Shown here: one piece after another, positions 1 through 64,000 of the stretch
Layout of the letters: the number at the start of each line of letters is the position of its first letter
How positions within the stretch are numbered: the first letter of the stretch is position 1
Source: a virus
DNA: 64,000 bases
Virus record (IMG/VR): IMGVR_UViG_3300029057_000206
Reading direction: 5' to 3' (one strand)
The notes under the pieces: generated by a model
Told to the model about the DNA's origin: nothing
Database searches by the model: none
What the model saw: only the letters and a program-made list of their open reading frames with translations
Made by a program: the position numbers and the translations under genes

Positions 1-1
1 A

Positions 2-772
2 AAAGATGTAAAGAAGTTCGCGCATTTCGTTGAGCGCGACTGTATGAACATCAAAGGACTGTCGGAGGCAACACTGCAGAAATTCCTTGATTCCGGTTTC
101 CTGCATGAGTTCGCAGATCTGTACCATTTGGACAGATACAAGGATCAGATCGTTCCGATGGAAGGCTTTGGACAAAAATCATACGACAACCTGATTGCCT
201 CCGTTGAGAAAAGCCGCAGGTCTTCCTTTGTTCCATTTATCCATTCCCTCGGTATCCCTAATATCGGAAAAGGACAGGCAAAACTGTTTGACAAGGAATA
301 TAATGGAGATGTTGAGAAGTTTTTCGTTGATGTGTACCAGAGACATGACTTTACCCACATCGAAGGTATTGGAGATGTCTTAAACGATAACCTCTGGAAA
401 TGGGGGAATGAATACTTAAGATATATTCCATTTGAGGATAGTTTGAATAAGGTGTCACCGCCTCTTAATCTGGAAGTTTACAACCTGCTCAAAGAAGTGG
501 ATATCCAGATCCCGGAGAAAGCATCAACGGGTGCATCTTCCCTTGCCGGGAAAACATTTGTAATTACCGGCAAGTTAAAGCATTTTACAAACCGGGATGC
601 ACTGGTGGCAAAGATTGAAGAACTTGGAGGAAAAGCTTCCGGTTCGGTATCAAAGAATACCTCATATCTGATCAACAACGATGTTGAGAGCACATCCGGA
701 AAGAACAAGAAGGCAAAGGAACTCGGAGTGCCGGTTATTTCGGAAGACGGGTTTCTGGAGATGATTAAATAA
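2..772 (+). CDS. ligA: NAD-dependent DNA ligase LigA, C-terminal part (HhH + BRCT region); 5' end lies upstream of the window
   Basis: The frame is open from position 2. HhH-like GIGxxxA/GIPNIGK motifs are present, and the C-terminus has a BRCT-like region (GKTFVITG...LGGK). An operonic RBS precedes the next gene. Confidence 0.8.
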   Translation, partial: KDVKKFAHFVERDCMNIKGLSEATLQKFLDSGFLHEFADLYHLDRYKDQIVPMEGFGQKSYDNLIASVEKSRRSSFVPFIHSLGIPNIGKGQAKLFDKEYNGDVEKFFVDVYQRHDFTHIEGIGDVLNDNLWKWGNEYLRYIPFEDSLNKVSPPLNLEVYNLLKEVDIQIPEKASTGASSLAGKTFVITGKLKHFTNRDALVAKIEELGGKASGSVSKNTSYLINNDVESTSGKNKKAKELGVPVISEDGFLEMIK

Positions 773-781
773 GGAGGACAT

Positions 782-1420
782 ATGTCACATATGAAAGGAA
801 TCCATGTTTCCTTCGATATTGTGGACGAGTTTATTCCACGGGTGCCGCGTCAGCGGTGTCCGGGAGAAGATGAGACAGTTCCGCGGATCTGTGTTGCGGA
901 AGACATCCTGAATGCTGTTAATGCAGTCCCACAGGCAGGACTTGTTATGGAGAATATGAAAAGTCTCGGTCTTCCTGTCGTAATTCATGCTTATTACCTT
1001 ACAGGAGAGGGCATGGGAAAAGAGGAAGTGCAGAACTACGTTCCGGATGCAAAGCTGACAGGGGAGTTCTGGCTGACAGAAAAACCCCGGGAAGTACGGC
1101 GTGTGGACTACGAGATTGTGGATTTTACAACGGAAACGGTTAAGGATCCGTTTGGACACGACCTTACGGCTGTTGTGATTATTTCTTTCAATAAATGTGA
1201 ATATCAGGACAATGTGGAAAATTTCCTGCATTCCATGAACGGATGTGGGGACGTATCCAAAGAGCGCATGGAAAGAGCACGGAAAATTTTCAAGGAATAT
1301 TCGTTCCGTACCGTAATATCGAATATCGGAGATTTAATTACGAAAAACGGAGATGCAATTACGAAAAAAATAAGAGAAAAGAGGAACCTGCGGGTTCTTC
1401 TTTTTTTCTTTCCATCTTAA
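782..1420 (+). CDS. hypothetical protein
   Basis: 212-aa ORF. The RBS aaggagga sits 6 nt upstream and overlaps the ligA stop. Confidence 0.5.
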   Translation: MSHMKGIHVSFDIVDEFIPRVPRQRCPGEDETVPRICVAEDILNAVNAVPQAGLVMENMKSLGLPVVIHAYYLTGEGMGKEEVQNYVPDAKLTGEFWLTEKPREVRRVDYEIVDFTTETVKDPFGHDLTAVVIISFNKCEYQDNVENFLHSMNGCGDVSKERMERARKIFKEYSFRTVISNIGDLITKNGDAITKKIREKRNLRVLLFFFPS

Positions 1421-1441
1421 GCGGTTAGTGCGGAAATTTTG

Positions 1442-1497
1442 TTTCATATTGGTAGTGTAAACGAAACTATTTCAACAACGAAAGGAGAAAAAAGACT
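1442..1497 (+). promoter_or_regulatory. leader module L (TTTCATATT-N5-TGTAAAC-N~20-CGAAAGGAGAAA) in front of a 15-codon mini-ORF at 1498..1545
   Basis: gtttcatattggtagtgtaaacg...cgaaaggagaaaaaagactATG. This is one of 12 copies in the window. Confidence 0.5.
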
Positions 1498-1586
1498 ATG
1501 CGAAAAAAGAAAATAAAAATCATCGAAAAACCTCCTCGGTCTTGAAATTTTTGTATAAGTAAGAAAACAAGAGTTTCAATAGAAAA

Positions 1587-1919
1587 TTGGAGGAAAATAT
1601 TATGGTACAAACAATTAAAATACCAAGCAAAGAAATGGAATTAATTAATGATTTGCTAAACCTCACAGGAGATGAGATTTATCAGAAATATGGATATAAG
1701 CGAGACGAAACAATTACACATACTGCCAAATTCCCAAATGGAATTGAAGCAGATATTAAGTTAGTAATTTGTGAAGAAGAAGCTCCATATACAGAAGGTA
1801 TATTATTCCATAATGGATTTGAACTAACATGCACAGAACCAGATTGTACATATGACGGTGAATGGAACTTCGAACATAATGGAATTGAATACACTGTTCT
1901 CGTGGAAGTGGAAAATTGA
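1587..1919 (+). CDS. hypothetical protein
   Basis: 110-aa ORF preceded by the RBS ggagg. Confidence 0.5.
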   Translation: MEENIMVQTIKIPSKEMELINDLLNLTGDEIYQKYGYKRDETITHTAKFPNGIEADIKLVICEEEAPYTEGILFHNGFELTCTEPDCTYDGEWNFEHNGIEYTVLVEVEN

Positions 1920-2212
1920 AGAAACGATGGCTTAACAGATTAAGATTTAAAAGAGGGGAACAAATGCAAATAAATGTTAAATATAATGTTGGAGAAAAAA
2001 TAAAAAGACCACGTAATTGTTTTGCCACTACATCTCATTCTGGTTCAAGCGCAGAACAAATTCTCAGAGTTGAAAGAATAATTATTGAAAGAGGAAATTC
2101 TTTCAACGGTTGGAAAACAAAATTCTACTATGAGTGCCAAGATGAGCAGAATGGTAATTTTGTCACATTGGATGATGAAGAAATAGATAAATGTAGTAGT
2201 ATGAAACGATGA
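1916..2212 (+). CDS. hypothetical protein
   Basis: 98-aa ORF whose start overlaps the stop of the previous gene (translational coupling). Confidence 0.45.
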   Translation: MKKRWLNRLRFKRGEQMQINVKYNVGEKIKRPRNCFATTSHSGSSAEQILRVERIIIERGNSFNGWKTKFYYECQDEQNGNFVTLDDEEIDKCSSMKR

Positions 2213-2235
2213 TTTTATTAAGAAAATAAACAGGA

Positions 2236-2270
2236 TAAAGGCACGGCTCCGGCTGTGTCTTTTTTTTGTA
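2236..2270 (+). terminator. rho-independent terminator
   Basis: A GC hairpin (cacggctccggctgtg) is followed by T8. Confidence 0.5.
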
Positions 2271-2322
2271 TTTCATATTAAAAATGTAGAGATTTTTTTT
2301 TGCGAAAGGAGAAAGAGAAAAT
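2261..2322 (+). promoter_or_regulatory. leader module L copy in front of cca
   Basis: tttcatattaaaaatgtagag...gcgaaaggagaaagagaaaatATG. Confidence 0.45.
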
Positions 2323-3705
2323 ATGAAAAAAGAAGAATTAATACCGGATGTCCGCTCACGGGAAGATATTAACCGGCTATATCAGGTGTTTACCGCATCA
2401 GGATATCAGCTGTATCCCGTTGGGGGCTGTGTGAGGGATGCTGTAGCCGGAACAGCGCCACACGACTACGATATGTGTACAAATGCTGTTCCGGCGCGGG
2501 TCATTCAGATTTTGCAGGACGGGCAGATTCCGTTCCATGCACCGGGGATCGACTTTGGTACGGTCATTGCAGATGTAAGAGGGAATTCCTACGAAATTAC
2601 GAGCTTCCGGTCAGAAAGAGAATATACCGATGGCCGGCATCCGGGTAAGATCGTATTTGAGAAGGAGATAAATAAGGATCTTTCCAGAAGAGACTTTACG
2701 ATCAATGCGATGGCTTACGATCTGCAGTCCGAAACGGTCATTGACCCATTCAACGGCATCAGCGACCTACAGAACGGCATCATTAAATGTGTTGGAGACC
2801 CTTTCGAGCGCTTTCAGGAGGACGGGCTTCGGATTGTCCGGGCACTTCGATTTGCAATCCGCTATGGGGCAGATTTTGATGGGAAAACGGCGGGAGCAAT
2901 CCATGAGAACCTTGGAATGCTGCAGAACGTTTCAAAAGAACGTATCCTTATGGAATTTAGGAAAATCCTGAGTATGGATAAACCGGTTTCCAGAGTTTTT
3001 GTGGAATATGCAGATGTAATTACCTGCCTTATTCCGGAATTAAAGTCGTGCGTACATTTCAATCAGAACAACAGATACCATAAGCATGATGTGTACGAGC
3101 ATCTGCTCGCTGTAACAGATTTGTGCCAGACCACAAAATTTGAGATTAAGATGGCAGCACTGCTTCACGATATTGGAAAGCCGGACAGCTACATGGAAGA
3201 TGAGAACGGACATGGTCATTTTTACGGGCATCCGGCAGTATCCGCGGAGATTGCAAAGGGAGTTCTGAAAACGGATTTTAAGGGGTTGAAGACGGAAGAA
3301 TATGACCGTATCGTTGCGCTTGTGAAAACGCACGACAAATCAATTTCGTCGTCAAGAAAATCCGTAAAAAGATTCATCGCTGCTCATGGAGCGGATTTCC
3401 TCGATGACTGGGCTGTTTTAAAGAAAGCAGATTTCGATGACCACATTTTCCCGTCAGAACCGCCAAAAAACTGGTTTACGGATATTCCAGATGTCCTGAA
3501 AATCCGTGATGAACTTGTGGCAGAGGAAGAGTGCTTTTCCCTGAAAGATCTGGCAGTTAATGGGAAAGATCTGATGAAAGAACTTGGCCTAAAACCGGGA
3601 AAGAAGATTGGTGCTATCCTGCAGCAGATGCTTGAAGCGGTCATTAACGAAACGGTAACAAACAATCGGGATGAACTTCTTTCCCTCGCACAGAAACTTA
3701 TTTAA
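2323..3705 (+). CDS. cca: CCA-adding tRNA nucleotidyltransferase (pol-beta NTase head + HD domain)
   Basis: Contains the GGCVRD...DYD nucleotidyltransferase motif and the HD motif LLHDIGK. 460 aa. Confidence 0.85.
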   Translation: MKKEELIPDVRSREDINRLYQVFTASGYQLYPVGGCVRDAVAGTAPHDYDMCTNAVPARVIQILQDGQIPFHAPGIDFGTVIADVRGNSYEITSFRSEREYTDGRHPGKIVFEKEINKDLSRRDFTINAMAYDLQSETVIDPFNGISDLQNGIIKCVGDPFERFQEDGLRIVRALRFAIRYGADFDGKTAGAIHENLGMLQNVSKERILMEFRKILSMDKPVSRVFVEYADVITCLIPELKSCVHFNQNNRYHKHDVYEHLLAVTDLCQTTKFEIKMAALLHDIGKPDSYMEDENGHGHFYGHPAVSAEIAKGVLKTDFKGLKTEEYDRIVALVKTHDKSISSSRKSVKRFIAAHGADFLDDWAVLKKADFDDHIFPSEPPKNWFTDIPDVLKIRDELVAEEECFSLKDLAVNGKDLMKELGLKPGKKIGAILQQMLEAVINETVTNNRDELLSLAQKLI

Positions 3706-3716
3706 CACAAAAAAAG

Positions 3717-5409
3717 AAAGCCTGTATCCCAGACTTTCTCAGACCGTAGACAAAGTGCTCCGAGAAACTTCCGTTTCTCGGAGCATTTTTCTTTGTGTTT
3801 ATGAAATTTATTCCGAAAACAGGAAATTTTCCCTTGGATTATGCCATCCGTAATCCCCATTCCTGCTTGCATTTTGCAAGCTTTTTTAAATTCATGCACG
3901 CAAACGTAAGCGCGACTTTCATTGTCATCCGCGCTTTGCCATACAACTGCGTATATCGAAATCCGTGGTTTTCCTTTGCCGTTCCAAAGATTCTTTCAAT
4001 CGTTTCTTTTCTGTGTGAGTATAGCTCCTTCATTCCTTCTGTATGCCGGATATCCTCACATGTTTCCATATAGTCTTCCCATACATGTCTCGTAACAACT
4101 TTTACATGGTTCTTGCTTTCTGTACACTGCGAAAGATACTCGCACTTTTCGCAAATCTGTCCACAGCTTTTATACTCGCGATATCCATCCCGATTTGTCG
4201 TGCTGTAATGCAGAAAGTGATTCCCTGGACAAATATAAGCATCATTATACTCATCATATACATACTCAGATTTCCTGAAAAAGCCATCCTTTGTCATGGG
4301 ACGCTTGTAAGGAAAGACCGGCTTTATTCCATCATCCAAAAGTAGCTTTGCTATTGCAGGAGTTTTATACCCGGCATCAACGATACAGTATTTCATGCCG
4401 ATATCTGCAAGCTTATCGTAAAGGCCTTTAAAAGTTCGACTGTCATGCTCATTACCAGGGTTTACTGTAAAATCAATAATCCATCCATTTTTATCGCATG
4501 CTGTTTCAATCCCATAAGCAAACACATGCTTGTGCTCACCTTTCCGAAACCAGCCGCTCTCAGGATCTGTAGTGCTACACTTAATTGTTTTTTCATCTGA
4601 CGGAACATCATCCGTATAATCTTCAAACTTGTCGTTGCCACCGGAACCAGGTTTGTTGTTATCGTCTTTATCTTTCAACGGTTTCTTTCCGTGCGCTTCT
4701 CTGTCTGCGTTAATGTCCTGACGCAGCATGTCAGCATAAAATAAAGCTTCCTGTTTTGCGATTCGTTTCTGCATCTTTCTGTTGTTCGCCCGCGCTTTCA
4801 CATGTGTTGCATCAACAAAAATCTCTGTTGAATCAACCAGTTTGAAACGGTAACACTCCTCAAGGATACGCTGGAAAATCTGCTCGAATAAGTCGGTATC
4901 TTTAAAACGACGGGTATAGTTTTTCCCGAAAGTAGAAAAATGAGGGACCGGATCATAAAGTTCAAGTCCAAGGAACCAACGGTAAGCCATGTTTACTTCA
5001 ATCTCTTTGATTGTCTGCCGCATGCTTTTGATTCCATACAGGTATTGAATAAGCGGTATCTTAATAAGCGTAACCGGATCAATACTTGGTCTACCCATTC
5101 CGTCGGAATAAGTATCACGGACGAGATCATAGATGAATGTCCAGTCAATAGCTTTGTCAATAAGTCGTAGAAGATGATTCCGCGGAACAAGATCATCAAT
5201 ACATACCATCTGCATTTGCTTTCTTACTTTTTCTGTTTCTTGTGTCATCATAGAACAATACCGCCTTTTTTGATACCTTTATTATACCAAAAAGAGACTG
5301 AAAAGTCTTGAAAATACTGACTTTTAGCCTCTTTAATACAGAAAAATCCCCGGCAAAAAGCCGAGGACTTTGTCTACAGTCTGAGAAAGCCTGTATCCCA
5401 GACTTTCTT
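3717..5409 (-). mobile_element. IS1182-family insertion sequence (~1.69 kb)
   Basis: Imperfect terminal inverted repeats ctttctcagac(c/t)gtagacaaagt(g/c)ctc lie at 3735-3761 and 5361-5387. They are flanked by a ~20-bp direct repeat aaagcctgtatcccagactttc (3718-3740 and 5387-5409). A single transposase ORF lies inside. Confidence 0.7.
3839..5251 (-). CDS. IS1182-family (IS5/IS4-superfamily DDE) transposase
   Basis: 470 aa. The N-terminus has the transposase-InsH-like LVPRNHLLRLID motif, followed by a DDE domain and a C-terminal Cys-rich region typical of IS1182. Confidence 0.85.
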   Translation of the reverse strand: MMTQETEKVRKQMQMVCIDDLVPRNHLLRLIDKAIDWTFIYDLVRDTYSDGMGRPSIDPVTLIKIPLIQYLYGIKSMRQTIKEIEVNMAYRWFLGLELYDPVPHFSTFGKNYTRRFKDTDLFEQIFQRILEECYRFKLVDSTEIFVDATHVKARANNRKMQKRIAKQEALFYADMLRQDINADREAHGKKPLKDKDDNNKPGSGGNDKFEDYTDDVPSDEKTIKCSTTDPESGWFRKGEHKHVFAYGIETACDKNGWIIDFTVNPGNEHDSRTFKGLYDKLADIGMKYCIVDAGYKTPAIAKLLLDDGIKPVFPYKRPMTKDGFFRKSEYVYDEYNDAYICPGNHFLHYSTTNRDGYREYKSCGQICEKCEYLSQCTESKNHVKVVTRHVWEDYMETCEDIRHTEGMKELYSHRKETIERIFGTAKENHGFRYTQLYGKARMTMKVALTFACMNLKKLAKCKQEWGLRMA

Positions 5410-5418
5410 TTTCTTTCC

Positions 5419-5631
5419 TTACTTCGCCTCGATAATGAGTACGTTGTCTGATATCGTAATGTATCCGACATGCATGTCGAGGATTTCGTCGACCGGCTTT
5501 CCGTAGCCGTCTTTTAAAGTGCTGAATAGCACGGGTGCTTCGCGCCACTGTTTCCCATCGCGGCAGTTGTAAATTGCGTAATTGCAATTTGCATCGAAAC
5601 TATCCGAATAAATAAGATCTCCAACCAACAT
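5419..5631 (-). CDS. hypothetical small protein
   Basis: 70-aa ORF in a minus-strand 3-gene operon. Confidence 0.4.
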   Translation of the reverse strand: MLVGDLIYSDSFDANCNYAIYNCRDGKQWREAPVLFSTLKDGYGKPVDEILDMHVGYITISDNVLIIEAK

Positions 5632-5649
5632 ATGTTTTCCTCCTTGTGT

Positions 5650-5862
5650 TCAATCGCATGACGCCCATGCGACAGCTTCTTCGGCGGTATCGAACCAATC
5701 CGGCGTTTCAACTCCATCTTTTTCCAGATGGAATCCATACAGAATTTCTGTATTTGGATGTTCGCGGAGACATTCCTCAACTTCTGTATAAATATCTCCA
5801 TATATTCCGTCGCCACTATCGTTTGCGCAGACTACTGACAATTTGTATCCATTGATTAACAT
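5650..5862 (-). CDS. hypothetical small protein
   Basis: 70-aa ORF in the same operon. Confidence 0.4.
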   Translation of the reverse strand: MLINGYKLSVVCANDSGDGIYGDIYTEVEECLREHPNTEILYGFHLEKDGVETPDWFDTAEEAVAWASCD

Positions 5863-5874
5863 ACGTTTTTCCTC

Positions 5875-6378
5875 CTACCCGTAGTATTCCTGTTTGAGAA
5901 AATCTGGTTCTCCTTCAATTCCAAGCGAGTCCATGCATTCTTTACAAATGGATTTAAGTTTTTCTTGCGTTAAACTTTTTTCCTCTTCGTTGTAGTTCCA
6001 TGGGTAATCTTCTTGGAAAATGACAGCTGGATAAGTGTCACAATCTGGATCAGCTCCGTAATAGGAAAAACGGATGCCTGTTACACGAGTCATTACATTG
6101 CTGATGACAGCGCCTGCGCCCTGTGATCCGGAAGTTTGGCAGCTGTAGGAATCGAAAGTTTTTTCAATGATGTCTTCTAGTTCAGATTCATCCATTTTTT
6201 TTGGTTTCCCATTTTCATCTTTTACATTGAGACGTTCTGAAAACAGGTTGAAAAGTTCAACCTCTTCATTACTCATGCAAAAATGAAAAAGGTTATTTTC
6301 GAGAAATTCTTTGAATTTTTTTGGCTTACAATCGCAGTTAAATCCAATGCCGCAGTAAATGATTGAGTTCATATTCAT
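5875..6378 (-). CDS. hypothetical protein
   Basis: 167-aa ORF. It is first in the operon and is preceded on the minus strand by leader module L. Confidence 0.5.
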   Translation of the reverse strand: MNMNSIIYCGIGFNCDCKPKKFKEFLENNLFHFCMSNEEVELFNLFSERLNVKDENGKPKKMDESELEDIIEKTFDSYSCQTSGSQGAGAVISNVMTRVTGIRFSYYGADPDCDTYPAVIFQEDYPWNYNEEEKSLTQEKLKSICKECMDSLGIEGEPDFLKQEYYG

Positions 6379-6434
6379 ATTTTGTATCTCCTTTCGATAG
6401 TAAAAAAATTGTTTTACAACTTTAATATGAAATA
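6379..6434 (-). promoter_or_regulatory. leader module L (minus strand), divergent from the next copy
   Basis: The reverse complement reads tttcatattaaagttgtaaaac...cgaaaggagatacaaaatATG. Confidence 0.5.
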
Positions 6435-6466
6435 AAAAAGTTTTCTTCTGTGGTTGGATTTTTTCA

Positions 6467-6516
6467 TTTCATATTGTTGGCGTAAACAAAAAACCTGTGC
6501 GAAAGGAGAAAATGAG
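6467..6516 (+). promoter_or_regulatory. leader module L
   Basis: tttcatattgttggcgtaaacaaaaaacctgtgcgaaaggagaaaatgagATG. Confidence 0.5.
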
Positions 6517-6825
6517 ATGGAAAAGAAAGAGATTGGAACGATGAGAGAGAAAGAATTCAAAGATGCCCTGCAGGAATCCAGAGAATATCTCTCAGACTAT
6601 ATTTGCGTTAGCAAAGATGTAATCAGGGCAATCCAGCGGCATGCAAAGCGCTATGGCATCATGCCTGGAATCTGTGCATGGTATCTCGACTGGGAAGATT
6701 TTTGTTCTGACTGGTGTGATCAGTGTGGATATACGCGAACGCAGGCAAGAAAACTGTTGCATGGAGGAATCGGGGAATTTCAGGTTTTGCCAAATGGAAA
6801 CGGAATCATCCGGTATACATTGTAA
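6517..6825 (+). CDS. hypothetical protein (start reassigned from the ORF-track 6454 to the ATG that follows the leader RBS)
   Basis: 102 aa. GAAAGGAG sits 8 nt upstream of ATG 6517. Confidence 0.5.
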   Translation: MEKKEIGTMREKEFKDALQESREYLSDYICVSKDVIRAIQRHAKRYGIMPGICAWYLDWEDFCSDWCDQCGYTRTQARKLLHGGIGEFQVLPNGNGIIRYTL

Positions 6826-6837
6826 GAGGAGAAAACT

Positions 6838-7050
6838 ATGAATAAGACTTATTATATTTTTCGACACCGTGTTGGCGTACCAAGGCATCTGGATGTCTGC
6901 CTTGCGGATGAGAAGAATGGAAGTAATTTCATTTTCCAGACGAAAGATGCCGCTCAGAGATGTCTTGAGAAAGAATTCCGTAAAGGGAGAGCGTTTCATG
7001 ACCAAAAATATGGATATGTAAAGCATTACATTCGGTATTTTTACAGTTAA
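6838..7050 (+). CDS. hypothetical small protein
   Basis: 70 aa. RBS aagaggag. A terminator follows (T-run at ~7070-7090). Confidence 0.45.
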   Translation: MNKTYYIFRHRVGVPRHLDVCLADEKNGSNFIFQTKDAAQRCLEKEFRKGRAFHDQKYGYVKHYIRYFYS

Positions 7051-7086
7051 GCGTATGCGAAAGAGTTCCTTTTTTAGAGGGGGACT

Positions 7087-7148
7087 CTTTTTTTTGTTTC
7101 ATATTACTGGTGTAAACTTTTTAAGACTATTCGAAAGGAGAAAATAAG
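7087..7148 (+). promoter_or_regulatory. leader module L
   Basis: tttcatattactggtgtaaac...ttcgaaaggagaaaataagATG. Confidence 0.5.
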
Positions 7149-7952
7149 ATGAAAGTAAAGAAATTAGCGGATGGAACAATACAGTTCCAAAAAGATGAGC
7201 GCGATTATGAGGACGTTGTTTACACCGTTTTCTTTGAAACAAATTTACTGCTTCTTGGTTTGAAGAAAGAAGATACTTCTGAAACTGTGCAATTCTTTTA
7301 CAGCATGGATACCGACAAGAAATACGGCACGGTTCATTTGCCAGAAGATCAGAAACGGTTTGATGCTGGCGAGGTATTAACTCTGTATCCGATGGATATG
7401 ACGATGGATGACTATGAAGTTCTTTGCAATGAAAAACTTATGTTTGAGATGTCTGGAGGACAGGTAATGGATGCGTTCTCGATTAATGAGAAATCTTTTG
7501 TTTTGTGCCCGTACGTCGTTGTTCCACATAAGGAGAAACCTTCCTTCAAATGCCTTGTATTCGACTATGAAATGAACCCAGTGGATGGATATGCGGATGT
7601 TTGTGGAGACAATCCTTTCACAGTTATGAAAAGGGTAATGGAAAAACTTGGGTTGGATGAGGAGAGTTCTGTATCGCGCATTGAAACAACGTCTGCTTTA
7701 ATGCGTGCTAGATATCGTAAATGGTTTTACACATACGGAAGCAGTAACCAGTTTCCTTTCCAGAGTGGCTGGACAGAGGTGCTTGCTACTGATGCAAAAC
7801 GAGCAAATCAAACTTTTCGTGGTGTTCACCCAGATGTAACTCCTGGTTATTTGAATTGTGCGTACATGTACAGTCAGGATGAGTTCCCAATGAGTATGGC
7901 TTCCGCAGGAAATTATGGAAGCTGGACGCAGGAAACCCTGATTGCCAGATAG
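7149..7952 (+). CDS. hypothetical protein
   Basis: 267-aa ORF that directly follows the leader. Confidence 0.55.
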   Translation: MKVKKLADGTIQFQKDERDYEDVVYTVFFETNLLLLGLKKEDTSETVQFFYSMDTDKKYGTVHLPEDQKRFDAGEVLTLYPMDMTMDDYEVLCNEKLMFEMSGGQVMDAFSINEKSFVLCPYVVVPHKEKPSFKCLVFDYEMNPVDGYADVCGDNPFTVMKRVMEKLGLDEESSVSRIETTSALMRARYRKWFYTYGSSNQFPFQSGWTEVLATDAKRANQTFRGVHPDVTPGYLNCAYMYSQDEFPMSMASAGNYGSWTQETLIAR

Positions 7953-8030
7953 TTGAAAAAGAAGAAAAAGCTGTGCATATTTGCATGGCTTTTTTTGTGT
8001 GTGGGTGTGAGAAATGGAGAAAAAGTTTCA

Positions 8031-8082
8031 TTTCATATTCCTTATGTGAACATTTTTACAAAGTTGAAAGGAGAAAGAATCT
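8031..8082 (+). promoter_or_regulatory. leader module L
   Basis: tttcatattccttatgtgaac...gttgaaaggagaaagaatctATG. Confidence 0.5.
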
Positions 8083-8943
8083 ATGAAAACAACAATTAAA
8101 CTGTGGTATGAGGAAAAATATCTGCCAAATAAAAGATGCCGTAAATTAAGAGAGCGTGCTGTCAGCAAAGATGTTGATATTGAGGCTTGCGAGGTTACCA
8201 AGGAAGAATTTCCGGTTGCGTTTGTCATACATGACTATGAGAGTGTGTATGAAGGTGCAAAGTCATATAGTGATTTTGAAGGAAACGGAGATTATAGGAT
8301 GTTTTCAGAAGAGATCAGGACATATAATGGGAAACTGTACAAGCCTCTCCGTGTTACGTACGGCACAGCAATCAGCACAAACTTTGAGTCATTGGATACT
8401 TTAAAATATAAGCTGCAGGAACAGGCTCCAGTCTGGAAAGGTGGAGAGGATTATTCAGAAGGATCCATTATTAAGGAAAGCAATTTTAATGAGAAAATGA
8501 ATTCCGCGAATAAAAGGGCCGAGGTTTATATTGTGTGTGACGGTGTCATCTGGGAAACTTGTGGAGAACCGATGTATGTCATAAATACTTTTGGCCTTGG
8601 ACACAACCATGGCGGAACTGGATTTTTTATTGAGTACTTTTATAATGATAACATTCCAGCTCAAAACTACTTCAACGCCTTGCAGCGTGAGGAAGCGATT
8701 ACCTATGGCAAAAAAGTAGCTCTTGGACGTGGGGATGACAAAAGCGTGGATGGCATGGGAGACCACGACATCATTGAGGTCAAGATGCCGGAAATGGTTA
8801 AGAGATGCCCACAGAAAGATCATGGGGATGGAGATCCATTTTTAAACGAGCTTGAAGGTATCATTTCCCATAGCGACAGCATTGGCGAAGCGGGGCTTCT
8901 CACAGTTCTTACGACAATGGCAGAGTGCAACGCAGAAAAATAA
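8083..8943 (+). CDS. hypothetical protein
   Basis: 286-aa ORF. Confidence 0.55.
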   Translation: MKTTIKLWYEEKYLPNKRCRKLRERAVSKDVDIEACEVTKEEFPVAFVIHDYESVYEGAKSYSDFEGNGDYRMFSEEIRTYNGKLYKPLRVTYGTAISTNFESLDTLKYKLQEQAPVWKGGEDYSEGSIIKESNFNEKMNSANKRAEVYIVCDGVIWETCGEPMYVINTFGLGHNHGGTGFFIEYFYNDNIPAQNYFNALQREEAITYGKKVALGRGDDKSVDGMGDHDIIEVKMPEMVKRCPQKDHGDGDPFLNELEGIISHSDSIGEAGLLTVLTTMAECNAEK

Positions 8944-8949
8944 GATTAA

Positions 8950-8981
8950 AAGGGTTCGTCTGATGGCGGACTCTTTTTTTT
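8950..8981 (+). terminator. terminator; its 35-nt sequence aaagggttcgtctgatggcggactcttttttttat is identical to the copy at 11477-11511
   Basis: A G-U-containing hairpin (gggttcg / cggactc) is followed by T9. Confidence 0.5.
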
Positions 8982-8982
8982 A

Positions 8983-9010
8983 TTCCATATTAAAAGTGTA
9001 AACCGATTTT
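8983..9010 (+). promoter_or_regulatory. leader module L, truncated (its downstream part is displaced by the IS605 insertion)
   Basis: ttccatattaaaagtgtaaacc, then the IS left-end hairpin. Confidence 0.4.
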
Positions 9011-9073
9011 TTAATGAAATATCTAAGCAGAAGTCCCCTGACAGCGTCAGGGGATGAATGCGCCATTCGTACT

Positions 9074-9499
9074 CTATTTTGTATACTGATTCTGTATATA
9101 CTGGCGCACAGTTTCTTTGCTCATGTTCCCAACGGTACCCATGTAATAGCTGTGTGACCACAGGTGCCCTCCCCACATCTTTGCTTCTTTGATCTCCGGG
9201 TGGTTTATGAAAAAGATCTTTGCACTATGGCCCTTGAGATTTTTTACTACATCTGTTGCAGAATACTTTGGCTTAAAACTTAGCATCATATGGACATGAT
9301 CTTCCATAACTTCGATCTCTTCGATGCTGATGTCACTTTTCCCGGCGATATCCAGAAGGATGGATTTCATTTCTTCCACAAGCTGTGGAGTCATAAAAAT
9401 CTTATTCCTGTACTTCGTGACCCACACCAGACGATAGTGGAAGTTGTAAACATAATTCCGTTCATAAACGGCACCTTCAATGCGTGGTTTTCTTTTCAT
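9074..9499 (-). CDS. tnpA: IS200/IS605 TnpA (Y1 HUH transposase)
   Basis: Contains the HUH motif HVHMML and conserved residues YxxK..WGGHLWS..Y. It was trimmed to the ATG that has an RBS (the track ORF starts at 9634). Confidence 0.85.
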   Translation of the reverse strand: MKRKPRIEGAVYERNYVYNFHYRLVWVTKYRNKIFMTPQLVEEMKSILLDIAGKSDISIEEIEVMEDHVHMMLSFKPKYSATDVVKNLKGHSAKIFFINHPEIKEAKMWGGHLWSHSYYMGTVGNMSKETVRQYIQNQYTK

Positions 9500-9609
9500 A
9501 TGCATCACTCCTTTTATTTTAAAATAGCATATGTGTCTGTTGAATTCAATGTTCATATGTGCTATAATTAACCCAAACATAAGTTTGCTTTTGAAGGAGG
9601 TGAAAATCC

Positions 9610-17525: not shown

Positions 17526-19442
17526 ATGGAAGGACAGATGAGTTTATTCAATACACCGGAGGTATCCGGAACATCGGCACTTAAGGTTTCCAGAGATTTT
17601 GGAGAACATATCGGAGGCGCGAGAAAGGAACTCTGGTCAGCTGGAGGCATCAATCTTGAGGATCTTTTGGATATGAATGATGCTGAGAAAGCAAAATTCG
17701 TAAAGAAAGACAATATCTGGAAGAAACCGGATTATGAGCAGATGGTCGAAGCTGGCGTTCCGAAGGTAGTCGCTTACGCGATCAAAGAGGTGCGCAATGC
17801 AATTCCAGCAAAGCCATATGTTTCGTATTTCGAGCAGGACGATCCAGAGAAGGTGAAATACCGGATGGAGTGTTACGTCAAATTCGTGACCATGATCAGG
17901 GATACCATGTCGGGTGTTTCTTCTGAAGAAGAGTTTATGGAGAAACAGCAGGTTGTTTACAATCAGATTGTTGATCCGGAGCGCAGTACGCGTTACAGTA
18001 TCTCTTCCAAACCGGAGTATACCGGATTGTTCCAGACGAAGCTTTTGCGTGCGATCCGCTGTGGTCATCAGACTTTCTCTGGCTACGCATACTGTGCAGA
18101 AGAAGAACAGTTTGCTGTGAAGAAAGAAGATAAGATACCTGCCGGATGGAAGATTGAAAAATATTCCCCGGATGGTTTTTACAGCCGTAGCCGTGTCGGA
18201 TGCATCAGGGATACTTACATTGTTTCCAAAGGGTATTCTGTCATTGAGAAGAATATCCCAACGTACGAGGAAGCACTTTGTAAGTGCCAGGAATACGCAA
18301 AGCAGCTGAGAGCCAAGAAGCCACGCAAGGCTTCCGCTACTCCAAAGCAGCTGAAACGGGTTGAGCGTACCGGCCTTCCTGATGTCCGGAATGGACGGGA
18401 TATCGTAGGAGAAGATTTCCTTAAAGATTTCAATATCCGTGGCGGAGAGTTCGGAAACTGGATGACGGAAAATGATGCTCAGTCAAGCCTGAACATGGCA
18501 TATGAAGCATTCTGTGACTTTGCAGATATTCTTGGCATTCCGTTATCTTCTGTGTCTTTTGGAGGCCGTCTTGCGATCGCTTTCGGTGCAAGAGGACAGG
18601 GTTCCGCAGTTGCACATTACGAGCCGCTTCGTGAGGTAATTAATATTACGAAGATGAAAGGGGCCGGGTCACTCGGTCATGAAATGTTTCATGCGCTTGA
18701 TGACATTGTAGCGAAAAAACTGGGATTAACTAAGATGATGACAGAATCATTTGAGAAAGATAAAATTCCAGAGAGTGTACTGAATGTGATTAGTGCAATG
18801 AAGTACCGCAAAGCTACAAAAGAGGAGATTGAATCAGAAAGAACGAAGAGGGTCAAGGGTACAGAAAACCGTCTTCGGAGATATATTGATTCTGTTTTCC
18901 CAGCAAATGATCTTTCTGAGGAACAGATAGAAAAGAGAGCAGAACTGGTAAGAGATATTTTCGAAGACAGATCGGAAACTCTCATTTCTATTGATGGAAC
19001 AGCGACAGCTGCAATCGAAGCACTTTCTTCATACAAAAAAAAGGTTACCGGACGTGTGATCAATAAAGAATCCAGAAAGAATGTGTTCTGGTCCTGGTAT
19101 GCATACAAAGAAGCGGTTACTGCTTCCTATGGAAATATGCAGATGACATCGGAATATTACAAGGAGTCAAAAAAGATGGATGATTGCACTTCCAAAGATA
19201 AGTTTGGATACTGGTCGTCCACCGTTGAGATGTTTGCCCGTGCCGGTGCATGCTACCTTACCGATATGCTGAGAGCCAGGGGAGCCAAGAGTGATTACTT
19301 ATCTGGACACTCAGAAAGCTGTGTAGGCATGGATAAAAACCTTAATCCTGTTTATGCGATGCCGCGTGGAGAAGAGCGCAAAGCGATCAATGCAGCAATC
19401 CATGACATGATCGAAGATCTCAAGGCAAAAGAACTTATTTAA
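17526..19442 (+). CDS. large hypothetical protein with an HExxH zinc-metallopeptidase motif (GHEMFHALDD); possibly ArdC-like or polyvalent-protein-like (low confidence)
   Basis: 638 aa. The HEMFH motif is in the middle. The N-terminal region has FGEHIGGARKELW. Confidence 0.55.
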   Translation: MEGQMSLFNTPEVSGTSALKVSRDFGEHIGGARKELWSAGGINLEDLLDMNDAEKAKFVKKDNIWKKPDYEQMVEAGVPKVVAYAIKEVRNAIPAKPYVSYFEQDDPEKVKYRMECYVKFVTMIRDTMSGVSSEEEFMEKQQVVYNQIVDPERSTRYSISSKPEYTGLFQTKLLRAIRCGHQTFSGYAYCAEEEQFAVKKEDKIPAGWKIEKYSPDGFYSRSRVGCIRDTYIVSKGYSVIEKNIPTYEEALCKCQEYAKQLRAKKPRKASATPKQLKRVERTGLPDVRNGRDIVGEDFLKDFNIRGGEFGNWMTENDAQSSLNMAYEAFCDFADILGIPLSSVSFGGRLAIAFGARGQGSAVAHYEPLREVINITKMKGAGSLGHEMFHALDDIVAKKLGLTKMMTESFEKDKIPESVLNVISAMKYRKATKEEIESERTKRVKGTENRLRRYIDSVFPANDLSEEQIEKRAELVRDIFEDRSETLISIDGTATAAIEALSSYKKKVTGRVINKESRKNVFWSWYAYKEAVTASYGNMQMTSEYYKESKKMDDCTSKDKFGYWSSTVEMFARAGACYLTDMLRARGAKSDYLSGHSESCVGMDKNLNPVYAMPRGEERKAINAAIHDMIEDLKAKELI

Positions 19443-19484
19443 CAACAACGAAGAAGGGCTTGCAGCGATGCATGCCTTTTTTTG

Positions 19485-19536
19485 TTTCATATTAAAGAAT
19501 GTAAACAATTTGATCATCGAAAGGAGAAAAAATACT
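19485..19536 (+). promoter_or_regulatory. leader module L
   Basis: tttcatattaaagaatgtaaac...atcgaaaggagaaaaaatactATG. Confidence 0.5.
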
Positions 19537-20421
19537 ATGAAAAAATCAAACGAAGAAAAAACTTATGCAACTCTTAAACTTGGTAAGACTTATAAGTTTG
19601 CCGGATACAATTGGATGGCCTGTGAAGTGGATAATGACCGTCATGTTGTTGTAATCCAGTCGCATGGGGTAACCCATGGTGCATGGCCGGGATATACAAT
19701 GCCACAGTTTGGAAACGGCAATTATTATTCCAATTCCATTGATGGAAAGGACATCAGCGACTACGATGACAAGATGCGGGCACTTTACGATGACATCAAA
19801 GATGCAGAGGATAAAGCTGCTCCTTATGGGGAAGGACTGTATTTGATATCAGTGGAAAAAGCCGAGTTTAAGGAATGGGATAACACAGGTTCCGGAAATT
19901 ACTGGCAGGCATTGAAGGCAACGGCAGAAAACGCCCATTCGTTCCGGGATGCCAATTACTTTGCGTGGCTCGGTGCTGACAATGGCAGCAAAGGCGCGTG
20001 GTGTGTTGACTCGGATGGCTGCTTCTACAACTACTTCAATAAACGCAACGACTTTGTTATTGCCCCATGCTTCAACTTAGATTTATCGAAGGTTAAAGTT
20101 GTAGATAACGAAATCGTCATTATAGACAATAAATTTGGTATATCCTTAATTGAGAAACCAGATGTTTATGGCCTGGTAAAATCAGAAATCATTAAAATGT
20201 ATGACATGCTGGACACGGATGAAGTATACCCGTTAGAAATCAGCGGTTCCCAGAGTTCTGCAATGGGCTTTATTACCCAAAAGGCAGCGGAAGTCATTGA
20301 TTATGACTACGAGAATTCGGGGCTGAATGAATTTATATCATCTATTCTGGATGATATGGATAAGGAATCAGAAGACAGTATCTATGATTTCCATGGTGTT
20401 AAAATTCATCTTGAACGTTGA
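19537..20421 (+). CDS. hypothetical protein, paralog family Y (GKTYKFAGYxW..C..VIQSHGVTHGAWPG..MPQFGNGN.Y..GSGNYWQALK..APAFNLDLSK) with an extra ~100-aa C-terminal extension
   Basis: Four related copies are in the window (19537, 61320-61760 fragments, 62548, 63159). Confidence 0.6.
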   Translation: MKKSNEEKTYATLKLGKTYKFAGYNWMACEVDNDRHVVVIQSHGVTHGAWPGYTMPQFGNGNYYSNSIDGKDISDYDDKMRALYDDIKDAEDKAAPYGEGLYLISVEKAEFKEWDNTGSGNYWQALKATAENAHSFRDANYFAWLGADNGSKGAWCVDSDGCFYNYFNKRNDFVIAPCFNLDLSKVKVVDNEIVIIDNKFGISLIEKPDVYGLVKSEIIKMYDMLDTDEVYPLEISGSQSSAMGFITQKAAEVIDYDYENSGLNEFISSILDDMDKESEDSIYDFHGVKIHLER

Positions 20422-20525
20422 TCAGTCATACATAACCCGATGCACCGGGAACTAAAAATTGAGGTTCCCGTGTAAAGGGGGAACCTCTTTGTTTAACAGC
20501 ATTGTGCTGAGAAAGAGAGGAAATT

Positions 20526-21371
20526 ATGAGCTATTACAAAGTAAGAAGTGTTGCATTTAAGCGGTCTATTGGAGAAATCTATGTTACCTGTGCCGATTCG
20601 TCTCTGCGCCCACTCAAGTATTACAGGAGCGAATACGCAGAGAATATTGAGGATTTCGCAGAAAAATGCAAGCTGTTCTGGGTGGATGTCCTGTCTGGAA
20701 ATTTCCAGTTTACGAAGAGTAATCAATGGCATTATTATGTTAAGAATGCTTATGCAGAAATGCACCTGATTGCACACAACATCGACATTTTCAGCAAGGA
20801 TTTGGATTACAGAACTAATTTTTATAATGAATTGCAAGAGTATGTTGCAAAAACTTACCTTGTACCTCTTGTAACAAAGGAAGCAAAACGTATCGATATT
20901 GATTTCGAAGCAGATTTTGCCGAGAGATGTCAGAAAAGATGGGATGAGATTGATAAGGAACGTGCCGAAAAGAAGCAGATCAGCATCCGTGCAGCTTTGA
21001 TATCAGATGTATTTCCTGGATGGGATACGCTTTTGAGTAAAAAAGAGAATCGTATCATTGTTGCAAAGAGTCAGAATTACGATAATCATGGTTTGCTGGA
21101 TAATTCAGATAAAACAGCTGTTCTACTACCAGAAGGCAGTGGAAATGATTGGCGCTGGATTGCGTACGCAAATATGGAAGATCTTCCGGAGATTCTGGAA
21201 AAATATCCGCAACTTGTAAGTGCTATCACTGTCGAAGCATCATATCAGTCCGGAGAGCGTGCTGTAATGGATGGCTATACAAAAATCTGCCAGAAACCAG
21301 ATGGGAAGGCTCTGTATGTAGAAAATAGTAATGGAAAAGTATCCTGGGCAGAGGAAACTGGATATTGCTAG
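20526..21371 (+). CDS. hypothetical protein
   Basis: 281 aa. RBS agagagg. Confidence 0.5.
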   Translation: MSYYKVRSVAFKRSIGEIYVTCADSSLRPLKYYRSEYAENIEDFAEKCKLFWVDVLSGNFQFTKSNQWHYYVKNAYAEMHLIAHNIDIFSKDLDYRTNFYNELQEYVAKTYLVPLVTKEAKRIDIDFEADFAERCQKRWDEIDKERAEKKQISIRAALISDVFPGWDTLLSKKENRIIVAKSQNYDNHGLLDNSDKTAVLLPEGSGNDWRWIAYANMEDLPEILEKYPQLVSAITVEASYQSGERAVMDGYTKICQKPDGKALYVENSNGKVSWAEETGYC

Positions 21372-21385
21372 GAGGTGTAAGAATC

Positions 21386-21682
21386 ATGCAACAAATTACA
21401 TCATATAACCAGCTGTTCACTAATATTTCAGAGCATCCAGAATATCCATACATAATCATTGATTTTCTTGTTGTAAATGATGAGAAAGTAGATCTTTGGT
21501 GTTCGCAGCGTACTTCATCATTATTGAAGATTGGAGAACCAAAGCATCGGCTATTGAGAGGAAAAGTAGCTTATGATACCCCGGAAATGAAAAGAATAGG
21601 CAGAGAGATAAAGAGAAAACTGCAGAAAGATTTGCGTGGTACTGGTTTTGAAGTGCATAGCAATCTGCGTTTTAGGTTCTGA
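21386..21682 (+). CDS. hypothetical protein
   Basis: RBS aggagg lies 8 nt upstream of ATG 21386. A terminator follows at 21700-21730. Confidence 0.45.
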   Translation: MQQITSYNQLFTNISEHPEYPYIIIDFLVVNDEKVDLWCSQRTSSLLKIGEPKHRLLRGKVAYDTPEMKRIGREIKRKLQKDLRGTGFEVHSNLRFRF

Positions 21683-21730
21683 CATTTACAGATGGAATTA
21701 AGAAGAGTCTTCTGGCTCTTCTTTTTTTTA

Positions 21731-21780
21731 TTGCATATTAAGGGTGTAAACAAAACATATTTGAAAGGAGAATTGAAACT
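21731..21780 (+). promoter_or_regulatory. leader module L
   Basis: ttgcatattaagggtgtaaac...tttgaaaggagaattgaaactATG. Confidence 0.5.
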
Positions 21781-22275
21781 ATGAAAGAGTACAAAGAATT
21801 TAAAGATCAGGATGAAATGTATAAAGTAATTACTTTCTGGAGTAATTGCTGCGGTGACCTGCATCACAACGGGGAATACGATGTCAGCGAGGAACAGCTT
21901 CCGGAAGAATTGCAAAGGGCATACCGCGAACTGTGGGAAGAAGGCAACGGATGCCTGGAATATCTTCTTGAGTATGGCGGCAGATATTACGTTGCGTTGT
22001 CTGCGGAATTTGATGGCGATTACGCAGATATGCTTGGTCTTTCCATGGACGAACTGTATGCGGTTGGTAAATGCAATGCACTTAAACTGTATTGCACGGA
22101 TCTGTTTAAGGATACACTGCTTCTTATGGCAAAAAAGCCGCTAGATGGAGATTGCCACGAATTCATATTCCTGGTTCCGGCAATGGAGTCGAAGGAAGTT
22201 TACGATGAAATCGAGAAGGAAATCAGCGAAAAAATCTGGGATGTCCCGAAGGAAGTTGTGGATAAGAGAAGATAG
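21781..22275 (+). CDS. hypothetical acidic protein
   Basis: 164-aa ORF. Confidence 0.5.
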   Translation: MKEYKEFKDQDEMYKVITFWSNCCGDLHHNGEYDVSEEQLPEELQRAYRELWEEGNGCLEYLLEYGGRYYVALSAEFDGDYADMLGLSMDELYAVGKCNALKLYCTDLFKDTLLLMAKKPLDGDCHEFIFLVPAMESKEVYDEIEKEISEKIWDVPKEVVDKRR

Positions 22276-22416
22276 CAACAAATCACTTAAGGGGGAATGG
22301 GAAACCGTTCCTTCTTTTTCTGCCTGCAAGCAGACGATGTATACAGTTTATTTCAAAAATTAAAATATGAGGTTTTTCAGTATACGGTTGTAAAAATATT
22401 TTTAAAAAAACTTTCT

Positions 22417-22462
22417 AAATTCCTTTGACAATTTTCCAGATGGCGCAATATGTGTATTGTAA
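22417..22462 (+). promoter_or_regulatory. promoter element P copy 3
   Basis: ttcctttgacaattttccagatggcgcaatatgtgtattg. Confidence 0.5.
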
Positions 22463-22602
22463 AGGTCATAAACCGGGCTGCCAGGGTTACCGGCTGGCAG
22501 AAATCCTTTCGATATTTGTTTACGCTTCCGGGGAAACCCGGAAAGGAGCAGGAGGACAGCAGCACATGCTGCTTCCGGGTCCGATTCCCGGATGCTTCTT
22601 TT
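22455..22602 (+). ncRNA. promoter-P-driven structured small RNA, family A copy 1 (~150 nt)
   Basis: The 5' hairpin is gctgccag-ggttaccgg-ctggcag. The terminator is a T-arm-like hairpin ccgggtccgattcccgg followed by a U-run. Three copies have conserved stems and vary only in loops. An SD-preceded mini-ORF (MLLPGPIPGCFFYK...) lies inside. Confidence 0.45.
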
Positions 22603-22665
22603 ACAAGACCGCACGAAGCGGCGCAAAAACCACATAAACATGACAAAATACAGGGAGATTAAAAA

Positions 22666-24969
22666 ATGAATCAGAATAAGAAGATAGCAGAGAAAAAATC
22701 AAGACCATACCAGCAGGAATGCATTGATAAGGTAGACAGCTTAAAAGAAGGAAGATTCCTGATTGCTCTTGCAACAGGGCTTGGGAAGACATGGATCTTC
22801 TCCCACTTTAAGAGATACGGAAGGGTACTTATTCTTTCACACAGGGATGAACTGGTCAACCAGCCGAGACGGTATTTCGACTGTAGTTTTGGCGTAGAAA
22901 AGGCAGAAAACCATTCCAATGGGGAAGAGGTAGTATCTGCGAGTGTTCAGACACTCAGCCATGACTCCCGTCTTAAGCAGTATAAGCCGGACGATTTCCA
23001 CACGATCATCATTGATGAGGCGCACCACGCTGCCGCACCATCCTATAAGAAGATCTTAAATTATTTTTCCGGCGCTAAGCGTGTAATCGGTGTCACGGCA
23101 ACTCCGAAGCGTGGCGACAACGTCCGGTTAGATGACGTTTTTAACGAGATTATTTATGCAAAGGATCTTCGTTGGGGGATTAAAAATAAATATTTAAGTC
23201 CGGTGCACTGCCGGGAGGTCCGTGCAAAATATTCCCTGAAAGGCGTAAAAAAATCTATGGGGGATTTTAATGTATCCGATTTGGACGGTTGTATTACGGA
23301 AGAAGCTGTAATAAGTGTTGCAAAAGTTCTTACAGACTGTCTCCAGGAGAATCGGCATATTCTTATTTATTGTACTACTGTCAGAACCTGTAATTTCCTG
23401 AAGGCAGTAGTTGACAAACTGCTCCCGGAAAAAGAACGTGGCAGTGTTGCTGTTTTATCAGGGAAAACACAGGAAGAAGATAGAAAAAATATGCTTGATG
23501 GTTTTATGAACGGGAGTGTCCGCGCCATTATTAACTGCATGGTTTTAACAGAAGGTACAGATCTTCCTATTGCGGATACCATTATCAACTTCCGGCCGAC
23601 GTGCAACGCGTCTTTGTATCAGCAGATCATCGGAAGAGGAACCCGGCTCTATGAAGGTAAGGAAAACTGTTTATGCATTGATATTCTTCCAGATGATGGC
23701 AGCGGGACAAGAAATCTGTGTACAGCTCTTACTCTTTTTGGTATAGATGCAAAACTTCTTGGAAAGAAACAGTCTCGAATGCTTGAAGGTGAGATTGATC
23801 CGCTTGAGATTAGCGATGAAATTGCAGGACGATTTGCAGAACTTACAAAGGCGTATGAATATCGGTTGGAGCAGGTTAATCGCTTTGTGCAGGAGCAGGA
23901 AGAAATTATATCTTCTGCGCGGAAGAAACCACATGCAGATTTAAGCGACCTTGCGCATGCAGTAGATAAATATAATTCAAAGAAAATGGATGAATTCCAA
24001 AATGATTATGATTTTCTTGGAATGGATTACTCACTTATGCCGGATACGGAACATCGTTATTGTATCAAACCTACATGGAATGACCATATTTACCTTGCTG
24101 ATCCAGATGTTATGGGTAATACAACAGTTACGTTTGATCTTACTGCCAGTGTCGGGAAATATTATATCGGTGAAATGAAAATGCAGGATGCAATTTCATT
24201 TGTTCATGATTTTTGTATGGTATCTCCAGATTATATGAAATATTCCTGGAACGTGGCATTACAAGATGAATGGGGGAAAATAAAAGCAACTGAAAATCAA
24301 ATTGGACGTCTTATGAATGAGTATGACGGGTTTCACAAAGGAAATATTAACAAACTTCAAGCATCCAGACTGATTGATCTTGCCTCTCGTATTTCGAAGA
24401 TGAAGGCAGAGGGGAAAATGATGCTTATTACACCAAGAATGCAGGAAAAAACAATTGATAAAAAAAAGAAAATGTTTAAGGAAATACTCGAAAAGGAACT
24501 GAGGGCAAAAGAGCAGGGGCGTAGTGAGTTTGGAGAATTCCAGTCGAAAATCTTTGCTTTGGCAGAAAAAAAGAAAAAAGACGAAGAGAAATTAAAGAAC
24601 CAAAAGCCTTTGGAAGAAGAAATGCTCGAAAATGGGGCGATTACAGTTAATATTGCTGTTTTTAGTTCAAAAAAAACAGCAAGCGATGCGCAGATAAAAT
24701 TTCTTGGTAATTTAAAAGATAAATTAAAAAACAGAGGAGTGGCTGTCGATAAAAAAATTCCTTATATAGGAATGGGAGCAGAAGAGGCAAGTGTATATAT
24801 TACTATATTAAAAACGCTTGTAGATCGTAACGTAGACCTTATAAAATATGGTAAAAAAATTTATTTTAATCCAAATACAATCATGAGTGTTGTATTAAAA
24901 CTAAAGGACACTTCATCCAGAGAAATTAAATGTTGTATCCCGTTCGAAAAAATAGAAGAATTGAGATAA
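22666..24969 (+). CDS. SF2 DEAH-box helicase (COG1061/type-III-res-like core) with a ~350-aa K/E-rich C-terminal extension
   Basis: Motif I ATGLGKT, motif II IIIDEAHH, motif III TAT, motif VI QQIIGRGTR. There is no HD nuclease domain. Confidence 0.75.
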   Translation: MNQNKKIAEKKSRPYQQECIDKVDSLKEGRFLIALATGLGKTWIFSHFKRYGRVLILSHRDELVNQPRRYFDCSFGVEKAENHSNGEEVVSASVQTLSHDSRLKQYKPDDFHTIIIDEAHHAAAPSYKKILNYFSGAKRVIGVTATPKRGDNVRLDDVFNEIIYAKDLRWGIKNKYLSPVHCREVRAKYSLKGVKKSMGDFNVSDLDGCITEEAVISVAKVLTDCLQENRHILIYCTTVRTCNFLKAVVDKLLPEKERGSVAVLSGKTQEEDRKNMLDGFMNGSVRAIINCMVLTEGTDLPIADTIINFRPTCNASLYQQIIGRGTRLYEGKENCLCIDILPDDGSGTRNLCTALTLFGIDAKLLGKKQSRMLEGEIDPLEISDEIAGRFAELTKAYEYRLEQVNRFVQEQEEIISSARKKPHADLSDLAHAVDKYNSKKMDEFQNDYDFLGMDYSLMPDTEHRYCIKPTWNDHIYLADPDVMGNTTVTFDLTASVGKYYIGEMKMQDAISFVHDFCMVSPDYMKYSWNVALQDEWGKIKATENQIGRLMNEYDGFHKGNINKLQASRLIDLASRISKMKAEGKMMLITPRMQEKTIDKKKKMFKEILEKELRAKEQGRSEFGEFQSKIFALAEKKKKDEEKLKNQKPLEEEMLENGAITVNIAVFSSKKTASDAQIKFLGNLKDKLKNRGVAVDKKIPYIGMGAEEASVYITILKTLVDRNVDLIKYGKKIYFNPNTIMSVVLKLKDTSSREIKCCIPFEKIEELR

Positions 24970-25030
24970 TAATATTATATTAAAATAAAAGTTTGTTACT
25001 ATGTATAAAAATAAATACAATATTCTTTTA

Positions 25031-25078
25031 AAATTTTTTTGACGTTTGTTTAAATGGCGCAATATTCATAACGAAGGA
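25031..25078 (+). promoter_or_regulatory. promoter element P copy 4, acting as the leader of CRISPR array 1
   Basis: ttttttgacgtttgtttaaatggcgcaatattcataacg, ~70 nt upstream of the first repeat. Confidence 0.45.
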
Positions 25079-25143
25079 AGTAAACAGTTAAAAATAATCC
25101 CACGGGGATAGAGGTTAGTGAATAGCTTTAAGCCACTGTTATA

Positions 25144-25376
25144 GTTGCACCACGCAAGGGTGCAGGGGTGAAATATTATACTGAATCGTCGCTGCCTGCA
25201 TAGATATAGTTGCATCCCTTATGGGATGTATGGGTTGAAATTCAATAGAAACAGATGCATTCGGAGGTGTTACAAGTTGCACCCCCGCAAGGGGTGCATG
25301 GGTTGAAAATAAGAAATGGTAGGAAGGAATTCAGATATGAACATTAGTTGCATCCCGCAAGGGTGCAGGGGTGAAG
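25144..25376 (+). CRISPR. CRISPR array 1: 4 degenerate type I-C-like repeats (31-34 nt) and 3 spacers (34-37 nt)
   Basis: Repeats are gttgcaccacgcaagggtgcaggggtgaaat, gttgcatcccttatgggatgtatgggttgaaat, gttgcacccccgcaaggggtgcatgggttgaaaa and gttgcatcccgcaagggtgcaggggtgaag. They end in the I-C-like (G)GTTGAAAT. Spacer 2 is near-identical to a spacer in array 3. Confidence 0.75.
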
Positions 25377-25536
25377 TAAAAGGATGTTGCCAGATATGTC
25401 AACCAAACTCGACTATTGAATAAATAACCGAGCATGATTCCTTCGGAACTGCTGAATCATGTAGTCTGACTGGTGAAGCGATGGTATACATATTTGAACA
25501 AATTAAACAAAAATACAGAATCAGAGGGAAAATAAT

Positions 25537-26184
25537 ATGTCAAAAACAAAAGGACTATCAAAGAAGAAAAAATTACTAAAAACGCTCATACATAAATACC
25601 TTCCATTGCAGGTACTACTTACTGTCTTTTTGTATGCAGTAATTGTATTTATTAACATTCCAATTAATAAATGGCTTACTCTCAACTGTCAGAAATGGTC
25701 AAGTGGGGAATATCATTTTTATGATGCATTTTTTATTCTTCCATTTGCTGAACTGTTAATTTTTGCCATTATGTCTGCCGTTATTTGCGCTGTTTATTAT
25801 TTTGTCAGTGGAATAATCGCATATAGGAATTACTGTTACATTCCACTTACAGAAGATGAAATCAAGAAAAAAGGATTTAAAAATGCAGATGAGTATTTTG
25901 CTTATGTGTGCAACATGTGTTCTTATGGTTTTAAAAATAATAAAGACTACATTCTTGTTGGTGATGAAGACCTCCAAAAAATGTTAACTACCTGTCTGCA
26001 GGTATTTCCTGATAATGGGACAATTTTTGGAATAAACCGCCATATGGTACGAAATATCATATGGGATCCTGATTTTCTTTCCGCACTTGCACTAGCCAGT
26101 GACCAAAGGGCGGAAATCATCAATGGACGTGTTGTATTGTCTGGCACCACAAAAGATGGTGACAGAAAAGAATATAAGATATAA
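25537..26184 (+). CDS. array-adjacent membrane protein, family X (two TM helices plus a ~120-aa C-terminal domain)
   Basis: 215 aa. It is paralogous to 46747..47394 (same position relative to array 4) and to 26459..26791. Confidence 0.6.
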   Translation: MSKTKGLSKKKKLLKTLIHKYLPLQVLLTVFLYAVIVFINIPINKWLTLNCQKWSSGEYHFYDAFFILPFAELLIFAIMSAVICAVYYFVSGIIAYRNYCYIPLTEDEIKKKGFKNADEYFAYVCNMCSYGFKNNKDYILVGDEDLQKMLTTCLQVFPDNGTIFGINRHMVRNIIWDPDFLSALALASDQRAEIINGRVVLSGTTKDGDRKEYKI

Positions 26185-26200
26185 AGCAAGGAGATATAAT

Positions 26201-26419
26201 ATGTCAAAGAAAGCATCAGAAACACCGGAGGTGCCATCATATATCCCTCCGGCAAGTGAAAAGGAAAAGATTATAGAAAAGATCCGAAAAAAAGGAATTG
26301 AATGCAAACCGGATGGTACCGGGATTCCAATATTCTACACAAATGACCCGAAAGTAATGGATATGATCCGAAAAGAGATCAATGAACGATTTTCGTTCGG
26401 GTTTCATATTCGTCCATAG
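26201..26419 (+). CDS. hypothetical small protein
   Basis: RBS aaggagat, then ATG 26201. 72 aa. Confidence 0.45.
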   Translation: MSKKASETPEVPSYIPPASEKEKIIEKIRKKGIECKPDGTGIPIFYTNDPKVMDMIRKEINERFSFGFHIRP

Positions 26420-26458
26420 GGAAAATAATAGAAAATAAGATTATAGGAGAAATAGTAC

Positions 26459-26791
26459 ATGTCAAAGAAAAAAATATCAAAAAAGAAAAATGTATTAAAG
26501 GTGTTATGGAATGAGTGTATAACATTCAAGGTGTTAATTTTTATCATAGCATATGTAGTGCTTGCGTTTATTAATATGCCATTTGAAAAATGGCTCTCAC
26601 TTTATTTCGAATGGGAAAAATTAAAGGATTATCAAGAAGTATTCATGGAGGAGATAACATTATTAGTAATTCTCCCTCTCATGGAGATAGCTGCTGTTGC
26701 ATTAATTTGTTTTATTATCTATGAGTTTTTTTGCTCTGTCAGTAAGATGATTGCATCTGATGAAGTAATTTCGATTGAAAAGGAAGAATGA
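26459..26791 (+). CDS. membrane protein, family X (short paralog, N-terminal TM part only)
   Basis: The MSKKKISKKKNVLKVLWNEC N-terminus is shared with 46747. Confidence 0.5.
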   Translation: MSKKKISKKKNVLKVLWNECITFKVLIFIIAYVVLAFINMPFEKWLSLYFEWEKLKDYQEVFMEEITLLVILPLMEIAAVALICFIIYEFFCSVSKMIASDEVISIEKEE

Positions 26792-26859
26792 TACGAAAAG
26801 AACACCGCTATTAGGTCAGAAATAAATAGCAGAGGTTTGCAGATATAAGGAGGATCGGA

Positions 26860-27030
26860 ATGTGTACTTTAAAGGATAAGTTAGTGGAATGTGGAGCATG
26901 TGTAGCAGCTGTAATTCTTGTGTTGGCAGTTTGTTATGGACTAAGTTGGATTGTAACATGTGGAGTTATTAAGCTGATTACGATGTGTTTTGGATTAACA
27001 TTTAAGTGGTCCATTGCAACCGGTAAATGA
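26860..27030 (+). CDS. hypothetical 56-aa Cys-rich membrane peptide
   Basis: RBS aaggaggat lies 6 nt upstream. The frame was checked codon by codon. Confidence 0.3.
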   Translation: MCTLKDKLVECGACVAAVILVLAVCYGLSWIVTCGVIKLITMCFGLTFKWSIATGK

Positions 27031-27286
27031 GCTATGACAATATTAAATTTTATCATTGAGTGTTGGAAGAATTCTTGCGACGAAAAAATCAAAAGGAATT
27101 ATGTTGAATCCCTTGCTAAAGTGGCGGTTTCAGTGGCCATCATTATTATATCTGTTTTATTATATTTGCACATATGAAATGTATAACGGAAATGTATATT
27201 TTGGGGGAGGAGGGGTAAGTACAAACATAATTTTTAAAAAAGTAGCGCAAAGAAAGAATTCACTAATGCAGAAGGGGCGTAACAAT

Positions 27287-29110
27287 ATGATCAACGGAGA
27301 ATTAGTTGTAGATAATTTTGCGGGCGGAGGAGGAGCTTCCACAGGAATTGAACTTGCTACCGGATACAGCGTAGACATAGCTATTAACCATGATCCGGAG
27401 GCCATTAAGATGCATAAAGTAAATCATCCCAATACAAAACACTATTGTGAAAACGTATGGGAGGTTGATCCAGTAAAAGCCTGCAAGGGGCACCCTGTCG
27501 GTCTTGCATGGTTTTCTCCGGACTGTAAGCATTTTTCCAAGGCCAAGGGGGGAAAACCGGTAGAAAAGAATATTCGCGGTCTTGCGTGGGTTGTGCTTAA
27601 ATGGGCGGCACTTGTCAGACCAAGAGTTATCATGCTTGAAAATGTGGAAGAATTTCAGACATGGGGACCATGTATTCCTATCAGGGATAAAGATACAGGA
27701 CGCGTTATTGTCAGCATGGTAGGAAGGCATGACAGAGAGAAGAACGAGCCGCGTACGAGGGTTGCAGATCCAGGAGAAGTTGTTCCTGTGGATCGCCAGA
27801 TATTCCAACCAGATCCTAAAAGGAGCGGCCAGACATACAAAAAATGGAGAAAGCAGCTAGAAGCACTTGGATATGAGATAGATACAAAGGAACTTGTAGC
27901 AGCTGATTATGGCGCACCTACTATGAGAAAGAGATTCTTTATGATTGCACGGTGTGATGGCAAGCCGATTGTCTGGCCGGAACCAACACATGGACCGGCA
28001 GATAGTGAAGAGGTAAAGGCAGGACTGTTAAAACCATACGTTGGAGCGTATACGCAATTGGATTTTTCTCTTCCTTGCCCGAGCATATTTGATACGGCAG
28101 AGGAAATCAAAAGGAAATATGGAATACGCGCTGTACGTCCATTGGCGCAGAAAACAATGGATCGAATCGCAAGAGGATTGAAAAAGTTCGTATTAGACAA
28201 TCCGGAGCCGTTTATTATCCAATGCAATCATGGTGGAGAGCGTAGACAAAGCGACATCAAAGAGCCTTTACCTACTATTACTGGAAAACACGGATATGGA
28301 ATTGTGGAACCTAAGATTGTTCCATATATGGGAACCAATACAACAAATCATCCAGGTGGAAATTGTAAAAATCCTATACATACAATTACAACAGGAAATC
28401 AACAGTGCCTTATCAGCCCAACGCTGATTCAGTATCATTCCGAAACATCGAAGGATGAAGTCAGAGGCCAATCGATTGAAGATCCGATAATGACCGTGGA
28501 TGGTTCGAACCGATACGGATTGGTCACGTCGTTTCTACATAAATATTATGACGGAGGATACACTGGAGCTGGTGATACTGTCGAAAATCCGTTACCGACA
28601 GTAACATCCTGGGATCATAACAGTCTGTGTGCAGTTAATCTGATCCAAATGAATAATCATTGCGATGGAAGGGACGTGAAGGAGCCAATTCCAACAATCA
28701 CAGCAGGCGATGGTCATTTCGGAGAGGTTAGAGCATTTCTGATCAAGTATTATGGTCAGGGAACTGGACAGGATGTTAAGGAACCTTTGGATACGGTTAC
28801 ATCAAGAGATCGATTTGGTTTAGTTACAATTAATGGTACCGACTATAAGATCGTGGATATCGGATTGAGGATGCTTGAACCGAAAGAACTGTATGGATGC
28901 CAGGGATTTCCAGATGATTACATCATAGACCGCGATTACACAGGGAAAAAATACCCAAGAAGCGAGCAGGTACGCAGGTGTGGAAATGCTGTATGTCCTC
29001 CGATTCCGGCTGCTCTTGTAAAAGCAAATCTTCCGGAATTATGCGTAGCGAAACGCACTGGGAATATGAAAATTCGTGAGGAACAGACCGGGCAGCTTAG
29101 ATTTGCATAA
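27287..29110 (+). CDS. DNA (cytosine-5)-methyltransferase with an expanded multi-repeat target-recognition region
   Basis: Motif I DNFAGGGG, motif IV SPDCKHFS, motif VI ENV, and six PTIT/PTVT-type repeats. The C-terminus has motif IX-X GCQGFPDDY...CGNAVCPP. The start was moved to the RBS-backed ATG 27287. Confidence 0.85.
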   Translation: MINGELVVDNFAGGGGASTGIELATGYSVDIAINHDPEAIKMHKVNHPNTKHYCENVWEVDPVKACKGHPVGLAWFSPDCKHFSKAKGGKPVEKNIRGLAWVVLKWAALVRPRVIMLENVEEFQTWGPCIPIRDKDTGRVIVSMVGRHDREKNEPRTRVADPGEVVPVDRQIFQPDPKRSGQTYKKWRKQLEALGYEIDTKELVAADYGAPTMRKRFFMIARCDGKPIVWPEPTHGPADSEEVKAGLLKPYVGAYTQLDFSLPCPSIFDTAEEIKRKYGIRAVRPLAQKTMDRIARGLKKFVLDNPEPFIIQCNHGGERRQSDIKEPLPTITGKHGYGIVEPKIVPYMGTNTTNHPGGNCKNPIHTITTGNQQCLISPTLIQYHSETSKDEVRGQSIEDPIMTVDGSNRYGLVTSFLHKYYDGGYTGAGDTVENPLPTVTSWDHNSLCAVNLIQMNNHCDGRDVKEPIPTITAGDGHFGEVRAFLIKYYGQGTGQDVKEPLDTVTSRDRFGLVTINGTDYKIVDIGLRMLEPKELYGCQGFPDDYIIDRDYTGKKYPRSEQVRRCGNAVCPPIPAALVKANLPELCVAKRTGNMKIREEQTGQLRFA

Positions 29111-29250
29111 ATTGCATAAATTGCTATACTGTAAAAAGAAAATGTAAATATTGCTATCATTTGTATTTTTATAGACGTTCATATGCGCAATACATAATTC
29201 TTTTTGAAAAAGTAATGAGATGGTAACAAAGAAAAAAGGAGAGTGAAAGA

Positions 29251-29709
29251 GTGGTTCAAAATTTTGAGGCGTATGGAGTTGAAATTACGGTAGAGAAACC
29301 AATTGCTGTATGCGTAGCGTGCTCATTTTGTGTAAACATAGATATGGCGGTGGATAAAAATGTTACTCATTTTTGTGAAATTCTTGGGAAAGAAATGACT
29401 AATCAAGAAGCTGATAATAAACCTTGTTCAGAATGTCCAATTACATATAGAAATAAAGAGTCTTTAAATGAAAAGAAGGAGAAAGGAAAAATGTTGATAA
29501 TAAGTATTGTAATTTTATTTATGGGACTTGTATACATGGGGGCTATTGGAGTTGAAACTTTTTCACGCTCATTAATTTTTATTATGATTTCCATCGTTGA
29601 GCTTTTTCTTATCGTGTATGCGGACCGAAAAGATTTTGAAGAAAAAAGAAAACGTGATCATTCCATAACTCAATATGATCCGGATGAAGAAACAATAGAA
29701 GAGGATTAA
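29251..29709 (+). CDS. hypothetical protein (Cys-rich N-terminus plus TM segment)
   Basis: 152-aa ORF. Confidence 0.4.
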   Translation: MVQNFEAYGVEITVEKPIAVCVACSFCVNIDMAVDKNVTHFCEILGKEMTNQEADNKPCSECPITYRNKESLNEKKEKGKMLIISIVILFMGLVYMGAIGVETFSRSLIFIMISIVELFLIVYADRKDFEEKRKRDHSITQYDPDEETIEED

Positions 29710-29897
29710 AAAATGGGGGATGAAATTTGCTATTTGCATGCTTCAGAATAGGAAATTAAAAGGATAATGGAGAATAGAAATGGGAGTTTTTCAAACAAAA
29801 GTATACAAGGAATGTTATCCATTTTCGAGAGAGGTTTTGTACAATACAGAAAAACGGAAATTAATAATTCATTTACTAGAAAGGTGGTGATATAATT

Positions 29898-30167
29898 ATG
29901 CATGAAATAGAAAACAAAATTTTAGAAGAATTGCTTGTTGCACCTTTGTGCATTGTTCAAGACCGGTATGGTGGATGTTATTCTGGAGCAGAATATCTGG
30001 CATTTAATATGGAACCGTATTTAGTAACAGAATTGGACGTAGATGCAGGTGATATGAGCTGTCGCGATTTTTGGGAATACGAAGCGAAAGAGTATATTAT
30101 TGGAAAAGGAAATACTCCGTTAGAAGCACTATGCGATTTACAAATTAAATTAACTTCAAAGAAGTGA
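29898..30167 (+). CDS. hypothetical protein
   Basis: RBS gaaaggtgg. Confidence 0.45.
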   Translation: MHEIENKILEELLVAPLCIVQDRYGGCYSGAEYLAFNMEPYLVTELDVDAGDMSCRDFWEYEAKEYIIGKGNTPLEALCDLQIKLTSKK

Positions 30168-30361
30168 TTGTGGCAGAAAGAACGGGTATAAAATGAAAAA
30201 GATTCCATGGCTTGTCTTATCTATCAATAACAGCAGAGTACCACTTCCATATGATGCTCCGCATGGGAGTGGTAGTTCATAAAAAAGCTTCCATCAATGC
30301 TTTTGAAAAGCTATAATTATAACGTGTTATGGTCAAGCTTATAATAAGGAGATGAATAAAT

Positions 30362-30577
30362 ATGTACGGTATATCAAGGAAAATCCATGAGAGATTCATA
30401 AATAGAAAGTCAAAGAAACACGATGAAAAATATACAGTCCCATTTCCTACGGACATTCCAAACCCAAATATCGTGGTTTTCGGTACTCATGGGAGTGGTA
30501 AATGTCGGATGCCTCTTCGCGTTAATGCTCAAATAAAAGAACTGACTACATATGATGGACTGACAGAAAGGAGATAA
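30362..30577 (+). CDS. hypothetical small protein
   Basis: RBS aaggagatg. Confidence 0.4.
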   Translation: MYGISRKIHERFINRKSKKHDEKYTVPFPTDIPNPNIVVFGTHGSGKCRMPLRVNAQIKELTTYDGLTERR

Positions 30578-30579
30578 AT

Positions 30580-30924
30580 ATGGGAACTATTAGAAACAGA
30601 TTAACGATTGTGAATGATTACAATTTTGATAGAATTACCAACACAAGACAAAATGCGGTTGAATATTTTGGAAAAATCATGCGAGATGAATTTGACTTTC
30701 CGGATTATGATGTGAACACACAGATGATAAGTCCTATTTTGCCAAGTGTAGTAAACGGCATATACACCTTTGTTATTATGGGAGACTGCTCAAAAGACGG
30801 ATGGGAATTATCTAACGATTTTAAAAAGTACAGAGACGAGTGGATTCGGAAAAATAAGGGTCTAAATATATTGGTTGCAGACTTTGGAGAGGGAGATGCA
30901 GAAGCATATATAAAAGAGTATTAA
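30580..30924 (+). CDS. hypothetical protein
   Basis: RBS gaaaggagat. Coupled to the previous gene. Confidence 0.45.
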   Translation: MGTIRNRLTIVNDYNFDRITNTRQNAVEYFGKIMRDEFDFPDYDVNTQMISPILPSVVNGIYTFVIMGDCSKDGWELSNDFKKYRDEWIRKNKGLNILVADFGEGDAEAYIKEY

Positions 30925-31136
30925 TGCCCGTTTACAGTCTATAAAAGACATATTGTATCCAGAATTAAGCAAACAAGCCGTTTCTTCTCGCCTGTAGAAG
31001 GAAGGTTGAACTGGATGAAGATGTGACAGTAGACAACTGGAAGGCTCGTATAGATATTGATGAATTAGAAGCTACATATCGGGTCGCAGATTTATATACC
31101 GGTTCAATCGAAGCGTGATAGTTAATGTGTAAAGAA

Positions 31137-31168
31137 AGAGTCTTGGAATAAGGCTCTTTTTTTTATTT
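31137..31168 (+). terminator. rho-independent terminator
   Basis: agagtcttggaataaggctc followed by T9. Confidence 0.5.
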
Positions 31169-31191
31169 CAGAAAAATTTTCAAGAAATTTC

Positions 31192-31238
31192 TGATTTACT
31201 TTGACGATTTTTCAAAAGGCGCAATATGTGTAATGAAG
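31192..31238 (+). promoter_or_regulatory. promoter element P copy 5
   Basis: tttactttgacgatttttcaaaaggcgcaatatgtgtaatg. Confidence 0.5.
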
Positions 31239-31270
31239 ACGAAAATAAGACGATTTTGGAGGGAGAAAAA

Positions 31271-31600
31271 ATGAAAATTTACTTTGAGGATGGAAAACTT
31301 GTCAATATTAAGCAATTACCGATTGCGCCGGATTATGTGATTGATGCTTCTGATGGAGTAACTGCCTGCATGGATATGCTGGATCGAATTTACTCGACTA
31401 ATCGAGATGCAGTTGTATATACAAATTCAATTATTGCATTCAGTAACCGGTATGCATGGAATGAAGAGAAGAAAATTTCGGATGTTTATATCAGAGATGG
31501 AGAGGGTATGGAATTTACCAATATTGCGCTTCTGACAAATAGACAACTTCGGGAGGGGCATAATCTCGCGAAGTTGTATCTTGGCGGTGAGTTCCGGTAG
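31271..31600 (+). CDS. hypothetical protein
   Basis: RBS ggagggag, then ATG 31271. Confidence 0.45.
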   Translation: MKIYFEDGKLVNIKQLPIAPDYVIDASDGVTACMDMLDRIYSTNRDAVVYTNSIIAFSNRYAWNEEKKISDVYIRDGEGMEFTNIALLTNRQLREGHNLAKLYLGGEFR

Positions 31601-31994
31601 GAAAGAAAGGGAAAAATCATGGACAAAAGTGGAGTAATTAACGGATAGACTTACGAGGAAACAAACCAGACTGCGAAAACTGCATGATTGTGGGAAAAAA
31701 TATGTACAGATAGGATGTCCTACGACAGCTTATGGGATTTGTGTAGGCATACAAAAAGGAAATTGATGAATACTATGCGGTCGGAGTCCCAGAAGAGCGC
31801 CTGGAAAATGCAGAAAAGCAGAGAAAGGAAGAAAAACTTGAGCAAGAATCTAATTTGCATATGAGGGTATAGCAGATTCAAGATCGGTTGTATGTATTAT
31901 TTTTGAAAGGGGTGATGCCTATTGAGAGTTAATTTTAAAGAGAGTACATAAATAGCAGTTTAAAAAATCATAAAGAATGTGAGGGAAAAAATAT

Positions 31995-33779
31995 ATGAGT
32001 GGTTTACCATTTGATCCTATTATTATTGCGGTTGTCGCGGTCGTTGTGATCCTTATCGGCATACTTGCCAGCGGGTATGTCAAAGCGCCGGCAGACAAGG
32101 CATACATCATTTCCGGACTTAAGAAAGTTCCGAAGGTGTTAATTGGCCGGGCAGGAATTAAGATTCCTTTTCTGGAAAGAAAAGACGAACTTCTGTTAAA
32201 GCAGATCGGTATTGATATTAAAACCGGAGGCTATGTTCCAACGAAAGATTTCATCGGTGTTGATATTGATGCGATTGCAAAAATCCGTCTGATTTCCATG
32301 CAGGATGTAGGCAAAGAGAAAACCTATACCAGAACAATCGTTGATGAGATTGTTGACGGCAGCAATACAAAAGATGGAGATAAAGAATATTCAACTCATA
32401 CAGAAACTGTTACAATCAAGATTACAGAAGATATGGCGCGTGCGGCAATGCGGAATTTCCTTAATATGAAAGAATCCAACATTGTTGAAGCTTTACAGGA
32501 TTCTTTACAGGGAAATATGAGAGAAATCGTTGGTACGCAGACATTGCGTGCTTTGTGCCAGGATCGTAAATCTTTTGGTGATGAGGTTCAGAGCAAAGCG
32601 CAGCCGGATATGAATGCCCTCGGTGTATGGATCGAGTCCTGCAATATTCAGCGTATTGAGGACGAACAGGATCTGATCAATGCTCTTGGTATGGATAACA
32701 TGGCTGCTATCCAGAAGAGTGCAAGCATTGCAAAGGCAGAGGCTGACAAAGACGTTGCGATTGCACAGGCGAAGGCAGCAAGAGAAGCAAATGATGCAAA
32801 AGTCGCCGCTGATACGGAAATTGCTGAGAAGCAGAACGAGCTTGCAATCAAAAAGGCAGAATTACAGCAGCTCTCTGACACAAAGAAGGCGATTGCGGAT
32901 GCTGCTTATAAGATTCAGGAACAGGAACAGCGTAAAGCGATTGAGACAGCAAAAGTTAATGCAGATATTGCAGAGCAGGAAAGAACTGTTGAACTTCGCG
33001 AGAAGGAAGCACAGGTTGCAGAACAGACACTTAATGCGACGGTAAAGAAGCAGGCGGATGCAGATAAGTACAGCAGACAGCAGGCTGCAGAAGCAAATCT
33101 GATTGAAAAATCCCGTCAGGCTGATGCAGAAAAATATCAGCAGGAGAAGGAAGCAGAAATCCAAAAGATTAAGGCAGAGGCCGATAAGGAAGCGAAGAAA
33201 AAAGAAGCAGAAGGTATTCTTGCAATCAAGAGATCAGAAGCAGAAGGTATCGCCGCTGTAGGTAAAGCAGAAGCTCAGGCAATCGAAGCAAAAGGTATTG
33301 CAGAAGCTCAAGCAATGGAGAAAAAAGCAGAAGCTTATTCAAAGTATAACAAGGCTGCTGTTGCAGAAATGACGATCAAAATGCTTCCAGAGCTTGCAGC
33401 CAAAGTTGCTGAGCCGCTTGGACAGATTGACAAAATCACAATCATCGGAGGCGGCGATGGCAGCAATGGTATCGAACAGGTTGCCGGGAATGTTCCTGTT
33501 GTTATGGCGAAGGTCTTTGAGAGTGTCAAAGAAGCTACAGGGATAGATCTGACAAGTATTGTTAATGCTGAGTCTTACGATGCGAAGGTTAACCGCAATG
33601 TTAATTTAACCGGTATCAAAGATACGGTGGCAATTTCCGGCGGATCAAAGAGTGATACTGACGCAGATAAAACCGAGAATTCCGGCATCGATTCTGATTT
33701 ATCAGGAGAAAATGCAGAGGTCATCCGTTCTTTGGCAGAAAATGCTAATCAGGAATCAGCTGACAGTAATCTGGACTAA
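31995..33779 (+). CDS. flotillin / SPFH (band-7) family membrane protein with a long EA-rich coiled-coil
   Basis: N-terminal TM segment, SPFH-like core, and (A/E/K)-rich repeats. 594 aa. Confidence 0.75.
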   Translation: MSGLPFDPIIIAVVAVVVILIGILASGYVKAPADKAYIISGLKKVPKVLIGRAGIKIPFLERKDELLLKQIGIDIKTGGYVPTKDFIGVDIDAIAKIRLISMQDVGKEKTYTRTIVDEIVDGSNTKDGDKEYSTHTETVTIKITEDMARAAMRNFLNMKESNIVEALQDSLQGNMREIVGTQTLRALCQDRKSFGDEVQSKAQPDMNALGVWIESCNIQRIEDEQDLINALGMDNMAAIQKSASIAKAEADKDVAIAQAKAAREANDAKVAADTEIAEKQNELAIKKAELQQLSDTKKAIADAAYKIQEQEQRKAIETAKVNADIAEQERTVELREKEAQVAEQTLNATVKKQADADKYSRQQAAEANLIEKSRQADAEKYQQEKEAEIQKIKAEADKEAKKKEAEGILAIKRSEAEGIAAVGKAEAQAIEAKGIAEAQAMEKKAEAYSKYNKAAVAEMTIKMLPELAAKVAEPLGQIDKITIIGGGDGSNGIEQVAGNVPVVMAKVFESVKEATGIDLTSIVNAESYDAKVNRNVNLTGIKDTVAISGGSKSDTDADKTENSGIDSDLSGENAEVIRSLAENANQESADSNLD

Positions 33780-33794
33780 CAGAATATGTAATTT

Positions 33795-33842
33795 AAGACA
33801 TATACCGGGGTACTTGCGTATTCTGGTATATGTCTTTTTATG
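33795..33842 (+). terminator. rho-independent terminator
   Basis: An 11-bp stem agacatatacc/ggtatatgtct is followed by a T-run. Confidence 0.55.
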
Positions 33843-33980
33843 CTTTTATGGTGAGAGTTTTATTTTTGATCATGGCGAAACGATACCAAAGAAAGTCCGG
33901 TTTGCAGTGTACGAAAAATGCAACCACCGGTGCAATTTTTACTTCGAAAAGATCGGACTGGATATGGCGTAAGTTTTCAA

Positions 33981-34028
33981 AAAATCTTTGACGATTTTTC
34001 AAAAGGCGCAATATGTATAGTGTAAAGG
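33981..34028 (+). promoter_or_regulatory. promoter element P copy 6
   Basis: aaaatctttgacgatttttcaaaaggcgcaatatgtatagtg. Confidence 0.5.
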
Positions 34029-34165
34029 TCATAAACCGAGCTGCCAGGGTTACCGGCTGGCAGAAAATCCTTTCGAAAAATGTTTACGTTCCGGGAAATC
34101 CCCGGAAAGGATAGTGGGTACGCAGCGCAAGTTATTCCGGGTTCGACTCCCGGATATCCTTTTTC
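34019..34165 (+). ncRNA. structured small RNA family A copy 2
   Basis: It has the same hairpins as copy 1. The terminator is ccgggttcgactcccgg followed by a U-run. Confidence 0.45.
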
Positions 34166-34197
34166 AAAATTGCAGGAAAAATGTGGAGGAAAAGAGA

Positions 34198-34503
34198 ATG
34201 GATGAACTGATCAAGAAACTTCGGATGTATGCAGACACATACAAAAAAGAACCAGCCGGACGGGAAGTTGAAGGTACCGTGGAATTGCTCGAAAATTCTG
34301 CAGATGCTTTGCAGGAAGCAGGGGAGGCTGTTCAAAAATTAAAGCAGAGATTTGTGGATGGAATAGATGTCCATTACCAGGGACATGATGCCGACGATTA
34401 CATTGAGTGTCCTTTCTGCGGATACGAGGTTGCAGCGATCGACGATTACTGTGAGCTGCGCCCAAATCATTGTCCGAAATGTGGAACAAAGCTGATATAC
34501 TAG
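34198..34503 (+). CDS. hypothetical zinc-ribbon protein (CPFCG...CPKCG)
   Basis: RBS gtggagga, then ATG 34198. Confidence 0.45.
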   Translation: MDELIKKLRMYADTYKKEPAGREVEGTVELLENSADALQEAGEAVQKLKQRFVDGIDVHYQGHDADDYIECPFCGYEVAAIDDYCELRPNHCPKCGTKLIY

Positions 34504-34518
34504 ATATAGGAGGCTGGC

Positions 34519-34746
34519 ATGAAAGAATTGAGGAAGTTGTGCATGCACCCATTGTGCGATGCAGAGCCAAAAATGCATACGATTTACGAATATATCGGAA
34601 AAGCCGGGACGAAAGGTACGACAGTTTTGTGGTTCCTTGAGATCCCAAAAAAGGAGCCAAAGTGTATGGGATCAGTGAGGAAGACCATGTTTCTCCGTAT
34701 ATGGAAGGCATGGCATTCCGGTATGCAGAATTCAAACCATACATGA
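34519..34746 (+). CDS. hypothetical small protein
   Basis: RBS taggagg. Confidence 0.3.
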   Translation: MKELRKLCMHPLCDAEPKMHTIYEYIGKAGTKGTTVLWFLEIPKKEPKCMGSVRKTMFLRIWKAWHSGMQNSNHT

Positions 34747-34855
34747 TTGATGAGATTTACAGCAATGGATTCGTTGTCTGCCACGAGTGTTAGGATAAGA
34801 CAAAAATGCGTGTCCAATTAACAAGAAGGAATATGCGGTAAGTAATGGAGATATT

Positions 34856-35335
34856 GTGGATATAAATGCAGAATACCACAAAAGGGCATCAAATCTTGGC
34901 ATGGAGAAGCAGAGGACTTACCTTCAGTATGAGATCTCCAAGCCAGATGTCATCAGAAAAGATCTTGAGACCGCAAAAAAGAGGCTGGAAAAGGCAAAAG
35001 AAAGAAATTTTAAAACGTTGGATGAGTGGGAAGAAAAAATTGAAGCTTATACGAAAGTGTTGGAAGACAGCAAAGTATCTTCCTTGTTTTACAATGATAT
35101 TTCTAACGCCATTTCGGACGGAACAGCACAGTGCCGTATCTGTACCTTCGTTTGGCAGGGTAAATGGAAATATACGGAAAATATTTCCCTTGGAGTGTGC
35201 GTCGTGATCAAGCACATGGGGTACACCTACATTTTTGGCACAAGTCCAGACAGCCAGTATTCTCCATGTTTTGCAGTATGGGAAAGCGAAGGAGAACCAG
35301 AGCTGGAAGAAGAAAACTACCTTATAGTCAAGTAA
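34856..35335 (+). CDS. hypothetical protein (possible GTG start)
   Basis: 159-aa ORF. Confidence 0.4.
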   Translation: MDINAEYHKRASNLGMEKQRTYLQYEISKPDVIRKDLETAKKRLEKAKERNFKTLDEWEEKIEAYTKVLEDSKVSSLFYNDISNAISDGTAQCRICTFVWQGKWKYTENISLGVCVVIKHMGYTYIFGTSPDSQYSPCFAVWESEGEPELEEENYLIVK

Positions 35336-35387
35336 GAAAGAAGCCGGGGAATCCCGACTTTTCTGCTGCATTGTGTGTATATTTTAA

Positions 35388-35461
35388 CGCCGCCTGCGGG
35401 ATTCGAACCCGCGGATAAAGAGTTCAAAGCTCCCTGCGTTAACCTTTTCGCCAAGGCGGAG
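35388..35461 (-). tRNA. tRNA-Gln(TTG)-like, degenerate (acceptor mismatch, G-U pairs in the anticodon stem)
   Basis: T-arm gcgggTTCGAATcccgc. Anticodon loop CTTTGAA. Confidence 0.35.
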
Positions 35462-35532
35462 CACACCCGGAAGGACTCGAACCCTCGTTACCGGTTTTGG
35501 AGACCAGTTTCTGTCCATCAGACAGGTGCATA
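35462..35532 (-). tRNA. tRNA-Trp(CCA)-like with a reduced D-arm (possible pseudo-tRNA)
   Basis: Anticodon arm ctggtCTCCAAAaccgg. T-arm gagggTTCGAGTccttc. The acceptor needs two G-U pairs. Confidence 0.35.
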
Positions 35533-35533
35533 A

Positions 35534-35604
35534 CAGGCGATAATGGAATCGAACCATTGTTTTCTGAGTCAGAATCAGATGTCTTACCATTGAACGAATC
35601 GCCC
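35534..35604 (-). tRNA. tRNA-Gln(CTG)
   Basis: Anticodon arm tctgaTTCTGACtcaga. T-arm aatggTTCGATTccatt. Position 1:72 is a G-U wobble. Confidence 0.5.
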
Positions 35605-35606
35605 AG

Positions 35607-35680
35607 TATCCCCAAAGGGACTCGAACCCTTAACCGACAGATTAGAAATCTGTTGCTCTTTCCAATTGAGCTATGGGGAT
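35607..35680 (-). tRNA. tRNA-Arg(TCT)
   Basis: Full cloverleaf: acceptor ATCCCCA/TGGGGAT, D-arm GCTCaattggaaaGAGC, anticodon arm acagaTTTCTAAtctgt, T-arm aagggTTCGAGTccctt. Confidence 0.75.
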
Positions 35681-35686
35681 ATATAG

Positions 35687-35776
35687 CGCAGACACCGGGG
35701 ATCGAACCCGGACAGCGGGTGTGCCGCATGCCACATTAGCAGTGTGGAGGGGTACCATTTACCTTTATATGTCTGC
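35687..35776 (-). tRNA. tRNA-Ser(GCT), class II
   Basis: Acceptor GCAGACA/TGTCTGC. Anticodon arm ccacaCTGCTAAtgtgg. Long variable arm. T-arm ccgggTTCGATCcccgg. Confidence 0.6.
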
Positions 35777-35781
35777 ATAAG

Positions 35782-35853
35782 AGGCATCGGAGGGGATCGA
35801 ACCCTCGCCTTCCGGGTTGCAGCCGGACGCCTTCGCCGTTTGGCTACGATGCC
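35782..35853 (-). tRNA. tRNA-Cys(GCA)
   Basis: Acceptor GGCATCG/CGATGCC. Anticodon arm tccggCTGCAACccgga. T-arm gagggTTCGATCccctc. Confidence 0.75.
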
Positions 35854-35883
35854 ATATAATTCTTCCCGATAAGAGAAGATGAG

Positions 35884-35967
35884 CGCTGGGGCAGGGAGTC
35901 GAACCCTGATATCCTTTCGGAATGACGGTTTTCAGGACCGTTGCTTTACCAGTTGAGCCACCACAGC
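35884..35967 (-). tRNA. tRNA-Ser(TGA), class II, with an unusual C33
   Basis: Anticodon arm acggtCCTGAAAaccgt. Variable-arm hairpin tccGAAAgga. T-arm cagggTTCGACTccctg. Confidence 0.55.
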
Positions 35968-36005
35968 AAAAATAAAAGCATACACCTCTCAATCGAAAGA
36001 TGTAT
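35960..36005 (-). terminator. terminator inside the tRNA array (minus strand) that splits it into two transcription units
   Basis: The reverse complement reads aagcataca...tgtatgctt followed by ttatttttg. Confidence 0.45.
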
Positions 36006-36212
36006 GCTTTGCAATTCCAGGTATTTCCAATATTCTCCCGGAAATTTCCCTACAATGACCACATTTCTTTCAATTTGAGACAATATTTATTTGCACGACA
36101 ACTACGCCAGATACATGACTGCGACTGACTCATACTTGCCTGTGAATATTGTCTCATTACTGCTGTAATCATTGATTTTCCCTTCCTTTCCTTGGTTTTC
36201 TTGAATATTTAG

Positions 36213-36286
36213 TGTGTCTGGTGGGACTTGAACCCGACGACCCCACGATTAAAAGTCGCGTGCTCTGCCAACTGAGCTACAGACAC
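36213..36286 (-). tRNA. tRNA-Lys(TTT)
   Basis: Acceptor GTGTCTG/CAGACAC. D-arm GCTCagttggcaGAGC. Anticodon arm cgcgaCTTTTAAtcgtg. The T-stem is imperfect. Confidence 0.6.
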
Positions 36287-36291
36287 ATAAG

Positions 36292-36363
36292 CGGATCAGG
36301 AGGGGATCGAACCCTCATCTTCCGGTAGACAGCCGGATGTACTAGCCGCTATACTACAGATCC
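36292..36363 (-). tRNA. tRNA-Asp(GTC)
   Basis: Anticodon arm tccggCTGTCTAccgga. T-arm gagggTTCGATCccctc. Confidence 0.65.
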
Positions 36364-36367
36364 ATAA

Positions 36368-36440
36368 AGCTCCCGTCCGGCTTCGAACCGGAAACCTTCT
36401 GATTACAAGTCAGATGCACTACCAGTTGTGCTACAGGAGC
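36368..36440 (-). tRNA. tRNA-Thr(TGT)
   Basis: D-arm GCACaactggtaGTGC. Anticodon arm tctgaCTTGTAAtcaga. T-arm tccggTTCGAAGccgga. Confidence 0.7.
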
Positions 36441-36446
36441 AGGAAC

Positions 36447-36519
36447 ACTTCCGACGGGTGCTGCCCCGCTATCTCCGCCGTGACAGGGCGGTGACTCTGT
36501 TGTTTGTCCTCGGAAGTAA
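36447..36519 (-). pseudogene. tRNA-like pseudogene (7-bp acceptor cttccga/tcggaag and a GTC-anticodon-like hairpin, but no TTCGA T-loop)
   Basis: The reverse complement reads CTTCCGAgg...ccgccCTGTCACggcgg...TCGGAAG. Confidence 0.3.
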
Positions 36520-36524
36520 ATAAG

Positions 36525-36606
36525 TGCGCCGGGGAGGACTCGAACCTCCGGTGTTTCTTTGTGGCTGATTTACAGTCAGCTGCTGTCGCCTCTGAGCCAC
36601 CGACGC
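36525..36606 (-). tRNA. tRNA-Tyr(GTA), class II length, with an unstructured variable region
   Basis: Acceptor GCGTCGG/CCGGCGC. Anticodon arm gctgaCTGTAAAtcagc. T-arm ggaggTTCGAGTcctcc. Confidence 0.55.
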
Positions 36607-36611
36607 ATAAG

Positions 36612-36683
36612 CTGGTCCGGAGGGTCTCGAACCCTCAACGCCCCGGTTAACAGCCGGGTGCTCTACCATTGAGCTACGGATCA
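36612..36683 (-). tRNA. tRNA-Asn(GTT)
   Basis: Starts with U1-A72. D-arm GCTCaatggtaGAGC. Anticodon arm cccggCTGTTAAccggg. T-arm gagggTTCGAGAccctc. Confidence 0.7.
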
Positions 36684-36684
36684 G

Positions 36685-36756
36685 AGCATGTGACGGGTCT
36701 CGAACCCGCCCGTCCTGCTTGGAAGGCAGGTGTGCCGCCAACAACACTTCACATGC
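36685..36756 (-). tRNA. tRNA-Gly(TCC)
   Basis: Acceptor GCATGTG/CACATGC. Anticodon arm cctgcCTTCCAAgcagg. T-arm gcgggTTCGAGAcccgt. Confidence 0.7.
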
Positions 36757-37261
36757 ATGCGGATAAAAGAAGTGCCTGTTTTCTCTTATCCATTCAGTTT
36801 TTTTACCGCATCGCTGCGGAGTGGACAGGAGTGGTAACGATCCACCCTGTAAGGATTTTCAGTCCTTCGCTAATCCATCTCAGCTACCTGTCCATGGCTT
36901 TTTCTGCAATAAAAAAGCCGCATCAAGAAATTTCCTCTTCTCTCTGCGGTCATCTGCGTTTTGCAATATTTCGGTTTTAAGTGCCTGGTTTAAAATCGAA
37001 ATCGACCGCGGGAAGGTGTATCATAATAGTTCTGTCCCCATGTTTTCCCGGATTTTGAGCATGAGAAACTAAACATATTGCTGAAATCGCCGTATGTTCT
37101 ACAATCATTATTAAAATTTTTACTACTCATCATCTTTAACATGGTTTTCTTTTCCTTTCATTTTAATTAATGCTGGATAAACAAAAAGCCCGTCACTTAA
37201 CTCAAAGCTACACATCCAAATAGCTCTGAGTTAAAAGACAGGCACTTCTTTTATCTCATGC
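36755..37261. repeat. ~500-bp segment bounded by ~24-bp inverted repeats (gcatgcggataaaagaagtgcctgt / acaggcacttcttttatctcatgc) that abuts the 5' end of tRNA-Gly
   Basis: The IRs can be read directly, with one indel. The interior has no convincing ORF. Confidence 0.45.
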
Positions 37262-37302
37262 ACCTATCATATCATACTGATCGTGAAGTGTCAACAGGAA
37301 AT

Positions 37303-37380
37303 TTAAAAAAGGTTATTTTTGGTTATTTTGGTTATTTTTCAAAATAAAACAAAATAAAACAAAATAAAACAAATAAAAAT
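37303..37380. repeat. AT-rich tandem repeats (ggttatttt x3, caaaataaaa x3-4)
   Basis: Directly visible. Confidence 0.7.
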
Positions 37381-37406
37381 CTCCGCCAAAATAGACGGAG
37401 ATTTGA
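37375..37406 (-). terminator. terminator of the minus-strand gene 37410..38030
   Basis: tctccgtctattttggcggaga followed by a T-run (reverse complement). Confidence 0.5.
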
Positions 37407-37409
37407 AAA

Positions 37410-38030
37410 TTAACAGGTTAATTCGTAGTCGTACAGATCGAGCGGCGTTTTGTTTCCGCTGGACCACTCAAACTCTTCGTTGTCCCAAATGCTGCGGGCG
37501 TTGTTCAGATTGATCTCATCCGTCAATACCTTTTCTTCGATATTAATGAACCGTTCCAAAGATTCTTTGAAGCGGTTGATGACTTCCTCGGGATTCTTTG
37601 AATGCCAGCTGTATTCGTCGAAAAACCTTCCACTGGCGGTAATTGTTAATTTCTCGCCGTTATCCGACAATCCAGATAGTTCAAGTGTAACCATTCCCTC
37701 GGAAATATCGCTATAATATTCGCCTGGTTTGTTGGTATCGTTGATTTTGTTCCCTAGTTCTTCCGCTTTTTCCATCATGCCCCAAATTTCCCCTGGAAGC
37801 GTAAGGTAGTCTTCTGGATAGTATTCCACGGTTGGGTTGATTTCCTCTTGCAGGAGATCTTCAACAAAATTGTCTCCTTTAAAAATAGCAAAAGAGTCGA
37901 CACCTCTTGCGGAAACCTCAACTTTCCCGCATTTGCATGGGAATATTTTAAAAAGTCTTCTATCTCGAGTGTCATAAGCTACTGAAAAAATGCCGCATTC
38001 TTTGCATTTAAAATTTCTTTGTGTTTTCAT
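37410..38030 (-). CDS. hypothetical protein with an N-terminal zinc-ribbon (CKECG...CKCG)
   Basis: The start was set at the ATG preceded by leader module L. The track ORF extends further, to 38195. Confidence 0.55.
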   Translation of the reverse strand: MKTQRNFKCKECGIFSVAYDTRDRRLFKIFPCKCGKVEVSARGVDSFAIFKGDNFVEDLLQEEINPTVEYYPEDYLTLPGEIWGMMEKAEELGNKINDTNKPGEYYSDISEGMVTLELSGLSDNGEKLTITASGRFFDEYSWHSKNPEEVINRFKESLERFINIEEKVLTDEINLNNARSIWDNEEFEWSSGNKTPLDLYDYELTC

Positions 38031-38088
38031 GATTTTTCTCCCTTCATCAATGGTTTTATTTACACTTTTAATATGAAATATTAAAAAT
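38031..38088 (-). promoter_or_regulatory. leader module L (minus strand)
   Basis: The reverse complement reads tttcatattaaaagtgtaaataaaaccattgatgaagggagaaaaatcATG. Confidence 0.5.
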
Positions 38089-38105
38089 ATTTCAAAAAAT
38101 TTCCC

Positions 38106-38152
38106 GGAAATTTTTGACGAAATTTCAAAAGGCGCAATATATGTAATGAAAG
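38106..38152 (+). promoter_or_regulatory. promoter element P copy 7 (divergent from the leader L just upstream)
   Basis: aaatttttgacgaaatttcaaaaggcgcaatatatgtaatg. Confidence 0.5.
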
Positions 38153-38168
38153 GAGGAGGAAATACAAA

Positions 38169-38501
38169 TTGAAATGTTTGACATGCAAGAAACACTGGTC
38201 GCAGGGAGGCCGCTGTTCAGAGAACGTGAGAAACTGCCTGCATTATGAGGAAGAACCAAGAGGAAAAATGGTCCGCACAGAACTGTCTTTTCGTATGGAT
38301 GCAGAGGCGGAAACTCCGGTGGTCAGATTTGGAGAGAAAATACTGGTTTCCGATGGTTCAAAAGCGGTCGAGATGACTGTGGTCAAGATCAACTGGGTTA
38401 ATCTTCGGGATATGCTCTGCAATGTATCCGCGGATTATCATGAGAATGAGATGCCGCGATTTGAGAAAGAAAAGAAGTTCAAAGCATTACATGGAAAATA
38501 G
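38169..38501 (+). CDS. hypothetical protein (TTG start with a strong RBS aaaggaggagg)
   Basis: 110-aa ORF. Confidence 0.4.
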   Translation: MKCLTCKKHWSQGGRCSENVRNCLHYEEEPRGKMVRTELSFRMDAEAETPVVRFGEKILVSDGSKAVEMTVVKINWVNLRDMLCNVSADYHENEMPRFEKEKKFKALHGK

Positions 38502-38608
38502 TTGCATTCCAGTGGAATGCATGGGGTGAAAGAAATAGGCAAATCGCATGACAATTTCTGAAATTAAATTGTTGCGCTCCCGTGGAGGGGGGCGTATGGA
38601 TTGAAATG
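38501..38608 (+). CRISPR. mini-array: 2 degenerate I-C-like repeats and 1 spacer (36 nt)
   Basis: Repeats gttgcattccagtggaatgcatggggtgaaag and gttgcgctcccgtggaggggggcgtatggattgaaat. Spacer aaataggcaaatcgcatgacaatttctgaaattaaatt. Confidence 0.6.
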
Positions 38609-38660
38609 TGGAATCCTGTGATTGGCACATACTTGGGTGTAGTGCAGAAAAAGTGACCCA

Positions 38661-38936
38661 TTACAGATCACTTTCGATGAAAATTTGCTTTGCGATTTTT
38701 CCGATCACCCAATTTGGAATGTCGCTGCGGCATCCAGAATGGATTTCTCCGTTTTCAACAAAAAAGAATGCGGATTCTTCCGTTTTCATGCGGTCTAAAG
38801 CTTGCGCAGAAAAATATAAGGAATGGTGGAAGTCGCATCTTTGTGCCTCCTCATATGTATGGACTTCCTCTATTTTCCCATCGATCAGGCTGACACAGCC
38901 GGACCAGAACTCTTTTCCTTCGAATATTGCTGCCAT
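38661..38936 (-). CDS. hypothetical protein
   Basis: 91 aa, preceded by leader L on the minus strand. Confidence 0.5.
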   Translation of the reverse strand: MAAIFEGKEFWSGCVSLIDGKIEEVHTYEEAQRCDFHHSLYFSAQALDRMKTEESAFFFVENGEIHSGCRSDIPNWVIGKIAKQIFIESDL

Positions 38937-38990
38937 GTTTTGCTCCTTTCAAAATACTTTCGTTTACACTTTCAATATGAAATGAAAATA
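38937..38990 (-). promoter_or_regulatory. leader module L (minus strand)
   Basis: The reverse complement reads tttcatattgaaagtgtaaacgaaagtattttgaaaggagcaaaacATG. Confidence 0.5.
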
Positions 38991-39005
38991 TTTCAAAACA
39001 TTTCC

Positions 39006-39052
39006 AAAAACTTTTGACGATTTTTTAAATGGCGCAATATGTATCATGTAAA
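39006..39052 (+). promoter_or_regulatory. promoter element P copy 8
   Basis: aaacttttgacgattttttaaatggcgcaatatgtatcatg. It contains a 14/15 match to spacer S1 of array 4. Confidence 0.5.
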
Positions 39053-39190
39053 GGTCATAAACCGAGCTGCCAGGGTTATCGGCTGGCAGAAATCTTTTCG
39101 ATATTTGTTTACACTCCGGGGAAACCCGGAAGGGGTAGTGAGGACGCAGCGTGTGCTGTTTCCGGGTTCGATTCCCGGGTATCCCTTTTG
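39045..39190 (+). ncRNA. structured small RNA family A copy 3
   Basis: gctgccagggttatcggctggcag...ccgggttcgattcccgg followed by a U-run. A second similar terminator hairpin lies at 39402-39435. Confidence 0.45.
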
Positions 39191-39464
39191 ACTGCCACAT
39201 ACGGTCTTCTCAAAATTCAGCCGTCTGCGGCCTGTGGAACTTTCCACTGGACCAAAATAACGATAACCGCCAGAATAACAGCAGCGTGCGTTGGCGTGAG
39301 AACTATCGGCGCACAGGGATTACTCCTTTCATATTTATCTATCAAACCTTTCCGTACATCGTATGGAAAGGTTATGGGACAGCAGGTGCATAGACATGAA
39401 CTATTCCGGGATCGTTTCCCGGATGTTCCATTTTTAAAACATTAAAACAAATCATAGGAGGGAA

Positions 39465-40193
39465 TTGATGATGGAGAAAGAAGTAGTATATGTTGCAGAA
39501 CTGGATTCCGATGTTGATGATGTCGTTGCGGCACATTACTTATTTAACGAGGGTGTGTTAAAGTGTGTAGTATGCGATCCATATCCAAGAACACCGGAGG
39601 GGTTGGCACGAAAGGGAAAGCTGGAAGCGCTTGGCATCGATGTGGTTAAGAAAATGCCACCGGTTGCAAAATATGTGTTTGTTGGCGGCGCTCTTACGGC
39701 TGTTGCTGGCTATATCCGGATGCACCATGTCGACTGGCTGGTAATGAACGGAGGCTTTGTTGGAGCAAATATTGCGACCTTTGAACTGGATAAGTTCAAG
39801 GGGAAGAACACTGTCCGTACCTTCAATTTCAACTGCGATGTTGTGGCTGCAGATACGGTTTTGAAAACTGATGAGAAGCATATTTCTCATATTGTTCTTG
39901 TCGGAAAAAACGTCTGCCATGACGTCCGAAATACGAAAAATGGTCTCTGGAGTGGCGAGAAATACAAGAAATTGTTCGATGAGTACCGGGTTAAGGATGA
40001 GAAGCGTCAACACGACTTGCTTGCCTGCCATGAGGGGCTTGCATTTCTGCGGGGAACCAATGCGATCTGTGAGTATGAGATGGTAAGACCATACAACACA
40101 GGCTTGAATGGCAAGCTGACGCAGTGGGGTAGCACAAAAACCATGGAAACACCATATCGCGAAGTGCTTGCTGCTGTTGGCTACCAGAATTAA
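39465..40193 (+). CDS. hypothetical protein
   Basis: 242 aa. RBS aggaggg. Confidence 0.5.
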   Translation: MMMEKEVVYVAELDSDVDDVVAAHYLFNEGVLKCVVCDPYPRTPEGLARKGKLEALGIDVVKKMPPVAKYVFVGGALTAVAGYIRMHHVDWLVMNGGFVGANIATFELDKFKGKNTVRTFNFNCDVVAADTVLKTDEKHISHIVLVGKNVCHDVRNTKNGLWSGEKYKKLFDEYRVKDEKRQHDLLACHEGLAFLRGTNAICEYEMVRPYNTGLNGKLTQWGSTKTMETPYREVLAAVGYQN

Positions 40194-40195
40194 AA

Positions 40196-40300
40196 GCTGC
40201 ATCATGTGCGGGGGTGTATGGATTGAAATGTCGGAGTATGGTGTAAGAATCATATATATTCCTACGTTGTGCTCCTCCCGGTTGGTGCACGGGTTGAAAT
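40196..40300 (+). CRISPR. mini-array: 2 degenerate repeats and 1 spacer (36 nt), abutting the stop codon of the previous gene
   Basis: Repeats gctgcatcatgtgcgggggtgtatggattgaaat and gttgtgctcctcccggttggtgcacgggttgaaat. Confidence 0.55.
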
Positions 40301-40531
40301 ATAGTTCTAAAAATGGTTGGAAGACCTGTTTTTTGGTTACACCCATTGTCAGCTGTAAACCACAGTTAAGGCTTTCGGATGCGGTTAAAGTTTAAAAAGG
40401 CAACACCGCCAGATGGCTGTTCCTTTCGCGCCCTGAGATCAAGAAATCATTATGGGGCGGGCACTTACCAAATGAACTTGAAAGAAAGATCTACGTGGAA
40501 TCCATGATCCACAGGACAAAGGATAATCCCA

Positions 40532-40888
40532 TTGTCCTTTATGACTTTGATGACAGGTTTTACCAGTGCATGTACATGCTCCACTATGCGTGAAGATGGC
40601 ACAGTCGCTGAAAGACGGTTCTTAAAACTCCCGGCAGAATACGACTCTCTGCAACATAAGATCGATCATATCAAACGTGCACGGCACCATGGTTCCAGAC
40701 GTGTTTCAAACCTCTGGGCATATGCAGACGACGTCAATAAAGACATTGTTGTAAAAACAGCCCAGTTTGTTACGGATACTGCCGTGCTGCATGTTAACAG
40801 CATGCAGTTGCGGTGTTATCACTGTGTCCTCAGTCAGCGAGTCCATACGGGAAAACAGGTATGGAAGCACGCGAATTTAGTCATGTGA
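40532..40888 (+). CDS. hypothetical protein (weak)
   Basis: 118-aa ORF with no clear RBS. Confidence 0.3.
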   Translation: MSFMTLMTGFTSACTCSTMREDGTVAERRFLKLPAEYDSLQHKIDHIKRARHHGSRRVSNLWAYADDVNKDIVVKTAQFVTDTAVLHVNSMQLRCYHCVLSQRVHTGKQVWKHANLVM

Positions 40889-40998
40889 GACTTCACGGCC
40901 GGCCGCCGAAAGGACGTACACTACAAAAGCCTTTTGCACCTGACTTTTCTGTGGTATACTGAAAATATAAAAGATATTTCAAGGAGAAGGCAGAGAAA

Positions 40999-41871
40999 AT
41001 GAGAAAAAGTGTGAAAGATTTTGGAAATTTTGTAAGAAAAGACAATTACCCGGAGCTTCCAGAAGAATTGAAAGAATTTAACTATTTTTTGAGTGATGGC
41101 GAGACGGGACATGTGATCATGGCTGTGCCTGAGCACACTTTGAATAAAGCAGAAGAAAATGTGGATGAACTGGATGATTACGAATGTCCAGTTCCAGTGG
41201 CATATGTTCTTAAGAATGGCTATCGGCTGTATAAGAACCATGTAATATGCCAGGTTCCGTACGATGAGAAACTGGGGGTGCGTATTCCGGAAGAATATTA
41301 CGAACCGTCGATTATTTCTACAGATGCCGGGGAAGCAGAGAATCCGGTGTCCGGAGAGTTCCCTTATGAGAAAAGGAAATGCTATCCAGAATTTGCAAAC
41401 CATGCAGAAGCTGTAGTTGCGGATATCGTTAAGGATTACGTGCAGATCCGCGTATTTTTTAAAAATCCTACAGAAAACGAGATTGCACAGTTTTCTCCGG
41501 ATGCCAGACTGAAAATTCGTTTTACGGAGATGGATGGAACCTGTCTGTTTACCGTTAAAGCTGGTGATTTGTCATGGATGGATGCACCATACCATGCAAA
41601 ACTTGCAAAAGATTTGTCTGGATTCGACTTTACAGGTGAAAGTGAGATTCCGTTATATCTCCTCCTGATCGACTCATCGAATGGTGAGGTCAAAGCGGTT
41701 CGAAATGTCCAGTTGTCAGAAGAGTTTTCCAGCAAATTGAGAAATCTGGTGGATCGTCAGGTCAACTCTGATTTTGATAAAAAGAAATATGCGGATATAT
41801 TGTCCAACATTTATCTCCTTTTTTCATCGGATGAGCTGGCGGATGCCAGCACCATTAAGTGTCAGTGGTAG
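40999..41871 (+). CDS. hypothetical acidic protein immediately upstream of array 3
   Basis: 290 aa. RBS aaggagaagg. Confidence 0.5.
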   Translation: MRKSVKDFGNFVRKDNYPELPEELKEFNYFLSDGETGHVIMAVPEHTLNKAEENVDELDDYECPVPVAYVLKNGYRLYKNHVICQVPYDEKLGVRIPEEYYEPSIISTDAGEAENPVSGEFPYEKRKCYPEFANHAEAVVADIVKDYVQIRVFFKNPTENEIAQFSPDARLKIRFTEMDGTCLFTVKAGDLSWMDAPYHAKLAKDLSGFDFTGESEIPLYLLLIDSSNGEVKAVRNVQLSEEFSSKLRNLVDRQVNSDFDKKKYADILSNIYLLFSSDELADASTIKCQW

Positions 41872-41891
41872 GTAAGAAGATATACTTTACT

Positions 41892-42110
41892 GTTGCGCCC
41901 CATTGGGTGCATGGGTTGAAATCTTTATGACCTTCTGAAAAGTGAGGGCATCTTAGTTGCACCCCCGCAAGGGATGTATGGGTTGAAATTCAATAGAAAC
42001 AGATGCATTCGAAGGCGTTACAAGTTGCACCCCGCGAGGGGTGTATGGGTTGAAATTGCAGAAAGCTCAGGATTGGAAGGTTGCATCCTATGGGATGCAT
42101 GGATTGAAAC
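41892..42110 (+). CRISPR. CRISPR array 3: 4 degenerate repeats and 3 spacers (34, 34, 23 nt)
   Basis: Repeats gttgcgccccattgggtgcatgggttgaaat, gttgcacccccgcaagggatgtatgggttgaaat, gttgcaccccgcgaggggtgtatgggttgaaat and gttgcatcctatgggatgcatggattgaaac. Confidence 0.75.
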
Positions 42111-42205
42111 GAACATATTTGTTATTATTTATTATTGAGATCAGAAAGGTCTGCAGTCAGTTAATCTGGCTGCAGATTTTTTTTGCAATTTTTTAAAAAT
42201 TTTCC

Positions 42206-42252
42206 AAAATCTTTTGACGATTTTTTAAAAGGCGCAATATACATATTGAAGG
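42206..42252 (+). promoter_or_regulatory. promoter element P copy 9. It contains an exact 15-nt match (42204-42218) to spacer S1 of array 4, overlapping the -35-like TTGACG
   Basis: ttccaaaatcttttgacgattttttaaaaggcgcaatatacatattg. Confidence 0.55.
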
Positions 42253-42445
42253 GATAAACAGGGGCTTACCGTTTGTTTCTTCAATAAGAGTTTTTCTCTT
42301 ATATGCCTCCTTAAGTTTCCTGCGCTGCATTTACAGCATTTTGGCAGCGCAGGGGGAATCCACAGGACTGCATTTGACGTTGTGTGGCGGCCTGCTCATC
42401 CGGTTCAACCCCGGAGGATTCCCTTACCGCTTATTTTTGCGGAGA
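42250..42445 (+). ncRNA. promoter-P-driven structured RNA, family B copy 2
   Basis: Hairpin cctgcgctgc/gcagcgcagg. Its 3' end catccggttcaaccccggaggattccc is homologous to 11790-11830. A T-run terminator follows. Confidence 0.35.
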
Positions 42446-42467
42446 CAAAAATTTTAAAAAATATTCA

Positions 42468-42514
42468 AAAATTCTTTGACGATTTTTTAAAAGGCGCAAT
42501 ATGTGTATTGAAGG
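42468..42514 (+). promoter_or_regulatory. promoter element P copy 10 (proximal promoter of the cas operon)
   Basis: aaattctttgacgattttttaaaaggcgcaatatgtgtattg. Confidence 0.55.
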
Positions 42515-42547
42515 AATAAACAGGGGCTTGCCGCTGTTGATTACCAG

Positions 42548-42578
42548 AGTTAAAAGTTGTGCCCCTATGGGGTGCATG
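42548..42578 (+). repeat. solitary degenerate CRISPR repeat (gttgtgcccctatggggtgcatgggtaataag) between promoter P10 and the cas5c RBS
   Basis: Matches the local repeat consensus at ~24/31 positions. There is no adjacent spacer or second repeat. Confidence 0.45.
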
Positions 42579-42595
42579 GGTAATAAGAGAAAGGA

Positions 42596-43270
42596 ATGGA
42601 AAAAGAAAAAATGGGAGTGAAACTAAAAGTCTGGGGAGATTACGCATTGTTCACCAGACCAGAACTGAAAACTGAACGGTATACATACGATGTGATGACA
42701 CCGTCGGCGGCTAGAGGAATTCTGGAATCTATCTACTGGCATCCGGGACTTCGGTGGTATGTAGACAAGATTCATGTATTAAATCCGATTGCCACTACGA
42801 GCGTGAGAAGAAATGAACTTCTCAGTAAGATACCAAAGTCAAATATGCTGCAGGCATACAACGGCGGGGATGTGAAACTGTATAACTCGTCAAGAGACGA
42901 TATTATCCAGAGGGCATCTGTTATTCTCCGGGATGTCTGCTATGTGATTGAGGCGCATTTTGAAATGACAGGGAAAGCGAGCCCAACAGACAGCCCGGCA
43001 AAGTTTATAAGTATCTTTAACAACAGGGCAAGAAAAGGGGCATGTTATTCGATGCCGTATTTTGGTGTAAGGGAATTCCCGGCACACTTTGAACTCTGCG
43101 AAGGAGATGAAAAGATCCCATCCTACTATGAAGGACTTCCGGACAAAGATCTCGGGCTGATGCTTTATGATCTGGATTACTCCTGCGGTAGAGATATCCA
43201 GCCAATGTATTATCATGCGATTATGAAAAACGGCGTTATTGACGTTGGGAACAGTGAGGTGCTTCGATGA
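42596..43270 (+). CDS. cas5c: Cas5c (Cas5d), the type I-C pre-crRNA-processing Cascade subunit
   Basis: The N-terminus has the hallmark VKLKVWGDYALFTRPE. 224 aa. Confidence 0.85.
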   Translation: MEKEKMGVKLKVWGDYALFTRPELKTERYTYDVMTPSAARGILESIYWHPGLRWYVDKIHVLNPIATTSVRRNELLSKIPKSNMLQAYNGGDVKLYNSSRDDIIQRASVILRDVCYVIEAHFEMTGKASPTDSPAKFISIFNNRARKGACYSMPYFGVREFPAHFELCEGDEKIPSYYEGLPDKDLGLMLYDLDYSCGRDIQPMYYHAIMKNGVIDVGNSEVLR

Positions 43271-45006
43271 TCCTTCAGTCACTTGTGAAATTATATGAAA
43301 CACTTGCGGATCAGGGAAAAGTGTCCCGTCCTGGCTGGTGTAATGCAAAGGTATCCTATGCGGTGGTTTTAAACCATGATGGGACGATTAAAGATATTGT
43401 TTCCGTGAAACAGAAAGTGAAGAGAGGAAAGAAGACTGTTGAAATTCCAATAATTATGCAGGTTCCAGAGATGGTCACCCGCGCTAACAACATTGCCTCC
43501 AGCTTTCTCTGCGAAAATGCAAAGTATCTCTTTGGGATTGACGAAAAGATGAGTTTGCGTACACTGGAATGTTTTAAGGCGGCAAAGAAAAAACATCTTG
43601 ATATTCTTGATGTTGTGGATTCACCTGTAGCACAGACGGTATGTAACTTTTTCCGTTCATGGGATCCGGAACAGGCGTTGGATCAACCGGCTGTTGCAAA
43701 ACTTGCAGAAGAGTTTTATAAAGGCGGAAACCTCGTTTTTGAAGTAGATGGGGAATATGTGCATGATAATGAAGAAGTCCGCAGGGCATGGATGGATTAC
43801 AGCAGTGTACCATATGAAATGGTAACTGGAAGATGCCTTATTACTGGAGAGGAAGCGGAGATTGCCCGCACGCACGGGAAAATCAAAGGAGTTCCGGGAG
43901 CACAGTCATCTGGCGCGTCGCTTGTATCATTTAACGGAGCATCCCTTGAGTCTTATGAAAAAACACAGAGCTACAACGCGCCGATTAGCACCTATGCGGC
44001 GTATGCATATGTGACCGCGCTGAATTACTTGCTTTCTACGGACGGGTATCACAGCAAGGTAGGAGATTCCATGGTGGTTTTCTGGACAGATTCCGGGGAT
44101 GTGGATGATGTGAGCAGACTGCGGAAGATGATGGGAAGCATCAATGAAAAGGATCACACCCCTACAGATACGGATGAAAAACTGTACGTCCTCTGCCTTG
44201 CACCAAATGCCGGGCGAATTGCAGTCCGGTTCTTCTATGAGGATGCGATCGGGGTAATCTGGGAAAACCTGTCCGAACATGCCAGTCGGATGAAGATTGT
44301 AAAACCAGTATTTGAGGATCAAGAATTTATCAATATCTGGCAGATGCTCATGGAGACAGTCAACCAGAATCTTACAGATAAAACACCTGTCCCGCATATG
44401 TCAGCAATGACGTTACAGTCAGTCATTTCGGATACACCGTATCCGCAGAGTCTGTATGCAGGTGTGTTATCTCGTATCCGCGCGGAGCACAAAGGTGTTA
44501 CTTACAGAAAAGCATCGATTATTAAAGCTTTTTTAATAAAGAACTACAAATGGGAGGAAGGAAAAAATATGGAAGCATTAAATGAAGGCTGTAAGGATCG
44601 GGCATATATCCTTGGAAGACTGTTTGCGGTTATGGAAAAGGCACAGAAAGAAGCAGTTGGCAATATCAACCAGACAATTTGTGATAAGTTTTACAATTCC
44701 GCGTGCACAACACCAAGATCGATCTTTCCAGTACTGATCAGGCTATCTAACAGTCATTTAAGTAAGTTGAAACGGACAAAACCGGGGAGAGGATATTATT
44801 TTACAGCTAAAATGCAGGATTTAATGGATAAAATTCCGGTAACAGATGATGATCCGGGATTCCCGCGGCGTTTCTCATATGAGGATCAGGGTAAGTTTGC
44901 ACTTGGTTATTATCATCAGATGCGGGCGGAATATACAAGCAGTAAGTTAAAAGATAATGATTCAGAAGGTGATCAGACAAATGCAGAGAATATGGAGGAA
45001 AACTAA
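43267..45006 (+). CDS. cas8c: Cas8c (Csd1), the type I-C large subunit
   Basis: The N-terminus MILQSLVKLYETL is typical of Csd1. 579 aa. Its start overlaps the cas5c stop. Confidence 0.85.
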   Translation: MILQSLVKLYETLADQGKVSRPGWCNAKVSYAVVLNHDGTIKDIVSVKQKVKRGKKTVEIPIIMQVPEMVTRANNIASSFLCENAKYLFGIDEKMSLRTLECFKAAKKKHLDILDVVDSPVAQTVCNFFRSWDPEQALDQPAVAKLAEEFYKGGNLVFEVDGEYVHDNEEVRRAWMDYSSVPYEMVTGRCLITGEEAEIARTHGKIKGVPGAQSSGASLVSFNGASLESYEKTQSYNAPISTYAAYAYVTALNYLLSTDGYHSKVGDSMVVFWTDSGDVDDVSRLRKMMGSINEKDHTPTDTDEKLYVLCLAPNAGRIAVRFFYEDAIGVIWENLSEHASRMKIVKPVFEDQEFINIWQMLMETVNQNLTDKTPVPHMSAMTLQSVISDTPYPQSLYAGVLSRIRAEHKGVTYRKASIIKAFLIKNYKWEEGKNMEALNEGCKDRAYILGRLFAVMEKAQKEAVGNINQTICDKFYNSACTTPRSIFPVLIRLSNSHLSKLKRTKPGRGYYFTAKMQDLMDKIPVTDDDPGFPRRFSYEDQGKFALGYYHQMRAEYTSSKLKDNDSEGDQTNAENMEEN

Positions 45007-45007
45007 G

Positions 45008-45919
45008 ATGAGCACACCAATTAAGAACAGATATGATTTCGTAGTATTATTCGACGTAGAGAATGGAAATCCGAACGGTGATCCGGATGCCGGAAATATG
45101 CCGAGAGTTGATCCAGAGACTGGCATCGGGCTTGTGACAGATGCCTGCATAAAGCGCAAGATCCGTAATTATGTGGAAACTGTAAAAGAAGATGCAGCCG
45201 GGTTCAAGATCTATATTAAAGAGGGGGTCCCGCTGAACCGGAGTGACCTTAAGGCAGTCGAAAGTCTTGGTATTGACGTCGGTGACGACAAAAATGCACT
45301 TGAAGATGTAAAGAAGCTGAAAAAGACAGATGAAGATGTGGATCTTAAGCTCCGTGACTATATGTGTAGTAATTTCTATGATATCCGTACATTTGGTGCT
45401 GTCTTGACTACCTTTACAAAGGCGGCATTAAACTGTGGACAGGTACGTGGCCCGGTACAGATTGGTTTTGCAAAAAGTATTGATCCTGTTTTCAGCCAGG
45501 ATATTACTGTAACCAGAGTTGCAATCACAACGGAAAAGGATGCGGAAAAGAAAAATACAGAAATGGGAAGAAAGAGTATTATTCCTTATGGACTTTACCG
45601 TGTGGAGGGATATATTTCTGCTAATCTTGCCCGTAAGACCACCGGCTTTTCTGAAGACGATCTGGAACTGCTTTGGGAAGCAATCATTAACATGTTTGAG
45701 AATGACCATTCCGCAGCACGCGGGAAGATGGCAGTGCGTGAGCTCATCGTATTCAAGCATAACAGCGAGCTTGGCAATTGTCCATCGTACAAACTGTTTG
45801 AAACTGTTGATGTTAAGAAGAATGATGGTGTTGAGTTTCCTCGTAAATATTCCGATTATGCAGTGACTATTCATGAGGATGCGATTCCGGATGGCGTGAC
45901 AATGACTCGCAAAATCTAA
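45008..45919 (+). CDS. cas7c: Cas7c (Csd2), the type I-C backbone subunit
   Basis: Contains the hallmark NPNGDPDAGNMPR. RBS ggagga, then ATG 45008 (the track ORF start 44957 overlaps cas8c). Confidence 0.85.
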   Translation: MSTPIKNRYDFVVLFDVENGNPNGDPDAGNMPRVDPETGIGLVTDACIKRKIRNYVETVKEDAAGFKIYIKEGVPLNRSDLKAVESLGIDVGDDKNALEDVKKLKKTDEDVDLKLRDYMCSNFYDIRTFGAVLTTFTKAALNCGQVRGPVQIGFAKSIDPVFSQDITVTRVAITTEKDAEKKNTEMGRKSIIPYGLYRVEGYISANLARKTTGFSEDDLELLWEAIINMFENDHSAARGKMAVRELIVFKHNSELGNCPSYKLFETVDVKKNDGVEFPRKYSDYAVTIHEDAIPDGVTMTRKI

Positions 45920-46168
45920 AAAGATTTCCAGAGATTACAAGGCAACCCGCGTTTTGCGGGCTGCATCTGCTTGGGTTATGCCGAAATGTAGAATTCCGGT
46001 GCGAACTGAAAGCTTACATAGCTTCTCTGGGAGACTCGCACCGGAAATGGAGGTATTAGTGTACAAAAAGAACACAAAACCCAACTGTATAAGGCCGTTT
46101 GAGAACAATTAATTAGAGGAATTGTTTATATTTTGGCGATCGGGAGAGTTGTTTCTGTTCACTTTTAC

Positions 46169-46724
46169 AGCTACGCCCCATGGAGGGGCGTATGGATTGA
46201 AATACCAAAATCTTTTGACATTCTTATAAATGGTAACAGCTACGTCTTATGGGGTACGTATGGATTGAAATCATAATAATTGTAGAGATCTCAATACAAA
46301 ATAAAGCTGCGTCTCATGGAATACGTATGGATTGAAATGAAAAGGCGAGTTTGCGAAAGCAGATATTGGAATGTTGCGTCTCGTGGAGTACGTATGGATT
46401 GAAATTCCAACTTTAACTACATAACTATCCTGATAAACTTGCTGCACCCCATGGAGAGTGTATGGATTGAAATTTAAAAAATCATGGATAACATCTGCGA
46501 TAAGACGTTGCACCTCGCTAGGGGTGTATGGGTTGAAATTTCCATAATCGGTAGCCAATTATTATCATTAGGTGTTGCACCCCATAGAGGGTGTATGGAT
46601 TGAAATTATATAAAAATGATGAATATGTAAAAAAAATAAAAGAGTTACGCTCCATGGAGTGCGTATGGCTTGAAACCTCTTATTTTTTTAAAGATATCAC
46701 AATTACGCCCAAAGTGGGCTTACG
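46169..46724 (+). CRISPR. CRISPR array 4: 8 mutually divergent repeats plus a truncated ninth, and 8 spacers (26-38 nt)
   Basis: For example agctacgccccatggaggggcgtatggattgaaat, gttgcgtctcgtggagtacgtatggattgaaat, gttgcacctcgctaggggtgtatgggttgaaat and ttacgctccatggagtgcgtatggcttgaaac. The stem halves change in a compensatory way. The last partial repeat ends 22 nt before the ATG of the family-X membrane gene. Confidence 0.75.
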
Positions 46725-46746
46725 TAAATTTAAAGGAGAAAAGTAC

Positions 46747-47394
46747 ATGTCAAAAACAAAAGGAATATCAAAAAAGAAAGATATATTAAAGGTATTTTGG
46801 AATGAGTGTGCAGTATTTAAGGTAGTTGTTTGTATTCTTGCGTATGTGATACTCGGCTTTATCAATATACCAATTAACAGGTGGCTTACATTTCATGTAC
46901 CTAAATGGTCAGATGGGAAACTACATGATATAACAGGATCATTTTTTGTTCTTCCTATCCTTGAAGTATTAGCGGTCACTTTAATTTATCTTATCGCTAA
47001 TGGATGCTTTTATTTCATCAGCAAGATGATCGCGTACAGGAATTACTGTTACATTCCGCTTACGGAAGATGAAATTAAAGGAAAGAAATTTAAGAATGCA
47101 AATGAGTATTTTTCCTATGTCCTCAATGTCCTTTCCTATGGTTTTAAGAATGAAAAAGAAAATCTCCAGGTTAGTGATGATGATCTTCGAGAAATGCTTA
47201 TAACTTGTCTGATTGTATTCCCTGATAATGGGACAATATTTCAGATAAAACCAGAAACTGCGTGGAATGTTTCAGACGACATCCTTTTCTCCGAAGCCGT
47301 TGAATTGAATTGCGGAAAAGCAGAAATAATTGATAAGCATGTTGTATTGTCTGGTGATAATAGAAACGGCAAAAGAGAAGAATATACAGTGTGA
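46747..47394 (+). CDS. array-adjacent membrane protein, family X (paralog of 25537..26184)
   Basis: Begins MSKTKGISKKKDILKVFWNEC, has two TM helices, and a conserved C-terminal YRNYCYIPLTEDEIK...VVLSG domain. The start was moved to the RBS-backed ATG. Confidence 0.6.
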   Translation: MSKTKGISKKKDILKVFWNECAVFKVVVCILAYVILGFINIPINRWLTFHVPKWSDGKLHDITGSFFVLPILEVLAVTLIYLIANGCFYFISKMIAYRNYCYIPLTEDEIKGKKFKNANEYFSYVLNVLSYGFKNEKENLQVSDDDLREMLITCLIVFPDNGTIFQIKPETAWNVSDDILFSEAVELNCGKAEIIDKHVVLSGDNRNGKREEYTV

Positions 47395-47445
47395 AAGTTG
47401 ATAGGTCCTCATTCGAATTTTTTATCAAATTATGGAGGAATGGCA

Positions 47446-47970
47446 ATGGAAACAATAAGAGATTACGAAGCAATGGTATACGTACTTGAACATAACCGGA
47501 AAAGTGCCGGAACAGGTGAAAATATCAGTTGGAAGAAAATATCATATGAAAAGTTAAGTAAAGAGATGAAAAGCTATACCGGACGGATTAAGCGTATGCT
47601 TGGAGAACTTATATTAAACGGACGGATAGAGATTAAAACAGAACGTCCTTTTGTTTACCGTGTTCTTATTAAATCCGTGTTTACAGAAGAAGAATTTAAG
47701 GAATACCAGGATACCCGTCTTCTTGGAAAATTCCATGACTCATTATCAAAATTAACTGATACTGTGGAAACTGCTTCCGAAACAGTACAAGCTGTTTGGC
47801 GTCCAAGTGAAGCTATGCAGAAACGCCAGACGGGTGCGGGGAATACGTTTGTGTATAGCAAAGGGAATTCTTTAAGCGTGCATGAGAGTTTTGAACGGTC
47901 AAAACAGAACCGGGAATACCGGCCGGCAGGAGAAAAGGCAGGAAAGAGAAAAGCTGTAACGATATGGTAA
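47446..47970 (+). CDS. hypothetical protein
   Basis: RBS atggagga, then ATG 47446. Confidence 0.45.
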   Translation: METIRDYEAMVYVLEHNRKSAGTGENISWKKISYEKLSKEMKSYTGRIKRMLGELILNGRIEIKTERPFVYRVLIKSVFTEEEFKEYQDTRLLGKFHDSLSKLTDTVETASETVQAVWRPSEAMQKRQTGAGNTFVYSKGNSLSVHESFERSKQNREYRPAGEKAGKRKAVTIW

Positions 47971-47998
47971 TTAAAAAGTAGGAAGGAAGTGAAGCGGA

Positions 47999-48463
47999 AT
48001 GTATGGTCTTATTATTAAGAAAAAATGGTTGGATTTAATCATGAGCGGGCAGAAGACTCTGGAGATCCGCGGAAGCAGGACTTCCCATGCAGGAGAAGAG
48101 ATTGCGCTTCTCGAAAGCGGATCACAGAAGATCCGTGGTTTTTGTACGATTAAAGAAGTAACGGCCTTGGATAAAGGAAAATGGGAAGCACACAGGGATC
48201 GCCATTGCGTGGATGTGCCGTGGGAAAATCTTATTAAACGATATAAGACGCCATATGCGTGGCACTTATCTTCAATCACACCAACGGAGGAACTTACATA
48301 TGAGCATCCAAAGGGTGCCGTGATCTGGGTTAACCTGGATCATGTTCCTGTATTTAAAAAAATGAACAATAAAGGAAGAAATTGTCATGAACAAATCAAG
48401 GGAACCAGCTTGCACAAATATTTCATCTCGGGAGGGTTCTATGGAAAATATCATAACTTATAA
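47999..48463 (+). CDS. ASCH-domain-like protein (the 3' end may be shorter than given)
   Basis: WLDLIMSGQKTLEIRG is an ASCH/PUA-like beta-barrel signature. The ORF overlaps the next gene. Confidence 0.45.
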   Translation: MYGLIIKKKWLDLIMSGQKTLEIRGSRTSHAGEEIALLESGSQKIRGFCTIKEVTALDKGKWEAHRDRHCVDVPWENLIKRYKTPYAWHLSSITPTEELTYEHPKGAVIWVNLDHVPVFKKMNNKGRNCHEQIKGTSLHKYFISGGFYGKYHNL

Positions 48464-48845
48464 AACGACAAACTTATTTTCAACACCAGATCTGGTTTCT
48501 CTTTTCACATCTGTTGGATGGGTTAATGAAAGTGCAGAATATCCTAATCGATTGGAAAATGCAATGTATCATTCAGATATTGTTTTTAGCGCATGGGACG
48601 GAGATAAGCTTGTTGGTTTATTAAGTACCATAAGTGATACAATGCATGTTTATATAACATATCTTCTAGTCGATCCATCTTATCAAAATAGAAAGATAGG
48701 TACTAAATTGTTAAATATGTTTGAAAAACATTATGTTAATTACAAAAAAGAACTTAAAACGGAGAAAGCATCAGATTATTATAAACGCTTTGGGTGGCAT
48801 TCGGATTCTGTGGGGATGGTTAAGAATGATCTTCCCCCTTTATGA
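48441..48845 (+). CDS. GNAT-family N-acetyltransferase
   Basis: Acetyl-CoA motif A YQNRKIGTKLL. RBS ggaggg. Confidence 0.7.
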   Translation: MENIITYKTTNLFSTPDLVSLFTSVGWVNESAEYPNRLENAMYHSDIVFSAWDGDKLVGLLSTISDTMHVYITYLLVDPSYQNRKIGTKLLNMFEKHYVNYKKELKTEKASDYYKRFGWHSDSVGMVKNDLPPL

Positions 48846-49000
48846 TTATTGATTCTTAACAAATGCACCAATTGCGAAGTAGAAGGAGACGCAAATGTCA
48901 TATATGAGTGAGTGGATTTATTCCGAAGAAGATGCATATTTTATTATTTTAGCAGTTGCTGATATTGTAACAGGGATTTCAACACTTGGAGGTTTTAACC

Positions 49001-49426
49001 ATGAATAACGTTGTATTGATAATTATAGCTATTGCCACAACATTTGTAATTGATAAAGTATTTGATGATGTTCTAAGTCCTGCTGCAAAGTTTATTGTGA
49101 CATTGTTGACGATATTGTTTTTCGTTTTTATTTATGTTTTTGGACAGTATGCAGCGGGTTCTGCCACTGCTGAACTACACAAATTTGTAGAACAACTTGA
49201 TACGGAACAGCAGAATCAGGTAGTTGAGACAGAAAAACAAGCTAATCCAAAAAAGCAAACAAGAAAAGAGCAGGAAGAGAAATTACATAAACTTGCCGCA
49301 TCTGGTAAAGCGAAGATTGTAATAGATGGTGAACCGACAAGTGATGAGTTTGATATTGATGGCATTAAATTAAAAGATTATGATATCAAATTTAAGAATG
49401 GAAAAGTCTATTTGATATCAAAATAG
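49001..49426 (+). CDS. membrane protein, family Z (paralog of 58611..58946; shared C-terminus IDGIKLKDYDIKFKNGKVYLISK)
   Basis: N-terminal TM helices. RBS ggagg. Confidence 0.5.
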   Translation: MNNVVLIIIAIATTFVIDKVFDDVLSPAAKFIVTLLTILFFVFIYVFGQYAAGSATAELHKFVEQLDTEQQNQVVETEKQANPKKQTRKEQEEKLHKLAASGKAKIVIDGEPTSDEFDIDGIKLKDYDIKFKNGKVYLISK

Positions 49427-49663
49427 GAAGCTATTACTATGTATTTCATTACTCTTATCTAAGTTTTGTTAGAATTAAAGAGGTTTGTCATGCTTATTGT
49501 TTTGAGCGTCATTATAGTATTTATGGGTAATTCAGAATGGGTATCCTGCAAGAATTGTAATAGAAAAATCTGAGGCTATTAATTCATTATTCTTTCCTAA
49601 AAATACAGAAGCCAAAGATTAGATTATTCTTGCAAAAATGCATTTAAGGAGGAACAAATTTTA

Positions 49664-50152
49664 ATGAATACGTTGGAAAATTTAGAAATGGTATTGTTTG
49701 ACTTTGATGATACGCTGTGTATACATAGTCATCGCTCAGATTCTTATGAGGAACTGATGGAATATTTGTCATATATTCATTCAGGTGAAACATTTCCAAA
49801 ATCATGGAATAAATCAAAACCGAATTTGCAGTTAAAGAAATTCATGGATTATCTTGCTTATAAGAATATCCCTATGGGTTTAATTAGCGGAGTGCGTGAT
49901 TGTAAGACTGCGGAAAGAAAGATCAAATGGGTTAAAGAAAATTACGGTTACTTACTGGAAAATTACTGTGTATCCAGTCAGGAACAGAAGATTATTGAAC
50001 TTAAGGTCCTTGCAAAGGTTAACAGGCTTCATGAAAACCAGATTGCTATTATCGACGATTTATATCCCAATCTTGAAAAAGCAGAAAGTGAAGGTTTCGT
50101 TGCTCTTTCCCCAATGCAGGTTGTCAATTTATTTAATGAAATATCTAAATAG
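49664..50152 (+). CDS. HAD-superfamily hydrolase (5'-nucleotidase-like)
   Basis: Motif I FDFDDTL. ~60% identical to the N-terminal half of the next gene. Confidence 0.65.
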   Translation: MNTLENLEMVLFDFDDTLCIHSHRSDSYEELMEYLSYIHSGETFPKSWNKSKPNLQLKKFMDYLAYKNIPMGLISGVRDCKTAERKIKWVKENYGYLLENYCVSSQEQKIIELKVLAKVNRLHENQIAIIDDLYPNLEKAESEGFVALSPMQVVNLFNEISK

Positions 50153-50341
50153 AGACCTACTGATACTGCCGAGATTGCACAAGATTACGATTTTCCATTG
50201 CAGGATATGTGAGAGATAATTTGTTGAATTAGAGGTGATTATATTGGATTTATTTGGAAGAGATTTATGGACCCAAGCAGATGAAGATTTTTTAGGTAGA
50301 AAGTGTTATTTGTTGCAAAGTACGGTTGGAAGGGGATTTTA

Positions 50342-51337
50342 ATGAATAAGTTGGAAAATTTAAAAATGGTGCTGTTTGACTTTGATGATACATTGGCTGT
50401 GCATAGTCAAGGACATCGCATAAGCGATCATCTGATGAAATATATGATAAACGTGCATTCTGGAAGTAAAGAATTATGGAATACCTCGAAACCGAATTTA
50501 CAATTAAAGAAATTCATGGATTATCTCGCCTGTAAGAACATTTCTATGGGATTGATTAGTGGAGTACATGATTGTAAAGCCGCGGAAAGAAAAATCGAAT
50601 GGGTCAAAGAAAACTATGGGTATTCATTAGAGAATTATTGTGTATCCAGTCAAGAACAGAAGATGATTGAATTATCAACCATTGCAGAGGTTAATGGATT
50701 TCATGAAAGCCAGATTGCTCTTGTTGATGACTACTATGAAAATCTCGGAAATGCTGAAAAAATGGGATTTACAACATTTTCTCCTATGGAAATTGTTAAT
50801 TTGGTTAATTGCTTTCAAAATACAGATTTGGAAAAAATGTTGATCAGCCCTGATCCTGGGTGGGGGATAAATTTACGAAATAAATACATATTCTGGGATA
50901 TAGACGGCACTTTAGCGGAATACCGGTTTAACGGGCATGTTTCAGATCCGGAAGGTACTGATAACGGTATGAGTTTAAAAGAAATTGAGGATGGGGTTTT
51001 TCTCAAGAGAAAACCATCTTATCATATGCAGATGGTATTGTCTACATGTGGCGCGAAGCAGAACATTGTAATGGGGCACTGCCAGGTACAGAAAGAAATG
51101 GATGATAAACAGCTCTGGCTGGACAAGTATTATCCAAGTATCACAGAACGTTTACTTGTGTCGGAAGATAAATCGAAAGCAGATACCATTTTGCAATACT
51201 GTAAGGATCATGATATTAGCTTGCAAGATGTGGTATTTGTTGATGACACGATTCCATTTCTCCGCGAAGCAGAGCGAAAAGGGATTAAATCATTTCATAT
51301 CAGCAGTTTTTTGGATTGGGATTTCGAAAGGAGGTAA
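50342..51337 (+). CDS. tandem double-HAD hydrolase (two DxDxT domains)
   Basis: FDFDDTL and WDIDGTL motif I sequences, plus VFVDDT. Confidence 0.65.
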   Translation: MNKLENLKMVLFDFDDTLAVHSQGHRISDHLMKYMINVHSGSKELWNTSKPNLQLKKFMDYLACKNISMGLISGVHDCKAAERKIEWVKENYGYSLENYCVSSQEQKMIELSTIAEVNGFHESQIALVDDYYENLGNAEKMGFTTFSPMEIVNLVNCFQNTDLEKMLISPDPGWGINLRNKYIFWDIDGTLAEYRFNGHVSDPEGTDNGMSLKEIEDGVFLKRKPSYHMQMVLSTCGAKQNIVMGHCQVQKEMDDKQLWLDKYYPSITERLLVSEDKSKADTILQYCKDHDISLQDVVFVDDTIPFLREAERKGIKSFHISSFLDWDFERR

Positions 51338-51341
51338 CATA

Positions 51342-52409
51342 ATGGATTTATGTATTGACTACAACTTGTTGTTTGCAGAATTAAAGAAACATGGTTTCTG
51401 CCTTGGTTTTTCAACAATTGAGAATGTTGCGCTTTCAAAGGATCAGGTGGATTACTGGCATCGTGGCAATTTCATTTGTTGTGTAAAATCAAAGGGATTA
51501 ATTGCAACTTATGTATGCTTTATTACTGGTGATGAATTGAAAGATGAATTCTCTACTTATAAGAGTGTTCATGAGTATTTGAATTTCACAGATACTATAG
51601 AAGCTCAGCGGAGACCATCAATCATTAAAGCATTTGAAAACGTTTTATTTGCCAGTTATTCTGATGCAGTTGCTAAATATAATCAGATGCTTGCTGTTTT
51701 TCCAAAATTTACACCAGCATTTAAAGAATTGTTTGCAGAAGAAATGGATGCTCTTGCAGTATCTAATACGTCAATTCAGGTTAAACCTGATTTGTCTAAA
51801 ATTTATATAAATAAAGAGCATGAATATTGTTACATCTCAGCTGTTACACCGGATAGTGTTTGTGTTAACCGGCTCACCGCTGTATCTTTTGAAAAAGAGC
51901 TGGATTATCGTGAATTGCAGCAATACACTGCCGTTCCAGAAGTTTTTGACGAATTACGTTCACTTCTGTTAACAGTATTACACGGTCTTTCTTCTGTTAT
52001 CAAGATAAATAATCTGCCTGAAGATAACAGTGTTTCTTTGAAATATTATAATGAAACCGATGAATTCCGTGATACAAGATATACTGCAGTTGGTCAAAAT
52101 TTCGAATTGATACTTATCAATATGCTTGGTGCTTCCTGTTATTTGAGTGATAAGTCTCGTACACATGATTCAGATAATAAGTGTCACGCATACGATATTG
52201 CTGATGTTTTTTCAGCAAATGCTAAAGCCAAACGTATTCATGATTTTCTTGTAAAACTCATGAAAGAGTTTTCGCCTATTTTAGCAGGTGACCTGGCATT
52301 GCGGAAGCAGCTTTTCGATTATTTGTATACACTTGAGGATGGTGATAATTCCGTTAATGCGCAGCAACCAGGGTTGCCAGATAATACGGATTCTTTGCCT
52401 CATAAATAG
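51342..52409 (+). CDS. hypothetical protein
   Basis: RBS gaaaggagg, then ATG 51342. 355 aa. Confidence 0.5.
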   Translation: MDLCIDYNLLFAELKKHGFCLGFSTIENVALSKDQVDYWHRGNFICCVKSKGLIATYVCFITGDELKDEFSTYKSVHEYLNFTDTIEAQRRPSIIKAFENVLFASYSDAVAKYNQMLAVFPKFTPAFKELFAEEMDALAVSNTSIQVKPDLSKIYINKEHEYCYISAVTPDSVCVNRLTAVSFEKELDYRELQQYTAVPEVFDELRSLLLTVLHGLSSVIKINNLPEDNSVSLKYYNETDEFRDTRYTAVGQNFELILINMLGASCYLSDKSRTHDSDNKCHAYDIADVFSANAKAKRIHDFLVKLMKEFSPILAGDLALRKQLFDYLYTLEDGDNSVNAQQPGLPDNTDSLPHK

Positions 52410-52437
52410 GAAGAAAAAGGAGGAAAATAATTGCGAT

Positions 52438-53220
52438 ATGTATACTAAAATATATGCTATTTTTACGACAGTGGTTAAATATTTTATTCTGGCGTGTGGT
52501 ATATCCTTATTACTATTTTTCTTTTATGATAATGAATTAGAACCAACAAAAGACAATATTAAATGTGTAGTTAGCATAATATATATGAATTTATTAACTG
52601 CAGTAGTAATTACATATTTATTTAAAAAATTAATTGGTAGTATTAAGGAAGACGTTGTAAATGCAAAGCCGTATGGAAAAGCGCAAATAGGAAATAAAGA
52701 AAAAACGTATGAGAATATAAGAGAAATGATTACTGTTCACGAAGCAGGTCATGCAGTAATGTCTTATTTAAAAAATGCAGATACAATTATTGTGAATGCT
52801 TCTCTTTGCGAACCCAATGTAGTATCGGGATATGATAGCGTAGTAAATGCAGAAGTTGTGAAAAGCATGATACTTATTAAATACGCAGGAGCAATAGCAG
52901 AAGAATTAATATTTGGACATTATGATGCAGGTTCTTTTCTCGGATCTAATTCAGATTTTAAAAGTGCGACGGAATTAATTAAGGGCTACATTACTATGAT
53001 TGATCCAGAACGGAGCAAAACACTATTAGATGACGAACTGAAAGATCAACTTATAGATATATCAAAAACTTTTTATCAAGAATGCAAAGAATTACTTAGC
53101 TGTAATATAAAATTAGTTGAACATTTATCTAATGTATTGACATACAAAGAAAGATTAACCACAGAAGAAGTACTTGAGATAATAAATGCTTTCAAGGAGA
53201 GCAAAGAAATAAATACTTAA
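52438..53220 (+). CDS. membrane-anchored FtsH-type (M41-like) zinc peptidase domain protein lacking an AAA module
   Basis: The FtsH-type active site VHEAGHAVM is preceded by two TM helices. RBS aaaggagga. Confidence 0.55.
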   Translation: MYTKIYAIFTTVVKYFILACGISLLLFFFYDNELEPTKDNIKCVVSIIYMNLLTAVVITYLFKKLIGSIKEDVVNAKPYGKAQIGNKEKTYENIREMITVHEAGHAVMSYLKNADTIIVNASLCEPNVVSGYDSVVNAEVVKSMILIKYAGAIAEELIFGHYDAGSFLGSNSDFKSATELIKGYITMIDPERSKTLLDDELKDQLIDISKTFYQECKELLSCNIKLVEHLSNVLTYKERLTTEEVLEIINAFKESKEINT

Positions 53221-53398
53221 ATTTTTATCATTTCCGGATGTCACGATTATCTGCAATGATTGCCACGGCAGAGGCTTTGCGGTTGTTGCAGAGAGTATTC
53301 GTGAACTGTCCGACAATATAAAGCAGCTGATTGAACAGAACAATAAGGATTGAAGATGATATCCTGTATTTAATGTCAAAGTGAAAGGAGAATTGTAT

Positions 53399-53581
53399 AT
53401 GGTTGTTATTATTGGAGCAATAATTGTTTTTTGCCTTTTCATGGGAGTTATTCTTATAATTTCCGGATGTCACGATTATAACGAAGCAAACAGAGGAATG
53501 GAGATTGGCATTGGTATTTCTCTTATCCTCGCCCCAATTGTTGTTACGTTGACATATCTGGCTTTTGGAGGTGTGTTGTAA
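53399..53581 (+). CDS. hypothetical small membrane protein
   Basis: RBS gaaaggagaa. A 23-nt piece of its 3' end is duplicated at 53229-53251. Confidence 0.35.
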   Translation: MVVIIGAIIVFCLFMGVILIISGCHDYNEANRGMEIGIGISLILAPIVVTLTYLAFGGVL

Positions 53582-53773
53582 TTTCTTGCGGAGCAGAGCA
53601 GAGGAAGGCTCACCGGGCTCATGACCTGGGTGTCGGATGTTCGATTCCTTTCTCCGCAATTAATTTTAAAAAAGGGAGGTTATAACATGTTCTAACTGAT
53701 TAAAAAACATAAACAAGCATTCGTTCAAAAGAAAGATTCGTATGTGAAAAAAGGATGGGAGGAAAAGAAAATC

Positions 53774-64000: not shown

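Follow-up and report, generated by a model that had tools for sequence, protein, structure and literature searches.

A short leader sequence at about position 19485 of a 64-kb stretch of DNA (hereafter the window) recurs, in closely similar form, in front of many other genes of the same DNA. The question that this locus raises is what such a repeated module, which we call L, does for the genes behind it and what kind of factor reads it. The initial annotation counted twelve copies and offered two readings, an alternative-sigma or phage-type promoter and a shared operator-plus-RBS cassette. We have examined the copies in the window, their relatives in other DNA, the element that carries them, and the candidate explanations for their conservation.

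Copies of L in the Window

All twelve copies are present, accompanied by one degenerate thirteenth (Table 1). The flagged copy reads TTTCATATT-AAAGAA-TGTAAAC-AATTTGATCAT-CGAAAGGAGAAA-AAATACT-ATG, and the gene that it precedes belongs to the largest family of L-driven genes. When up to three mismatches are allowed, the 16-base core TTTCATATT-N5-TGTAAAC has 12 matches in the window, as against 1.97 ± 1.31 in its dinucleotide shuffles; 11 of these 12 are true L copies, and the twelfth true copy, at 19485, has N6. With at most one mismatch, the core finds 10 of the L copies in the window. A weight matrix trained exclusively on L copies from other contigs gave the eleven N5 copies scores of 27–45 bits (best score in shuffled windows, 12), and the same scan brought out the degenerate thirteenth copy, 17445(−), at 16.9 bits against the shuffle maximum of 12.

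Of the positions first assigned to the copies, three starts on the plus strand have to be moved slightly, to 2271 (not 2261), 7097 (not 7087), and 17473 (not 17468), and the figures first given for the minus-strand copies mark the start-codon end, their 9-mers lying where Table 1 places them. The copy at 8983 had been described as cut by an insertion sequence, and an IS200/IS605 insertion is indeed found there. Both divergent arrangements already recognized, 6432(−)/6467(+) and 38078(−) with the P module, are real, and 17445(−)/17473(+) forms a third.

Table 1. Copies of module L in the window; positions on the minus strand are read from high to low
Span	Strand	9-mer	Second block	SD	Start codon	Context
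1434–1500	+	1442–1450	TGTAAAC 1456–1462	1479–1490	ATG 1498	starts a 15-codon mini-ORF; a 105-aa ORF with its own SD comes next
2261–2325	+	2271–2279	TGTAGAG (variant) 2285–2291	2303–2314		before cca (2323–3705); conserved terminator GGCACGGCTCCGGCTGTGTC-T8 upstream
6376–6442	−	6432–6424	TGTAAAA 6418–6412	6396–6385	ATG 6378	before 167-aa ORFan; divergent to 6467(+)
6459–6519	+	6467–6475	CGTAAAC 6481–6487	6500–6511	ATG 6517	102-aa ORFan
7089–7151	+	7097–7105	TGTAAAC 7111–7117	7132–7143	ATG 7149	before 267-aa ORFan; terminator upstream
8023–8085	+	8031–8039	TGTGAAC 8045–8051	8065–8076	ATG 8083	before 286-aa DUF8359 protein
8975–9027	+					without SD or start codon; interrupted by IS200/IS605 element (about 9028–11060), behind which a C5 DNA methylase gene is reduced to a 3′ fragment (11063–11464)
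17403–17453	−	TTGCATATT 17445–17437	TATACAG, after N5		GTG 17405	candidate degenerate thirteenth copy; before BspA-type LRR protein gene; back-to-back with 17473(+)
17465–17528	+	TCTCATATT 17473–17481	TGTAAAC 17487–17493	17507–17518	ATG 17526	before 638-aa LPD1-domain protein with HExxH motif
19477–19539	+	TTTCATATT 19485–19493	TGTAAAC 19500–19506, after N6	CGAAAGGAGAAA 19518–19529	ATG 19537	flagged copy; T-tract 19477–19483; GC-rich terminator hairpin (−15.4 kcal/mol) and T-run directly upstream; 294-aa ORFan (19537–20421) downstream
21723–21783	+	TTGCATATT 21731–21739	TGTAAAC 21745–21751	21762–21773	ATG 21781	before 164-aa ORFan; terminator upstream
38028–38088	−	38078–38070	TGTAAAT 38064–38058	38046–38035	ATG 38030	before 206-aa ORFan; divergent to P module
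38934–38990	−	38982–38974	TGTAAAC 38968–38962	38951–38940	ATG 38936	before 91-aa ORFan; divergent to P module

Anatomy and Consensus of the Module

The architecture of L in the window consists of a T-tract, T(T/C)TCATATT, N5, TGTAAAC, an A-rich variable stretch of 10–16 nt, GAAAGGAG, N6–8, and ATG. Copies from related DNA give the wider consensus T6-(T/C)(A/G)-T(T/C)T-CATATT-nnWGR-TGTAAAC-AAAA. To remove selection bias, one block served as anchor while the other was read: with TGTAAAC and the SD as sole anchors, 94 of 104 unique copies had T[TC][TGC]CATATT at the N5 offset, and in none of these 94 was the C at −12 (numbered from the predicted start discussed below) replaced by T. CATATT is essentially invariant among the unique copies from related DNA. 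The T-tract and the Y-R step that follows it carry 0.9–1.7 bits per position, though both lie outside the search pattern. At the place of a −35 element, information content is at most 0.19 bits everywhere from −30 to −9 relative to the 9-mer, and the stretch between TGTAAAC and the SD shows no conservation.

The sole fixed spacing in L is the gap between the 9-mer and TGTAAAC, which is 5 nt in the window copies and 6 nt once; TTTCATATT and TGTAAAC are dissimilar blocks whose centres lie about 13 bp from each other. The SD follows TGTAAAC at a distance that varies from 9 to 21 nt (mode 14), and the start codon comes 22 to 37 nt after the end of TGTAAAC (mode 29–31). These values agree with the spacing originally described, a short gap between the blocks and TGTAAAC some 30 nt before the start. 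The last block, CGAAAGGAGAAA in the flagged copy, is no more than an extended Shine-Dalgarno sequence: GAAAGGAG, 8–9 nt long and placed 6–8 nt ahead of the start codon, complements the 3′ end of 16S rRNA in Firmicutes.

Occurrence beyond the Window

A strict composite of the module (9-mer, N4–6, TGTAAAC, N9–18, GAAAGGAG) matched only 4 loci in the genomes of 185,579 species, one genome each, and three of the four lie in one Lachnospiraceae assembly; a search of IMG/VR gave no match. The same composite occurs at no fewer than 112 human-gut metagenome loci. Because the strict motif is so restricted among species genomes and absent from IMG/VR, we regard L as element-specific. The initial annotation had proposed a motif scan with an enrichment test and had named, as the finding that would speak against the module, a motif common in AT-rich intergenic DNA. 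L is enriched in the window and confined to one element family, and it is not a general feature of AT-rich intergenic DNA.

Among the matches listed, related human-gut contigs totalling about 0.9 Mb gave a count of 367 L copies. In 89% of these, an SD and a start codon stand at the expected distance, 22–37 nt after TGTAAAC, and within a locus 89% of the listed copies are alike in strand. They precede 62 unrelated protein clusters, most without a Pfam or NCBIfam match. The L-driven genes include those for a DnaE-type Pol III alpha subunit, NrdD, LigA, RecJ, and a UvrD-like helicase, as well as a PARP-like protein, a guanylate-kinase-like protein, the LPD1 protein, and cca. The 10 kb to the left of the window hold six more L copies, including ones before PARG and ligA, and no L copies were found to the right of 39 kb in the window or in the 10 kb beyond it; L thus marks one large domain of the element.

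The Carrier Element

The initial annotation had treated cca as a core gene and many other ORFs as island genes. The window is not a chromosome with islands; it is part of an extrachromosomal element of about 265 kb, a megaplasmid or huge phage, of human-gut Lachnospiraceae, and cca is therefore cargo and not core; together with 11 kb it is missing from one variant of the element. The assembly collection contains the LPD1 protein, unchanged in sequence, in 538 of its blocks, and contigs that carry it along with window genes reach 264,631 bp in ERZ28574372 scaffold_41 and 265,247 bp in ERZ28619933 scaffold_11. One cultured carrier is the isolate from which assembly MGYG-HGUT-00136 derives. The window has a GC content of 40.4% and codes for the LPD1-domain protein, a PcfJ-like protein, N6/N4 and C5 DNA methylases, and an SNF2-type helicase. 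It further holds a type I-C set of cas5, cas8c, and cas7 (42596–45919) and a degenerate array of eight repeats (46189–46684), a 13-tRNA array plus a tRNA-Met, the CCA-adding enzyme, the 3′ end of ligA, and two insertion sequences; the remaining genes are orphans. Related loci carry genes for the DnaE-type polymerase, NrdD, RecJ, UvrD and RecD2 helicases, and NadE, and also for a Mob_Pre relaxase, an actin-like ALP_N partition protein, and a tyrosine recombinase.

The 265-kb scaffolds were read to about 10 kb past each end of the window, and in the parts of the element so covered no genes for a capsid, terminase, sigma factor, or RNA polymerase were seen. Annotated phage and plasmid collections held no close relative. 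The Hodor megaplasmids, which carry Rep_3, ParA/ParB/ParM, type IV secretion system, and sortase modules at a GC content of 44.6–47.1%, resemble the element in size, gut habitat, and a type I-C system with a degraded array (PMC12934698). The GC content of the window is lower than theirs, however, and their Rep_3, type IV secretion, and sortase genes were not seen in the parts of the element read, so that the similarity is a lead only.

A Candidate Expression Cassette

A stable hairpin with a T-run lies directly upstream of 55–65% of 207 unique L copies, compared with 6–21% of shuffles. Transcription from upstream should therefore stop there and would have to restart within L, and in the three divergent pairs there is no upstream transcript. 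The putative leader is 50% A and folds at a median of −2 kcal/mol (z about +0.2 against shuffles); an Rfam search found only tRNAs. Since it folds no more strongly than shuffled sequence, it does not appear to be a structured RNA, which argues for an open, efficiently translated leader.

Judged from its sequence, L is probably a portable cassette that combines a terminator, a putative promoter lacking a −35 element, a short unstructured leader, and a strong RBS. The promoter part matches no standard bacterial promoter type. This reading is in keeping with the shared operator-plus-RBS cassette of the initial annotation, as L sits directly ahead of genes.

The first part of the cassette would be the intrinsic terminator of the upstream gene (in 55–65% of copies), the T-tail of which would form the conserved T-tract. 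The second would be a −35-less promoter with the core T-Y-T-CATATT, in which CATATT would occupy −12 to −7, placing A at −11 and T at −7, with the T-tract at about −23 to −18 and the transcription start at or beside the G of TGTAAAC. With CATATT in this register, that G, which is position 19501 in the flagged copy, would be +1 and would follow a T, the usual pyrimidine–purine start. An A-rich unstructured leader of roughly 28–43 nt would come third, and the extended SD, GAAAGGAG, would complete the cassette at its 6- to 8-nt distance from the start codon. Each downstream gene would thereby become its own insulated transcription unit, and L would join into one regulon a large group of genes, mostly of one orientation, among them genes of DNA metabolism, tRNA repair, and DNA modification as well as orphans.

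In a second possible register, TGTAAAC may take the part of a −10-like or −12-like block, and transcription would start some 9 nt further downstream. Some of the identity among copies could also be maintained without selection on every base, if cassettes spread by copy-and-paste or undergo gene conversion.

Promoter Types and Other Elements Rejected

Several known types of promoter were compared with L and rejected. As the initial annotation had recognized, TTTCATATT and TGTAAAC do not form a sigma-70 −35/−10 pair, for the blocks are only 5 bp apart and there is no −35 anywhere; a sigma-70 consensus scan reported no L copy. If TTTCAT were the −35 of a hidden −10, the latter would fall in the variable stretch between TGTAAAC and the SD, which is unconserved. 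The positions of an extended −10 TG, −15/−14, are T and T/C, with no G. TGTAAAC is equally unsuited to the part of a −35, of ECF or other type, since the start codon is only 22–37 nt away and CGAAAGG follows at no constant distance. ECF promoters combine an AAC-containing −35 with a CGT-type −10 at a fixed spacing of 16–17 bp; with TGTAAAC as −35 and the CGA of CGAAAGG as −10, the spacing in L would be 9–21 nt and the start would fall in or after the SD. The sigma-54 promoter (TGGCAC-N5-TTGCW) has a similar two-block geometry, but neither its GG nor its GC, which stand 10 bp from each other, is in the L consensus. Sporulation sigma factors recognize CATACAnT, CATAnnnTA, or CATnnTA with −35 elements ATA, AC, or GnATR at 14–18 bp; for sigma-E, -K, -G, and -F only the initial CATA fits L, and the rest of the −10 and the whole of the −35 lack conservation or differ. 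A TcdR-type promoter on the opposite strand, with GTTTACA as −35, has no −10 at 17 bp.

The comparison with sporulation-sigma and ECF consensus sequences that had been suggested for L therefore finds no fit, and sigma-54 fares no better. Of the alternative-sigma or phage-type promoter proposed at the outset, an element-specific or alternative-sigma promoter is still the leading idea.

Elements other than promoters were likewise considered. A hairpin between UUUCAUAUU and AAUAUGAAA that would sequester the start codon is fully complementary in 2 of 12 copies and shows no compensating changes; the pairing arises as a by-product of starts that read ATG-AAA. On the folding and Rfam results given above, a structured RNA leader or known RNA family was rejected. 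The Frpo-type single-stranded-DNA promoter requires a long imperfect hairpin by which −35 and −10 boxes are rebuilt in the transferred strand, and L has only short terminator hairpins and occurs on both strands. Integron attC sites were dismissed for lack of RYYYAAC/GTTRRRY cores.

What Might Read the Module

Upstream of the tRNA array, the same element carries TTGACA-17-TATGAT, a canonical promoter of sigma-A type. CATATT agrees with TATAAT at four of six positions, keeping A at position 2 and T at position 6, and the bases in which L departs from consensus (Y for G at −14, C for T at −12, and T for A at −8) are held in about 100 unique copies whose spacers vary freely. Because these invariant non-consensus bases coexist with a canonical promoter on one element, L would constitute a separate promoter class. 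On the same grounds, namely that C−12, T−8, and TGTAAAC are invariant though not of sigma-A type and that a textbook sigma-A promoter is present elsewhere, we infer a dedicated factor. The candidate readers are an alternative or element-encoded sigma, an activator, an appropriator, or a repressor acting on TGTAAAC at +1. We propose only tentatively, as a possibility with more doubt than confidence, that L is the promoter of a dedicated element-encoded specificity system comprising a sigma-like factor, an appropriator, or a non-canonical RNA polymerase. Such a system might conceivably read TYTCATATT-N5-TGTAAAC, with its blocks one helical turn apart, and so control a private regulon of establishment, counter-defence, and replication genes.

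Neither the 64-kb window, nor its flanks, nor about 1.1 Mb of related loci yielded a sigma, RNA polymerase, or regulator gene able to read L. Pfam searches with essentially all window ORFs of at least 60 aa gave no cognate sigma or RNA polymerase; phmmer with RpoE, SigW, and SigF against six-frame ORFs of the 1.1 Mb found nothing, as did a search for the DFDGD motif; and PDB searches with three large unknown proteins returned no sigma or RNA polymerase.

The failure to find a dedicated sigma gene in the regions searched counts in favour of recognition by the host sigma-A holoenzyme alone, in a −35-independent, extended −10 geometry that needs no dedicated factor, with the T-tract as a spacer or UP-like element and the +1 region tuning initiation or mRNA stability. 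We consider this arrangement conceivable but rather unlikely. CATATT does retain A at −11 and T at −7, the bases most critical for −10 recognition by the sigma-70 family; the Y-R-T step mimics the TRT of the Gram-positive TRTGn “−16 region”; and housekeeping-type genes of the element, DnaE, NrdD, and LigA, are among those that L drives. Sigma-A would, however, have to accept T-Y in place of the extended −10 TG, and no variant in the roughly 100 unique copies drifts to consensus at C−12 or T−8; a perfect TTGACA-17-TATGAT is used elsewhere on the element. Conservation through +1 to +10 is also unusual for sigma-A promoters.

Another rival makes the two blocks mainly an operator, at which a repressor or activator encoded by the element would contact TTTCATATT and TGTAAAC on the same face of the helix, one turn apart; the regulon would be on transiently after entry into a new host and low later, as with Reg/EGeRS2 of p576. 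We hold this to be unlikely. An operator still needs a promoter, and the module has no other promoter-like conservation; moreover, the blocks show no palindromic symmetry and form no direct repeat, half-sites standing alone outside L are no more frequent than background, and no candidate regulator was found in the regions searched. The idea draws its strength from the two dissimilar blocks at a fixed 5-bp gap with the centre-to-centre distance noted above, from the strong co-orientation of the genes, and from their establishment- or counter-defence-like character (DNA methylases, LPD1, PARP, PARG, cca with the tRNA array, LigA, and RecJ), and it has a precedent in repeated regulatory sequences before variable establishment operons (PMC8708921). 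An operator function complements the cassette explanation more than it replaces it.

Much the least probable is that L acts as RNA, as a leader that serves the processing or stability of read-through polycistronic transcripts or enhances their translation, with the upstream hairpins protecting 3′ ends instead of terminating. L is tightly tied to the start codon (22–37 nt), its leader is A-rich, and its SD has extended complementarity, all as such a leader would require; yet there is neither conserved or above-chance structure nor an Rfam match, hairpin plus T-run is the classic form of an intrinsic terminator, the divergent back-to-back pairs leave no upstream transcript to process, and the T-tract and 9-mer, for which there is no complementary partner, are conserved as blocks of DNA.

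Possible Exchange of Gene Cassettes

The repeated copies of L could also serve as homology patches for the swapping of gene cassettes. More than one kind of upstream neighbour was seen at 23 of 56 module positions and at 3–8 of 36–44 controls, where the count takes in the sequence clusters met two or more times behind a module; this is an enrichment of synteny breakpoints of about 3-fold, with a contrast inflated by the controls, which were shifted by 0.7–2 kb and lie mostly within genes. In alignments, homology ends at the terminator–L junction. The cassette at 8981–11467, consisting of an L copy, the IS-disrupted C5 methylase gene, and a terminator, is bounded by a 33- to 42-nt terminator repeat and is absent from two relatives (L119 and L120). 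No module stands where one deletion of 11 kb ends.

Comparison with Known Systems

A full-text literature search for both sequence blocks returned irrelevant matches only. T4-type phages possess promoter-early stem-loops (PeSLs), repeated terminator-plus-promoter units before orphan genes in plastic regions, which are recombination points for the insertion, deletion, and swapping of gene cassettes (PMC2839356, PMC4122927). L is likewise a composite of stem-loop and putative promoter repeated before orphan genes. PeSLs match sigma-70, however, with a −35, a −10, and an AT-rich upstream region, whereas L has no −35 and a non-consensus T-Y-T-CATATT; L adds the conserved +1 block TGTAAAC and a fixed strong SD, and its setting is a Gram-positive gut anaerobe and a more plasmid-like carrier of about 265 kb.

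In conjugative plasmids that belong to the pLS20 family, EGeRS1 and EGeRS2 are repeated directly before the RBS of variable establishment and anti-restriction operons, and on p576 the reg repressor gene carries the same regulatory sequence, EGeRS2 (PMC8708921). These repeats define a regulon, as L appears to. EGeRS2 differs in having a strong canonical promoter with dual-heptamer operators (TTATCCCnnTTATCCC) for an RHH repressor on its flanks; L has no dual heptamers, and no Reg-like repressor gene for L was found in the regions read. EGeRS1 is 420–750 bp long, GC-rich, and highly structured, whereas L is about 33 bp and unstructured. L works like PeSL and the EGeRS of the pLS20 family but belongs to neither.

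Phage promoters without a −35 include T4 late promoters, TATAAATA, read by gp55, and those of phiEco32, TAATGTATA, read by gp36. With these L would share a single extended −10-like block of 8–9 bp as the main determinant of a temporal gene class of a mobile element; the sequence is different, and L adds a conserved T-tract and +1 block. Extended −10 sigma-A promoters of Firmicutes carry the “−16 region” in TRTGnTATAAT. L resembles them in the geometry of conserved bases from −17 to −7, with A at −11 and T at −7, and differs in its invariant Y, C, and T for G−14, T−12, and A−8. Putative mobile promoters, or promoter propagation, have been described as near-identical upstream sequences before non-homologous genes (PMC3488235); L, in contrast, is a defined short motif with variable spacers in one element family, and not a long identical segment.

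Significance

The element that carries L is extremely common in human-gut metagenomes, and most of its genes are without known function. With L, one large and probably co-regulated set of genes on the element can be recognized by a simple sequence mark. The set includes tRNA-repair, NAD/ADP-ribose, DNA-methylation, and replication genes, for which counter-defence and establishment functions are plausible. A dedicated factor, if true, would mean a new promoter specificity in Clostridia and an experimental switch for the regulon. The design of terminator, promoter, open leader, and strong SD would also supply an insulated expression part, ready for use, for Lachnospiraceae, in which genetic manipulation is difficult. 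The PeSL idea, that regulatory cassettes act as recombination joints for orphan genes, would moreover reach beyond T4-type phages and take in a Gram-positive carrier, whether megaplasmid or huge phage.

Promoter-Like Sequences Other Than L

The repeated cassette L, a putative promoter, is accompanied by a second repeat of approximately 55 nt, module P (Table), which has the pattern ...ATATTTCAAAAnATTTCC..GAAAnTTTTGACGAttTTtcAAAAGGCGCAATATGTgT and includes the -35-like hexamer TTGACG. Cas5 and several small ORFs lie downstream of its copies, and two L copies stand back-to-back with it; module P probably represents another class of promoter on the element. The tRNA array and a small ORF both lie downstream of a textbook sigma-A promoter, which is flanked on its 5' side by short tandem repeats, four copies of TTTTATTTTG and three of AAAATAACC. 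The lysine-rich mini-ORF that follows the first L copy may be a leader peptide or a gene remnant; a 105-amino-acid ORF with its own Shine-Dalgarno sequence begins approximately 55 nt beyond it.

Table. Features of the window and related loci (window positions unless a locus is named)
Feature	Position	Strand
15-codon mini-ORF (MRKKKIKIIEKPPRS)	1498-1545	
CCA-adding enzyme, L-driven	2323-3705	+
DDE transposase insertion sequence	3740-5383	
IS200/IS605 element (Y1 TnpA, TnpB)	~9028-11060	
Module P copies	~11560-11640, ~31170-31230, ~38100-38160, ~38990-39045, ~42540-42590	+ (all)
LGKTYxFxGYxWxACE domain	19537-20421, 61343-61759; also loci L066, L073, L067	
13-tRNA array	35387-36893	-
Sigma-A promoter, TTGACA-17-TATGAT, TG upstream	37265-37375	-
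Type I-C cas5, cas8c, cas7	42596-45919	
Array of ~8 repeats, ~67-bp spacing	46189-46684	
tRNA-Met	53586-53660	+
Giant protein, ALK/LTK-type glycine-rich domains	L089:2969-14206 and relatives	-

Insertions and a Deletion

Both insertion sequences are polymorphic across near-identical contigs. The DDE element, which is absent from three of these relatives (L119, L120, and L124), shares 99.9% identity with MT836577.1, a human faecal record labelled "Bacteriophage sp.", and the IS200/IS605 element disrupts an L-driven C5 methylase gene. An 11.2-kb segment that includes cca (1623-12871) is missing from one 265-kb scaffold, L118. The deletion junction lies inside ORFs and at no module, so the cassettes do not mediate every rearrangement.

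Recurrent and Giant Proteins

The largest L-driven family, with 48 members, is that of the LGKTYxFxGYxWxACE domain, whose full signature (LGKTYxFxGYxWxACE...IQSHGVTxGxWPG) is shared by many paralogues; searches of Pfam, NCBIfam, and PDB with this domain returned zero matches. Eight of the L-bearing loci encode the giant protein of 3,745 amino acids, which may be a surface protein.

Type I-C cas Genes, tRNAs, and cca

Neither cas3 nor adaptation genes adjoin the type I-C cas genes. The repeats that follow them share only 60-86% mutual identity, and this degraded array agrees with the one reported for the Hodor megaplasmids (PMC12934698). The tRNA-Met gene lies apart from the 13-tRNA array. In relatives, PARG, SpoVG, and a complete NAD-dependent ligase are encoded just beyond the window's left end; the combination of these genes with the tRNA array, tRNA-Met, and the CCA-adding enzyme hints at a counter-defence set centred on tRNA and NAD.

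Follow-up and report, generated by a model that had tools for sequence, protein, structure and literature searches.

Three copies of a structured RNA of about 150 nt, here called Family A, lie on the + strand of the window, the 64-kb stretch of viral DNA that was analysed (IMG/VR record IMGVR_UViG_3300029057_000206). Each copy forms part of a cassette with the same order: a promoter termed P, a conserved 5' domain (hairpin P2, the linker UCCUUUCGAnAnnUGUUUAC and hairpin P3) and a Y-shaped 3' domain. The genes that follow encode a helicase, a zinc-ribbon protein and, behind copy 3 and a second structured RNA, a nucleoside-hydrolase-like protein (Table 1). An earlier note, made from the letters of this DNA alone, had described three copies of about 150 nt. 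These copies are real, as a covariance model (R1) scored them at 167-185 bits, and their description as promoter-P-driven, structured, non-coding RNAs with a tRNA-like 3' element was borne out. No Rfam 15 family, tRNA or tmRNA matched them. Family A is thus an RNA family absent from Rfam 15, of a familiar kind with an unusual terminator. Judging from the sequence, its members most likely serve as switchable transcription stops or small regulatory RNAs.

Table 1. Positions of the Family A cassettes and of the features that adjoin them in the window.
Feature	Position	Strand	Remarks
Promoter P, copy 1	22420..22454	+	TTGACA 22425-22430; core GGCGCAATATGT 22442-22453
Family A RNA, copy 1	22455..22603	+	model R1 166.6 bits, E 3e-36; 5' end approximate
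Hairpin P2, copy 1	22478..22500	+	CUGCCAG-GGUUACCGG-CUGGCAG
CU-rich linker, copy 1	22501..22525	+	AAAUCCUUUCGAUAUUUGUUUACGC; resembles anti-SD sequence; complementary to K-class 5' UTRs
Hairpin P3, copy 1	22526..22543	+	UUCCGGG-GAAA-CCCGGAA
Y-shaped 3' domain, copy 1	22542..22602	+	closing helix AAAGGAGCA/UGCUUCUUU; junction GGAGGAC
V-like hairpin, copy 1	22558-22573	+
T-arm, copy 1	22574-22592	+	U-run up to 22602
Helicase gene	22666..24969	+	ResIII/Helicase_C, 767 aa; starts 58 nt past copy 1 RNA
Promoter P, copy 2	33983..34017	+	TTGACG 33988-33993; core 34005-34016
Family A RNA, copy 2	34018..34167	+	model R1 168.2 bits
Hairpin P2, copy 2	34041-34063	+
Hairpin P3, copy 2	34090-34106	+
3' domain, copy 2	34106-34164	+	T-arm 34136-34154
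Zinc-ribbon protein gene	34198..34503	+	101 aa; starts ~30 nt past copy 2 U-run
Promoter P, copy 3	39009..39043	+	TTGACG 39014-39019; core 39031-39042
Family A RNA, copy 3	39044..39192	+	model R1 184.6 bits
Hairpin P2, copy 3	39067-39089	+
Hairpin P3, copy 3	39115-39130	+
3' domain, copy 3	39130-39189	+	T-arm 39161-39179
Second structured RNA	39195..39436	+	tandem behind copy 3; 27 bits to R1
Nucleoside-hydrolase-like gene	39471..40193	+	240 aa; downstream of copy 3 and second RNA
Mini-CRISPR array	40196-40300		2 repeats; after hydrolase-like gene

Promoter P is element-specific. Its core, present upstream of all three copies, has six exact occurrences in the window and 14 when up to two mismatches are allowed, against four expected, and the surrounding block of about 45 bp is conserved at a minimum of ten window sites. 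A sigma-70 scan found no canonical -10 box in it. All P promoters have the initially transcribed consensus GTATTGAAAGGnATAAAC in common, and promoter P is found 5' of Family A at 24 of 29 sites. A second promoter class, K, is represented by nine cassettes in the window, which read TTTCATATT, 6-7 nt, and then G/TTAAAC or TAAAA; the genes at 7149, 17526, 19537 and 21781 have K-class 5' UTRs.

Hairpin P2 is the most regular part of the 5' domain. Its pattern matched the window exactly three times, where no match was expected; over 30 variants 99.5% of its cells are paired (the hairpin is present in 29), with internal changes only to G-U wobbles. This first hairpin had been called invariant, which is true of copies 1 and 2, but copy 3 carries one loop change (ggttaTcgg). 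The second hairpin, P3, is not shared unchanged as had been stated, since it reads UCCGGGAAAUCCCCGGA in copy 2. The linker is near-invariant among variants, contains the anti-SD-like UCCUUUC and, judging by predicted pairings, is a possible antiterminator strand. A helix P1 (GUAAA/UUUAC) is doubtful, because its 5' strand falls within the initially transcribed consensus of all P promoters and possibly lies upstream of the true TSS, and because the helix is broken in the variants of one relative (L039).

The terminal element proved to be a three-way junction, in which a closing helix that runs into the U-run is wrapped around a short hairpin and a T-arm. A terminal T-arm hairpin directly followed by a U-run had been proposed; the T-arm is indeed present, but a 3' strand of 5-9 nt intervenes between the two and pairs with an upstream purine strand, so that the structure is not a simple hairpin. 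The closing helix measures 8-11 bp; between it and the T-arm come no more than a junction of 8 nt and a hairpin whose loop has 4 nt. The strands of the closing helix pair as GGAUA/UAUCC, GGAGCA/UGCUUC and GGGGUA/UAUCCC, and four of the seven pairs of this helix (helix 4) are changed on both sides, as seen in GGAUA/UAUCC, GGGAUA/UAUCCC and GGAGCA/UGCUUC, or in GGGAUAA/UUAUCCC versus GGGAUAG/AUAUCCC. Minimum free energy folds of the 3' domain returned the same three-way junction for 27 of the 30 variants. The T-arm consists of a 5-bp stem and a 7-nt T-loop with the U54, C56 and A58 of tRNA. Of 29 variants, 23 have the stem CCGGG/CCCGG, and four more depart from it by no more than a wobble pair. 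All 29 carry U, C and A at T-loop positions 1, 3 and 5; position 2 (the equivalent of psi-55) varies between C (16 variants), U (12) and G (one). An invariant GG lies in the 5' junction. The T-arm pattern occurs seven times in the window against 0.1 expected, namely in the three copies, in the RNA just after copy 3 and at three sites in the tRNA array (two called tRNAs and one gap).

Likeness to tRNA therefore extends past the T-arm that had been pointed out, to a variable-arm-like hairpin, an acceptor-like closing helix and the junction GG. By its sequence, the 3' domain is laid out like the final third of a tRNA, recalling a class II tRNA with its variable arm, T-arm and acceptor helix, and the T-loop and GG junction probably stabilise the three-way junction in the manner of a tRNA elbow. 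The domain also has the features of an intrinsic terminator. A consensus terminator scan flagged the T-arm plus T-run, a stable helix ending at a U-run, in all three copies. The U-runs are short (3-6 U), and four variants have only three U; the module may terminate poorly there, yet it has been retained.

A covariance-model search of relatives of the element yielded the 30 distinct variants mentioned above, from near-identical relatives and from sister lineages in which the helicase is 64-73% identical. Paired cells amount to 96% in the Family A helices versus 34-51% when the partners are slid. Folds of single copies gave modest z-scores (-2.8, -1.3 and -1.5), and mean column identity across the three copies was 83%, including 55 nt of promoter upstream and about 35 nt of downstream flank. 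Identity between paralogues is 85-92% in the 5' domain as against 68-78%, with compensation, in the 3' domain, a pattern like that of a sensor versus an expression platform. Orthologous RNA regions are 84-95% identical across lineages, which is barely above the 82-85% of the adjoining helicase coding DNA, so that selection on the 5' domain is not proven.

This last comparison favours a reading in which Family A has no specific regulatory role. It would be a duplicated promoter and terminator cassette, with the decayed remnant of a tRNA gene as its 3' part, spread by recombination among copies of promoter P and kept up by gene conversion rather than by selection on RNA function. Promoter P is repeated often enough for this (ten times or more); the same 5'-domain variant occurs in different paralogues (L053 1133 and L075 5327), which hints at gene conversion, and degenerate copies exist (L033 12393, L033 14591, L078 and L099, the last without P2). 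We nevertheless consider such a reading improbable, as the closing helix is kept by compensatory changes across paralogues, changes within P2 and the T-stem are mostly wobble-preserving, the three-way junction persists in nearly all variants despite the divergence of paralogous 3' domains, and the key T-loop positions and the junction GG do not vary.

Searches in wider collections returned no further members. BLAST of the RNA and of 20 kb of context against INPHARED and PLSDB gave nothing except one 52-nt tRNA-Asn match. The exact patterns of P2 and promoter P had no match in IMG/VR and the GTDB representatives, and a degenerate linker pattern found two loci in IMG/VR, neither of them Family A. 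Family A was likewise not found at the loci of distant zinc-ribbon homologues, which include prophages and other large elements, or of helicase homologues (41-49% identity) in plasmid-like ParA/RecJ/TopA contexts. From these homologous loci we take the family to be confined to one element lineage, which limits the power of covariation analysis.

A co-oriented gene follows Family A at about 35, 58 or 270 nt, both in the window and, without exception, in the relatives in which an ORF was callable downstream (18 of 29 sites). At the three window copies no convincing promoter was found between the RNA and that gene: the sole promoter-like site between copy 1 and the helicase overlaps the start codon, and the scan found none between copy 2 and the zinc-ribbon gene. 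In relatives, a second zinc-ribbon paralogue has a Family A copy of its own (L007 414-565). The second RNA behind copy 3 ends in a module of the Family A kind, with a closing helix AUGGGACA/UGUUCCAU, a T-arm-like hairpin at 39405-39423 and a U-run, and a homologue of this RNA (L041 22-137) has the compensated T-stem CAGGG/CCCUG. Since two terminator modules precede the hydrolase-like gene, its expression needs read-through of both.

The 5'-UTR position, together with a downstream gene that lacks a promoter of its own, points to a cis-acting leader or attenuator. The RNAs, their architecture, the compensation in the closing helix and the constant position in 5' UTRs are demonstrated. Our preferred, still tentative, reading, to which we give a little less than an even chance, is that Family A RNAs are cis-acting leaders (transcription attenuators) of a 200-360-kb extrachromosomal element of human-gut Firmicutes. 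Transcription would start at promoter P, and the first 90 nt or so would form the conserved 5' domain, with P2, a single-stranded CU-rich linker and P3. The Y-shaped 3' domain would come next, its closing helix ending in the U-run around the variable-arm-like hairpin and the T-arm. If the closing helix forms, RNA polymerase would stop and release a stable RNA of about 150 nt; if it is blocked, polymerase would read through into the helicase gene, the zinc-ribbon gene, or the second RNA and the hydrolase-like gene. Termination, its conditionality and its control are parts of this scheme that we infer from the sequence.

The block might arise in either of two ways. An upstream segment, AUCCUUUC, could pair with the strand that forms the 5' side of the closing helix, GAAAGGAU, or a factor bound to the 5' domain could render the polymerase resistant to the terminator. 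The AUCCUUUC:GAAAGGAU pairing is possible in all copies and was seen with RNAalifold and in folds of truncated transcripts. It shows no clean covariation, is weakened in one variant (L033 9780) and arises easily, as its partners are purine-rich and pyrimidine-rich; as a predicted antiterminator it is only suggestive.

Terminator-type riboswitches and attenuators, including the yjdF riboswitch, which is itself tRNA-like (PMC9142559), offer one comparison for the leader reading. Family A shares with them its place as a promoter-proximal 5'-UTR RNA with copies before different genes, a conserved 5' "sensor" followed by a variable but structure-conserved terminator, and potentially exclusive pairings (AUCCUUUC:GAAAGGAU versus GAAAGGAUA:UAUCCUUU, the first, the antiterminator, being without covariation support). 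It differs from them in that its terminator is a three-way junction with a T-arm instead of a simple hairpin, in that helicase, zinc-ribbon and hydrolase-like genes downstream suggest no common metabolite, and in having no Rfam match. No Rfam riboswitch or leader was matched even at E <=10 (copy 1) or E <=5 (copy 3), and when copy 1, copy 3 and the Family B/cas leader were searched against Rfam by E-value, only partial matches below threshold came back.

Processive antitermination sites of phages and operons, such as lambda nut, the put RNA of HK022 and EAR RNA, are a second comparison. Like these, Family A consists of near-identical RNAs just past a repeated promoter, several per mobile element, with terminators after them; its 5' domain is conserved in sequence, and the copy 3 locus has two tandem terminator modules. 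In contrast to these, it has no similarity to them in sequence or model, its terminator lies inside the conserved unit, and its function is putative. No N, Q or LoaP-like antitermination factor was identified.

The terminated Family A product may also act in trans as a small RNA. Taken as the primary function, this gives a rival that we rate as unlikely, though it is the reading to which we would turn after the leader reading and is compatible with it. The approximately 150-nt transcripts would be sibling trans-acting sRNAs, whose linker (UCCUUUCGAUAUUUGUUUAC) pairs with the SD regions of K-class mRNAs and so represses or otherwise times their translation. Family A has several paralogues, each with a promoter and a terminator, and the anti-SD-like motif sits in a near-invariant linker whose reverse complement, GUAAACAAAUAUCGAAAGGA, mirrors the K-class 5' UTR. 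That UTR reads GUAAAC...(AU)CGAAAGGAG, with CGAAAGGAG at the ribosome-binding site in most of the nine cassettes. The latter motif occurs eight times in the window (seven on the + strand, one on the - strand), each time with an ATG within about 20 nt after it, as against two occurrences of AGAAAGGAG. The best predicted duplex, with the gene at 21781, reaches -19.9 kcal/mol, and those with the genes at 17526 and 19537 reach -16 to -17. However, the complementarity to K-class 5' UTRs covers 6-10 nt at each of two sites with energies at the level of shuffled sequences: 45 genes reach -12 kcal/mol or below versus a shuffled mean of 40.7, a count that 31% of shuffles equal. The complementarity may instead stem from pairing in cis, since GUAAAGG stands at the 5' end of the RNA itself and GAAAGGA in its closing-helix strand. 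Moreover, sRNA function alone leaves the strict 5'-UTR position before promoter-less genes unexplained. The Listeria LhrC1-5 RNAs are sibling Gram-positive sRNAs with CU-rich anti-SD motifs. Family A is like them in its paralogous RNAs of about 100-150 nt with their own promoter and terminator and in its single-stranded CU-rich motif complementary to ribosome-binding sites, but it is always the 5' leader of a gene, its 3' end is tRNA-like, and its target prediction does not exceed background.

We also weighed how far the tRNA likeness goes. At the gathering score, Rfam matched only tRNAs in the whole window, 14 in number and none in Family A, and ARAGORN at default settings called no tRNA there either. 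No tmRNA was found, even at 70% thresholds. At 80% thresholds ARAGORN made no call in copy 1 and gave poor cloverleaves in the other two, Arg-ACG in copy 2 and Ala-AGC in copy 3; a cloverleaf tRNA was rejected. Neither a decoding tRNA nor a true tRNA mimic, as earlier suggested, is supported, given the missing D-arm and anticodon arm, the lack of an encoded CCA and the lack of any tRNA call at normal thresholds.

A narrower form of mimicry would be a processed tRNA-like module. Here the closing helix, stacked on the T-arm, would mimic an acceptor/T minihelix that RNase P and RNase Z cut, the element's CCA-adding enzyme would tail the product, and the 5' RNA would be split from a tRNA-like RNA of about 60 nt. 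In that role the module would signal processing or stability, or act as a decoy to host factors that bind tRNA. The element does encode a CCA-adding enzyme (2323-3705), T-loop positions 1, 3 and 5 and the junction GG are invariant, and the V-like hairpin and T-arm resemble those of the element's probable class II tRNA at 35681-35780. Weak partial Rfam alignments were obtained with tRNA-Sec (15-17 bits) and, over its V and T part, with the Deinococcus Y RNA (16-19 bits). A precedent is the tRNA-like domain of Mycobacterium smegmatis YrlA, which RNase P cleaves and to which CCA is added (PMC4201824). Against these points, the T-stem and the closing helix are set apart by one unpaired nucleotide, the helix has 8-11 bp and not 7, there is no discriminator or CCA and the 3' strand pairs into the U-run. 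Furthermore, T-loop position 2 varies, and the tRNA calls, absent at normal thresholds, are inconsistent at relaxed ones. We hold processing of this kind to be improbable, if anything slightly more so than the decayed cassette.

The partial alignment to the Y RNA raised the identity of Family A as such an RNA, which we rejected. The V-like hairpin (short, often with a GNRA loop), the UU, the CCGGG/CCCGG T-arm and the UUCGAUU loop are all like those of YrlA and Deinococcus Yrn1, and the YrlA precedent shows that tRNA enzymes can recognise modules of this sort. The alignment to RF01053 covers positions 43-85, the V and T stem-loops, and its 16-19 bits compare with a threshold of 80 bits. In YrlA-type Y RNAs the long stem of the 5' and 3' ends carries the Ro-binding motif GNCGAAN0-1G (PMC4201824). 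A regular expression for this motif (G.CGAA.?G) matched none of the 30 variants, and no Ro60/TROVE (rsr) Pfam match was obtained among 50 window proteins, which include all neighbours of the three copies. Family A also differs from Y RNA in having no D-arm mimic and no Ro-motif stem joining its ends, and in ending in a U-run.

Small peptides and toxins had been put forward as well. The mini-ORF would be translated or would sequester rare tRNAs, as in CreT, with the neighbouring Cascade as repressor. Copy 1 does carry the reported SD (GGAGG, 10 nt before the ATG) and 23-codon ORF, and is the only copy to do so; the start position is AAG in copy 2, and copy 3 has a GTG with 12 codons after it. 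Hairpin P5 contains the putative start codon. The frame FRVR(F/L)P(G/D), said to be kept across the terminator in all copies, is the T-arm in another frame than the ORF, and in copy 3 two preceding stop codons close it. No ORF or frame suited to a peptide is conserved: from copy to copy the frame is shifted by indels, and helix substitutions are compensatory. The setting is like that of CreTA, with small RNAs close to several degenerate mini-arrays and to a type I-C Cascade that has no cas3 in the window, but no conserved unit of SD, AUG and rare codons and no adjacent creA-like guide to the promoter of Family A were seen. When the 15 spacers of five mini-arrays were compared with the window, none matched Family A. 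The spacer at 46204-46238 matched, 15/15, the promoter P copy at 42204-42218, which drives Family B instead of Family A, and the best of the other spacer matches are chance-level 12-16-mers. We therefore regard a peptide or CreT-like toxin as very improbable.

A dual-function regulator that joins both promoter classes, as a tRNA-sensing leader and a released antisense RNA, would combine the leader reading with action in trans; like the decayed cassette, we find it improbable. The tRNA-elbow-like terminator would be opened or stabilised by a factor that recognises tRNA, with the element's CCA-adding enzyme, RNase P or Z, a T-loop modifier, or a ribosome on the SD-like strand as candidates. Polymerase reading through into P-class genes would thereby signal the condition of the tRNA and translation machinery. 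Once released, the approximately 150-nt RNA would silence K-class mRNAs through its linker, which would pair both with GUAAAC at their 5' end and with their SD (CGAAAGGAG). If true, a tRNA-derived terminator would serve a giant gut mobile element as a sensor and an antisense timer.

Were a switch or a trans function to hold, Family A would represent a new leader or sRNA class for Rfam, and mimicry of the tRNA elbow in transcription control would be open to test. Judging from the 3' module, a class II tRNA fragment made up of variable arm, T-arm and acceptor-like helix can find new use as a structured terminator or 3'-end module. Human gut metagenomes contain the element very commonly; the collection indexes one neighbouring protein in 2192 blocks, on contigs of 200-360 kb. 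Most of its genes carry no annotation, and the promoter-leader-terminator cassette is a first handle on how its transcription is organised.

All three copies of Family A lie on the + strand of the window, with boundaries within 1-2 nt of those that an earlier note had read from the sequence, and their mean column identity is 83% in an alignment that includes the 55-nt promoter and ~35 nt of downstream flank. The first-hairpin pattern has exactly three occurrences in the window, where chance would give 0. As the note had proposed, a covariance model (R1) was built from the three copies and used to search relatives: in 20 near-identical ones it picked up these three loci and additional copies, and in sister lineages, whose helicase is 64-73% identical, it picked up diverged copies. 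Together with further variants from one degenerate-pattern scan of metagenome contigs, the family comprises 40 matches and 30 distinct sequences. Rfam at gathering score returned only 14 tRNAs in the window and none for Family A, a real RNA family that is absent from Rfam 15. Literature searches turned up no description of Family A or of its host element, a very prevalent giant gut element that is otherwise unannotated. Exact-protein look-ups place the window among 200-360-kb contigs from many human-gut metagenomes; the collection's index lists the neighbouring 101-aa protein for 2192 blocks, and an Agathobacter MAG is the annotated source of one homologue. Neither RNA nor element matched INPHARED or PLSDB (BLAST) or IMG/VR or the GTDB species representatives (exact-pattern scans), and Family A was not found at loci of distant zinc-ribbon homologues or of helicase homologues (41-49% identity), so that it appears restricted to one element lineage. 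Most proteins of the element have no Pfam or PHROG hit; the others include PcfJ-like, LPD1, DNA methylase, BRCT-domain and BspA-type LRR proteins, and the element may be a phage or a plasmid.

Coordinates of Family A and of associated features (window positions unless a relative's contig, L0xx/L1xx, is named)
Feature	Position	Strand	Remarks
Family A copy 1	22455-22603	+	767-aa ResIII helicase gene starts after 58 nt
Family A copy 2	34018-34167	+	gene for 101-aa zinc-ribbon protein ~30 nt past U-run
Family A copy 3	39044-39192	+	followed by second terminator-bearing RNA, then nucleoside-hydrolase-like gene
Second structured RNA	39195-39436	+	tandem after copy 3; own Y-shaped T-arm-like terminator
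Fourth Family A copy and second 101-aa zinc-ribbon paralogue	L007 414-906; also L054, L065, L103		directly after helicase gene
Decayed or rearranged Family A members	L033 12393-12518; L033 14591-14746; L078 1865-2015; L099 2996-3119		
Promoter P sites	11614, 13029, 22442, 25056, 31218, 34005, 38131, 39031, 42231, 42493		
Family B RNAs (two, ~215 nt)	11626-11840; 42243-42470	+	P-driven
Probable class II tRNA-Ser(GCU)-like gene	35681-35780	-	100-nt gap of tRNA array
K cassettes	1445, 6470, 7100, 8986, 17476, 19488, 21734	+	
K cassettes	38979, 6429	-	
DDE transposase	3839-5251	-	
TnpB gene	9610-10872	+	IS605 OrfB/Cas12f-like
Type I-C Cascade cas5, cas8c, cas7	42611-45919	+	
Five short CRISPR arrays	25144-25377; 38501-38607; 40196-40300; 41892-42110; 46170-46676		degenerate repeats

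The structure given here is the one on which a hand-checked model, RNAalifold and the folding of single sequences agree. A 7-bp hairpin, P2 (CUGCCAG-GGUUAYCGG-CUGGCAG), is joined to the hairpin P3 (UCCGGG...CCCGGA) by a single-stranded, CU-rich linker, AAAUCCUUUCGAnAnnUGUUUAC. The 3' domain is a three-way junction rather than a simple hairpin. In its closing helix P4 (8-11 bp), a purine strand (GGAAAGGAUA, GGAAAGGAGCA or GGAAGGGGUA) is paired to the one leading into a U-run of 3-6 U. Inside P4 lie an 8-nt junction, in which a GG is invariant, the short hairpin P5 (4-6 bp, commonly with a GNRA loop) and the T-arm. What had been described earlier as a terminal hairpin plus U-run therefore makes up just the inner arm of a Y-shaped structure. 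When the 3' domain was folded alone to minimum free energy, 27 of 30 variants gave this three-way junction. In the 30-variant alignment 96.3% of cells are paired, compared with 34-51% when partners are slid; as the sequences are close relatives and were aligned by fitting to the model, covariation in P4 alone counts as positive evidence. There, both sides have changed in four of seven pairs, the explicit variants being GGAUA/UAUCC, GGGAUA/UAUCCC, GGGGUA/UAUCCC, GGAGCA/UGCUUC, GGGAUA/UAUCUC and GGGAUAA/UUAUCCC, in the last of which a G-to-A change on one strand is offset by A-to-U on its partner. The other helices are conserved without covariation, the sparse changes within P2 and the T-stem being mostly wobble-preserving. 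Orthologous RNA regions are 84-95% identical, barely above the neighbouring helicase DNA (82-85%), and the paralogues show signs of gene conversion. That Family A is a functionless duplicated cassette nevertheless seems improbable in view of the compensation in P4 and of the T-loop and GG positions that never vary. Decayed or rearranged members that carry the 5' domain with another 3' end, a degenerate T-arm or a deleted P2 indicate that the two domains are separable.

The T-arm pattern has seven sites in the window, where 0.1 would be expected: in the three copies, in the RNA just 3' of copy 3, and at three sites in the tRNA array, two inside called tRNAs and one in a gap. T-loop positions 1, 3 and 5 (equivalent to U54, C56 and A58) are U, C and A in all 29 variants compared; position 2 varies (16 C, 12 U, one G). 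The tRNA-like gene in the array gap was not called by ARAGORN or Rfam at default thresholds; its variable arm and T-arm (GCGG-CACA-CCGC-UGU-CCGGG-UUCGAUC-CCCGG) closely parallel P5 and the T-arm of Family A. The 3' domain thus resembles the final third of a class II tRNA, with variable arm, T-arm and acceptor-like helix and with a D-loop-like GG, but it has no D-stem or anticodon arm. ARAGORN found nothing in Family A; relaxed settings yielded cloverleaves of poor quality, whose anticodons disagree, and no tmRNA. The tRNA mimicry envisaged in the earlier note accordingly holds as a resemblance that reaches beyond the T-arm, not as membership; the putative terminator would be an unusual three-way junction, possibly derived from a tRNA. 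That RNase P, RNase Z and a CCA-adding enzyme encoded by the element itself recognise and process such a tRNA-like module is a quite improbable account of the family. The gene for that enzyme (2323-3705, +; PolyA_pol head, HD and tRNA_NucTran2_2 domains) shares the window with the tRNA-like RNA ends and a tRNA array of 13 genes. The best Rfam hits in E-value mode were to positions 43-85 of Deinococcus Y RNA, the 'V' and 'T' stem-loops of that model (16-19 bits), and tRNA-Sec scored 15-17 bits, both far below threshold. Y RNA membership was rejected: the Ro-binding motif, GNCGAAN0-1G (PMC4201824), is present in 0 of 30 variants, and Pfam hits for 50 window proteins included no Ro60/TROVE. A closing helix, T-arm-like hairpin and U-run also end the RNA at 39195-39436 and both Family B RNAs, for example GGGAAUCC...UCCGG-UUCAACC-CCGGA-GGAUUCCC. 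In a homologue of the former (L041 22-137) the T-loop is canonical and the T-stem, CAGGG/CCCUG, is compensated.

The promoter core GGCGCAATATGT lies upstream of all three copies and has six exact sites in the window, or 14 at <=2 mismatches against 4 expected. Comparison of the sequences after each core defined promoter P as a conserved ~45-bp block, cTTTGACGATTTTTcAAAwGGCGCAATATGT followed by GTATTGAAAGGnATAAAC, with conservation from the -35 box to about +20. It also precedes ordinary genes (13029, 31218, 38131), a CRISPR array (25056), the cas5-cas8c-cas7 operon (42493) and the two longer Family B RNAs (11614, 42231), the second of which stands directly before another promoter P and is therefore a stand-alone RNA gene. 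A sigma-70 scan found a good -35 box without a canonical -10 box, so an element-specific factor may read promoter P; taken with its breadth of use, this suggests a dedicated sigma factor or polymerase.

Family A occupies the 5'-UTR of a downstream gene, with no convincing promoter between RNA and gene at the three window copies. Among relatives, promoter P is upstream at 24 of 29 sites, and the downstream ORF, callable at 18 of the 29, is co-oriented in every case, usually at one of the three distances found in the window. In some relatives a second zinc-ribbon paralogue has its own Family A copy, and since the two were inserted together, RNA and gene move as a unit. TnpB/Y1 insertions occur elsewhere in relatives, and in contig L005 one has taken the place of the copy 3 region. 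Identity among paralogues is 85-92% in the 5' domain and 68-78%, with compensation, in the 3' domain, the same split as between the sequence-constrained sensor and structure-constrained platform of sensor/expression-platform leaders. The linker segment AUCCUUUC nearly copies the P4 3' strand and can pair with the P4 5' strand GAAAGGAU, a pairing chosen by RNAalifold and also obtained when transcripts that stop short of the 3' strand are folded; it shows no covariation and is weakened by one variant. The best description of Family A is a structured 5' leader, possibly also an sRNA. On the basis of its 5'-UTR position, domain split and alternative pairing, we give slightly less than an even chance to a transcription-attenuating leader. 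We infer that formation of P4 would terminate transcription and release the ~150-nt RNA, and that a putative factor on the 5' domain or linker would allow read-through into the downstream gene, either through the alternative linker:P4 pairing or by making polymerase terminator-resistant, as at nut or put sites.

The main rival or complement of the attenuation model is action in trans of the released RNA on mRNAs of the K class, which we regard as possible but unlikely. The K cassette occurs nine times in the window, ordered as a T-rich stretch, TTTCATATT, 6-7 nt and G/TTAAAC (TAAAA in one copy), followed in most copies by 12-20 nt, (C)GAAAGGAG and ATG. The reverse complement of the linker, GUAAACAAAUAUCGAAAGGA, mirrors the K UTR at its 5' end and SD, making the two complementary at both ends, and sibling CU-rich sRNAs act in trans likewise; CGAAAGGAG occurs eight times in the window against two for AGAAAGGAG. 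The best linker duplex, with the gene at 21781, reaches -19.9 kcal/mol, but duplex energies are no better than those of shuffled linkers, and the complementarity is explicable as a by-product of the cis pairing.

A peptide or CreT-like toxin, also raised earlier, is very improbable. The SD and 23-codon ORF are indeed found in copy 1 (GGAGG-N10-ATG) but are absent from copies 2 and 3, where the ATG is replaced by AAG and by GTG followed by 12 codons, respectively, and indels between copies shift the frame. The supposedly shared FRVR(F/L)P(G/D) string comes from the T-arm in a frame other than that of the ORF, with two stop codons before it in copy 3. With the ORF confined to copy 1, the small-peptide reading was rejected, as was the CreT-type reading, none of the 15 spacers of the five arrays matching Family A. 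No cas3, cas1, cas2 or cas4 was found within the window. The sole notable self-match was that of spacer 46204-46238 to the promoter P copy at 42204-42218 (15 of 15 nt), which drives a Family B RNA, so Cascade may regulate promoter P of its own element. A solitary CRISPR repeat (42557-42587, +) lies in the P-driven leader of the Cascade, just 5' of cas5, and spacers 25242-25275 and 41990-42023 are identical at 32 of 34 positions.

What the first reader, a model, noticed from the sequence alone, without database searches (positions are those of the whole stretch)
25537..26184. A membrane-protein family that sits directly downstream of CRISPR arrays in two separate places
Family X (25537-26184 and 46747-47394, with a short third copy at 26459-26791) has two TM helices and a conserved cytoplasmic C-terminal domain (YRNYCYIPLTEDEIK...FPDNGTIF...VVLSG). 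Both full-length copies begin within 25-160 nt of the last repeat of an array (array 1 and array 4). In array 4 the final truncated repeat almost touches the RBS. The repeated linkage suggests a functional array-effector module or co-transcription, and this is not a known cas gene.
Basis: seen in the sequence. Interest (0 to 1): 0.6.

Follow-up and report, generated by a model that had tools for sequence, protein, structure and literature searches.

The report
Phage membrane protein beside CRISPR arrays
An undescribed two-helix membrane protein family of large gut phages does sit right after two CRISPR arrays here, but in most related phages it follows unrelated genes, so it looks like a fast-evolving accessory gene at a recombination hotspot and not a CRISPR component.

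Summary
X1 (25537-26184) and X2 (46747-47394) are 51% identical paralogs with two membrane helices and a conserved cytoplasmic domain. X3 (26459-26791) is an N-terminal fragment. X1 starts 159 nt after type I-C array A, and X2 starts 70 nt after array E, which follows a Cas3-less cas5-cas8c-cas7 operon.

The "array-effector module" reading is not supported.
- 76 homologous loci have enough upstream sequence, and they fall into 16 different upstream contexts.
- Arrays occur in only three of these contexts. All three are orthologs of the two window junctions in close relatives.
- Elsewhere X follows a small ORF, a truncated methylase, TnpB, HNH or replication genes.
- Sister phages lack window 26421-47445. 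This is a 21-kb island (methylase, tRNAs, Cascade, arrays) bracketed by X3 and X2.
- Their single X gene is an X3-5'/X2-3' hybrid.

X has no sequence or fold relative in any library searched. Its membrane module evolves at dN/dS about 1 and recombines independently of the conserved C-domain.

Best reading: X is a hypervariable accessory membrane protein, possibly for superinfection exclusion, that is passively co-transcribed with the arrays. Interest is low to moderate.

The parts
22666..24969 (+). SF2 helicase (ResIII + Helicase_C, 767 aa). It is the conserved upstream neighbour of array A and X1.
   Evidence: Pfam. 99% identical in sister contigs L032, L039 and L041.
25034..25070 (+). Copy of the phage consensus promoter-like motif (TTTGACG-N-GGCGCAATAT). 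It probably drives array A and X1.
   Evidence: About 11 copies of the motif in the window (families D1/D5). The sigma-70-type scan hits 25039-25066.
25145..25377 (+). CRISPR array A: 4 diverged type I-C-like repeats and 3 spacers.
   Evidence: The spacers are conserved in L029 and L032-L043.
25537..26184 (+). X1, a full-length family X protein (215 aa; 2 TM helices plus a cytoplasmic alpha/beta domain).
   Evidence: The C-domain is under purifying selection (dN/dS 0.08-0.36) and the TM module is near 1.
26201..26419 (+). Small ORF (72 aa). It often lies next to X genes in relatives and ends in a conserved hairpin.
26459..26791 (+). X3, a truncated family X copy (110 aa; N-tail + TM1 + TM2 only). 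It marks the left edge of the island.
26421..47445 (.). 21-kb accessory island that is absent from sister phages. It contains X3', a C5 DNA methylase, a flotillin-like protein, 13 tRNAs, arrays B-D, cas5-cas8c-cas7, array E and X2.
   Evidence: blastn collinearity: L032, L039 and L034 jump from window 26420 to 47446. tblastn synteny. Pfam and tRNA results.
42596..45919 (+). Type I-C Cascade genes cas5d (42596-43270), cas8c/csd1 (43267-45006) and cas7 (44957-45919). No cas3, cas1, cas2 or cas4 is adjacent.
   Evidence: Pfam E-values 2.5e-38, 3.1e-165 and 1e-107. ORF map.
46170..46676 (+). CRISPR array E: 8 repeats and 7 spacers. The leader is on the cas7 side and the trailer is towards X2.
   Evidence: Sister contigs carry 3-5 extra leader-proximal spacers that differ between strains.
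46702..46734 (+). Putative degenerate terminal repeat overlapping the X2 ribosome-binding site (AAAGGAG, 46732-46738).
   Evidence: Seen in the sequence. Not significant against shuffles.
46747..47394 (+). X2, a full-length family X protein (215 aa). It marks the right edge of the island.
47398..47970 (+). 190-aa ORF (only weak wHTH-like hits). It is the conserved downstream neighbour of X or of the 72-aa ORF in relatives, and is followed by ASCH and GNAT genes.

Best explanation
Family X is an orphan accessory membrane protein of a clade of large phages from gut and rumen metagenomes. It has a basic N-tail, a two-helix membrane hairpin with a short outside loop, and a compact cytoplasmic alpha/beta domain of about 120 aa.

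Its position after two CRISPR arrays in this genome is a by-product of genome mosaicism, not a dedicated array-effector module. The few bases just upstream of X genes, and the conserved junction between the membrane module and the C-domain, are recurrent recombination breakpoints. Many different cargoes therefore end up in front of X, including arrays, TnpB, HNH, methylase fragments and small ORFs. X2 and the X3 fragment bracket a 21-kb island that carries the Cas3-less Cascade.

X has no recognisable promoter of its own here. It is most likely transcribed by read-through from the array A promoter (X1) and from the cas operon/array E transcript (X2). This step is inferred.

For function I commit to a membrane-level conflict protein. 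The most likely role is superinfection exclusion or immunity that acts alone at the cytoplasmic membrane. The rapidly diversifying membrane hairpin would set specificity and the conserved C-domain would provide the common activity. This is inference, and I put it at about 0.3.
For: Shown:
1. Contexts. 76 loci fall into 16 upstream contexts. Arrays occur only in the array-A context (13 loci), the array-E context (6 loci) and one deletion variant. Other contexts are a homolog of the 72-aa ORF, a truncated C5-methylase, unrelated genes, a 548-aa TnpB/Cas12f-like gene, HNH with HD and an integrase nearby, a bovine-phage replication module, and an Xre-HTH plus a LexA-like gene downstream.
2. Breakpoints. 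About 35 nt around the RBS travels with the gene, and sequences diverge immediately upstream of it.
3. Island. L032, L039 and L034 are 90-98% identical to the window but skip 26421-47445. The single X of relatives that carry one X at this position (L021, L009, L011, L013) is X3-like in its upstream region and first ~180 nt (82-100%) and X2-like in its 3' half (78-100%).
4. Module shuffling. L029 has an N-module 100% and a C-module 58% identical to X1. L030 has 78% and 100%.
5. Evolutionary rates. X1 orthologs are 80-85% identical while the flanking genes are 97-100%. dN/dS is 0.8-1.4 in the N-module and 0.08-0.36 in the C-domain.
6. Transcription signals. No terminator-like site lies between the arrays and X, and a promoter motif precedes array A. 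Arrays B, C and D are likewise sandwiched between protein genes.
7. No conserved partner gene across contexts.
8. L008 carries a deletion from repeat 3 of array E into X2 codon ~62, which would suggest X2 is dispensable if the deletion is real.
Against: - Within the window, two independent array-X junctions are unlikely under random placement (about 0.7%). The hotspot model explains why many things land there, but not specifically why arrays did so twice.
- The more distant subfamily (L049-L080) often has I-C mini-arrays 2-9 kb upstream, so a loose genome-level association with array-bearing phages is not excluded.
- Whole-genome co-occurrence of X with Cascade could not be tested, because only +/-10 kb per locus was available.
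- The proposed exclusion function has no direct support. There is no homology to any known Sie protein and no expression data. dN/dS near 1 in a membrane anchor could also reflect relaxed constraint.
- The sample is dominated by human-gut assemblies found through two or three conserved peptide patterns.
Confidence: 0.6

Rival explanations
1. X is a CRISPR-associated accessory or effector protein of the Cas3-less type I-C Cascade. It would be a membrane effector recruited or activated on target binding, analogous to membrane accessories of other CRISPR types.
For: Two independent array-X junctions occur in one genome. The Cascade lacks Cas3, so an alternative effector would make sense. X is not a known protein.
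Against: 13 of 16 upstream contexts lack arrays. Phages without the Cascade island keep X genes. No cas genes lie within +/-10 kb in most loci. X occurs in replication or lysogeny-type neighbourhoods in distant phages. There is no match in PADLOC or to any Cas-associated family.
Confidence: 0.07
2. Expression coupling without shared function. X mRNA is the 3' part of the pre-crRNA transcript and is released or tuned by Cas5d cleavage at the last repeat. X dosage would then track array transcription and Cascade presence.
For: Same strand, short gaps (159 and 70 nt) and no terminator or recognisable promoter in between. A hairpin-containing repeat-like element overlaps the X2 RBS. Bicistronic protein-repeat transcripts are documented for phage acr-racr loci (PMC10651486).
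Against: The terminal 'repeat' is not significant. Most X genes are expressed without any array upstream, so coupling cannot be required. There are no transcript data.
Confidence: 0.15
3. X is an anti-defence (Acr-like) gene that travels with repeat-derived RNAs and an HTH regulator, as in racr-acr-aca loci.
For: Phage solitary repeats and mini-arrays are enriched next to acr genes (PMC10651486). X is followed by a strong Xre-type HTH gene in L088 and by a weakly wHTH-like ORF here. It lies among defence and counter-defence cargo such as a methylase, RM, TnpB and Mrr.
Against: To my knowledge, known Acrs are small soluble proteins. X is an integral membrane protein of 215 aa. The arrays here have real, strain-variable spacers and their own Cascade, so they are not decoy repeats. 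X matches no defence-system model in PADLOC; anti-defence libraries were not searched.
Confidence: 0.08
4. X is a housekeeping membrane protein of the phage cycle. It could be a membrane anchor for replication or genome organisation (like phi29 p16.7) or a holin/antiholin-type lysis regulator.
For: X has two TM helices plus a cytoplasmic domain. It sits in a replication/recombination gene block in the bovine phage (UvrD, RecG, RuvB-like, RecD2).
Against: Copy number ranges from one full-length copy to two plus a truncated fragment among sister phages, and one variant truncates X2. The membrane module evolves at dN/dS about 1 with module shuffling, which is atypical for core functions. No endolysin gene was seen next to any copy among the genes annotated.
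Confidence: 0.1

Closest known systems
Csx27/Csx28, membrane accessory proteins of type VI-B CRISPR-Cas (from my own knowledge; cited in the reference list of PMC7162821)
   Same: Small membrane proteins encoded beside a CRISPR locus.
   Different: Csx27/28 co-occur consistently with cas13b across genomes. X does not co-occur consistently with arrays or cas genes. It shows no similarity to any CRISPR-associated or defence model in PADLOC and has no structural neighbour in the PDB.
Phage racr-acr operons: solitary CRISPR repeats co-transcribed with neighbouring protein genes (Camara-Wilpert et al. 2023, PMC10651486)
   Same: Phage-borne I-C-type repeats immediately adjacent to, and probably on the same transcript as, a protein gene.
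   Different: Here the repeats form true arrays with strain-variable spacers next to the phage's own Cascade. X is a membrane protein with no Acr similarity. The adjacency is not conserved across the family.
Type I-C variant systems of huge phages that lack Cas1/Cas2 and carry a helicase instead of Cas3, with compact arrays (Al-Shayeb et al. 2020, PMC7162821)
   Same: Same genomic setting: a large phage, cas5d-cas8c-cas7 without cas3/cas1/cas2, several compact arrays, and an SF2 helicase next to one array.
   Different: That work does not describe family X. Whether the helicase at 22666-24969 is the same helicase was not tested.
Superinfection-exclusion or immunity membrane proteins of phages, e.g. 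T4 Imm and lactococcal Sie2009 (from my own knowledge)
   Same: Small inner-membrane proteins encoded in variable accessory regions. They act alone, are diverse, and often sit near regulatory or lysogeny genes (compare).
   Different: No sequence or structural similarity was detected, and no functional data exist. The resemblance is by architecture and evolutionary behaviour only.

Membership tests
CRISPR-associated (cas/accessory) gene | Consistent co-localisation with CRISPR arrays or cas genes across diverse lineages | tested here: not met
   Arrays lie upstream in only 3 of 16 contexts (19-20 of 76 loci), and all of these are orthologous to the window junctions. No cas hits were found within +/-10 kb of the relatives that lack the array-E/Cascade junction.
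CRISPR-associated (cas/accessory) gene | Homology to a described Cas or accessory family | tested here: not met
CRISPR-associated (cas/accessory) gene | Presence depends on presence of the effector complex in the same genome | tested here: inconclusive
   Sister phages without the Cascade island keep X1-type or hybrid X genes. Only about 20 kb per contig was visible, so a Cascade elsewhere in those genomes cannot be excluded.
Holin / antiholin | Small (usually under 150 aa) TM protein with a short charged C-tail, encoded next to an endolysin | tested here: not met
   X is 215 aa with a folded 120-aa C-domain (pLDDT 93). Its neighbours are a helicase, arrays, small ORFs, and ASCH and GNAT genes. 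No lysin was seen in the annotated neighbourhoods.
Superinfection-exclusion membrane proteins | Membrane localisation, accessory or variable genomic position, single-gene module | tested here: met
   Two TM segments and a positive-inside N-tail. The copy number varies and the gene lies in a mosaic region. There is no conserved partner gene.
Superinfection-exclusion membrane proteins | Blocks DNA entry or infection by other phages | not testable with these tools
   Needs phage challenge experiments.
Anti-CRISPR (acr-aca) locus | Small soluble inhibitor followed by an HTH aca gene; inhibits a Cas effector | tested here: inconclusive
   An HTH gene lies downstream in L088, and only weak wHTH-like hits occur here. 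X is an integral membrane protein. Inhibition is not testable with these tools.

The most novel reading that the evidence does not exclude
Family X is a new class of modular phage membrane determinant for phage-phage or phage-host conflict. It would combine a rapidly diversifying membrane hairpin that sets specificity with a conserved cytoplasmic domain of a previously unseen fold. Its paralogs would also act as the 'bookends' through which large gut phages gain, lose and exchange a 21-kb competition island carrying a Cas3-less Cascade, arrays, tRNAs and a methylase. X expression would be wired into the crRNA transcripts.
Probability: 0.2. Interest if true: 0.5.

Novelty: new member of a known kind. 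Interest (0 to 1): 0.27.

Why it matters
If X had been a true array-linked effector, it would have explained how Cas3-less phage Cascades act. The survey makes that unlikely, which saves follow-up effort.

Two things remain useful.
1. X is a clean example of an orphan, structurally confident (pLDDT 93) but unmatched domain in large gut phages, with clear signs of conflict-driven evolution.
2. There is a concrete map of a 21-kb gain/loss island containing the phage's CRISPR machinery, with breakpoints in X genes. This bears on how huge phages exchange defence and counter-defence cargo.

Tried and rejected
**Homology searches for X (all negative)**
- Pfam, PHROGs, PADLOC and NCBIfam.
- PDB sequence profile.
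- INPHARED phages by tblastn and megablast.
- IMG/VR and GTDB genomes by pattern plus tblastn.

**Fold searches**
- The full-length model matched only generic helical hairpins.
- The AlphaFold-DB library was not available.

**Spacers**
- All 15 window spacers and 8 strain-specific spacers were searched against the window and all fetched loci. Only the arrays themselves matched, so no spacer targets X genes or these relatives.
- Two spacers were searched in IMG/VR with no hits.

**Host and RNA families**
- Host identification via the leader-proximal repeat in GTDB genomes gave no hit.
- Rfam on the array A-X1 interval and on the repeated sRNA-like element found nothing meaningful.

**Other**
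- The 'truncated terminal repeat' was tested against shuffles and was not significant.
- I considered and rejected a single duplication of an array+X unit as the source of both junctions. The two trailers are unrelated, and X1/X2 homology starts about 13 nt before the ATG.
- Several distant members lie on contigs too short to inform on context.

Full report
**Setting**

The window looks like part of a large phage genome.
- It has 13 tRNA genes in one block (35387-36893) plus one more.
- A promoter-like motif (TTTGACGATTTTTCAAAWGGCGCAATAT) is repeated about 11 times.
- It encodes a type I-C Cascade operon: cas5d 42596-43270, cas8c/csd1 43267-45006 and cas7 44957-45919, with Pfam E-values of 2.5e-38, 3.1e-165 and 1e-107. 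No cas3, cas1, cas2 or cas4 lies beside it.
- I-C-like repeats ending in GTATGGRTTGAAAT form five clusters: A 25145-25377, B 38501-38607, C 40196-40300, D 41892-42110 and E 46170-46676.
- Cas3-less type I-C variants with compact arrays have been described in huge phages (PMC7162821).

**Checking the observation**

X1 (25537-26184) and X2 (46747-47394) are both 215 aa and 51% identical (E = 8e-76). X3 (26459-26791, 110 aa) aligns only to the N-terminal half. It breaks off exactly where intact members begin the conserved motif A-Y/F-R-N-Y-C-Y-I-P-L-T-E-D-E.

Hydropathy gives two strong membrane segments per copy and a very basic N-tail, so the topology is N-in, C-domain-in.

X1 starts 159 nt after the last repeat of array A. 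X2 starts 70 nt after the last clear repeat of array E. The suggested extra truncated repeat at 46702-46734, overlapping the X2 RBS, has a small hairpin but does not score above shuffled sequence.

**The family**

A word-indexed search found 91 clusters. All come from metagenomes, and none has a name or a Pfam domain. An exhaustive profile search of 1.84 billion representative proteins found only 107 clusters. There are no relatives in IMG/VR, in GTDB species genomes or in deposited phage genomes. The metagenome contig collection, whose matching records are mostly human-gut assemblies, holds 128 relatives, and one branch is in bovine samples.

It is a real gene. The C-domain has dN/dS of 0.08-0.36 between orthologs.

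I located X in 94 loci and looked upstream in three ways: a repeat-tail motif, a hairpin-plus-tail scan and a generic scan for spaced repeats. I then clustered the 300 nt upstream of each gene.

The 76 loci with enough upstream sequence fall into 16 contexts. Arrays are present in three.

| Context | Loci | Notes |
|---|---|---|
| helicase-array A-X1 | 13 | orthologous to the window junction |
| cas7-array E-X2 | 6 | orthologous to the window junction |
| deletion variant of the array E context | 1 (L008) | see below |

These are the same two junctions as in the window, found in very close relatives. The other 13 contexts (57 loci) have no array. In them X follows one of these:
- a homolog of the 72-aa ORF at 26201;
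- a truncated C5-methylase fused directly to the X RBS region;
- assorted unrelated genes;
- a 548-aa TnpB/Cas12f-like gene in a 604-kb contig;
- an HNH gene, with HD and integrase genes nearby;
- a RuvB/RecG/UvrD replication block in a bovine phage.

In another distant member an Xre-HTH gene and a LexA-like gene follow X.

A distant subfamily (30% identity, 28 of the 76 loci) often has two-repeat I-C mini-arrays 2-9 kb away. These are separated from X by other genes, including genes on the opposite strand. No Cas protein is encoded within +/-10 kb of X outside the array E context.

**Why arrays are next to X here**

Three sister contigs (L032, L039, L034) are 90-98% identical to the window on both sides but jump from window position 26420 to 47446. 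Their gene order is helicase, array A, X1, 72-aa ORF, 190-aa ORF, ASCH, GNAT.

The window therefore carries a 21-kb island (26421-47445). The island begins with the X3 fragment and ends with array E and X2. It contains a C5 methylase, a flotillin-like protein, the tRNA block, arrays B-D and the Cascade operon.

Other relatives have a single X at this position. Its upstream region and first ~180 nt are 82-100% identical to X3, and its 3' half is 78-100% identical to X2. That is the product expected if X3 and X2 recombine and delete the island, or equivalently the site into which the island was inserted.

Across all contexts, about 35 nt around the RBS travels with the gene and similarity stops immediately upstream. 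Inside the gene, the membrane module and the C-domain assort independently: L029 is 100%/58% identical to X1 in the two modules, and L030 is 78%/100%. So X genes are recombination boundaries, and what lies upstream of them is variable cargo.

The two array-X junctions are independent, because the trailers are unrelated and X1/X2 homology starts about 13 nt before the ATG. They are two cases among many different junctions.

In this phage arrays are generally embedded in gene strings. Arrays B, C and D begin 0-20 nt after the stop codon of an upstream ORF, and B and C are followed by further ORFs.

**Transcription**

A consensus phage promoter lies at 25034-25070, before array A. Two more lie at 42209 and 42471, before cas5. 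A strong terminator follows array D (42143-42183). No terminator-like structure lies between array A and X1, or between cas7, array E and X2.

Read-through transcription of X from the array or cas promoters is therefore likely, but it is an inference. Most X genes elsewhere have no array upstream, so any coupling is incidental to the family.

**Evolutionary behaviour and likely role**

Between phages whose flanking genes are 97-100% identical, X1 is only 80-85% identical. The differences concentrate in the membrane module (70-79% identity, against 92-94% in the C-domain). dN/dS is 0.8-1.4 in the membrane module and 0.08-0.36 in the C-domain.

Copy number ranges from one full-length copy to two plus a fragment, and tandem pairs occur (L019). 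One variant deletes from array E into X2 codon ~62. No partner gene is conserved.

This pattern fits an accessory, conflict-driven membrane protein that acts on its own. A superinfection-exclusion or immunity-type role is the mechanism I consider most likely. It remains unproven, and I put it at about 0.3. The alternatives are a Cascade effector, an Acr-like protein, a replication anchor or holin, or pure expression coupling through Cas5d processing. They are listed with their evidence under rival explanations.

**Verdict**

The sequence observation is right. The family is new in the sense of being undescribed and without detectable relatives. The adjacency is best explained by mosaic recombination at X gene borders plus passive co-transcription. 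Interest is low to moderate.

Noticed in passing
window 46170-46676; L001-L006: Array E has seven fixed trailer spacers with diverged repeats. Sister contigs carry 3-5 extra spacers at the leader (cas7) end, flanked by identical repeats and differing between strains; the window has none. This suggests ongoing spacer acquisition even though no cas1, cas2 or cas4 lies beside the Cascade.
   Followed up: partly
window 46204-46238 versus 42203-42237 and 39003-39037: The first fixed spacer of array E resembles the phage's own consensus promoter. It matches 25/35 positions, with 15 contiguous matches at spacer positions 2-16. The best matches are the promoter before the cas operon and the one at 39003. 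It may be a partially matching, autoregulatory crRNA-like guide.
   Followed up: partly
window arrays A-E (alignment A3): Repeats differ from one another even within a single array, yet they keep the hairpin through compensatory changes (AU to GC in 5 sequences, CG to UA in 6).
   Followed up: partly
window 25242-25275 and 41990-42023: Arrays A and D share nearly the same spacer (32/34 identical). No target was found in the window, the fetched loci or IMG/VR.
   Followed up: partly
window 38501-38607, 40196-40300, 41892-42110: Mini-arrays B, C and D start 0-20 nt after the stop codons of upstream ORFs. They therefore appear embedded in polycistronic units. Only array D is followed by a strong terminator (42143-42183).
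   Followed up: partly
window 11592, 13007, 22420, 25034, 31196, 33983, 38109, 39009, 42209, 42471, 59022: A promoter-like motif of about 37 nt (TTTGACGATTTTTCAAAWGGCGCAATAT) is repeated 11 times on the + strand (D1/D5).
   Followed up: no
window 22389-22602, 33952-34164, 38978-39189, 39404-39433: A repeated element of about 150-210 nt starts at the promoter motif and ends in a tRNA T-arm-like sequence (TTCCGGGTTCGAYTCCCGG) plus a T-run (D7/D16). L032 and L039 have an extra copy between the helicase and array A. Rfam gave no hit. It may be a family of phage small RNAs.
   Followed up: partly
window 1424-21751: A second repeated motif, T-run + TTTCATATT...GTGTAAAC, occurs 9 times in the first 22 kb (D10/D15). 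It may be a different promoter class or a terminator-promoter unit.
   Followed up: no
window 31995-33779: A 594-aa flotillin/SPFH (Band 7) protein is encoded inside the island.
   Followed up: no
window 22666-24969: An SF2 helicase (ResIII + Helicase_C, no HD domain detected) lies directly upstream of array A. This arrangement is conserved in sister phages. Compare the 'helicase instead of Cas3' noted for huge-phage I-C variants (PMC7162821).
   Followed up: no
L081 8352-10070: In a 604-kb contig, a 548-aa TnpB/Cas12f-like gene ends about 70 nt before the X start codon, and a perfect hairpin lies in the gap. This is another guide-RNA-type locus directly upstream of an X gene.
   Followed up: no
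L074 7520-7620: A more distant phage lineage has a two-repeat I-C mini-array whose 'spacer' is a near copy of the sequence just upstream of the first repeat. This suggests a duplicated repeat unit and not an acquired spacer.
   Followed up: no
L008 3960-4200: This variant joins repeat 3 of array E to X2 codon ~62 at a short microhomology. It removes five spacers and the first membrane helix. It could be a real deletion or an assembly chimera.
   Followed up: partly

Follow-up and report, generated by a model that had tools for sequence, protein, structure and literature searches.

Analysis of a 64,000-nucleotide stretch of viral DNA (IMG/VR record IMGVR_UViG_3300029057_000206; hereafter the window) reveals a type I-C CRISPR locus reduced to cas5c, cas8c and cas7c. 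On balance, these genes are best explained as a functional Cascade-only surveillance module that possesses its own CRISPR arrays and represents lineage-specific cargo of a prevalent Roseburia faecis element. The main array still gains spacers in the absence of local enzymes, and therefore the cutting and spacer-capturing enzymes appear to come from elsewhere. Turnover at the leader end of this array, together with a TTC-flanked target matched at 34 of 34 positions, thus points to working surveillance against mobile genetic elements, with adaptation in trans. The features of the locus are listed in Table 1.

Table 1. Coordinates of the type I-C module and associated features in the window.
Feature	Position	Strand	Description
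Mini-array I	25144..25377	+	4 repeats, 3 spacers; P motif upstream at 25034
Mini-array II	38501..38607	+	2 repeats, 1 spacer; begins at the stop codon of gene 38169-38501
Mini-array III	40196..40300	+	2 repeats, 1 spacer; 3 nt past the stop codon of gene 39465-40193
Mini-array IV	41892..42110	+	4 repeats, 3 spacers; a terminator-like hairpin follows at 42143-42183
Two tandem P-type promoter-like motifs	42209-42245, 42471-42507	+	upstream of cas5c
Degenerate solitary repeat	42556..42587	+	in the cas5c 5' UTR, ends ~8 nt before the start codon
cas5c	42596..43270	+	pre-crRNA endonuclease subunit
cas8c/csd1	43267..45006	+	large subunit
Putative cas11c	44569..45006	+	145 aa, predicted internal translation within cas8c
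cas7c/csd2	45008..45919 (alternative start 44957)	+	backbone subunit
Leader	45920..46169	+	251 nt, between cas7c and the main array
Main CRISPR array	46170..46676	+	8 repeats, 7 spacers
Small membrane-protein gene	46747..47394	+	directly 3' of the main array; membership in the system uncertain

The cas genes are three intact open reading frames on the plus strand that overlap or abut each other. Profile scores far above the respective cut-offs bear out the preliminary description, in which the three genes had been reported as intact, in this position and order, and neither Pfam nor tblastn searches identify anything else cas-like attached to them. Cas5c (for which most gene callers prefer the start at 42611, yielding a protein of 219 aa) matches the profile TIGR01876 with 176 bits (cut-off 85), shows 62% identity to the Roseburia chromosomal Cas5c and aligns over its full length with the Cas5c of D. 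vulgaris, “pre-crRNA processing endonuclease” (PDB 7KHA/8DEX), with an E value of 1e-65; the crRNA processing attributed to it in the preliminary description is plausible. Cas8c scores 400 bits against TIGR01863, Cas8c/Csd1 (cut-off 219), and 551 bits against PF09709; it shares only 50% identity with the Roseburia Cas8c, and the identical protein is present on 889 contigs. An in-frame ATG within cas8c, with GGGAGGAAGGA, a strong ribosome-binding site, 7 nt ahead, is the predicted start of Cas11c; type I-C Cas11 arises by internal translation in cas8c, as reportedly described by McBride and colleagues in 2020. Cas7c matches TIGR02589, Cas7/Csd2, with 342 bits (cut-off 182) and is 78% identical to the Roseburia Cas7c.

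Full-length cas5c, cas8c and cas7c are found on hundreds of contigs, and no copy contains a stop codon in a cas gene. Among independent copies, cas5c and cas7c show few differences, all of them synonymous except in copy L017, which has one non-synonymous change in cas5c and non-synonymous changes in 5 of the 8 altered codons of cas8c. Cas8c forms one tight cluster, and its next relatives show about 50% identity; both of those inspected belong to canonical chromosomal I-C loci with cas3, cas4, cas1 and cas2, and the Cas3-less Cas8c subclade that had been envisaged did not appear. A search for Cas8c relatives in the GTDB species genomes and IMG/VR found none, and the element is not represented in IMG/VR as searched.

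A Pfam scan of the 73 retained window ORFs of at least 60 aa detects no Cas3 HD, Cas3 C-terminal, Cas1, Cas2, Cas4 or Cas6 domain. The best hit of a tblastn search with the Roseburia Cas3, Cas4, Cas1 and Cas2 against the window and its flanks, taken from other loci (~7.7 kb upstream and ~9.2 kb downstream), has an E value of 0.8, and the same method reveals no pseudogene traces of these genes. This absence covers ~81 kb of an element of 285-375 kb. The lack of cas3, cas4, cas1 and cas2, originally reported for the vicinity of the operon, thus extends to the whole window and ~17 kb beyond, and a cas3-cas4-cas1-cas2 block just outside the window is not found in the ~8-9 kb read on each side. The Cas3-less layout is identical in every copy seen. 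The nearby helicase (22666-24969) is indeed not Cas3: it is a RadD/EcoAI-R-like SF2 helicase of the phage family phrog_16. A small HD protein (60596-61306), absent from the preliminary description, is YhaM/HDIG-like and scores 18.9 bits against the cas3_HD profile (cut-off 43.45). A split Cas3 composed of these two proteins was considered and rejected because both fall below the Cas3 cut-offs.

The window contains 21 repeat units, all on the plus strand; the main array and the four mini-arrays to which most of them belong had gone unmentioned in the preliminary description. The repeats are ~32 nt long, include a hairpin and terminate in a 3' ATTGAAA(C/T) end that gives an 11-nt handle, the same as that of the canonical Roseburia I-C repeat, which is also detected by the same covariance model. 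The hairpins covary (93% paired cells; 13 double-sided compensatory changes) at a level that none of 500 shuffles reaches. All eight repeats of the main array differ from each other, and several repeats are degenerate; the solitary repeat retains the hairpin and matches the covariance model with 29 bits, its handle having decayed. Spacer 2 of mini-array I is nearly the same as spacer 2 of mini-array IV (32 of 34 positions). A metagenome scan with the exact leader-proximal repeat finds it only within the element's own arrays. The leader is identical in the three copies L001, L002 and L010 and shows no significant similarity to the leader of one Roseburia I-C locus (not from R. faecis); an Rfam search with the repeats and leader RNAs yields no family match. 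The membrane-protein gene next to the main array has a paralog at 25537-26184, 3' of mini-array I.

Across 17 further copies of the element, two of them truncated, the seven distal spacers are unchanged, except for one point difference in copy L023, and the leader-proximal end carries 10 distinct sample-specific spacers, each bordered on both sides by the first repeat in identical form. Each new repeat duplicates exactly the 34 nt that are specific to the element. These leader-end differences between samples follow the pattern of Cas1-Cas2 integration. The assertion that adaptation is impossible accordingly stands for the genes of the window and fails for the system as a whole, given the leader-end differences and the TTC PAM. 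The spacer GTAAGG...TTTT matches the integrative element IMGVR_UViG_3300011989_000479 at 34 of 34 positions, and this protospacer, the single one on which the TTC PAM rests, directly follows TTC. It adjoins a rolling-circle rep gene, just upstream, and the crRNA pairs with the coding strand.

This is the only spacer with an identified target among the 14 that could be searched for perfect matches in IMG/VR or two GenBank-derived collections; there are 26 distinct spacers overall, and the others were searched in fewer collections. Concatenated spacers compared with GenBank phages and plasmids give chance matches or none, 6 of 7 exact IMG/VR spacer scans are empty, and so is an exact GTDB scan with the duplicated mini-array spacer. 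Conversely, two arrays of a Roseburia sp. other than R. faecis supply 80 spacers, none of which has a real match in the element. For the fixed spacers, 4 seed-plus-PAM matches are observed in the window, compared with 4.2 in shuffles, and none of these is flanked by TTC; self-regulation by the fixed spacers was rejected given that the matches do not exceed chance. Spacer VI_1 alone resembles the element's own promoters, with a partial match to a promoter upstream of the cas genes.

The element is represented on hundreds of human-gut metagenome contigs, is nearly clonal and, with contigs of 200-375 kb, has a size of at least 285-375 kb; the large contigs include GCA_046997445.1 JBKXGI010000011.1 (285 kb), ERZ28615835 scaffold_12 (312 kb) and one of 375,736 bp. 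Roseburia faecis is the most likely host: the MAG labels of the element contigs name this species, and an IS in the window recurs with 100% identity in R. faecis chromosomes; searches with the IS transposases lead only to host chromosomes or to the same site of the element. Transposases in the window are limited to an IS DDE enzyme and a TnpA/TnpB pair of the IS200/605 type, more than 30 kb from the Cascade genes. A phage nature is supported indirectly by 14 tRNAs, by genes for a CCA-adding enzyme and a ligase and by several PHROG families, and no virion structural or packaging genes are present in the part read; this extrachromosomal element is probably a jumbo phage or phage-like. Three related element lineages retain the downstream genes and carry other modules in place of the Cascade. 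The loci read from these lineages and from L051, a fourth and more distant relative, show no I-C repeats. Megablast of the element against GenBank phages and PLSDB plasmids gives no match, and literature searches found no description of it.

Under the Cascade-only surveillance hypothesis, the P-type promoters would drive cas5c-cas8c(+cas11c)-cas7c, the arrays would be transcribed, and Cas5c would cut at the 3' foot of the hairpin in each repeat to leave the 11-nt handle UGGAUUGAAAU, a step suggested by what is known of the family and by the conservation pattern. Cascade would then find protospacers of 33-35 nt with 5'-TTC in rival mobile elements, as shown for one target, and new spacers enter at the leader-proximal repeat, as the population comparison shows. 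The inserting Cas1-Cas2(-Cas4) would be encoded outside the ~81 kb examined, which contain no donor of Cas1, Cas2, Cas4 or Cas3. Counting against this hypothesis are the restriction of the exact leader-proximal repeat to the element's own arrays, the lack of significant similarity between its leader and that of the inspected Roseburia locus, and the single identified target. The exact element-specific length of the duplicated repeats argues for a cognate integrase, which may be encoded in the ~200 kb of the element outside the reading. A Cas3 of the same external origin, encoded by the host chromosome or far away on the element itself, would most likely destroy the targets. The mini-arrays and the seven old spacers would constitute a hard-wired guide set, retained over a period sufficient for its repeats to drift, with compensating changes that preserve the hairpin.

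A possible, if less probable, alternative is that the module is a nuclease-free silencer, similar to type IV-A or CRISPRi, whose binding to TTC-flanked targets would halt the transcription or replication of rival elements, so that only adaptation is borrowed in trans; in a variant of this scheme, the mini-arrays might also be aimed at host genes or the element's own genes. The lack of Cas3 or any remnant of it in the ~81 kb and the constancy of this layout among the copies are compatible with such a function, and so is the location of the one known protospacer relative to the rep gene, although this positional argument comes from a single target. In type I CRISPRi, crRNA pairing to the coding strand represses the gene. 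The long-invariant guides would suit a regulatory or silencing role; however, the matches of the fixed spacers in the window are at the chance level. The plasmid-borne type IV-A3 systems, with neither adaptation genes nor a nuclease, combine acquisition in trans with silencing (10.1101/2023.06.23.546257; PMC11519345), but no dedicated helicase partner, such as DinG, is encoded next to the I-C module, and binding alone would be a weaker defense than degradation against a replicating rival. More tentatively, a Cascade-only system might be built into the element's own gene-expression program: cuts by Cas5c would both mature the guides and set the 5' ends of downstream mRNAs, including that of cas5c itself, Cascade would silence without Cas3 rival elements, host genes and perhaps the element's own P promoters, and the guides would be obtained via a borrowed host integrase.

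It is unlikely that the main role of the locus lies at the RNA level, with Cas5c and the hairpins processing polycistronic transcripts of the element and thereby defining mRNA 5' ends, or with the mini-arrays acting as decoys (Racr or crlRNA-like) that sequester or redirect host type I-C proteins. The mini-arrays do begin at or within ~20 nt of stop codons inside runs of same-strand genes, degenerate terminal repeats abut the ribosome-binding sites of cas5c and of one gene beyond the window, the 11-nt handle equals the Roseburia I-C crRNA handle, and such roles have been described for solitary repeats and mini-arrays of phages (PMC10651486; 10.1101/2024.10.29.618823). Yet, these roles require neither cas7c nor cas8c, both of which are intact and conserved, and leave the ongoing gain of PAM-flanked spacers unexplained, so that they could represent an added function instead of the main one. 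It is very improbable that the locus is a functionless leftover in decay, derived from a complete I-C system through loss of cas3 and the adaptation genes: 4 of the 7 canonical genes are missing at the locus and several repeats are degenerate, but the three remaining genes keep their full length across hundreds of contigs, the differences between copies are almost all synonymous, the hairpins covary, no pseudogene traces of the missing genes are detected, and decay is contradicted by the array polymorphism, that is, by the addition of new spacers.

Incomplete CRISPR systems on mobile elements are known, but their function and the source of the missing parts are seldom clear. The element described here provides a natural data set, being nearly clonal with a main array that varies between samples at the leader end. 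This makes testable the identity of the integrase supplier in trans-adaptation, the choice between host Cas3 and binding alone in trans-interference, and mobile-element conflict within R. faecis, a major butyrate producer. The dispersed arrays with different, covarying repeats suggest how guide sets could be stabilized once a locus has no adaptation genes of its own, and a compact three-gene Cascade working without its own Cas3, if confirmed, would be an interesting programmable binder.

The locus shares with canonical chromosomal type I-C systems (the D. vulgaris type and the Roseburia loci L024 and L036) the Cas5c, Cas8c and Cas7c families, the lack of Cas6, the internal cas11c start (predicted here), the hairpin followed by the ...TGGATTGAAAT handle, the TTC PAM and the ~34 nt spacers. 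In contrast to the canonical loci, it lacks cas3 upstream and cas4-cas1-cas2 downstream, its repeats vary within the array, at least six arrays are dispersed, and the carrier is a giant mobile element. CASTs (Tn7-like) similarly combine a Cascade without Cas3 with a mobile element, but the Tn7-associated likeness drawn in the preliminary description finds no support: TnsA, TnsB, TnsC and TniQ are not detected by Pfam in the window, the arrays are being updated, and related element lineages bear unrelated cargo at the same spot. The likeness to CreTA-protected modules drawn there finds no support either: no toxin/CreA pair was noted. The window does have the degenerate repeat in the cas5c 5' UTR and one promoter-like spacer. 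Plasmid type IV-A3 systems are also borne by mobile elements, have no adaptation module of their own, update their arrays and engage in inter-element conflict (10.1101/2023.06.23.546257), but they employ Csf proteins plus DinG, whereas the element employs a I-C Cascade. Virus-borne mini-arrays, solitary repeat units (Racr) and crRNA-like regulators are known (PMC11656645, PMC10651486, 10.1101/2024.10.29.618823, 10.1101/2023.03.03.530964) and resemble the mini-arrays of one to three spacers and the solitary degenerate repeat of the element, one spacer of which partly matches a promoter upstream of the cas genes; however, those units use host Cas proteins, whereas the element brings its own Cascade.

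Huge phages carry CRISPR systems that lack adaptation genes, interference genes or both, among them a type I-C variant in which a helicase replaces Cas3 (Al-Shayeb et al. 2020, PMC7162821; PMC11656645). The element resembles these systems in its size of more than 200 kb with a tRNA array, the Cas5d-type processing, the compact arrays, the absence of Cas1, Cas2 and Cas3 at the locus and spacers against other mobile elements. It differs in that the cas operon includes no helicase, the only SF2 helicase being located 18 kb away, in the many mini-arrays between genes, and in the direct population evidence of continuing acquisition; the part read lacks structural genes, so that its phage status is only probable. 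Taken together, these comparisons show that the locus is of a known kind, namely, the CRISPR systems of mobile genetic elements or huge phages that lack Cas3 and adaptation genes.

The three ORFs that the preliminary description took for a minimal Cascade are clear type I-C effector genes at the positions it gave (see the table). Cas5c scores 176 bits on TIGR01876 (cut-off 85), Cas8c/Csd1 400 bits (cut-off 219) and Cas7/Csd2 342 bits (cut-off 182), with Pfam and PADLOC in agreement. The "pre-crRNA processing endonuclease" of D. vulgaris (PDB 7KHA/8DEX, E ~1e-65) gives a full-length alignment with the element Cas5c, and a six-frame search identifies Cas5c, Cas8c and Cas7c as 62%, 50% and 78% identical, respectively, to the proteins of a Roseburia I-C locus. 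The small subunit of type I-C systems is made by an internal start inside cas8c; in this case, GGGAGGAAGGA is located 7 nt upstream of an in-frame ATG at 44569, with a 145-aa Cas11c as the predicted product. Between copies of the element from separate studies, the cas genes differ by few bases, nearly all of them synonymous. We infer that Cas5c processing and Cascade assembly take place.

The preliminary description made no mention of CRISPR arrays, but these genes are in fact surrounded by a main array and several mini-arrays.

Cascade genes and CRISPR repeats of the element (window coordinates, except for the last row)
Feature	Coordinates	Strand	Remarks
cas5c	42596-43270	+	
cas8c	43267-45006	+	
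cas7c	45008-45919	+	
Main array	46170-46676	+	8 repeats, 7 spacers; begins 251 nt past cas7c
Mini-array	25144-25377	+	
Mini-array	38501-38607	+	
Mini-array	40196-40300	+	
Mini-array	41892-42110	+	
Solitary repeat	42556-42587	+	Degenerate; within the cas5c 5' UTR
Further mini-array	9780-9881 (or 9780-9904) of L012, a locus extending past the window end		~5 kb past the window end

A covariance model built from the repeat units finds exactly 21 of them in the window, every one on the + strand; the best match after these scores 15 bits. In their 3' part the repeats have ...TGG(A/G)TTGAAAT in common, and their hairpins differ yet compensate, with 93% of the cells paired and 13 double-sided changes in three of the seven pairs, values reached by none of 500 shuffles. 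Type I-C Cas5c cuts at the 3' foot of the repeat hairpin, leaving an 11-nt handle; this handle is the conserved part of the element repeats and is identical to that of the canonical Roseburia I-C repeat, which the covariance model also detects. One mini-array spacer is present twice, at 25242-25275 and 41990-42023 (17 kb apart, 32/34 identical). In the mini-array past the window end, the degenerate second repeat leads directly into the following gene's RBS and start codon, as before cas5c, and such degenerate last repeats before cas5c and another gene suggest that Cas5c might also trim mRNA 5' ends.

The reported absence of cas3, cas4, cas1 and cas2 extends, by Pfam and six-frame searches, across ~81 kb, made up of the window plus ~7.7 kb of upstream and ~9.2 kb of downstream loci. 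A Pfam scan of the 73 retained window ORFs of at least 60 aa detects no Cas3, Cas1, Cas2, Cas4 or Cas6 family, and the Cas3, Cas4, Cas1 and Cas2 queries of the Roseburia I-C locus give a best E value of 0.8 in the window and flanking loci, in the same six-frame search that recovered Cas5c, Cas8c and Cas7c. Two Cas3 candidates were rejected: the helicase at 22666-24969 is RadD/EcoAI-R-like, a member of a common phage helicase family, and the HD protein at 60596-61306, considered as Cas3'', is YhaM/HDIG-like and scores far under the Cas3'' cut-off.

The preliminary description had considered adaptation impossible from genes in the window; no adaptation genes were indeed found there, but leader-end acquisition is ongoing in the main array. 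When 17 further copies of the element (loci L001-L010 and L017-L023, two of them on truncated contigs) are set against the window, the 7 distal spacers and the mutually different repeats are invariant, save for single-base differences in 2-3 copies. At the end next to the leader, each copy has between 0 and 5 extra spacers (10 distinct overall, some in one sample only, and none in the window's own main array), and the first repeat, GCTACGCCCCATGGAGGGGCGTATGGATTGAAAA, stands in identical form on both sides of every one. Such a pattern is what polarised Cas1-Cas2 integration, with its duplication of the repeat, classically leaves behind, and spacer turnover in the element outpaces point mutation. 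One extra spacer matches another mobile element, a 37-kb IMG/VR contig with two integrases, at 34/34 positions immediately 3' of TTC, the type I-C PAM. A rolling-circle replication gene begins a short way downstream of the protospacer, and the Rep family of this contig includes named members from Anaerocolumna, a Lachnospiraceae genus.

As for the fixed guides, the 7 old spacers and the mini-array spacers have no match in GenBank phages or plasmids, the duplicated mini-array spacer has no exact match in IMG/VR or GTDB, and seed-plus-PAM matches of fixed spacers within the window are not above chance. Spacer VI_1, the first of the main array (46204-46237), resembles the element's own P-type promoters (42203-42236 and 39003-39036), the best match being the promoter ~390 nt upstream of cas5c (15/16 PAM-proximal bases, 24/34 overall, with a TTT rather than TTC flank); this likeness could reflect autoregulation or a spacer captured from a sibling element. 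The proposed source of Cas1-Cas2-Cas4, and probably also of Cas3, is the host or the ~200 kb of the element outside the ~81 kb examined. The main rival reading is silencing without a nuclease, as in type IV-A3 (10.1101/2023.06.23.546257). Two points count against simple host supply: in a metagenome scan the element-specific repeat was found only in the element's own arrays, and the leader does not resemble the one inspected from a Roseburia locus.

Cas8c forms one tight cluster with next relatives ~50% identical, and the proposed Cas3-less Cas8c subclade is absent from the data; unlike the present module, the two relatives inspected are canonical chromosomal loci (cas3-...-cas5-cas8-cas7-cas4-cas1-cas2-array). 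Small membrane-protein paralogues (25537-26184, 26459-26791 and 46747-47394) come after arrays. The family of the small post-array gene comprises no more than 91 clusters out of 5.8 billion proteins and serves as a marker of related giant elements, one of them a 604-kb contig. The genes downstream of this small gene are kept in three related lineages (L047, L049 and L053), where RuvB/RecG/UvrD helicases or an E1-E2-JAB (ubiquitin-like) module occupy the upstream slot in place of Cascade and array; no I-C repeats were found in the loci read from these lineages or from a more distant fourth relative (L051). Given this replacement by other genes, the module is cargo specific to its lineage, at a hotspot whose content varies.

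Records of the exact Cas8c protein come from 889 contigs, the longest of 375,736 bp; ten inspected contigs (200-332 kb, human-gut metagenomes) have the same gene order, and the MAGs that contain the element are listed at NCBI as Roseburia faecis or Lachnospiraceae bacterium. Two IS insertions, 3839-5251 (-) and 9074-10872, lack counterparts in other element copies. The DDE-transposase IS has copies of 100% identity on megabase-size chromosomes with marker proteins named R. faecis or, in one case, Agathobacter rectalis; the IS200/605 tnpA-tnpB pair seems to interrupt a gene for a C5 DNA methylase. The window encodes 14 tRNAs (13 in one minus-strand cluster, 35387-36893, and tRNA-Met at 53586-53660), a CCA-adding enzyme (2323-3705), an NAD-dependent DNA ligase (C-terminal part only, 44-772), methylases and several PHROG-family proteins. 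The element is likely a jumbo phage or phage-like element, although no structural genes were seen in the part read and it was not found in IMG/VR. A BspA-type leucine-rich-repeat gene on the opposite strand, 14769-17405 (-), is present in some copies and missing from others. DUF6273-like and HAD-like paralogues form tandem or dispersed sets (19468-20421 and 61343-63785; 49664-50152 and 50303-51337), and the DUF6273 cluster lies close to breaks in several assemblies.

The conserved promoter-like P motif, TTGACG-N17-GGCGCAATAT, occurs at 11 sites (11592-59058, e.g., 22420, 25034, 38109, 39009, 42209 and 42471), always on the + strand upstream of gene blocks and mini-arrays, and is missed by a generic sigma-70 scan. 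Some P motifs are followed by ~150-nt "leader" repeats (22389-22602, 33952-34164, 38978-39189, 39404-39433 and ~42380-42420) terminating in the tRNA T-arm-like TTCCGGGTTCGAyTCCCGG; these yield no ARAGORN call or Rfam family match and may be tRNA-like small RNAs. A second intergenic family, ...TTTTTTTTGTTTCATATT....GTGTAAAC, with 9 sites (1424-21751) only in the first 22 kb, may represent promoters or terminators of another class, and would then point to a temporal gene module.

CRISPR systems without adaptation and/or interference genes are frequent on huge phages and plasmids (PMC7162821, PMC11656645). This kind of system is already known, and the interest of the present one lies in how prevalent it is, in the dispersed, hard-wired arrays and in direct evidence that adaptation occurs in trans.

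Follow-up and report, generated by a model that had tools for sequence, protein, structure and literature searches.

A nuclease-less type I-C-like Cascade on a Roseburia faecis-associated element carries a spacer matching a putative host promoter region

A CRISPR spacer that partly matches a promoter-like sequence repeated across its own genetic element could be a regulatory guide for that element, or its resemblance could stem from a target elsewhere. The question is raised by spacer S1 of array 4 in the window studied here (the whole analysed stretch of 64,000 nucleotides, IMG/VR record IMGVR_UViG_3300029057_000206). A sequence-only reading had proposed that S1 is a regulatory crRNA, which binds the element's own P promoters through a 15-nt match and thereby closes a feedback loop of Cascade autorepression. 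The features concerned are listed in Table 1.

Table 1. Positions of the CRISPR-related features, P copies and S1 self-matches in the 64-kb window
Feature	Coordinates	Strand	Remarks
Mini-array 1	25209–25309	+	Two repeats, one spacer, 32/34 identical to array 3 spacer 2
Solitary repeat	38575–38607	+	
Mini-array 2	40197–40300	+	Two repeats, one spacer
Array 3	41890–42110	+	Four repeats, three spacers, the last ~21–23 nt; directly upstream of cas promoter region
Terminator-like hairpin and T-run	42143–42183	+	Between array 3 and P(42214)
Degenerate repeat-like hairpin	42556–42587	+	gttgtgcccctatggggtgcatgggtaataag; in cas5c 5' leader; compared with the repeats
cas5c	42611–43270	+	219 aa as called in related contigs, ORF opens at 42596; PF09704 2.5e-38, TIGR01876 176 bits
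cas8c/csd1	43267–45006	+	579 aa; PF09709 3e-165, TIGR01863 400 bits
cas7c/csd2	45008–45919	+	303 aa; PF05107 1e-107, TIGR02589 342 bits
CRISPR array 4	46171–46676	+	Eight 33-nt type I-C-like repeats, seven spacers (S1–S7)
Spacer S1 of array 4	46204–46238	+	35 nt: ACCAAAATCTTTTGACATTCTTATAAATGGTAACA
P copy	11597–11623	+	S1 in register 23/35, PAM AAA
P copy	13012–13038	+	
P copy	22425–22451	+	
P copy	25039–25065	+	~145 nt upstream of mini-array 1
P copy	31201–31227	+	
P copy	33988–34014	+	
P copy	38114–38140	+	
P copy distal to cas5c	42214–42240	+	Opens unit directly after terminator-like hairpin
P copy proximal to cas5c	42476–42502	+	S1 12/15 only, 22/35 in register, PAM TAT
Degenerate P copy	59027–59053	+	GGATAAATAT
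Partial self-match of S1	42203–42237	+	25/35; exact over positions 2–16 (42204–42218); PAM TTT at 42200–42202
Second partial self-match of S1	39003–39037	+	25/35, 14/15 over the 15-mer, PAM ATT; overlaps P copy at 39014–39040

Most details of the self-match were reproduced. The exact 15-mer (CCAAAATCTTTTGAC) lies at 42204–42218 with TTT on its 5' flank and has no other exact copy in the window outside the array; the 14/15 match at 39004–39018 and the overall identity of 24/33 (equivalent to 25/35 ungapped at 42203–42237, with an equal score at 39003–39037) were also recovered. A third match is present near 11590, although it measured 13/15 at 11587–11601 and not 13/16 at 11590–11605 as first read, and the 33-nt interval originally given for S1 falls inside the 35-nt spacer (46204–46238) set by the 33-nt repeats. 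The chance expectation first given for the 15-mer was ~0.002 hits, before compositional correction. Exact matches of 15 nt or longer in the array-masked window turned up for 136 of 20,000 shuffled versions of S1 and 141 of 20,000 Markov 35-mers (p ≈ 0.007 for one spacer and ≈ 0.08 for 12), and as a chance event the 15-mer is borderline. The longest window matches of the remaining 11 spacers were 9–14 nt. Overall identity alone is uninformative, because an unrelated site at 19554 also scores 24/35. At the self site (42203), there is a mismatch at position 1 of the spacer (spacer A, target T) and PAM-distal pairing is limited to 10 of 19 bases.

As with CreR/CreA guides, the PAM-proximal partial match falls on a putative cas promoter, its 15 contiguous bases covering the TTGAC of P (TTGAC-N8-A.A.GGCGCAATAT). 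The reported recurrence of P holds, with 10–11 copies in the window, all on the + strand: 10 at no more than one mismatch plus one degenerate copy, against 0.3 expected by chance. Two of these are upstream of cas5c and the distal one alone holds the exact 15-mer. Each of the P copies can be aligned in register with S1, at 17–25/35, and the similarity of S1 is therefore to the whole family and not to a single site. Neither P nor its host counterpart P', described below, was called as a sigma-70 promoter in a consensus scan; because no canonical -10 was found, we infer their promoter status from position and conservation.

The array that contains S1 and the adjoining cas genes have the character of a type I-C effector module. 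Array 4 repeats end in GTATGGATTGAAAT (repeat ends 46203 to 46676, the first repeat being followed by S1), and both the 33-nt length and the terminal ATGGATTGAAAT are those of type I-C repeats. No two repeats in the array are alike, yet their stems stay paired through compensatory changes. S1 has the same sequence in all 11 lineage-A arrays and the block S1–S7 is unchanged among them, with gains at the leader side that point to active adaptation: relatives of this lineage carry 3–5 additional leader-side spacers with identical repeats, giving arrays of 10–12 spacers in total, and S1 ranks fourth or fifth in the 10 close relatives, with newer acquisitions ahead of it. The trailer spacer S7 is common to lineages A and B. 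The genes cas5c, cas8c and cas7c occur together, with Pfam/NCBIfam scores far above curated cut-offs, and are under strong purifying selection, dN/dS against lineage B being 0.04–0.05 for cas5c, 0.08 for cas8c and 0.05 for cas7c at dS ≈ 0.3–0.9. The closest Cas8c relatives (~50% identity) are from Roseburia chromosomal type I-C systems, and Cas8c had no match in IMG/VR.

The lack of cas3 beside the cas genes, also claimed earlier, was borne out in the scanned window ORFs and in related loci. Domains of cas3, cas1, cas2 and cas4 were absent from the ~50 scanned window ORFs and from the precomputed Pfam lists of 16 related loci (±10 kb), hence the complete type I-C complement of Cas3 and Cas1–Cas2–Cas4 is missing within the ORFs and loci scanned near the cas genes. 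The only large helicase (22666–24969) was considered as a Cas3 substitute and rejected as a generic SF2 protein, RadD- or restriction-like.

A near-complete protospacer for S1 was found in the chromosome of R. faecis, through a P-motif scan which yielded an 8-kb R. faecis block. The site (aaTTC-ACCAAAATCTTTTGACATTCTTATAAATGGCAACA) matches S1 at 34/35 or 33/35 behind a canonical type I-C PAM in 29 R. faecis chromosomal loci: 33/35 in the chromosome of R. faecis JCM 17581 (L028; 7816–7850, TTC at 7813–7815), and beyond this, 34/35 with TTC in 19 loci and 33/35 in nine. A single PAM-distal mismatch at position 31 is stable across all 29, and because it defeated strict S1 patterns (every sixth base free, or the 3' half only) these gave no match in IMG/VR, JGI metagenomes or GTDB genomes. 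The matched sequence, P', is a diverged P-family member in which TTTGAC, AAA.GGC and ATAT are invariant in the alignment; an A/T-rich upstream tract, TTGAC and AAATGG are common to P' and the P copies.

P' is intergenic and adjoins pstSCA, with a 50-aa ORF downstream followed by a MerR-family regulator gene. The most likely product of the 50-aa ORF is a hydrophobic peptide of 29 aa (MITYSTLFEFCKLIVAIISLIFQIFNHKK), which has a strong ribosome-binding site. This gene occurs as two alleles, one in 7291 and the other in 7351 collection blocks (~14,600, compared with 1584 for Cas8c), and adjoins pstA in all 22 loci fetched via these alleles, the arrangement being the same in 29/29 target loci. The target segment, beside the core pst genes, is essentially invariant in 27 aligned loci. 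The -35 box of P' has a balanced G/A polymorphism (TTGACA vs TTAACA), with TTAACA in the type strain, whose genome contains one strict P-pattern match. Homologues of target-locus proteins were not found in the window. The pst-adjacent region is variable and island-like and carries SoFic, and a cassette of a MarR-like gene and a 252-aa gene is present in both the target region and the element.

A sister lineage of the element, lineage B (Cas8c 88% identical), lacks S1. Its cas promoter is retained, including 14 of the 15 bases that S1 matches, and none of its spacers matches its own locus or promoters over more than 13 nt; joint conservation of guide seed and target, as in CreR/CreA, does not extend to lineage B. 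One of its spacers, Y3, matches the opposite strand of L028 at 7743–7776 (34/34, with TTC), 39 nt from the S1 site, and the alignment of target loci indicates this match in all 29. TTC, the type I-C PAM, is thus directly 5' of both identified protospacers. Each spacer is kept in every sampled member of its own lineage, and dS between the element lineages is ≈ 0.8, in contrast to an invariant target locus in the host. The S1 and Y3 sites span 108 bp of a ~3.4-Mb chromosome; that two lineages reach this one region with different spacers points to selection for targeting it. Two neighbouring protospacers could alternatively come from priming.

The window is part of a large R. faecis-associated element which is common in human gut metagenomes. 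Host assignment is based on MAG protein names, the exact Cas8c, Cas7c and CCA-enzyme proteins of the window carrying those of R. faecis MAGs. Exact Cas8c occurs in 1584 collection blocks, and the contigs fetched were almost all from human-gut metagenomes. Element contigs are 200–386 kb, never above 1 Mb. Genes are nearly all on one strand, and among the features are 14 tRNAs, a CCA-adding enzyme, LigA, methylases, PcfJ, LPD1 and IS/TnpB elements. No phage or conjugation hallmark was found within the 64-kb window, a PHROGs search turned up neither structural nor replication hallmarks of the element, and the window DNA had no match in INPHARED or PLSDB. Fetched element contigs and target contigs had no sample identifiers in common, and we infer co-residence of element and target in one cell solely from how common the target locus is. 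A longest-contig value of 385,989, the same for one element protein and one target-locus protein, is accounted for by the MarR-like/252-aa cassette that occurs in both settings.

Taking matches, PAMs and gene content together, we consider that a nuclease-less Cascade carrying S1 probably silences the host promoter P', with the self-match arising as a by-product of homology between promoters. S1 would be an ordinary full-length crRNA spacer with its cognate protospacer beside pstSCA in the R. faecis chromosome, outside the window. Cascade (Cas5c–Cas8c–Cas7c) loaded with S1 would recognise the TTC at P' and form an R-loop over its -35 and spacer region, blocking transcription in a CRISPRi-like manner and leaving the chromosome of the element's own cell uncut; lineage B reaches this region through Y3. 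Both S1 and Y3 place a spacer match and PAM at a chromosomal regulatory region, P', in 29 R. faecis loci. A crRNA against P' would resemble every P copy because of the A/T-rich tract, TTGAC and AAATGG that P and P' share, and the 34/35, TTC-flanked target at a diverged P-family member therefore explains the partial self-match as homology. The original proposal of binding instead of cleavage at a P-type promoter still describes the most likely mode, but with the host's P' and not the element's P as the target.

Autorepression of the element's own P promoters through the 15-nt match is, by comparison with this evidence, very unlikely. The seed-side position of the 15-mer (spacer positions 2–16) next to TTT speaks for it, since TTT is the second most efficient PAM in the Legionella pneumophila type I-C system (PMC5602111) and 15 consecutive PAM-proximal bases suffice for CreR repression in Salmonella type I-E (10.1101/2023.03.10.532045); P(25039) is also directly upstream of mini-array 1, and some weak cross-binding of S1 to the element's P copies is possible. 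Against these points, S1 has a 34/35 cognate target with a TTC PAM elsewhere, is internal to a regular array in 10 relatives, and is absent from lineage B even though the promoter is kept there, hence the proposed self target and the closed feedback loop are unsupported. The self site combines the position-1 mismatch and non-canonical PAM with 9 mismatches among 19 PAM-distal bases, the P copy nearest cas5c is matched over only 12/15 bases next to TAT, and at 8 of the 11 P copies the flank is neither TTC nor TTT, with AAA, TCT, CTT and ATT among the others. Without a Cas3 to avoid, partial complementarity would also be needless for a regulatory spacer.

Two further explanations accept the chromosomal matches and differ on their meaning. 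S1 and Y3 could be immune memory of mobile DNA that carried the P' region, with Cas3 supplied in trans, in which case element-bearing cells could not carry the target and the pairing would be a sign of conflict among related elements or strains. Immune spacers typically show such near-perfect matches and canonical PAMs, the array gains spacers in a polarised manner, and paired nearby protospacers could reflect primed acquisition; the P' region and the element have in common P promoters, a gene cassette and a repeat-like hairpin, the pst-adjacent region is island-like with SoFic and the MarR-like/252-aa cassette, and the Roseburia chromosomal type I-C systems could provide Cas3. We nonetheless find such interference unlikely: the target is not behaving as a rare invader, because it is invariant, pst-adjacent and found in ~14,600 blocks against 1584 for the element; none of 17 loci has a cas3 close to the cas genes; with only ~50% identity between this Cas8c and the host type, it is doubtful that a host Cas3 would be compatible; and the spacers queried had no match in IMG/VR or INPHARED. 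Self-targeting spacers commonly go with defective systems. A nuclease-less, partly decayed system may have taken up host DNA by accident, the spacers being functionless and tolerated since nothing is cut, and both the lack of a visible nuclease gene and the divergence of all repeats of the old S1–S7 block from each other would fit. Such neutrality is very improbable given the purifying selection on all three cas genes (dN/dS 0.04–0.08), the compensatory changes which preserve repeat-stem pairing, the arrival of two independent spacers in two lineages within the same 108 bp, and their retention throughout the sampled members of each.

Silencing of P' may have a more specific purpose, namely a trans-acting, CreTA-like addiction or counter-defence circuit in which the 29-aa peptide is a host toxin or abortive-infection effector held silent by the element's Cas3-less Cascade, with S1 as guide in lineage A and Y3 in lineage B, although we regard this as an unlikely elaboration. 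If it were true, loss of the element or inhibition of Cascade would de-repress the toxin, and the G/A polymorphism at the P' -35 would distinguish hosts dependent on this repression from hosts that can do without it.

Parts of this arrangement are known from other systems. CreR/CreA and CreTA (10.1101/2023.03.10.532045; 10.1101/2023.03.03.530964) use a type I Cascade guided to a promoter for repression and not cutting, as is predicted here; the target here includes a small toxin-like gene, as in CreTA, and the 15-nt self-match is within the working range of Salmonella CreR. However, CreR/CreA guides are stand-alone degenerate mini-arrays or solitary repeats in cas intergenic regions, whereas S1 sits within a regular array of seven spacers. 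Their complementarity is partial, which avoids Cas3, and they have no fully matching protospacer elsewhere, whereas S1 has its 34/35 cognate target with TTC in another replicon or locus, the R. faecis chromosome; and their PAMs are canonical and their seeds conserved in relatives, which is true of neither the self PAM nor the distribution of S1. The solitary repeat of the host locus has no seed match to P' that would mark a CreTA module. Cracr RNAs (10.1101/2024.10.29.618823) are crRNA-like anti-defence RNAs of viruses and plasmids which silence cas genes or CRISPR-safeguarding toxins; they resemble S1 as mobile-element guides in array-like units, directed here at the host promoter of a small toxin-like gene, but they hijack host Cas proteins through partial complementarity, whereas this element has its own Cascade and a near-full match.

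On huge phages and plasmid-like elements, CRISPR-Cas systems devoid of adaptation and nuclease genes carry spacers against the host and have been proposed to block its promoters (Al-Shayeb et al. 2020, PMC7162821). The present system resembles them in its large element, which has tRNAs, a ligase and a CCA-adding enzyme, in a type I-C-like module that lacks Cas1, Cas2 and Cas3 near the cas genes, in its compact arrays and in a spacer against a host intergenic region. Points of difference are the host, a Firmicute prevalent in the human gut; the lack of a phage hallmark in the 64 kb; and the convergence of two diverged lineages on a single promoter region of the host, of the same P family as the element's own. 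With canonical type I-C systems such as that of L. pneumophila (PMC5602111), the locus shares Cas5c, Cas8c and Cas7c proteins scoring above the curated HMM cut-offs, repeats of 33 nt with ATTGAAAT at their end, 33–37-nt spacers, the TTC PAM (twice here) and polarised spacer gain; in contrast to them, no cas3, cas1, cas2 or cas4 accompanies the effector genes in 17 loci, all repeats within one array differ, and solitary repeats and mini-arrays stand between genes. Engineered Cascade without Cas3 silences promoters, as outlined in PMC4288158, and the mechanism proposed here would be the same as in that outline, in a natural, mobile-element-borne form.

Huge-phage genomes have prompted the proposal that mobile elements use CRISPRi against host genes in nature, but documented cases are scarce. 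The self-match, itself a by-product, pointed to a concrete candidate for a nuclease-less Cascade aimed at a host promoter region, with conserved spacers and correct PAMs, on an element found in more than 1,500 public assembly blocks. In R. faecis, which can be cultured, the 108-bp target gives a simple prediction, namely repression of the small peptide/MerR operon. The case also advises caution, as partial seed-side self-matches to repeated promoter families can mean homology to a true target and not autoregulation.

The other arrays and repeats of the window were also searched for guides. The short third spacer of array 3 was rejected as a CreR candidate (best match 16/23, seed match absent), a 14-mer of the A2 spacer at 21384 was treated as chance, being a mid-spacer match to a ribosome-binding site and start codon, and sequence 3' of solitary or terminal repeats in the window and host locus had no PAM-flanked seed matches. 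In the searches made, targets were found for S1 and Y3 and for no other spacer: 16 concatenated spacers (all of the window and lineage A except S7) had no match in INPHARED, nor did A1_S1/A3_S2, X_b, S6 and S3 in IMG/VR. Array 3 itself varies, being missing in lineage B and reduced to its short spacer in one relative (L001).

Bases 2–16 of S1, the first spacer of array 4, are copied exactly at 42204-42218, confirming the match to the recurrent promoter-like motif P that the sequence-only reading had reported; the stretch 39004-39018 differs from them by one base and 11587-11601 by two. Taken alone, the 15-mer match is borderline against chance: exact matches of at least 15 nt to the array-masked window occurred for 0.7% of shuffled S1 or Markov-generated 35-mers, the chance of such a match over 12 spacers is ~0.08, and the longest window matches of the remaining spacers (9–14 nt) equal chance expectation. 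Aligned in register, S1 agrees with the window over 25/35 bases at both 42203 and 39003, and over 24/35 at an unrelated site; the 42203 site has a TTT flank (42200-42202) and mismatches S1 at position 1. The match is nevertheless non-random because the in-register alignment extends to every P copy (17–25/35), with a common A/T-rich upstream tract, TTGAC and AAATGG, hence S1 looks like a P-family member. Of the P motif (TTGAC-N8-A.A.GGCGCAATAT), the window has 10 good copies plus a degenerate one, where 0.3 were expected; all lie on the plus strand and none is TTC-flanked. Two copies precede cas5c, the distal (42214) carrying the exact 15-mer and the proximal (42476) 12/15 of it.

Strict S1 patterns had no match in IMG/VR, JGI metagenomes or GTDB genomes. 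The target was found by a P-motif scan, which led to an 8-kb block of the Roseburia faecis JCM 17581 chromosome, where aaTTC followed by ACCAAAATCTTTTAACATTCTTATAAATGGCAACA matches S1 at 33/35 and supplies a canonical type I-C PAM. Spacer Y3 of a sister lineage of the element (lineage B) matches the same block at 34/34, with a TTC PAM, on the opposite strand and 39 nt from the S1 site, the two lineages thereby converging on one 108-bp region of a ~3.4-Mb chromosome. Among 28 additional R. faecis loci, 19 match S1 at 34/35 (-35 TTGACA haplotype) and 9 at 33/35 (TTAACA), with the PAM and Y3 site intact in all; the sole constant mismatch is at PAM-distal position 31. The targeted sequence, P', shares invariant TTTGAC, AAA.GGC and ATAT with the P family and is, by this alignment, a diverged member. 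S1 spans P' from a point 11 nt ahead of its -35 box as far as the first bases of its ATAT box. Homology between P' and the element's own P copies explains the partial match within the window. The own copies depart from P' precisely at the positions where discrimination is expected: the PAM's final base, position 1 and the PAM-distal half. Both P and P' are putative promoters; a sigma-70 promoter scan called neither.

Gene order at the target, deduced across several R. faecis loci, places pstS-pstC-pstA on one strand and MerR (154 aa), a 50-aa ORF and P' on the other, all reading towards pstA. Upstream, P' is preceded by the Y3 site, a hairpin that resembles a repeat and ends in ATGGATTGAAAT, and a canonical P copy; beyond these come a divergently oriented gene of 170 aa and a variable region (SoFic or a MarR-like + 252-aa cassette). 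Translation from an internal start of the 50-aa ORF, which has a strong Shine-Dalgarno sequence, would yield a hydrophobic peptide of 29 aa that is basic at its tail and possibly resembles a type I toxin. The two alleles of the ORF occur in 7291 and 7351 blocks and are several-fold commoner than the element. The -35 box of the targeted promoter is polymorphic, TTGACA and TTAACA being linked to two alleles of this ORF; the type strain JCM 17581 carries TTAACA, and its entire genome matches the strict P motif only once. The hairpin scores as a terminator on the minus strand, and the 45 nt downstream of it contain no seed match in the locus. The MarR-like (319–322 aa) + 252-aa cassette also occurs in a giant-element context, where it adjoins an ORF of about 3760 aa, and so shows gene flow between the element and this pst-adjacent chromosomal hotspot.

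Coordinates of features in the window and in related or target loci (L-numbers)
Feature	Position	Strand	Remarks
CCA-adding enzyme	2323-3705		left edge, with a partial NAD-ligase gene
DDE transposase (IS)	3839-5251	-	interrupts left part of window
TnpB/IS605-type gene	9610-10872	+	interrupts left part of window
SF2 helicase, 767 aa	22666-24969		RadD- or restriction-like, without HD domain; only large helicase
tRNA cluster, 13 genes	35388-36893	-	within otherwise plus-strand gene block
Degenerate CRISPR repeat in cas5c 5' leader	42556-42587		hairpin + ATGGGT; 3' handle mutated to AATAAG
cas5c	42611-43270		score far above curated cut-off
cas8c	43267-45006		score far above curated cut-off
cas7c	45008-45919		score far above curated cut-off
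Array 4	46171-46676		eight 33-nt repeats ending GTATGGATTGAAAT, seven spacers
Spacer S1	46204-46238		ACCAAAATCTTTTGACATTCTTATAAATGGTAACA
Trailer spacer S7	46607-46643; L011 13132-13164; L012 13202-13235		very A/T-rich
Single tRNA	53587-53659	+	14 Rfam tRNA matches in total
Solitary repeat-like unit, R. faecis chromosome	L028 7632-7668		hairpin then ATGGATTGAAAT, ~15 nt after canonical P copy
-35 box of targeted promoter	L028 7828-7833; equivalents in L045-L070		TTGACA or TTAACA
MarR-like + 252-aa cassette	L081-L090 about 4150-6760; L045 10523-13128		small 51- or 72-aa ORF ahead

Cas3, Cas1, Cas2 and Cas4 domains were absent from ~50 scanned ORFs and, in 16 related contigs, from the precomputed annotation covering ±10 kb. 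Between lineage A (the window and relatives with identical Cas8c) and lineage B, dN/dS of cas5c, cas8c and cas7c is 0.04–0.08, hence the Cas3-less effector is kept by selection. Outside its own 90% cluster, Cas8c is closest to type I-C proteins of Roseburia or Eubacterium, at ~50% identity. The helicase gene stops 70 nt upstream of a P copy and mini-array 1. It is reminiscent of the 'helicase instead of Cas3' of huge-phage type I-C variants, but matches an 'alternative Cas3' model only faintly (26 bits). The degenerate repeat ahead of cas5c reaches the ribosome-binding site, 8 nt short of the first ATG; the cas mRNA might there be bound or processed by its own product, Cas5c or Cascade.

Array 4 grows actively and in polarised fashion, as a normal array does. 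In ten contigs with identical Cas8c, S1–S7 and their diverged repeats are invariant, and 3–5 extra leader-side spacers with identical repeats make S1 the 4th or 5th spacer (L001-L010, about 12900-13690); spacer uptake is therefore active, though no cas1, cas2 or cas4 is nearby. No two of the eight repeats in array 4 are the same, their stems kept paired via compensatory changes. Lineage B (Cas8c 88% identical, dS≈0.8) carries another set of spacers, with no S1 and no spacer matching its own locus over more than 13 nt, and keeps the cas5c promoter with 14/15 of the matched bases. Only S7 is common to both lineages, with small changes. Elsewhere in the window, the single spacer of mini-array 1 (25242-25275) and array 3 spacer 2 (41990-42023) agree at 32/34 positions, so that one guide is kept in two versions at separate sites; IMG/VR and INPHARED yielded no target for it.

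Silencing of P' is the most likely function of S1: Cascade-S1 would bind P' and block its transcription without cleavage. This reading is favoured because no nuclease gene was seen among the scanned ORFs and related contigs, the effector is under purifying selection and the two lineages converge. It presumes that element and target share a cell, that P and P' are promoters and that binding represses, and agrees with engineered Cascade silencing (PMC4288158) and with a proposal made for huge phages (PMC7162821). The sequence-only reading had S1 repress the element's own cas promoter in a closed feedback loop. Its repression logic stands; its target and loop are not supported, since the near-full, TTC-flanked protospacer lies in the R. 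faecis chromosome. Such autoregulation is mechanistically possible, as Salmonella CreR needs no more than 15 consecutive bases and type I-C systems can use TTT as a PAM, but is not favoured: lineage B keeps the promoter without S1, S1 is internal to a growing array in relatives, and the own P copies diverge from P' as described, leaving at most weak cross-reactivity.

Under conventional immunity with Cas3 supplied in trans, element and target should exclude each other. This reading is argued against by a target that is ubiquitous and invariant, though the contig lists for element and target had no sample identifier in common. Both the selection acting on the cas genes and the convergence of targeting contradict the idea that the spacers are neutral and self-derived.

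Silencing of P' would use the mechanism of CreR/CreA and Cascade CRISPRi; S1 differs from CreR/CreA, however, in not forming a stand-alone mini-array, not being conserved with the promoter and having a full protospacer. The best fit is with CRISPR-Cas systems of huge phages and plasmid-like elements that lack adaptation or nuclease genes and carry spacers matching host intergenic regions. Viral 'Cracr' guides silencing safeguarding toxins are conceptually close, but the S1 element brings its own Cascade and a near-perfect spacer. The system is of moderate interest: it is common in the human gut, two lineages converge in it, and it can be tested directly.

In the public assembly collection, 1584 blocks contain exactly this Cas8c, the contigs being as long as 376 kb; those fetched are nearly all from human-gut metagenomes, and exact Cas8c, Cas7c and CCA enzyme are named R. 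faecis MAG proteins. The element may be a giant island, a plasmid or a phage. Other cargo of the window includes 14 tRNAs, methylases, PcfJ, LPD1, flotillin, further mini-arrays, a solitary repeat and IS/TnpB elements, the last present or absent depending on the related contig. Three P copies are followed by the same hairpin-containing leader (aaaggtcataaaccgRgctgccagggttaYcggctggcagaaa; 22452-22520, 34015-34085 and 39041-39110), for which Rfam gave no family at gathering score. P-type promoters also accompany type I-C-like repeat units, a tandem ATGGATTGAAAT-ATATTGTAACA duplication among them, in another gut Lachnospiraceae genome, isolate MGYG-HGUT-00136 (L036 5300-5440), adjoined by homologues of target-locus genes; this architecture is therefore not restricted to R. 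faecis.
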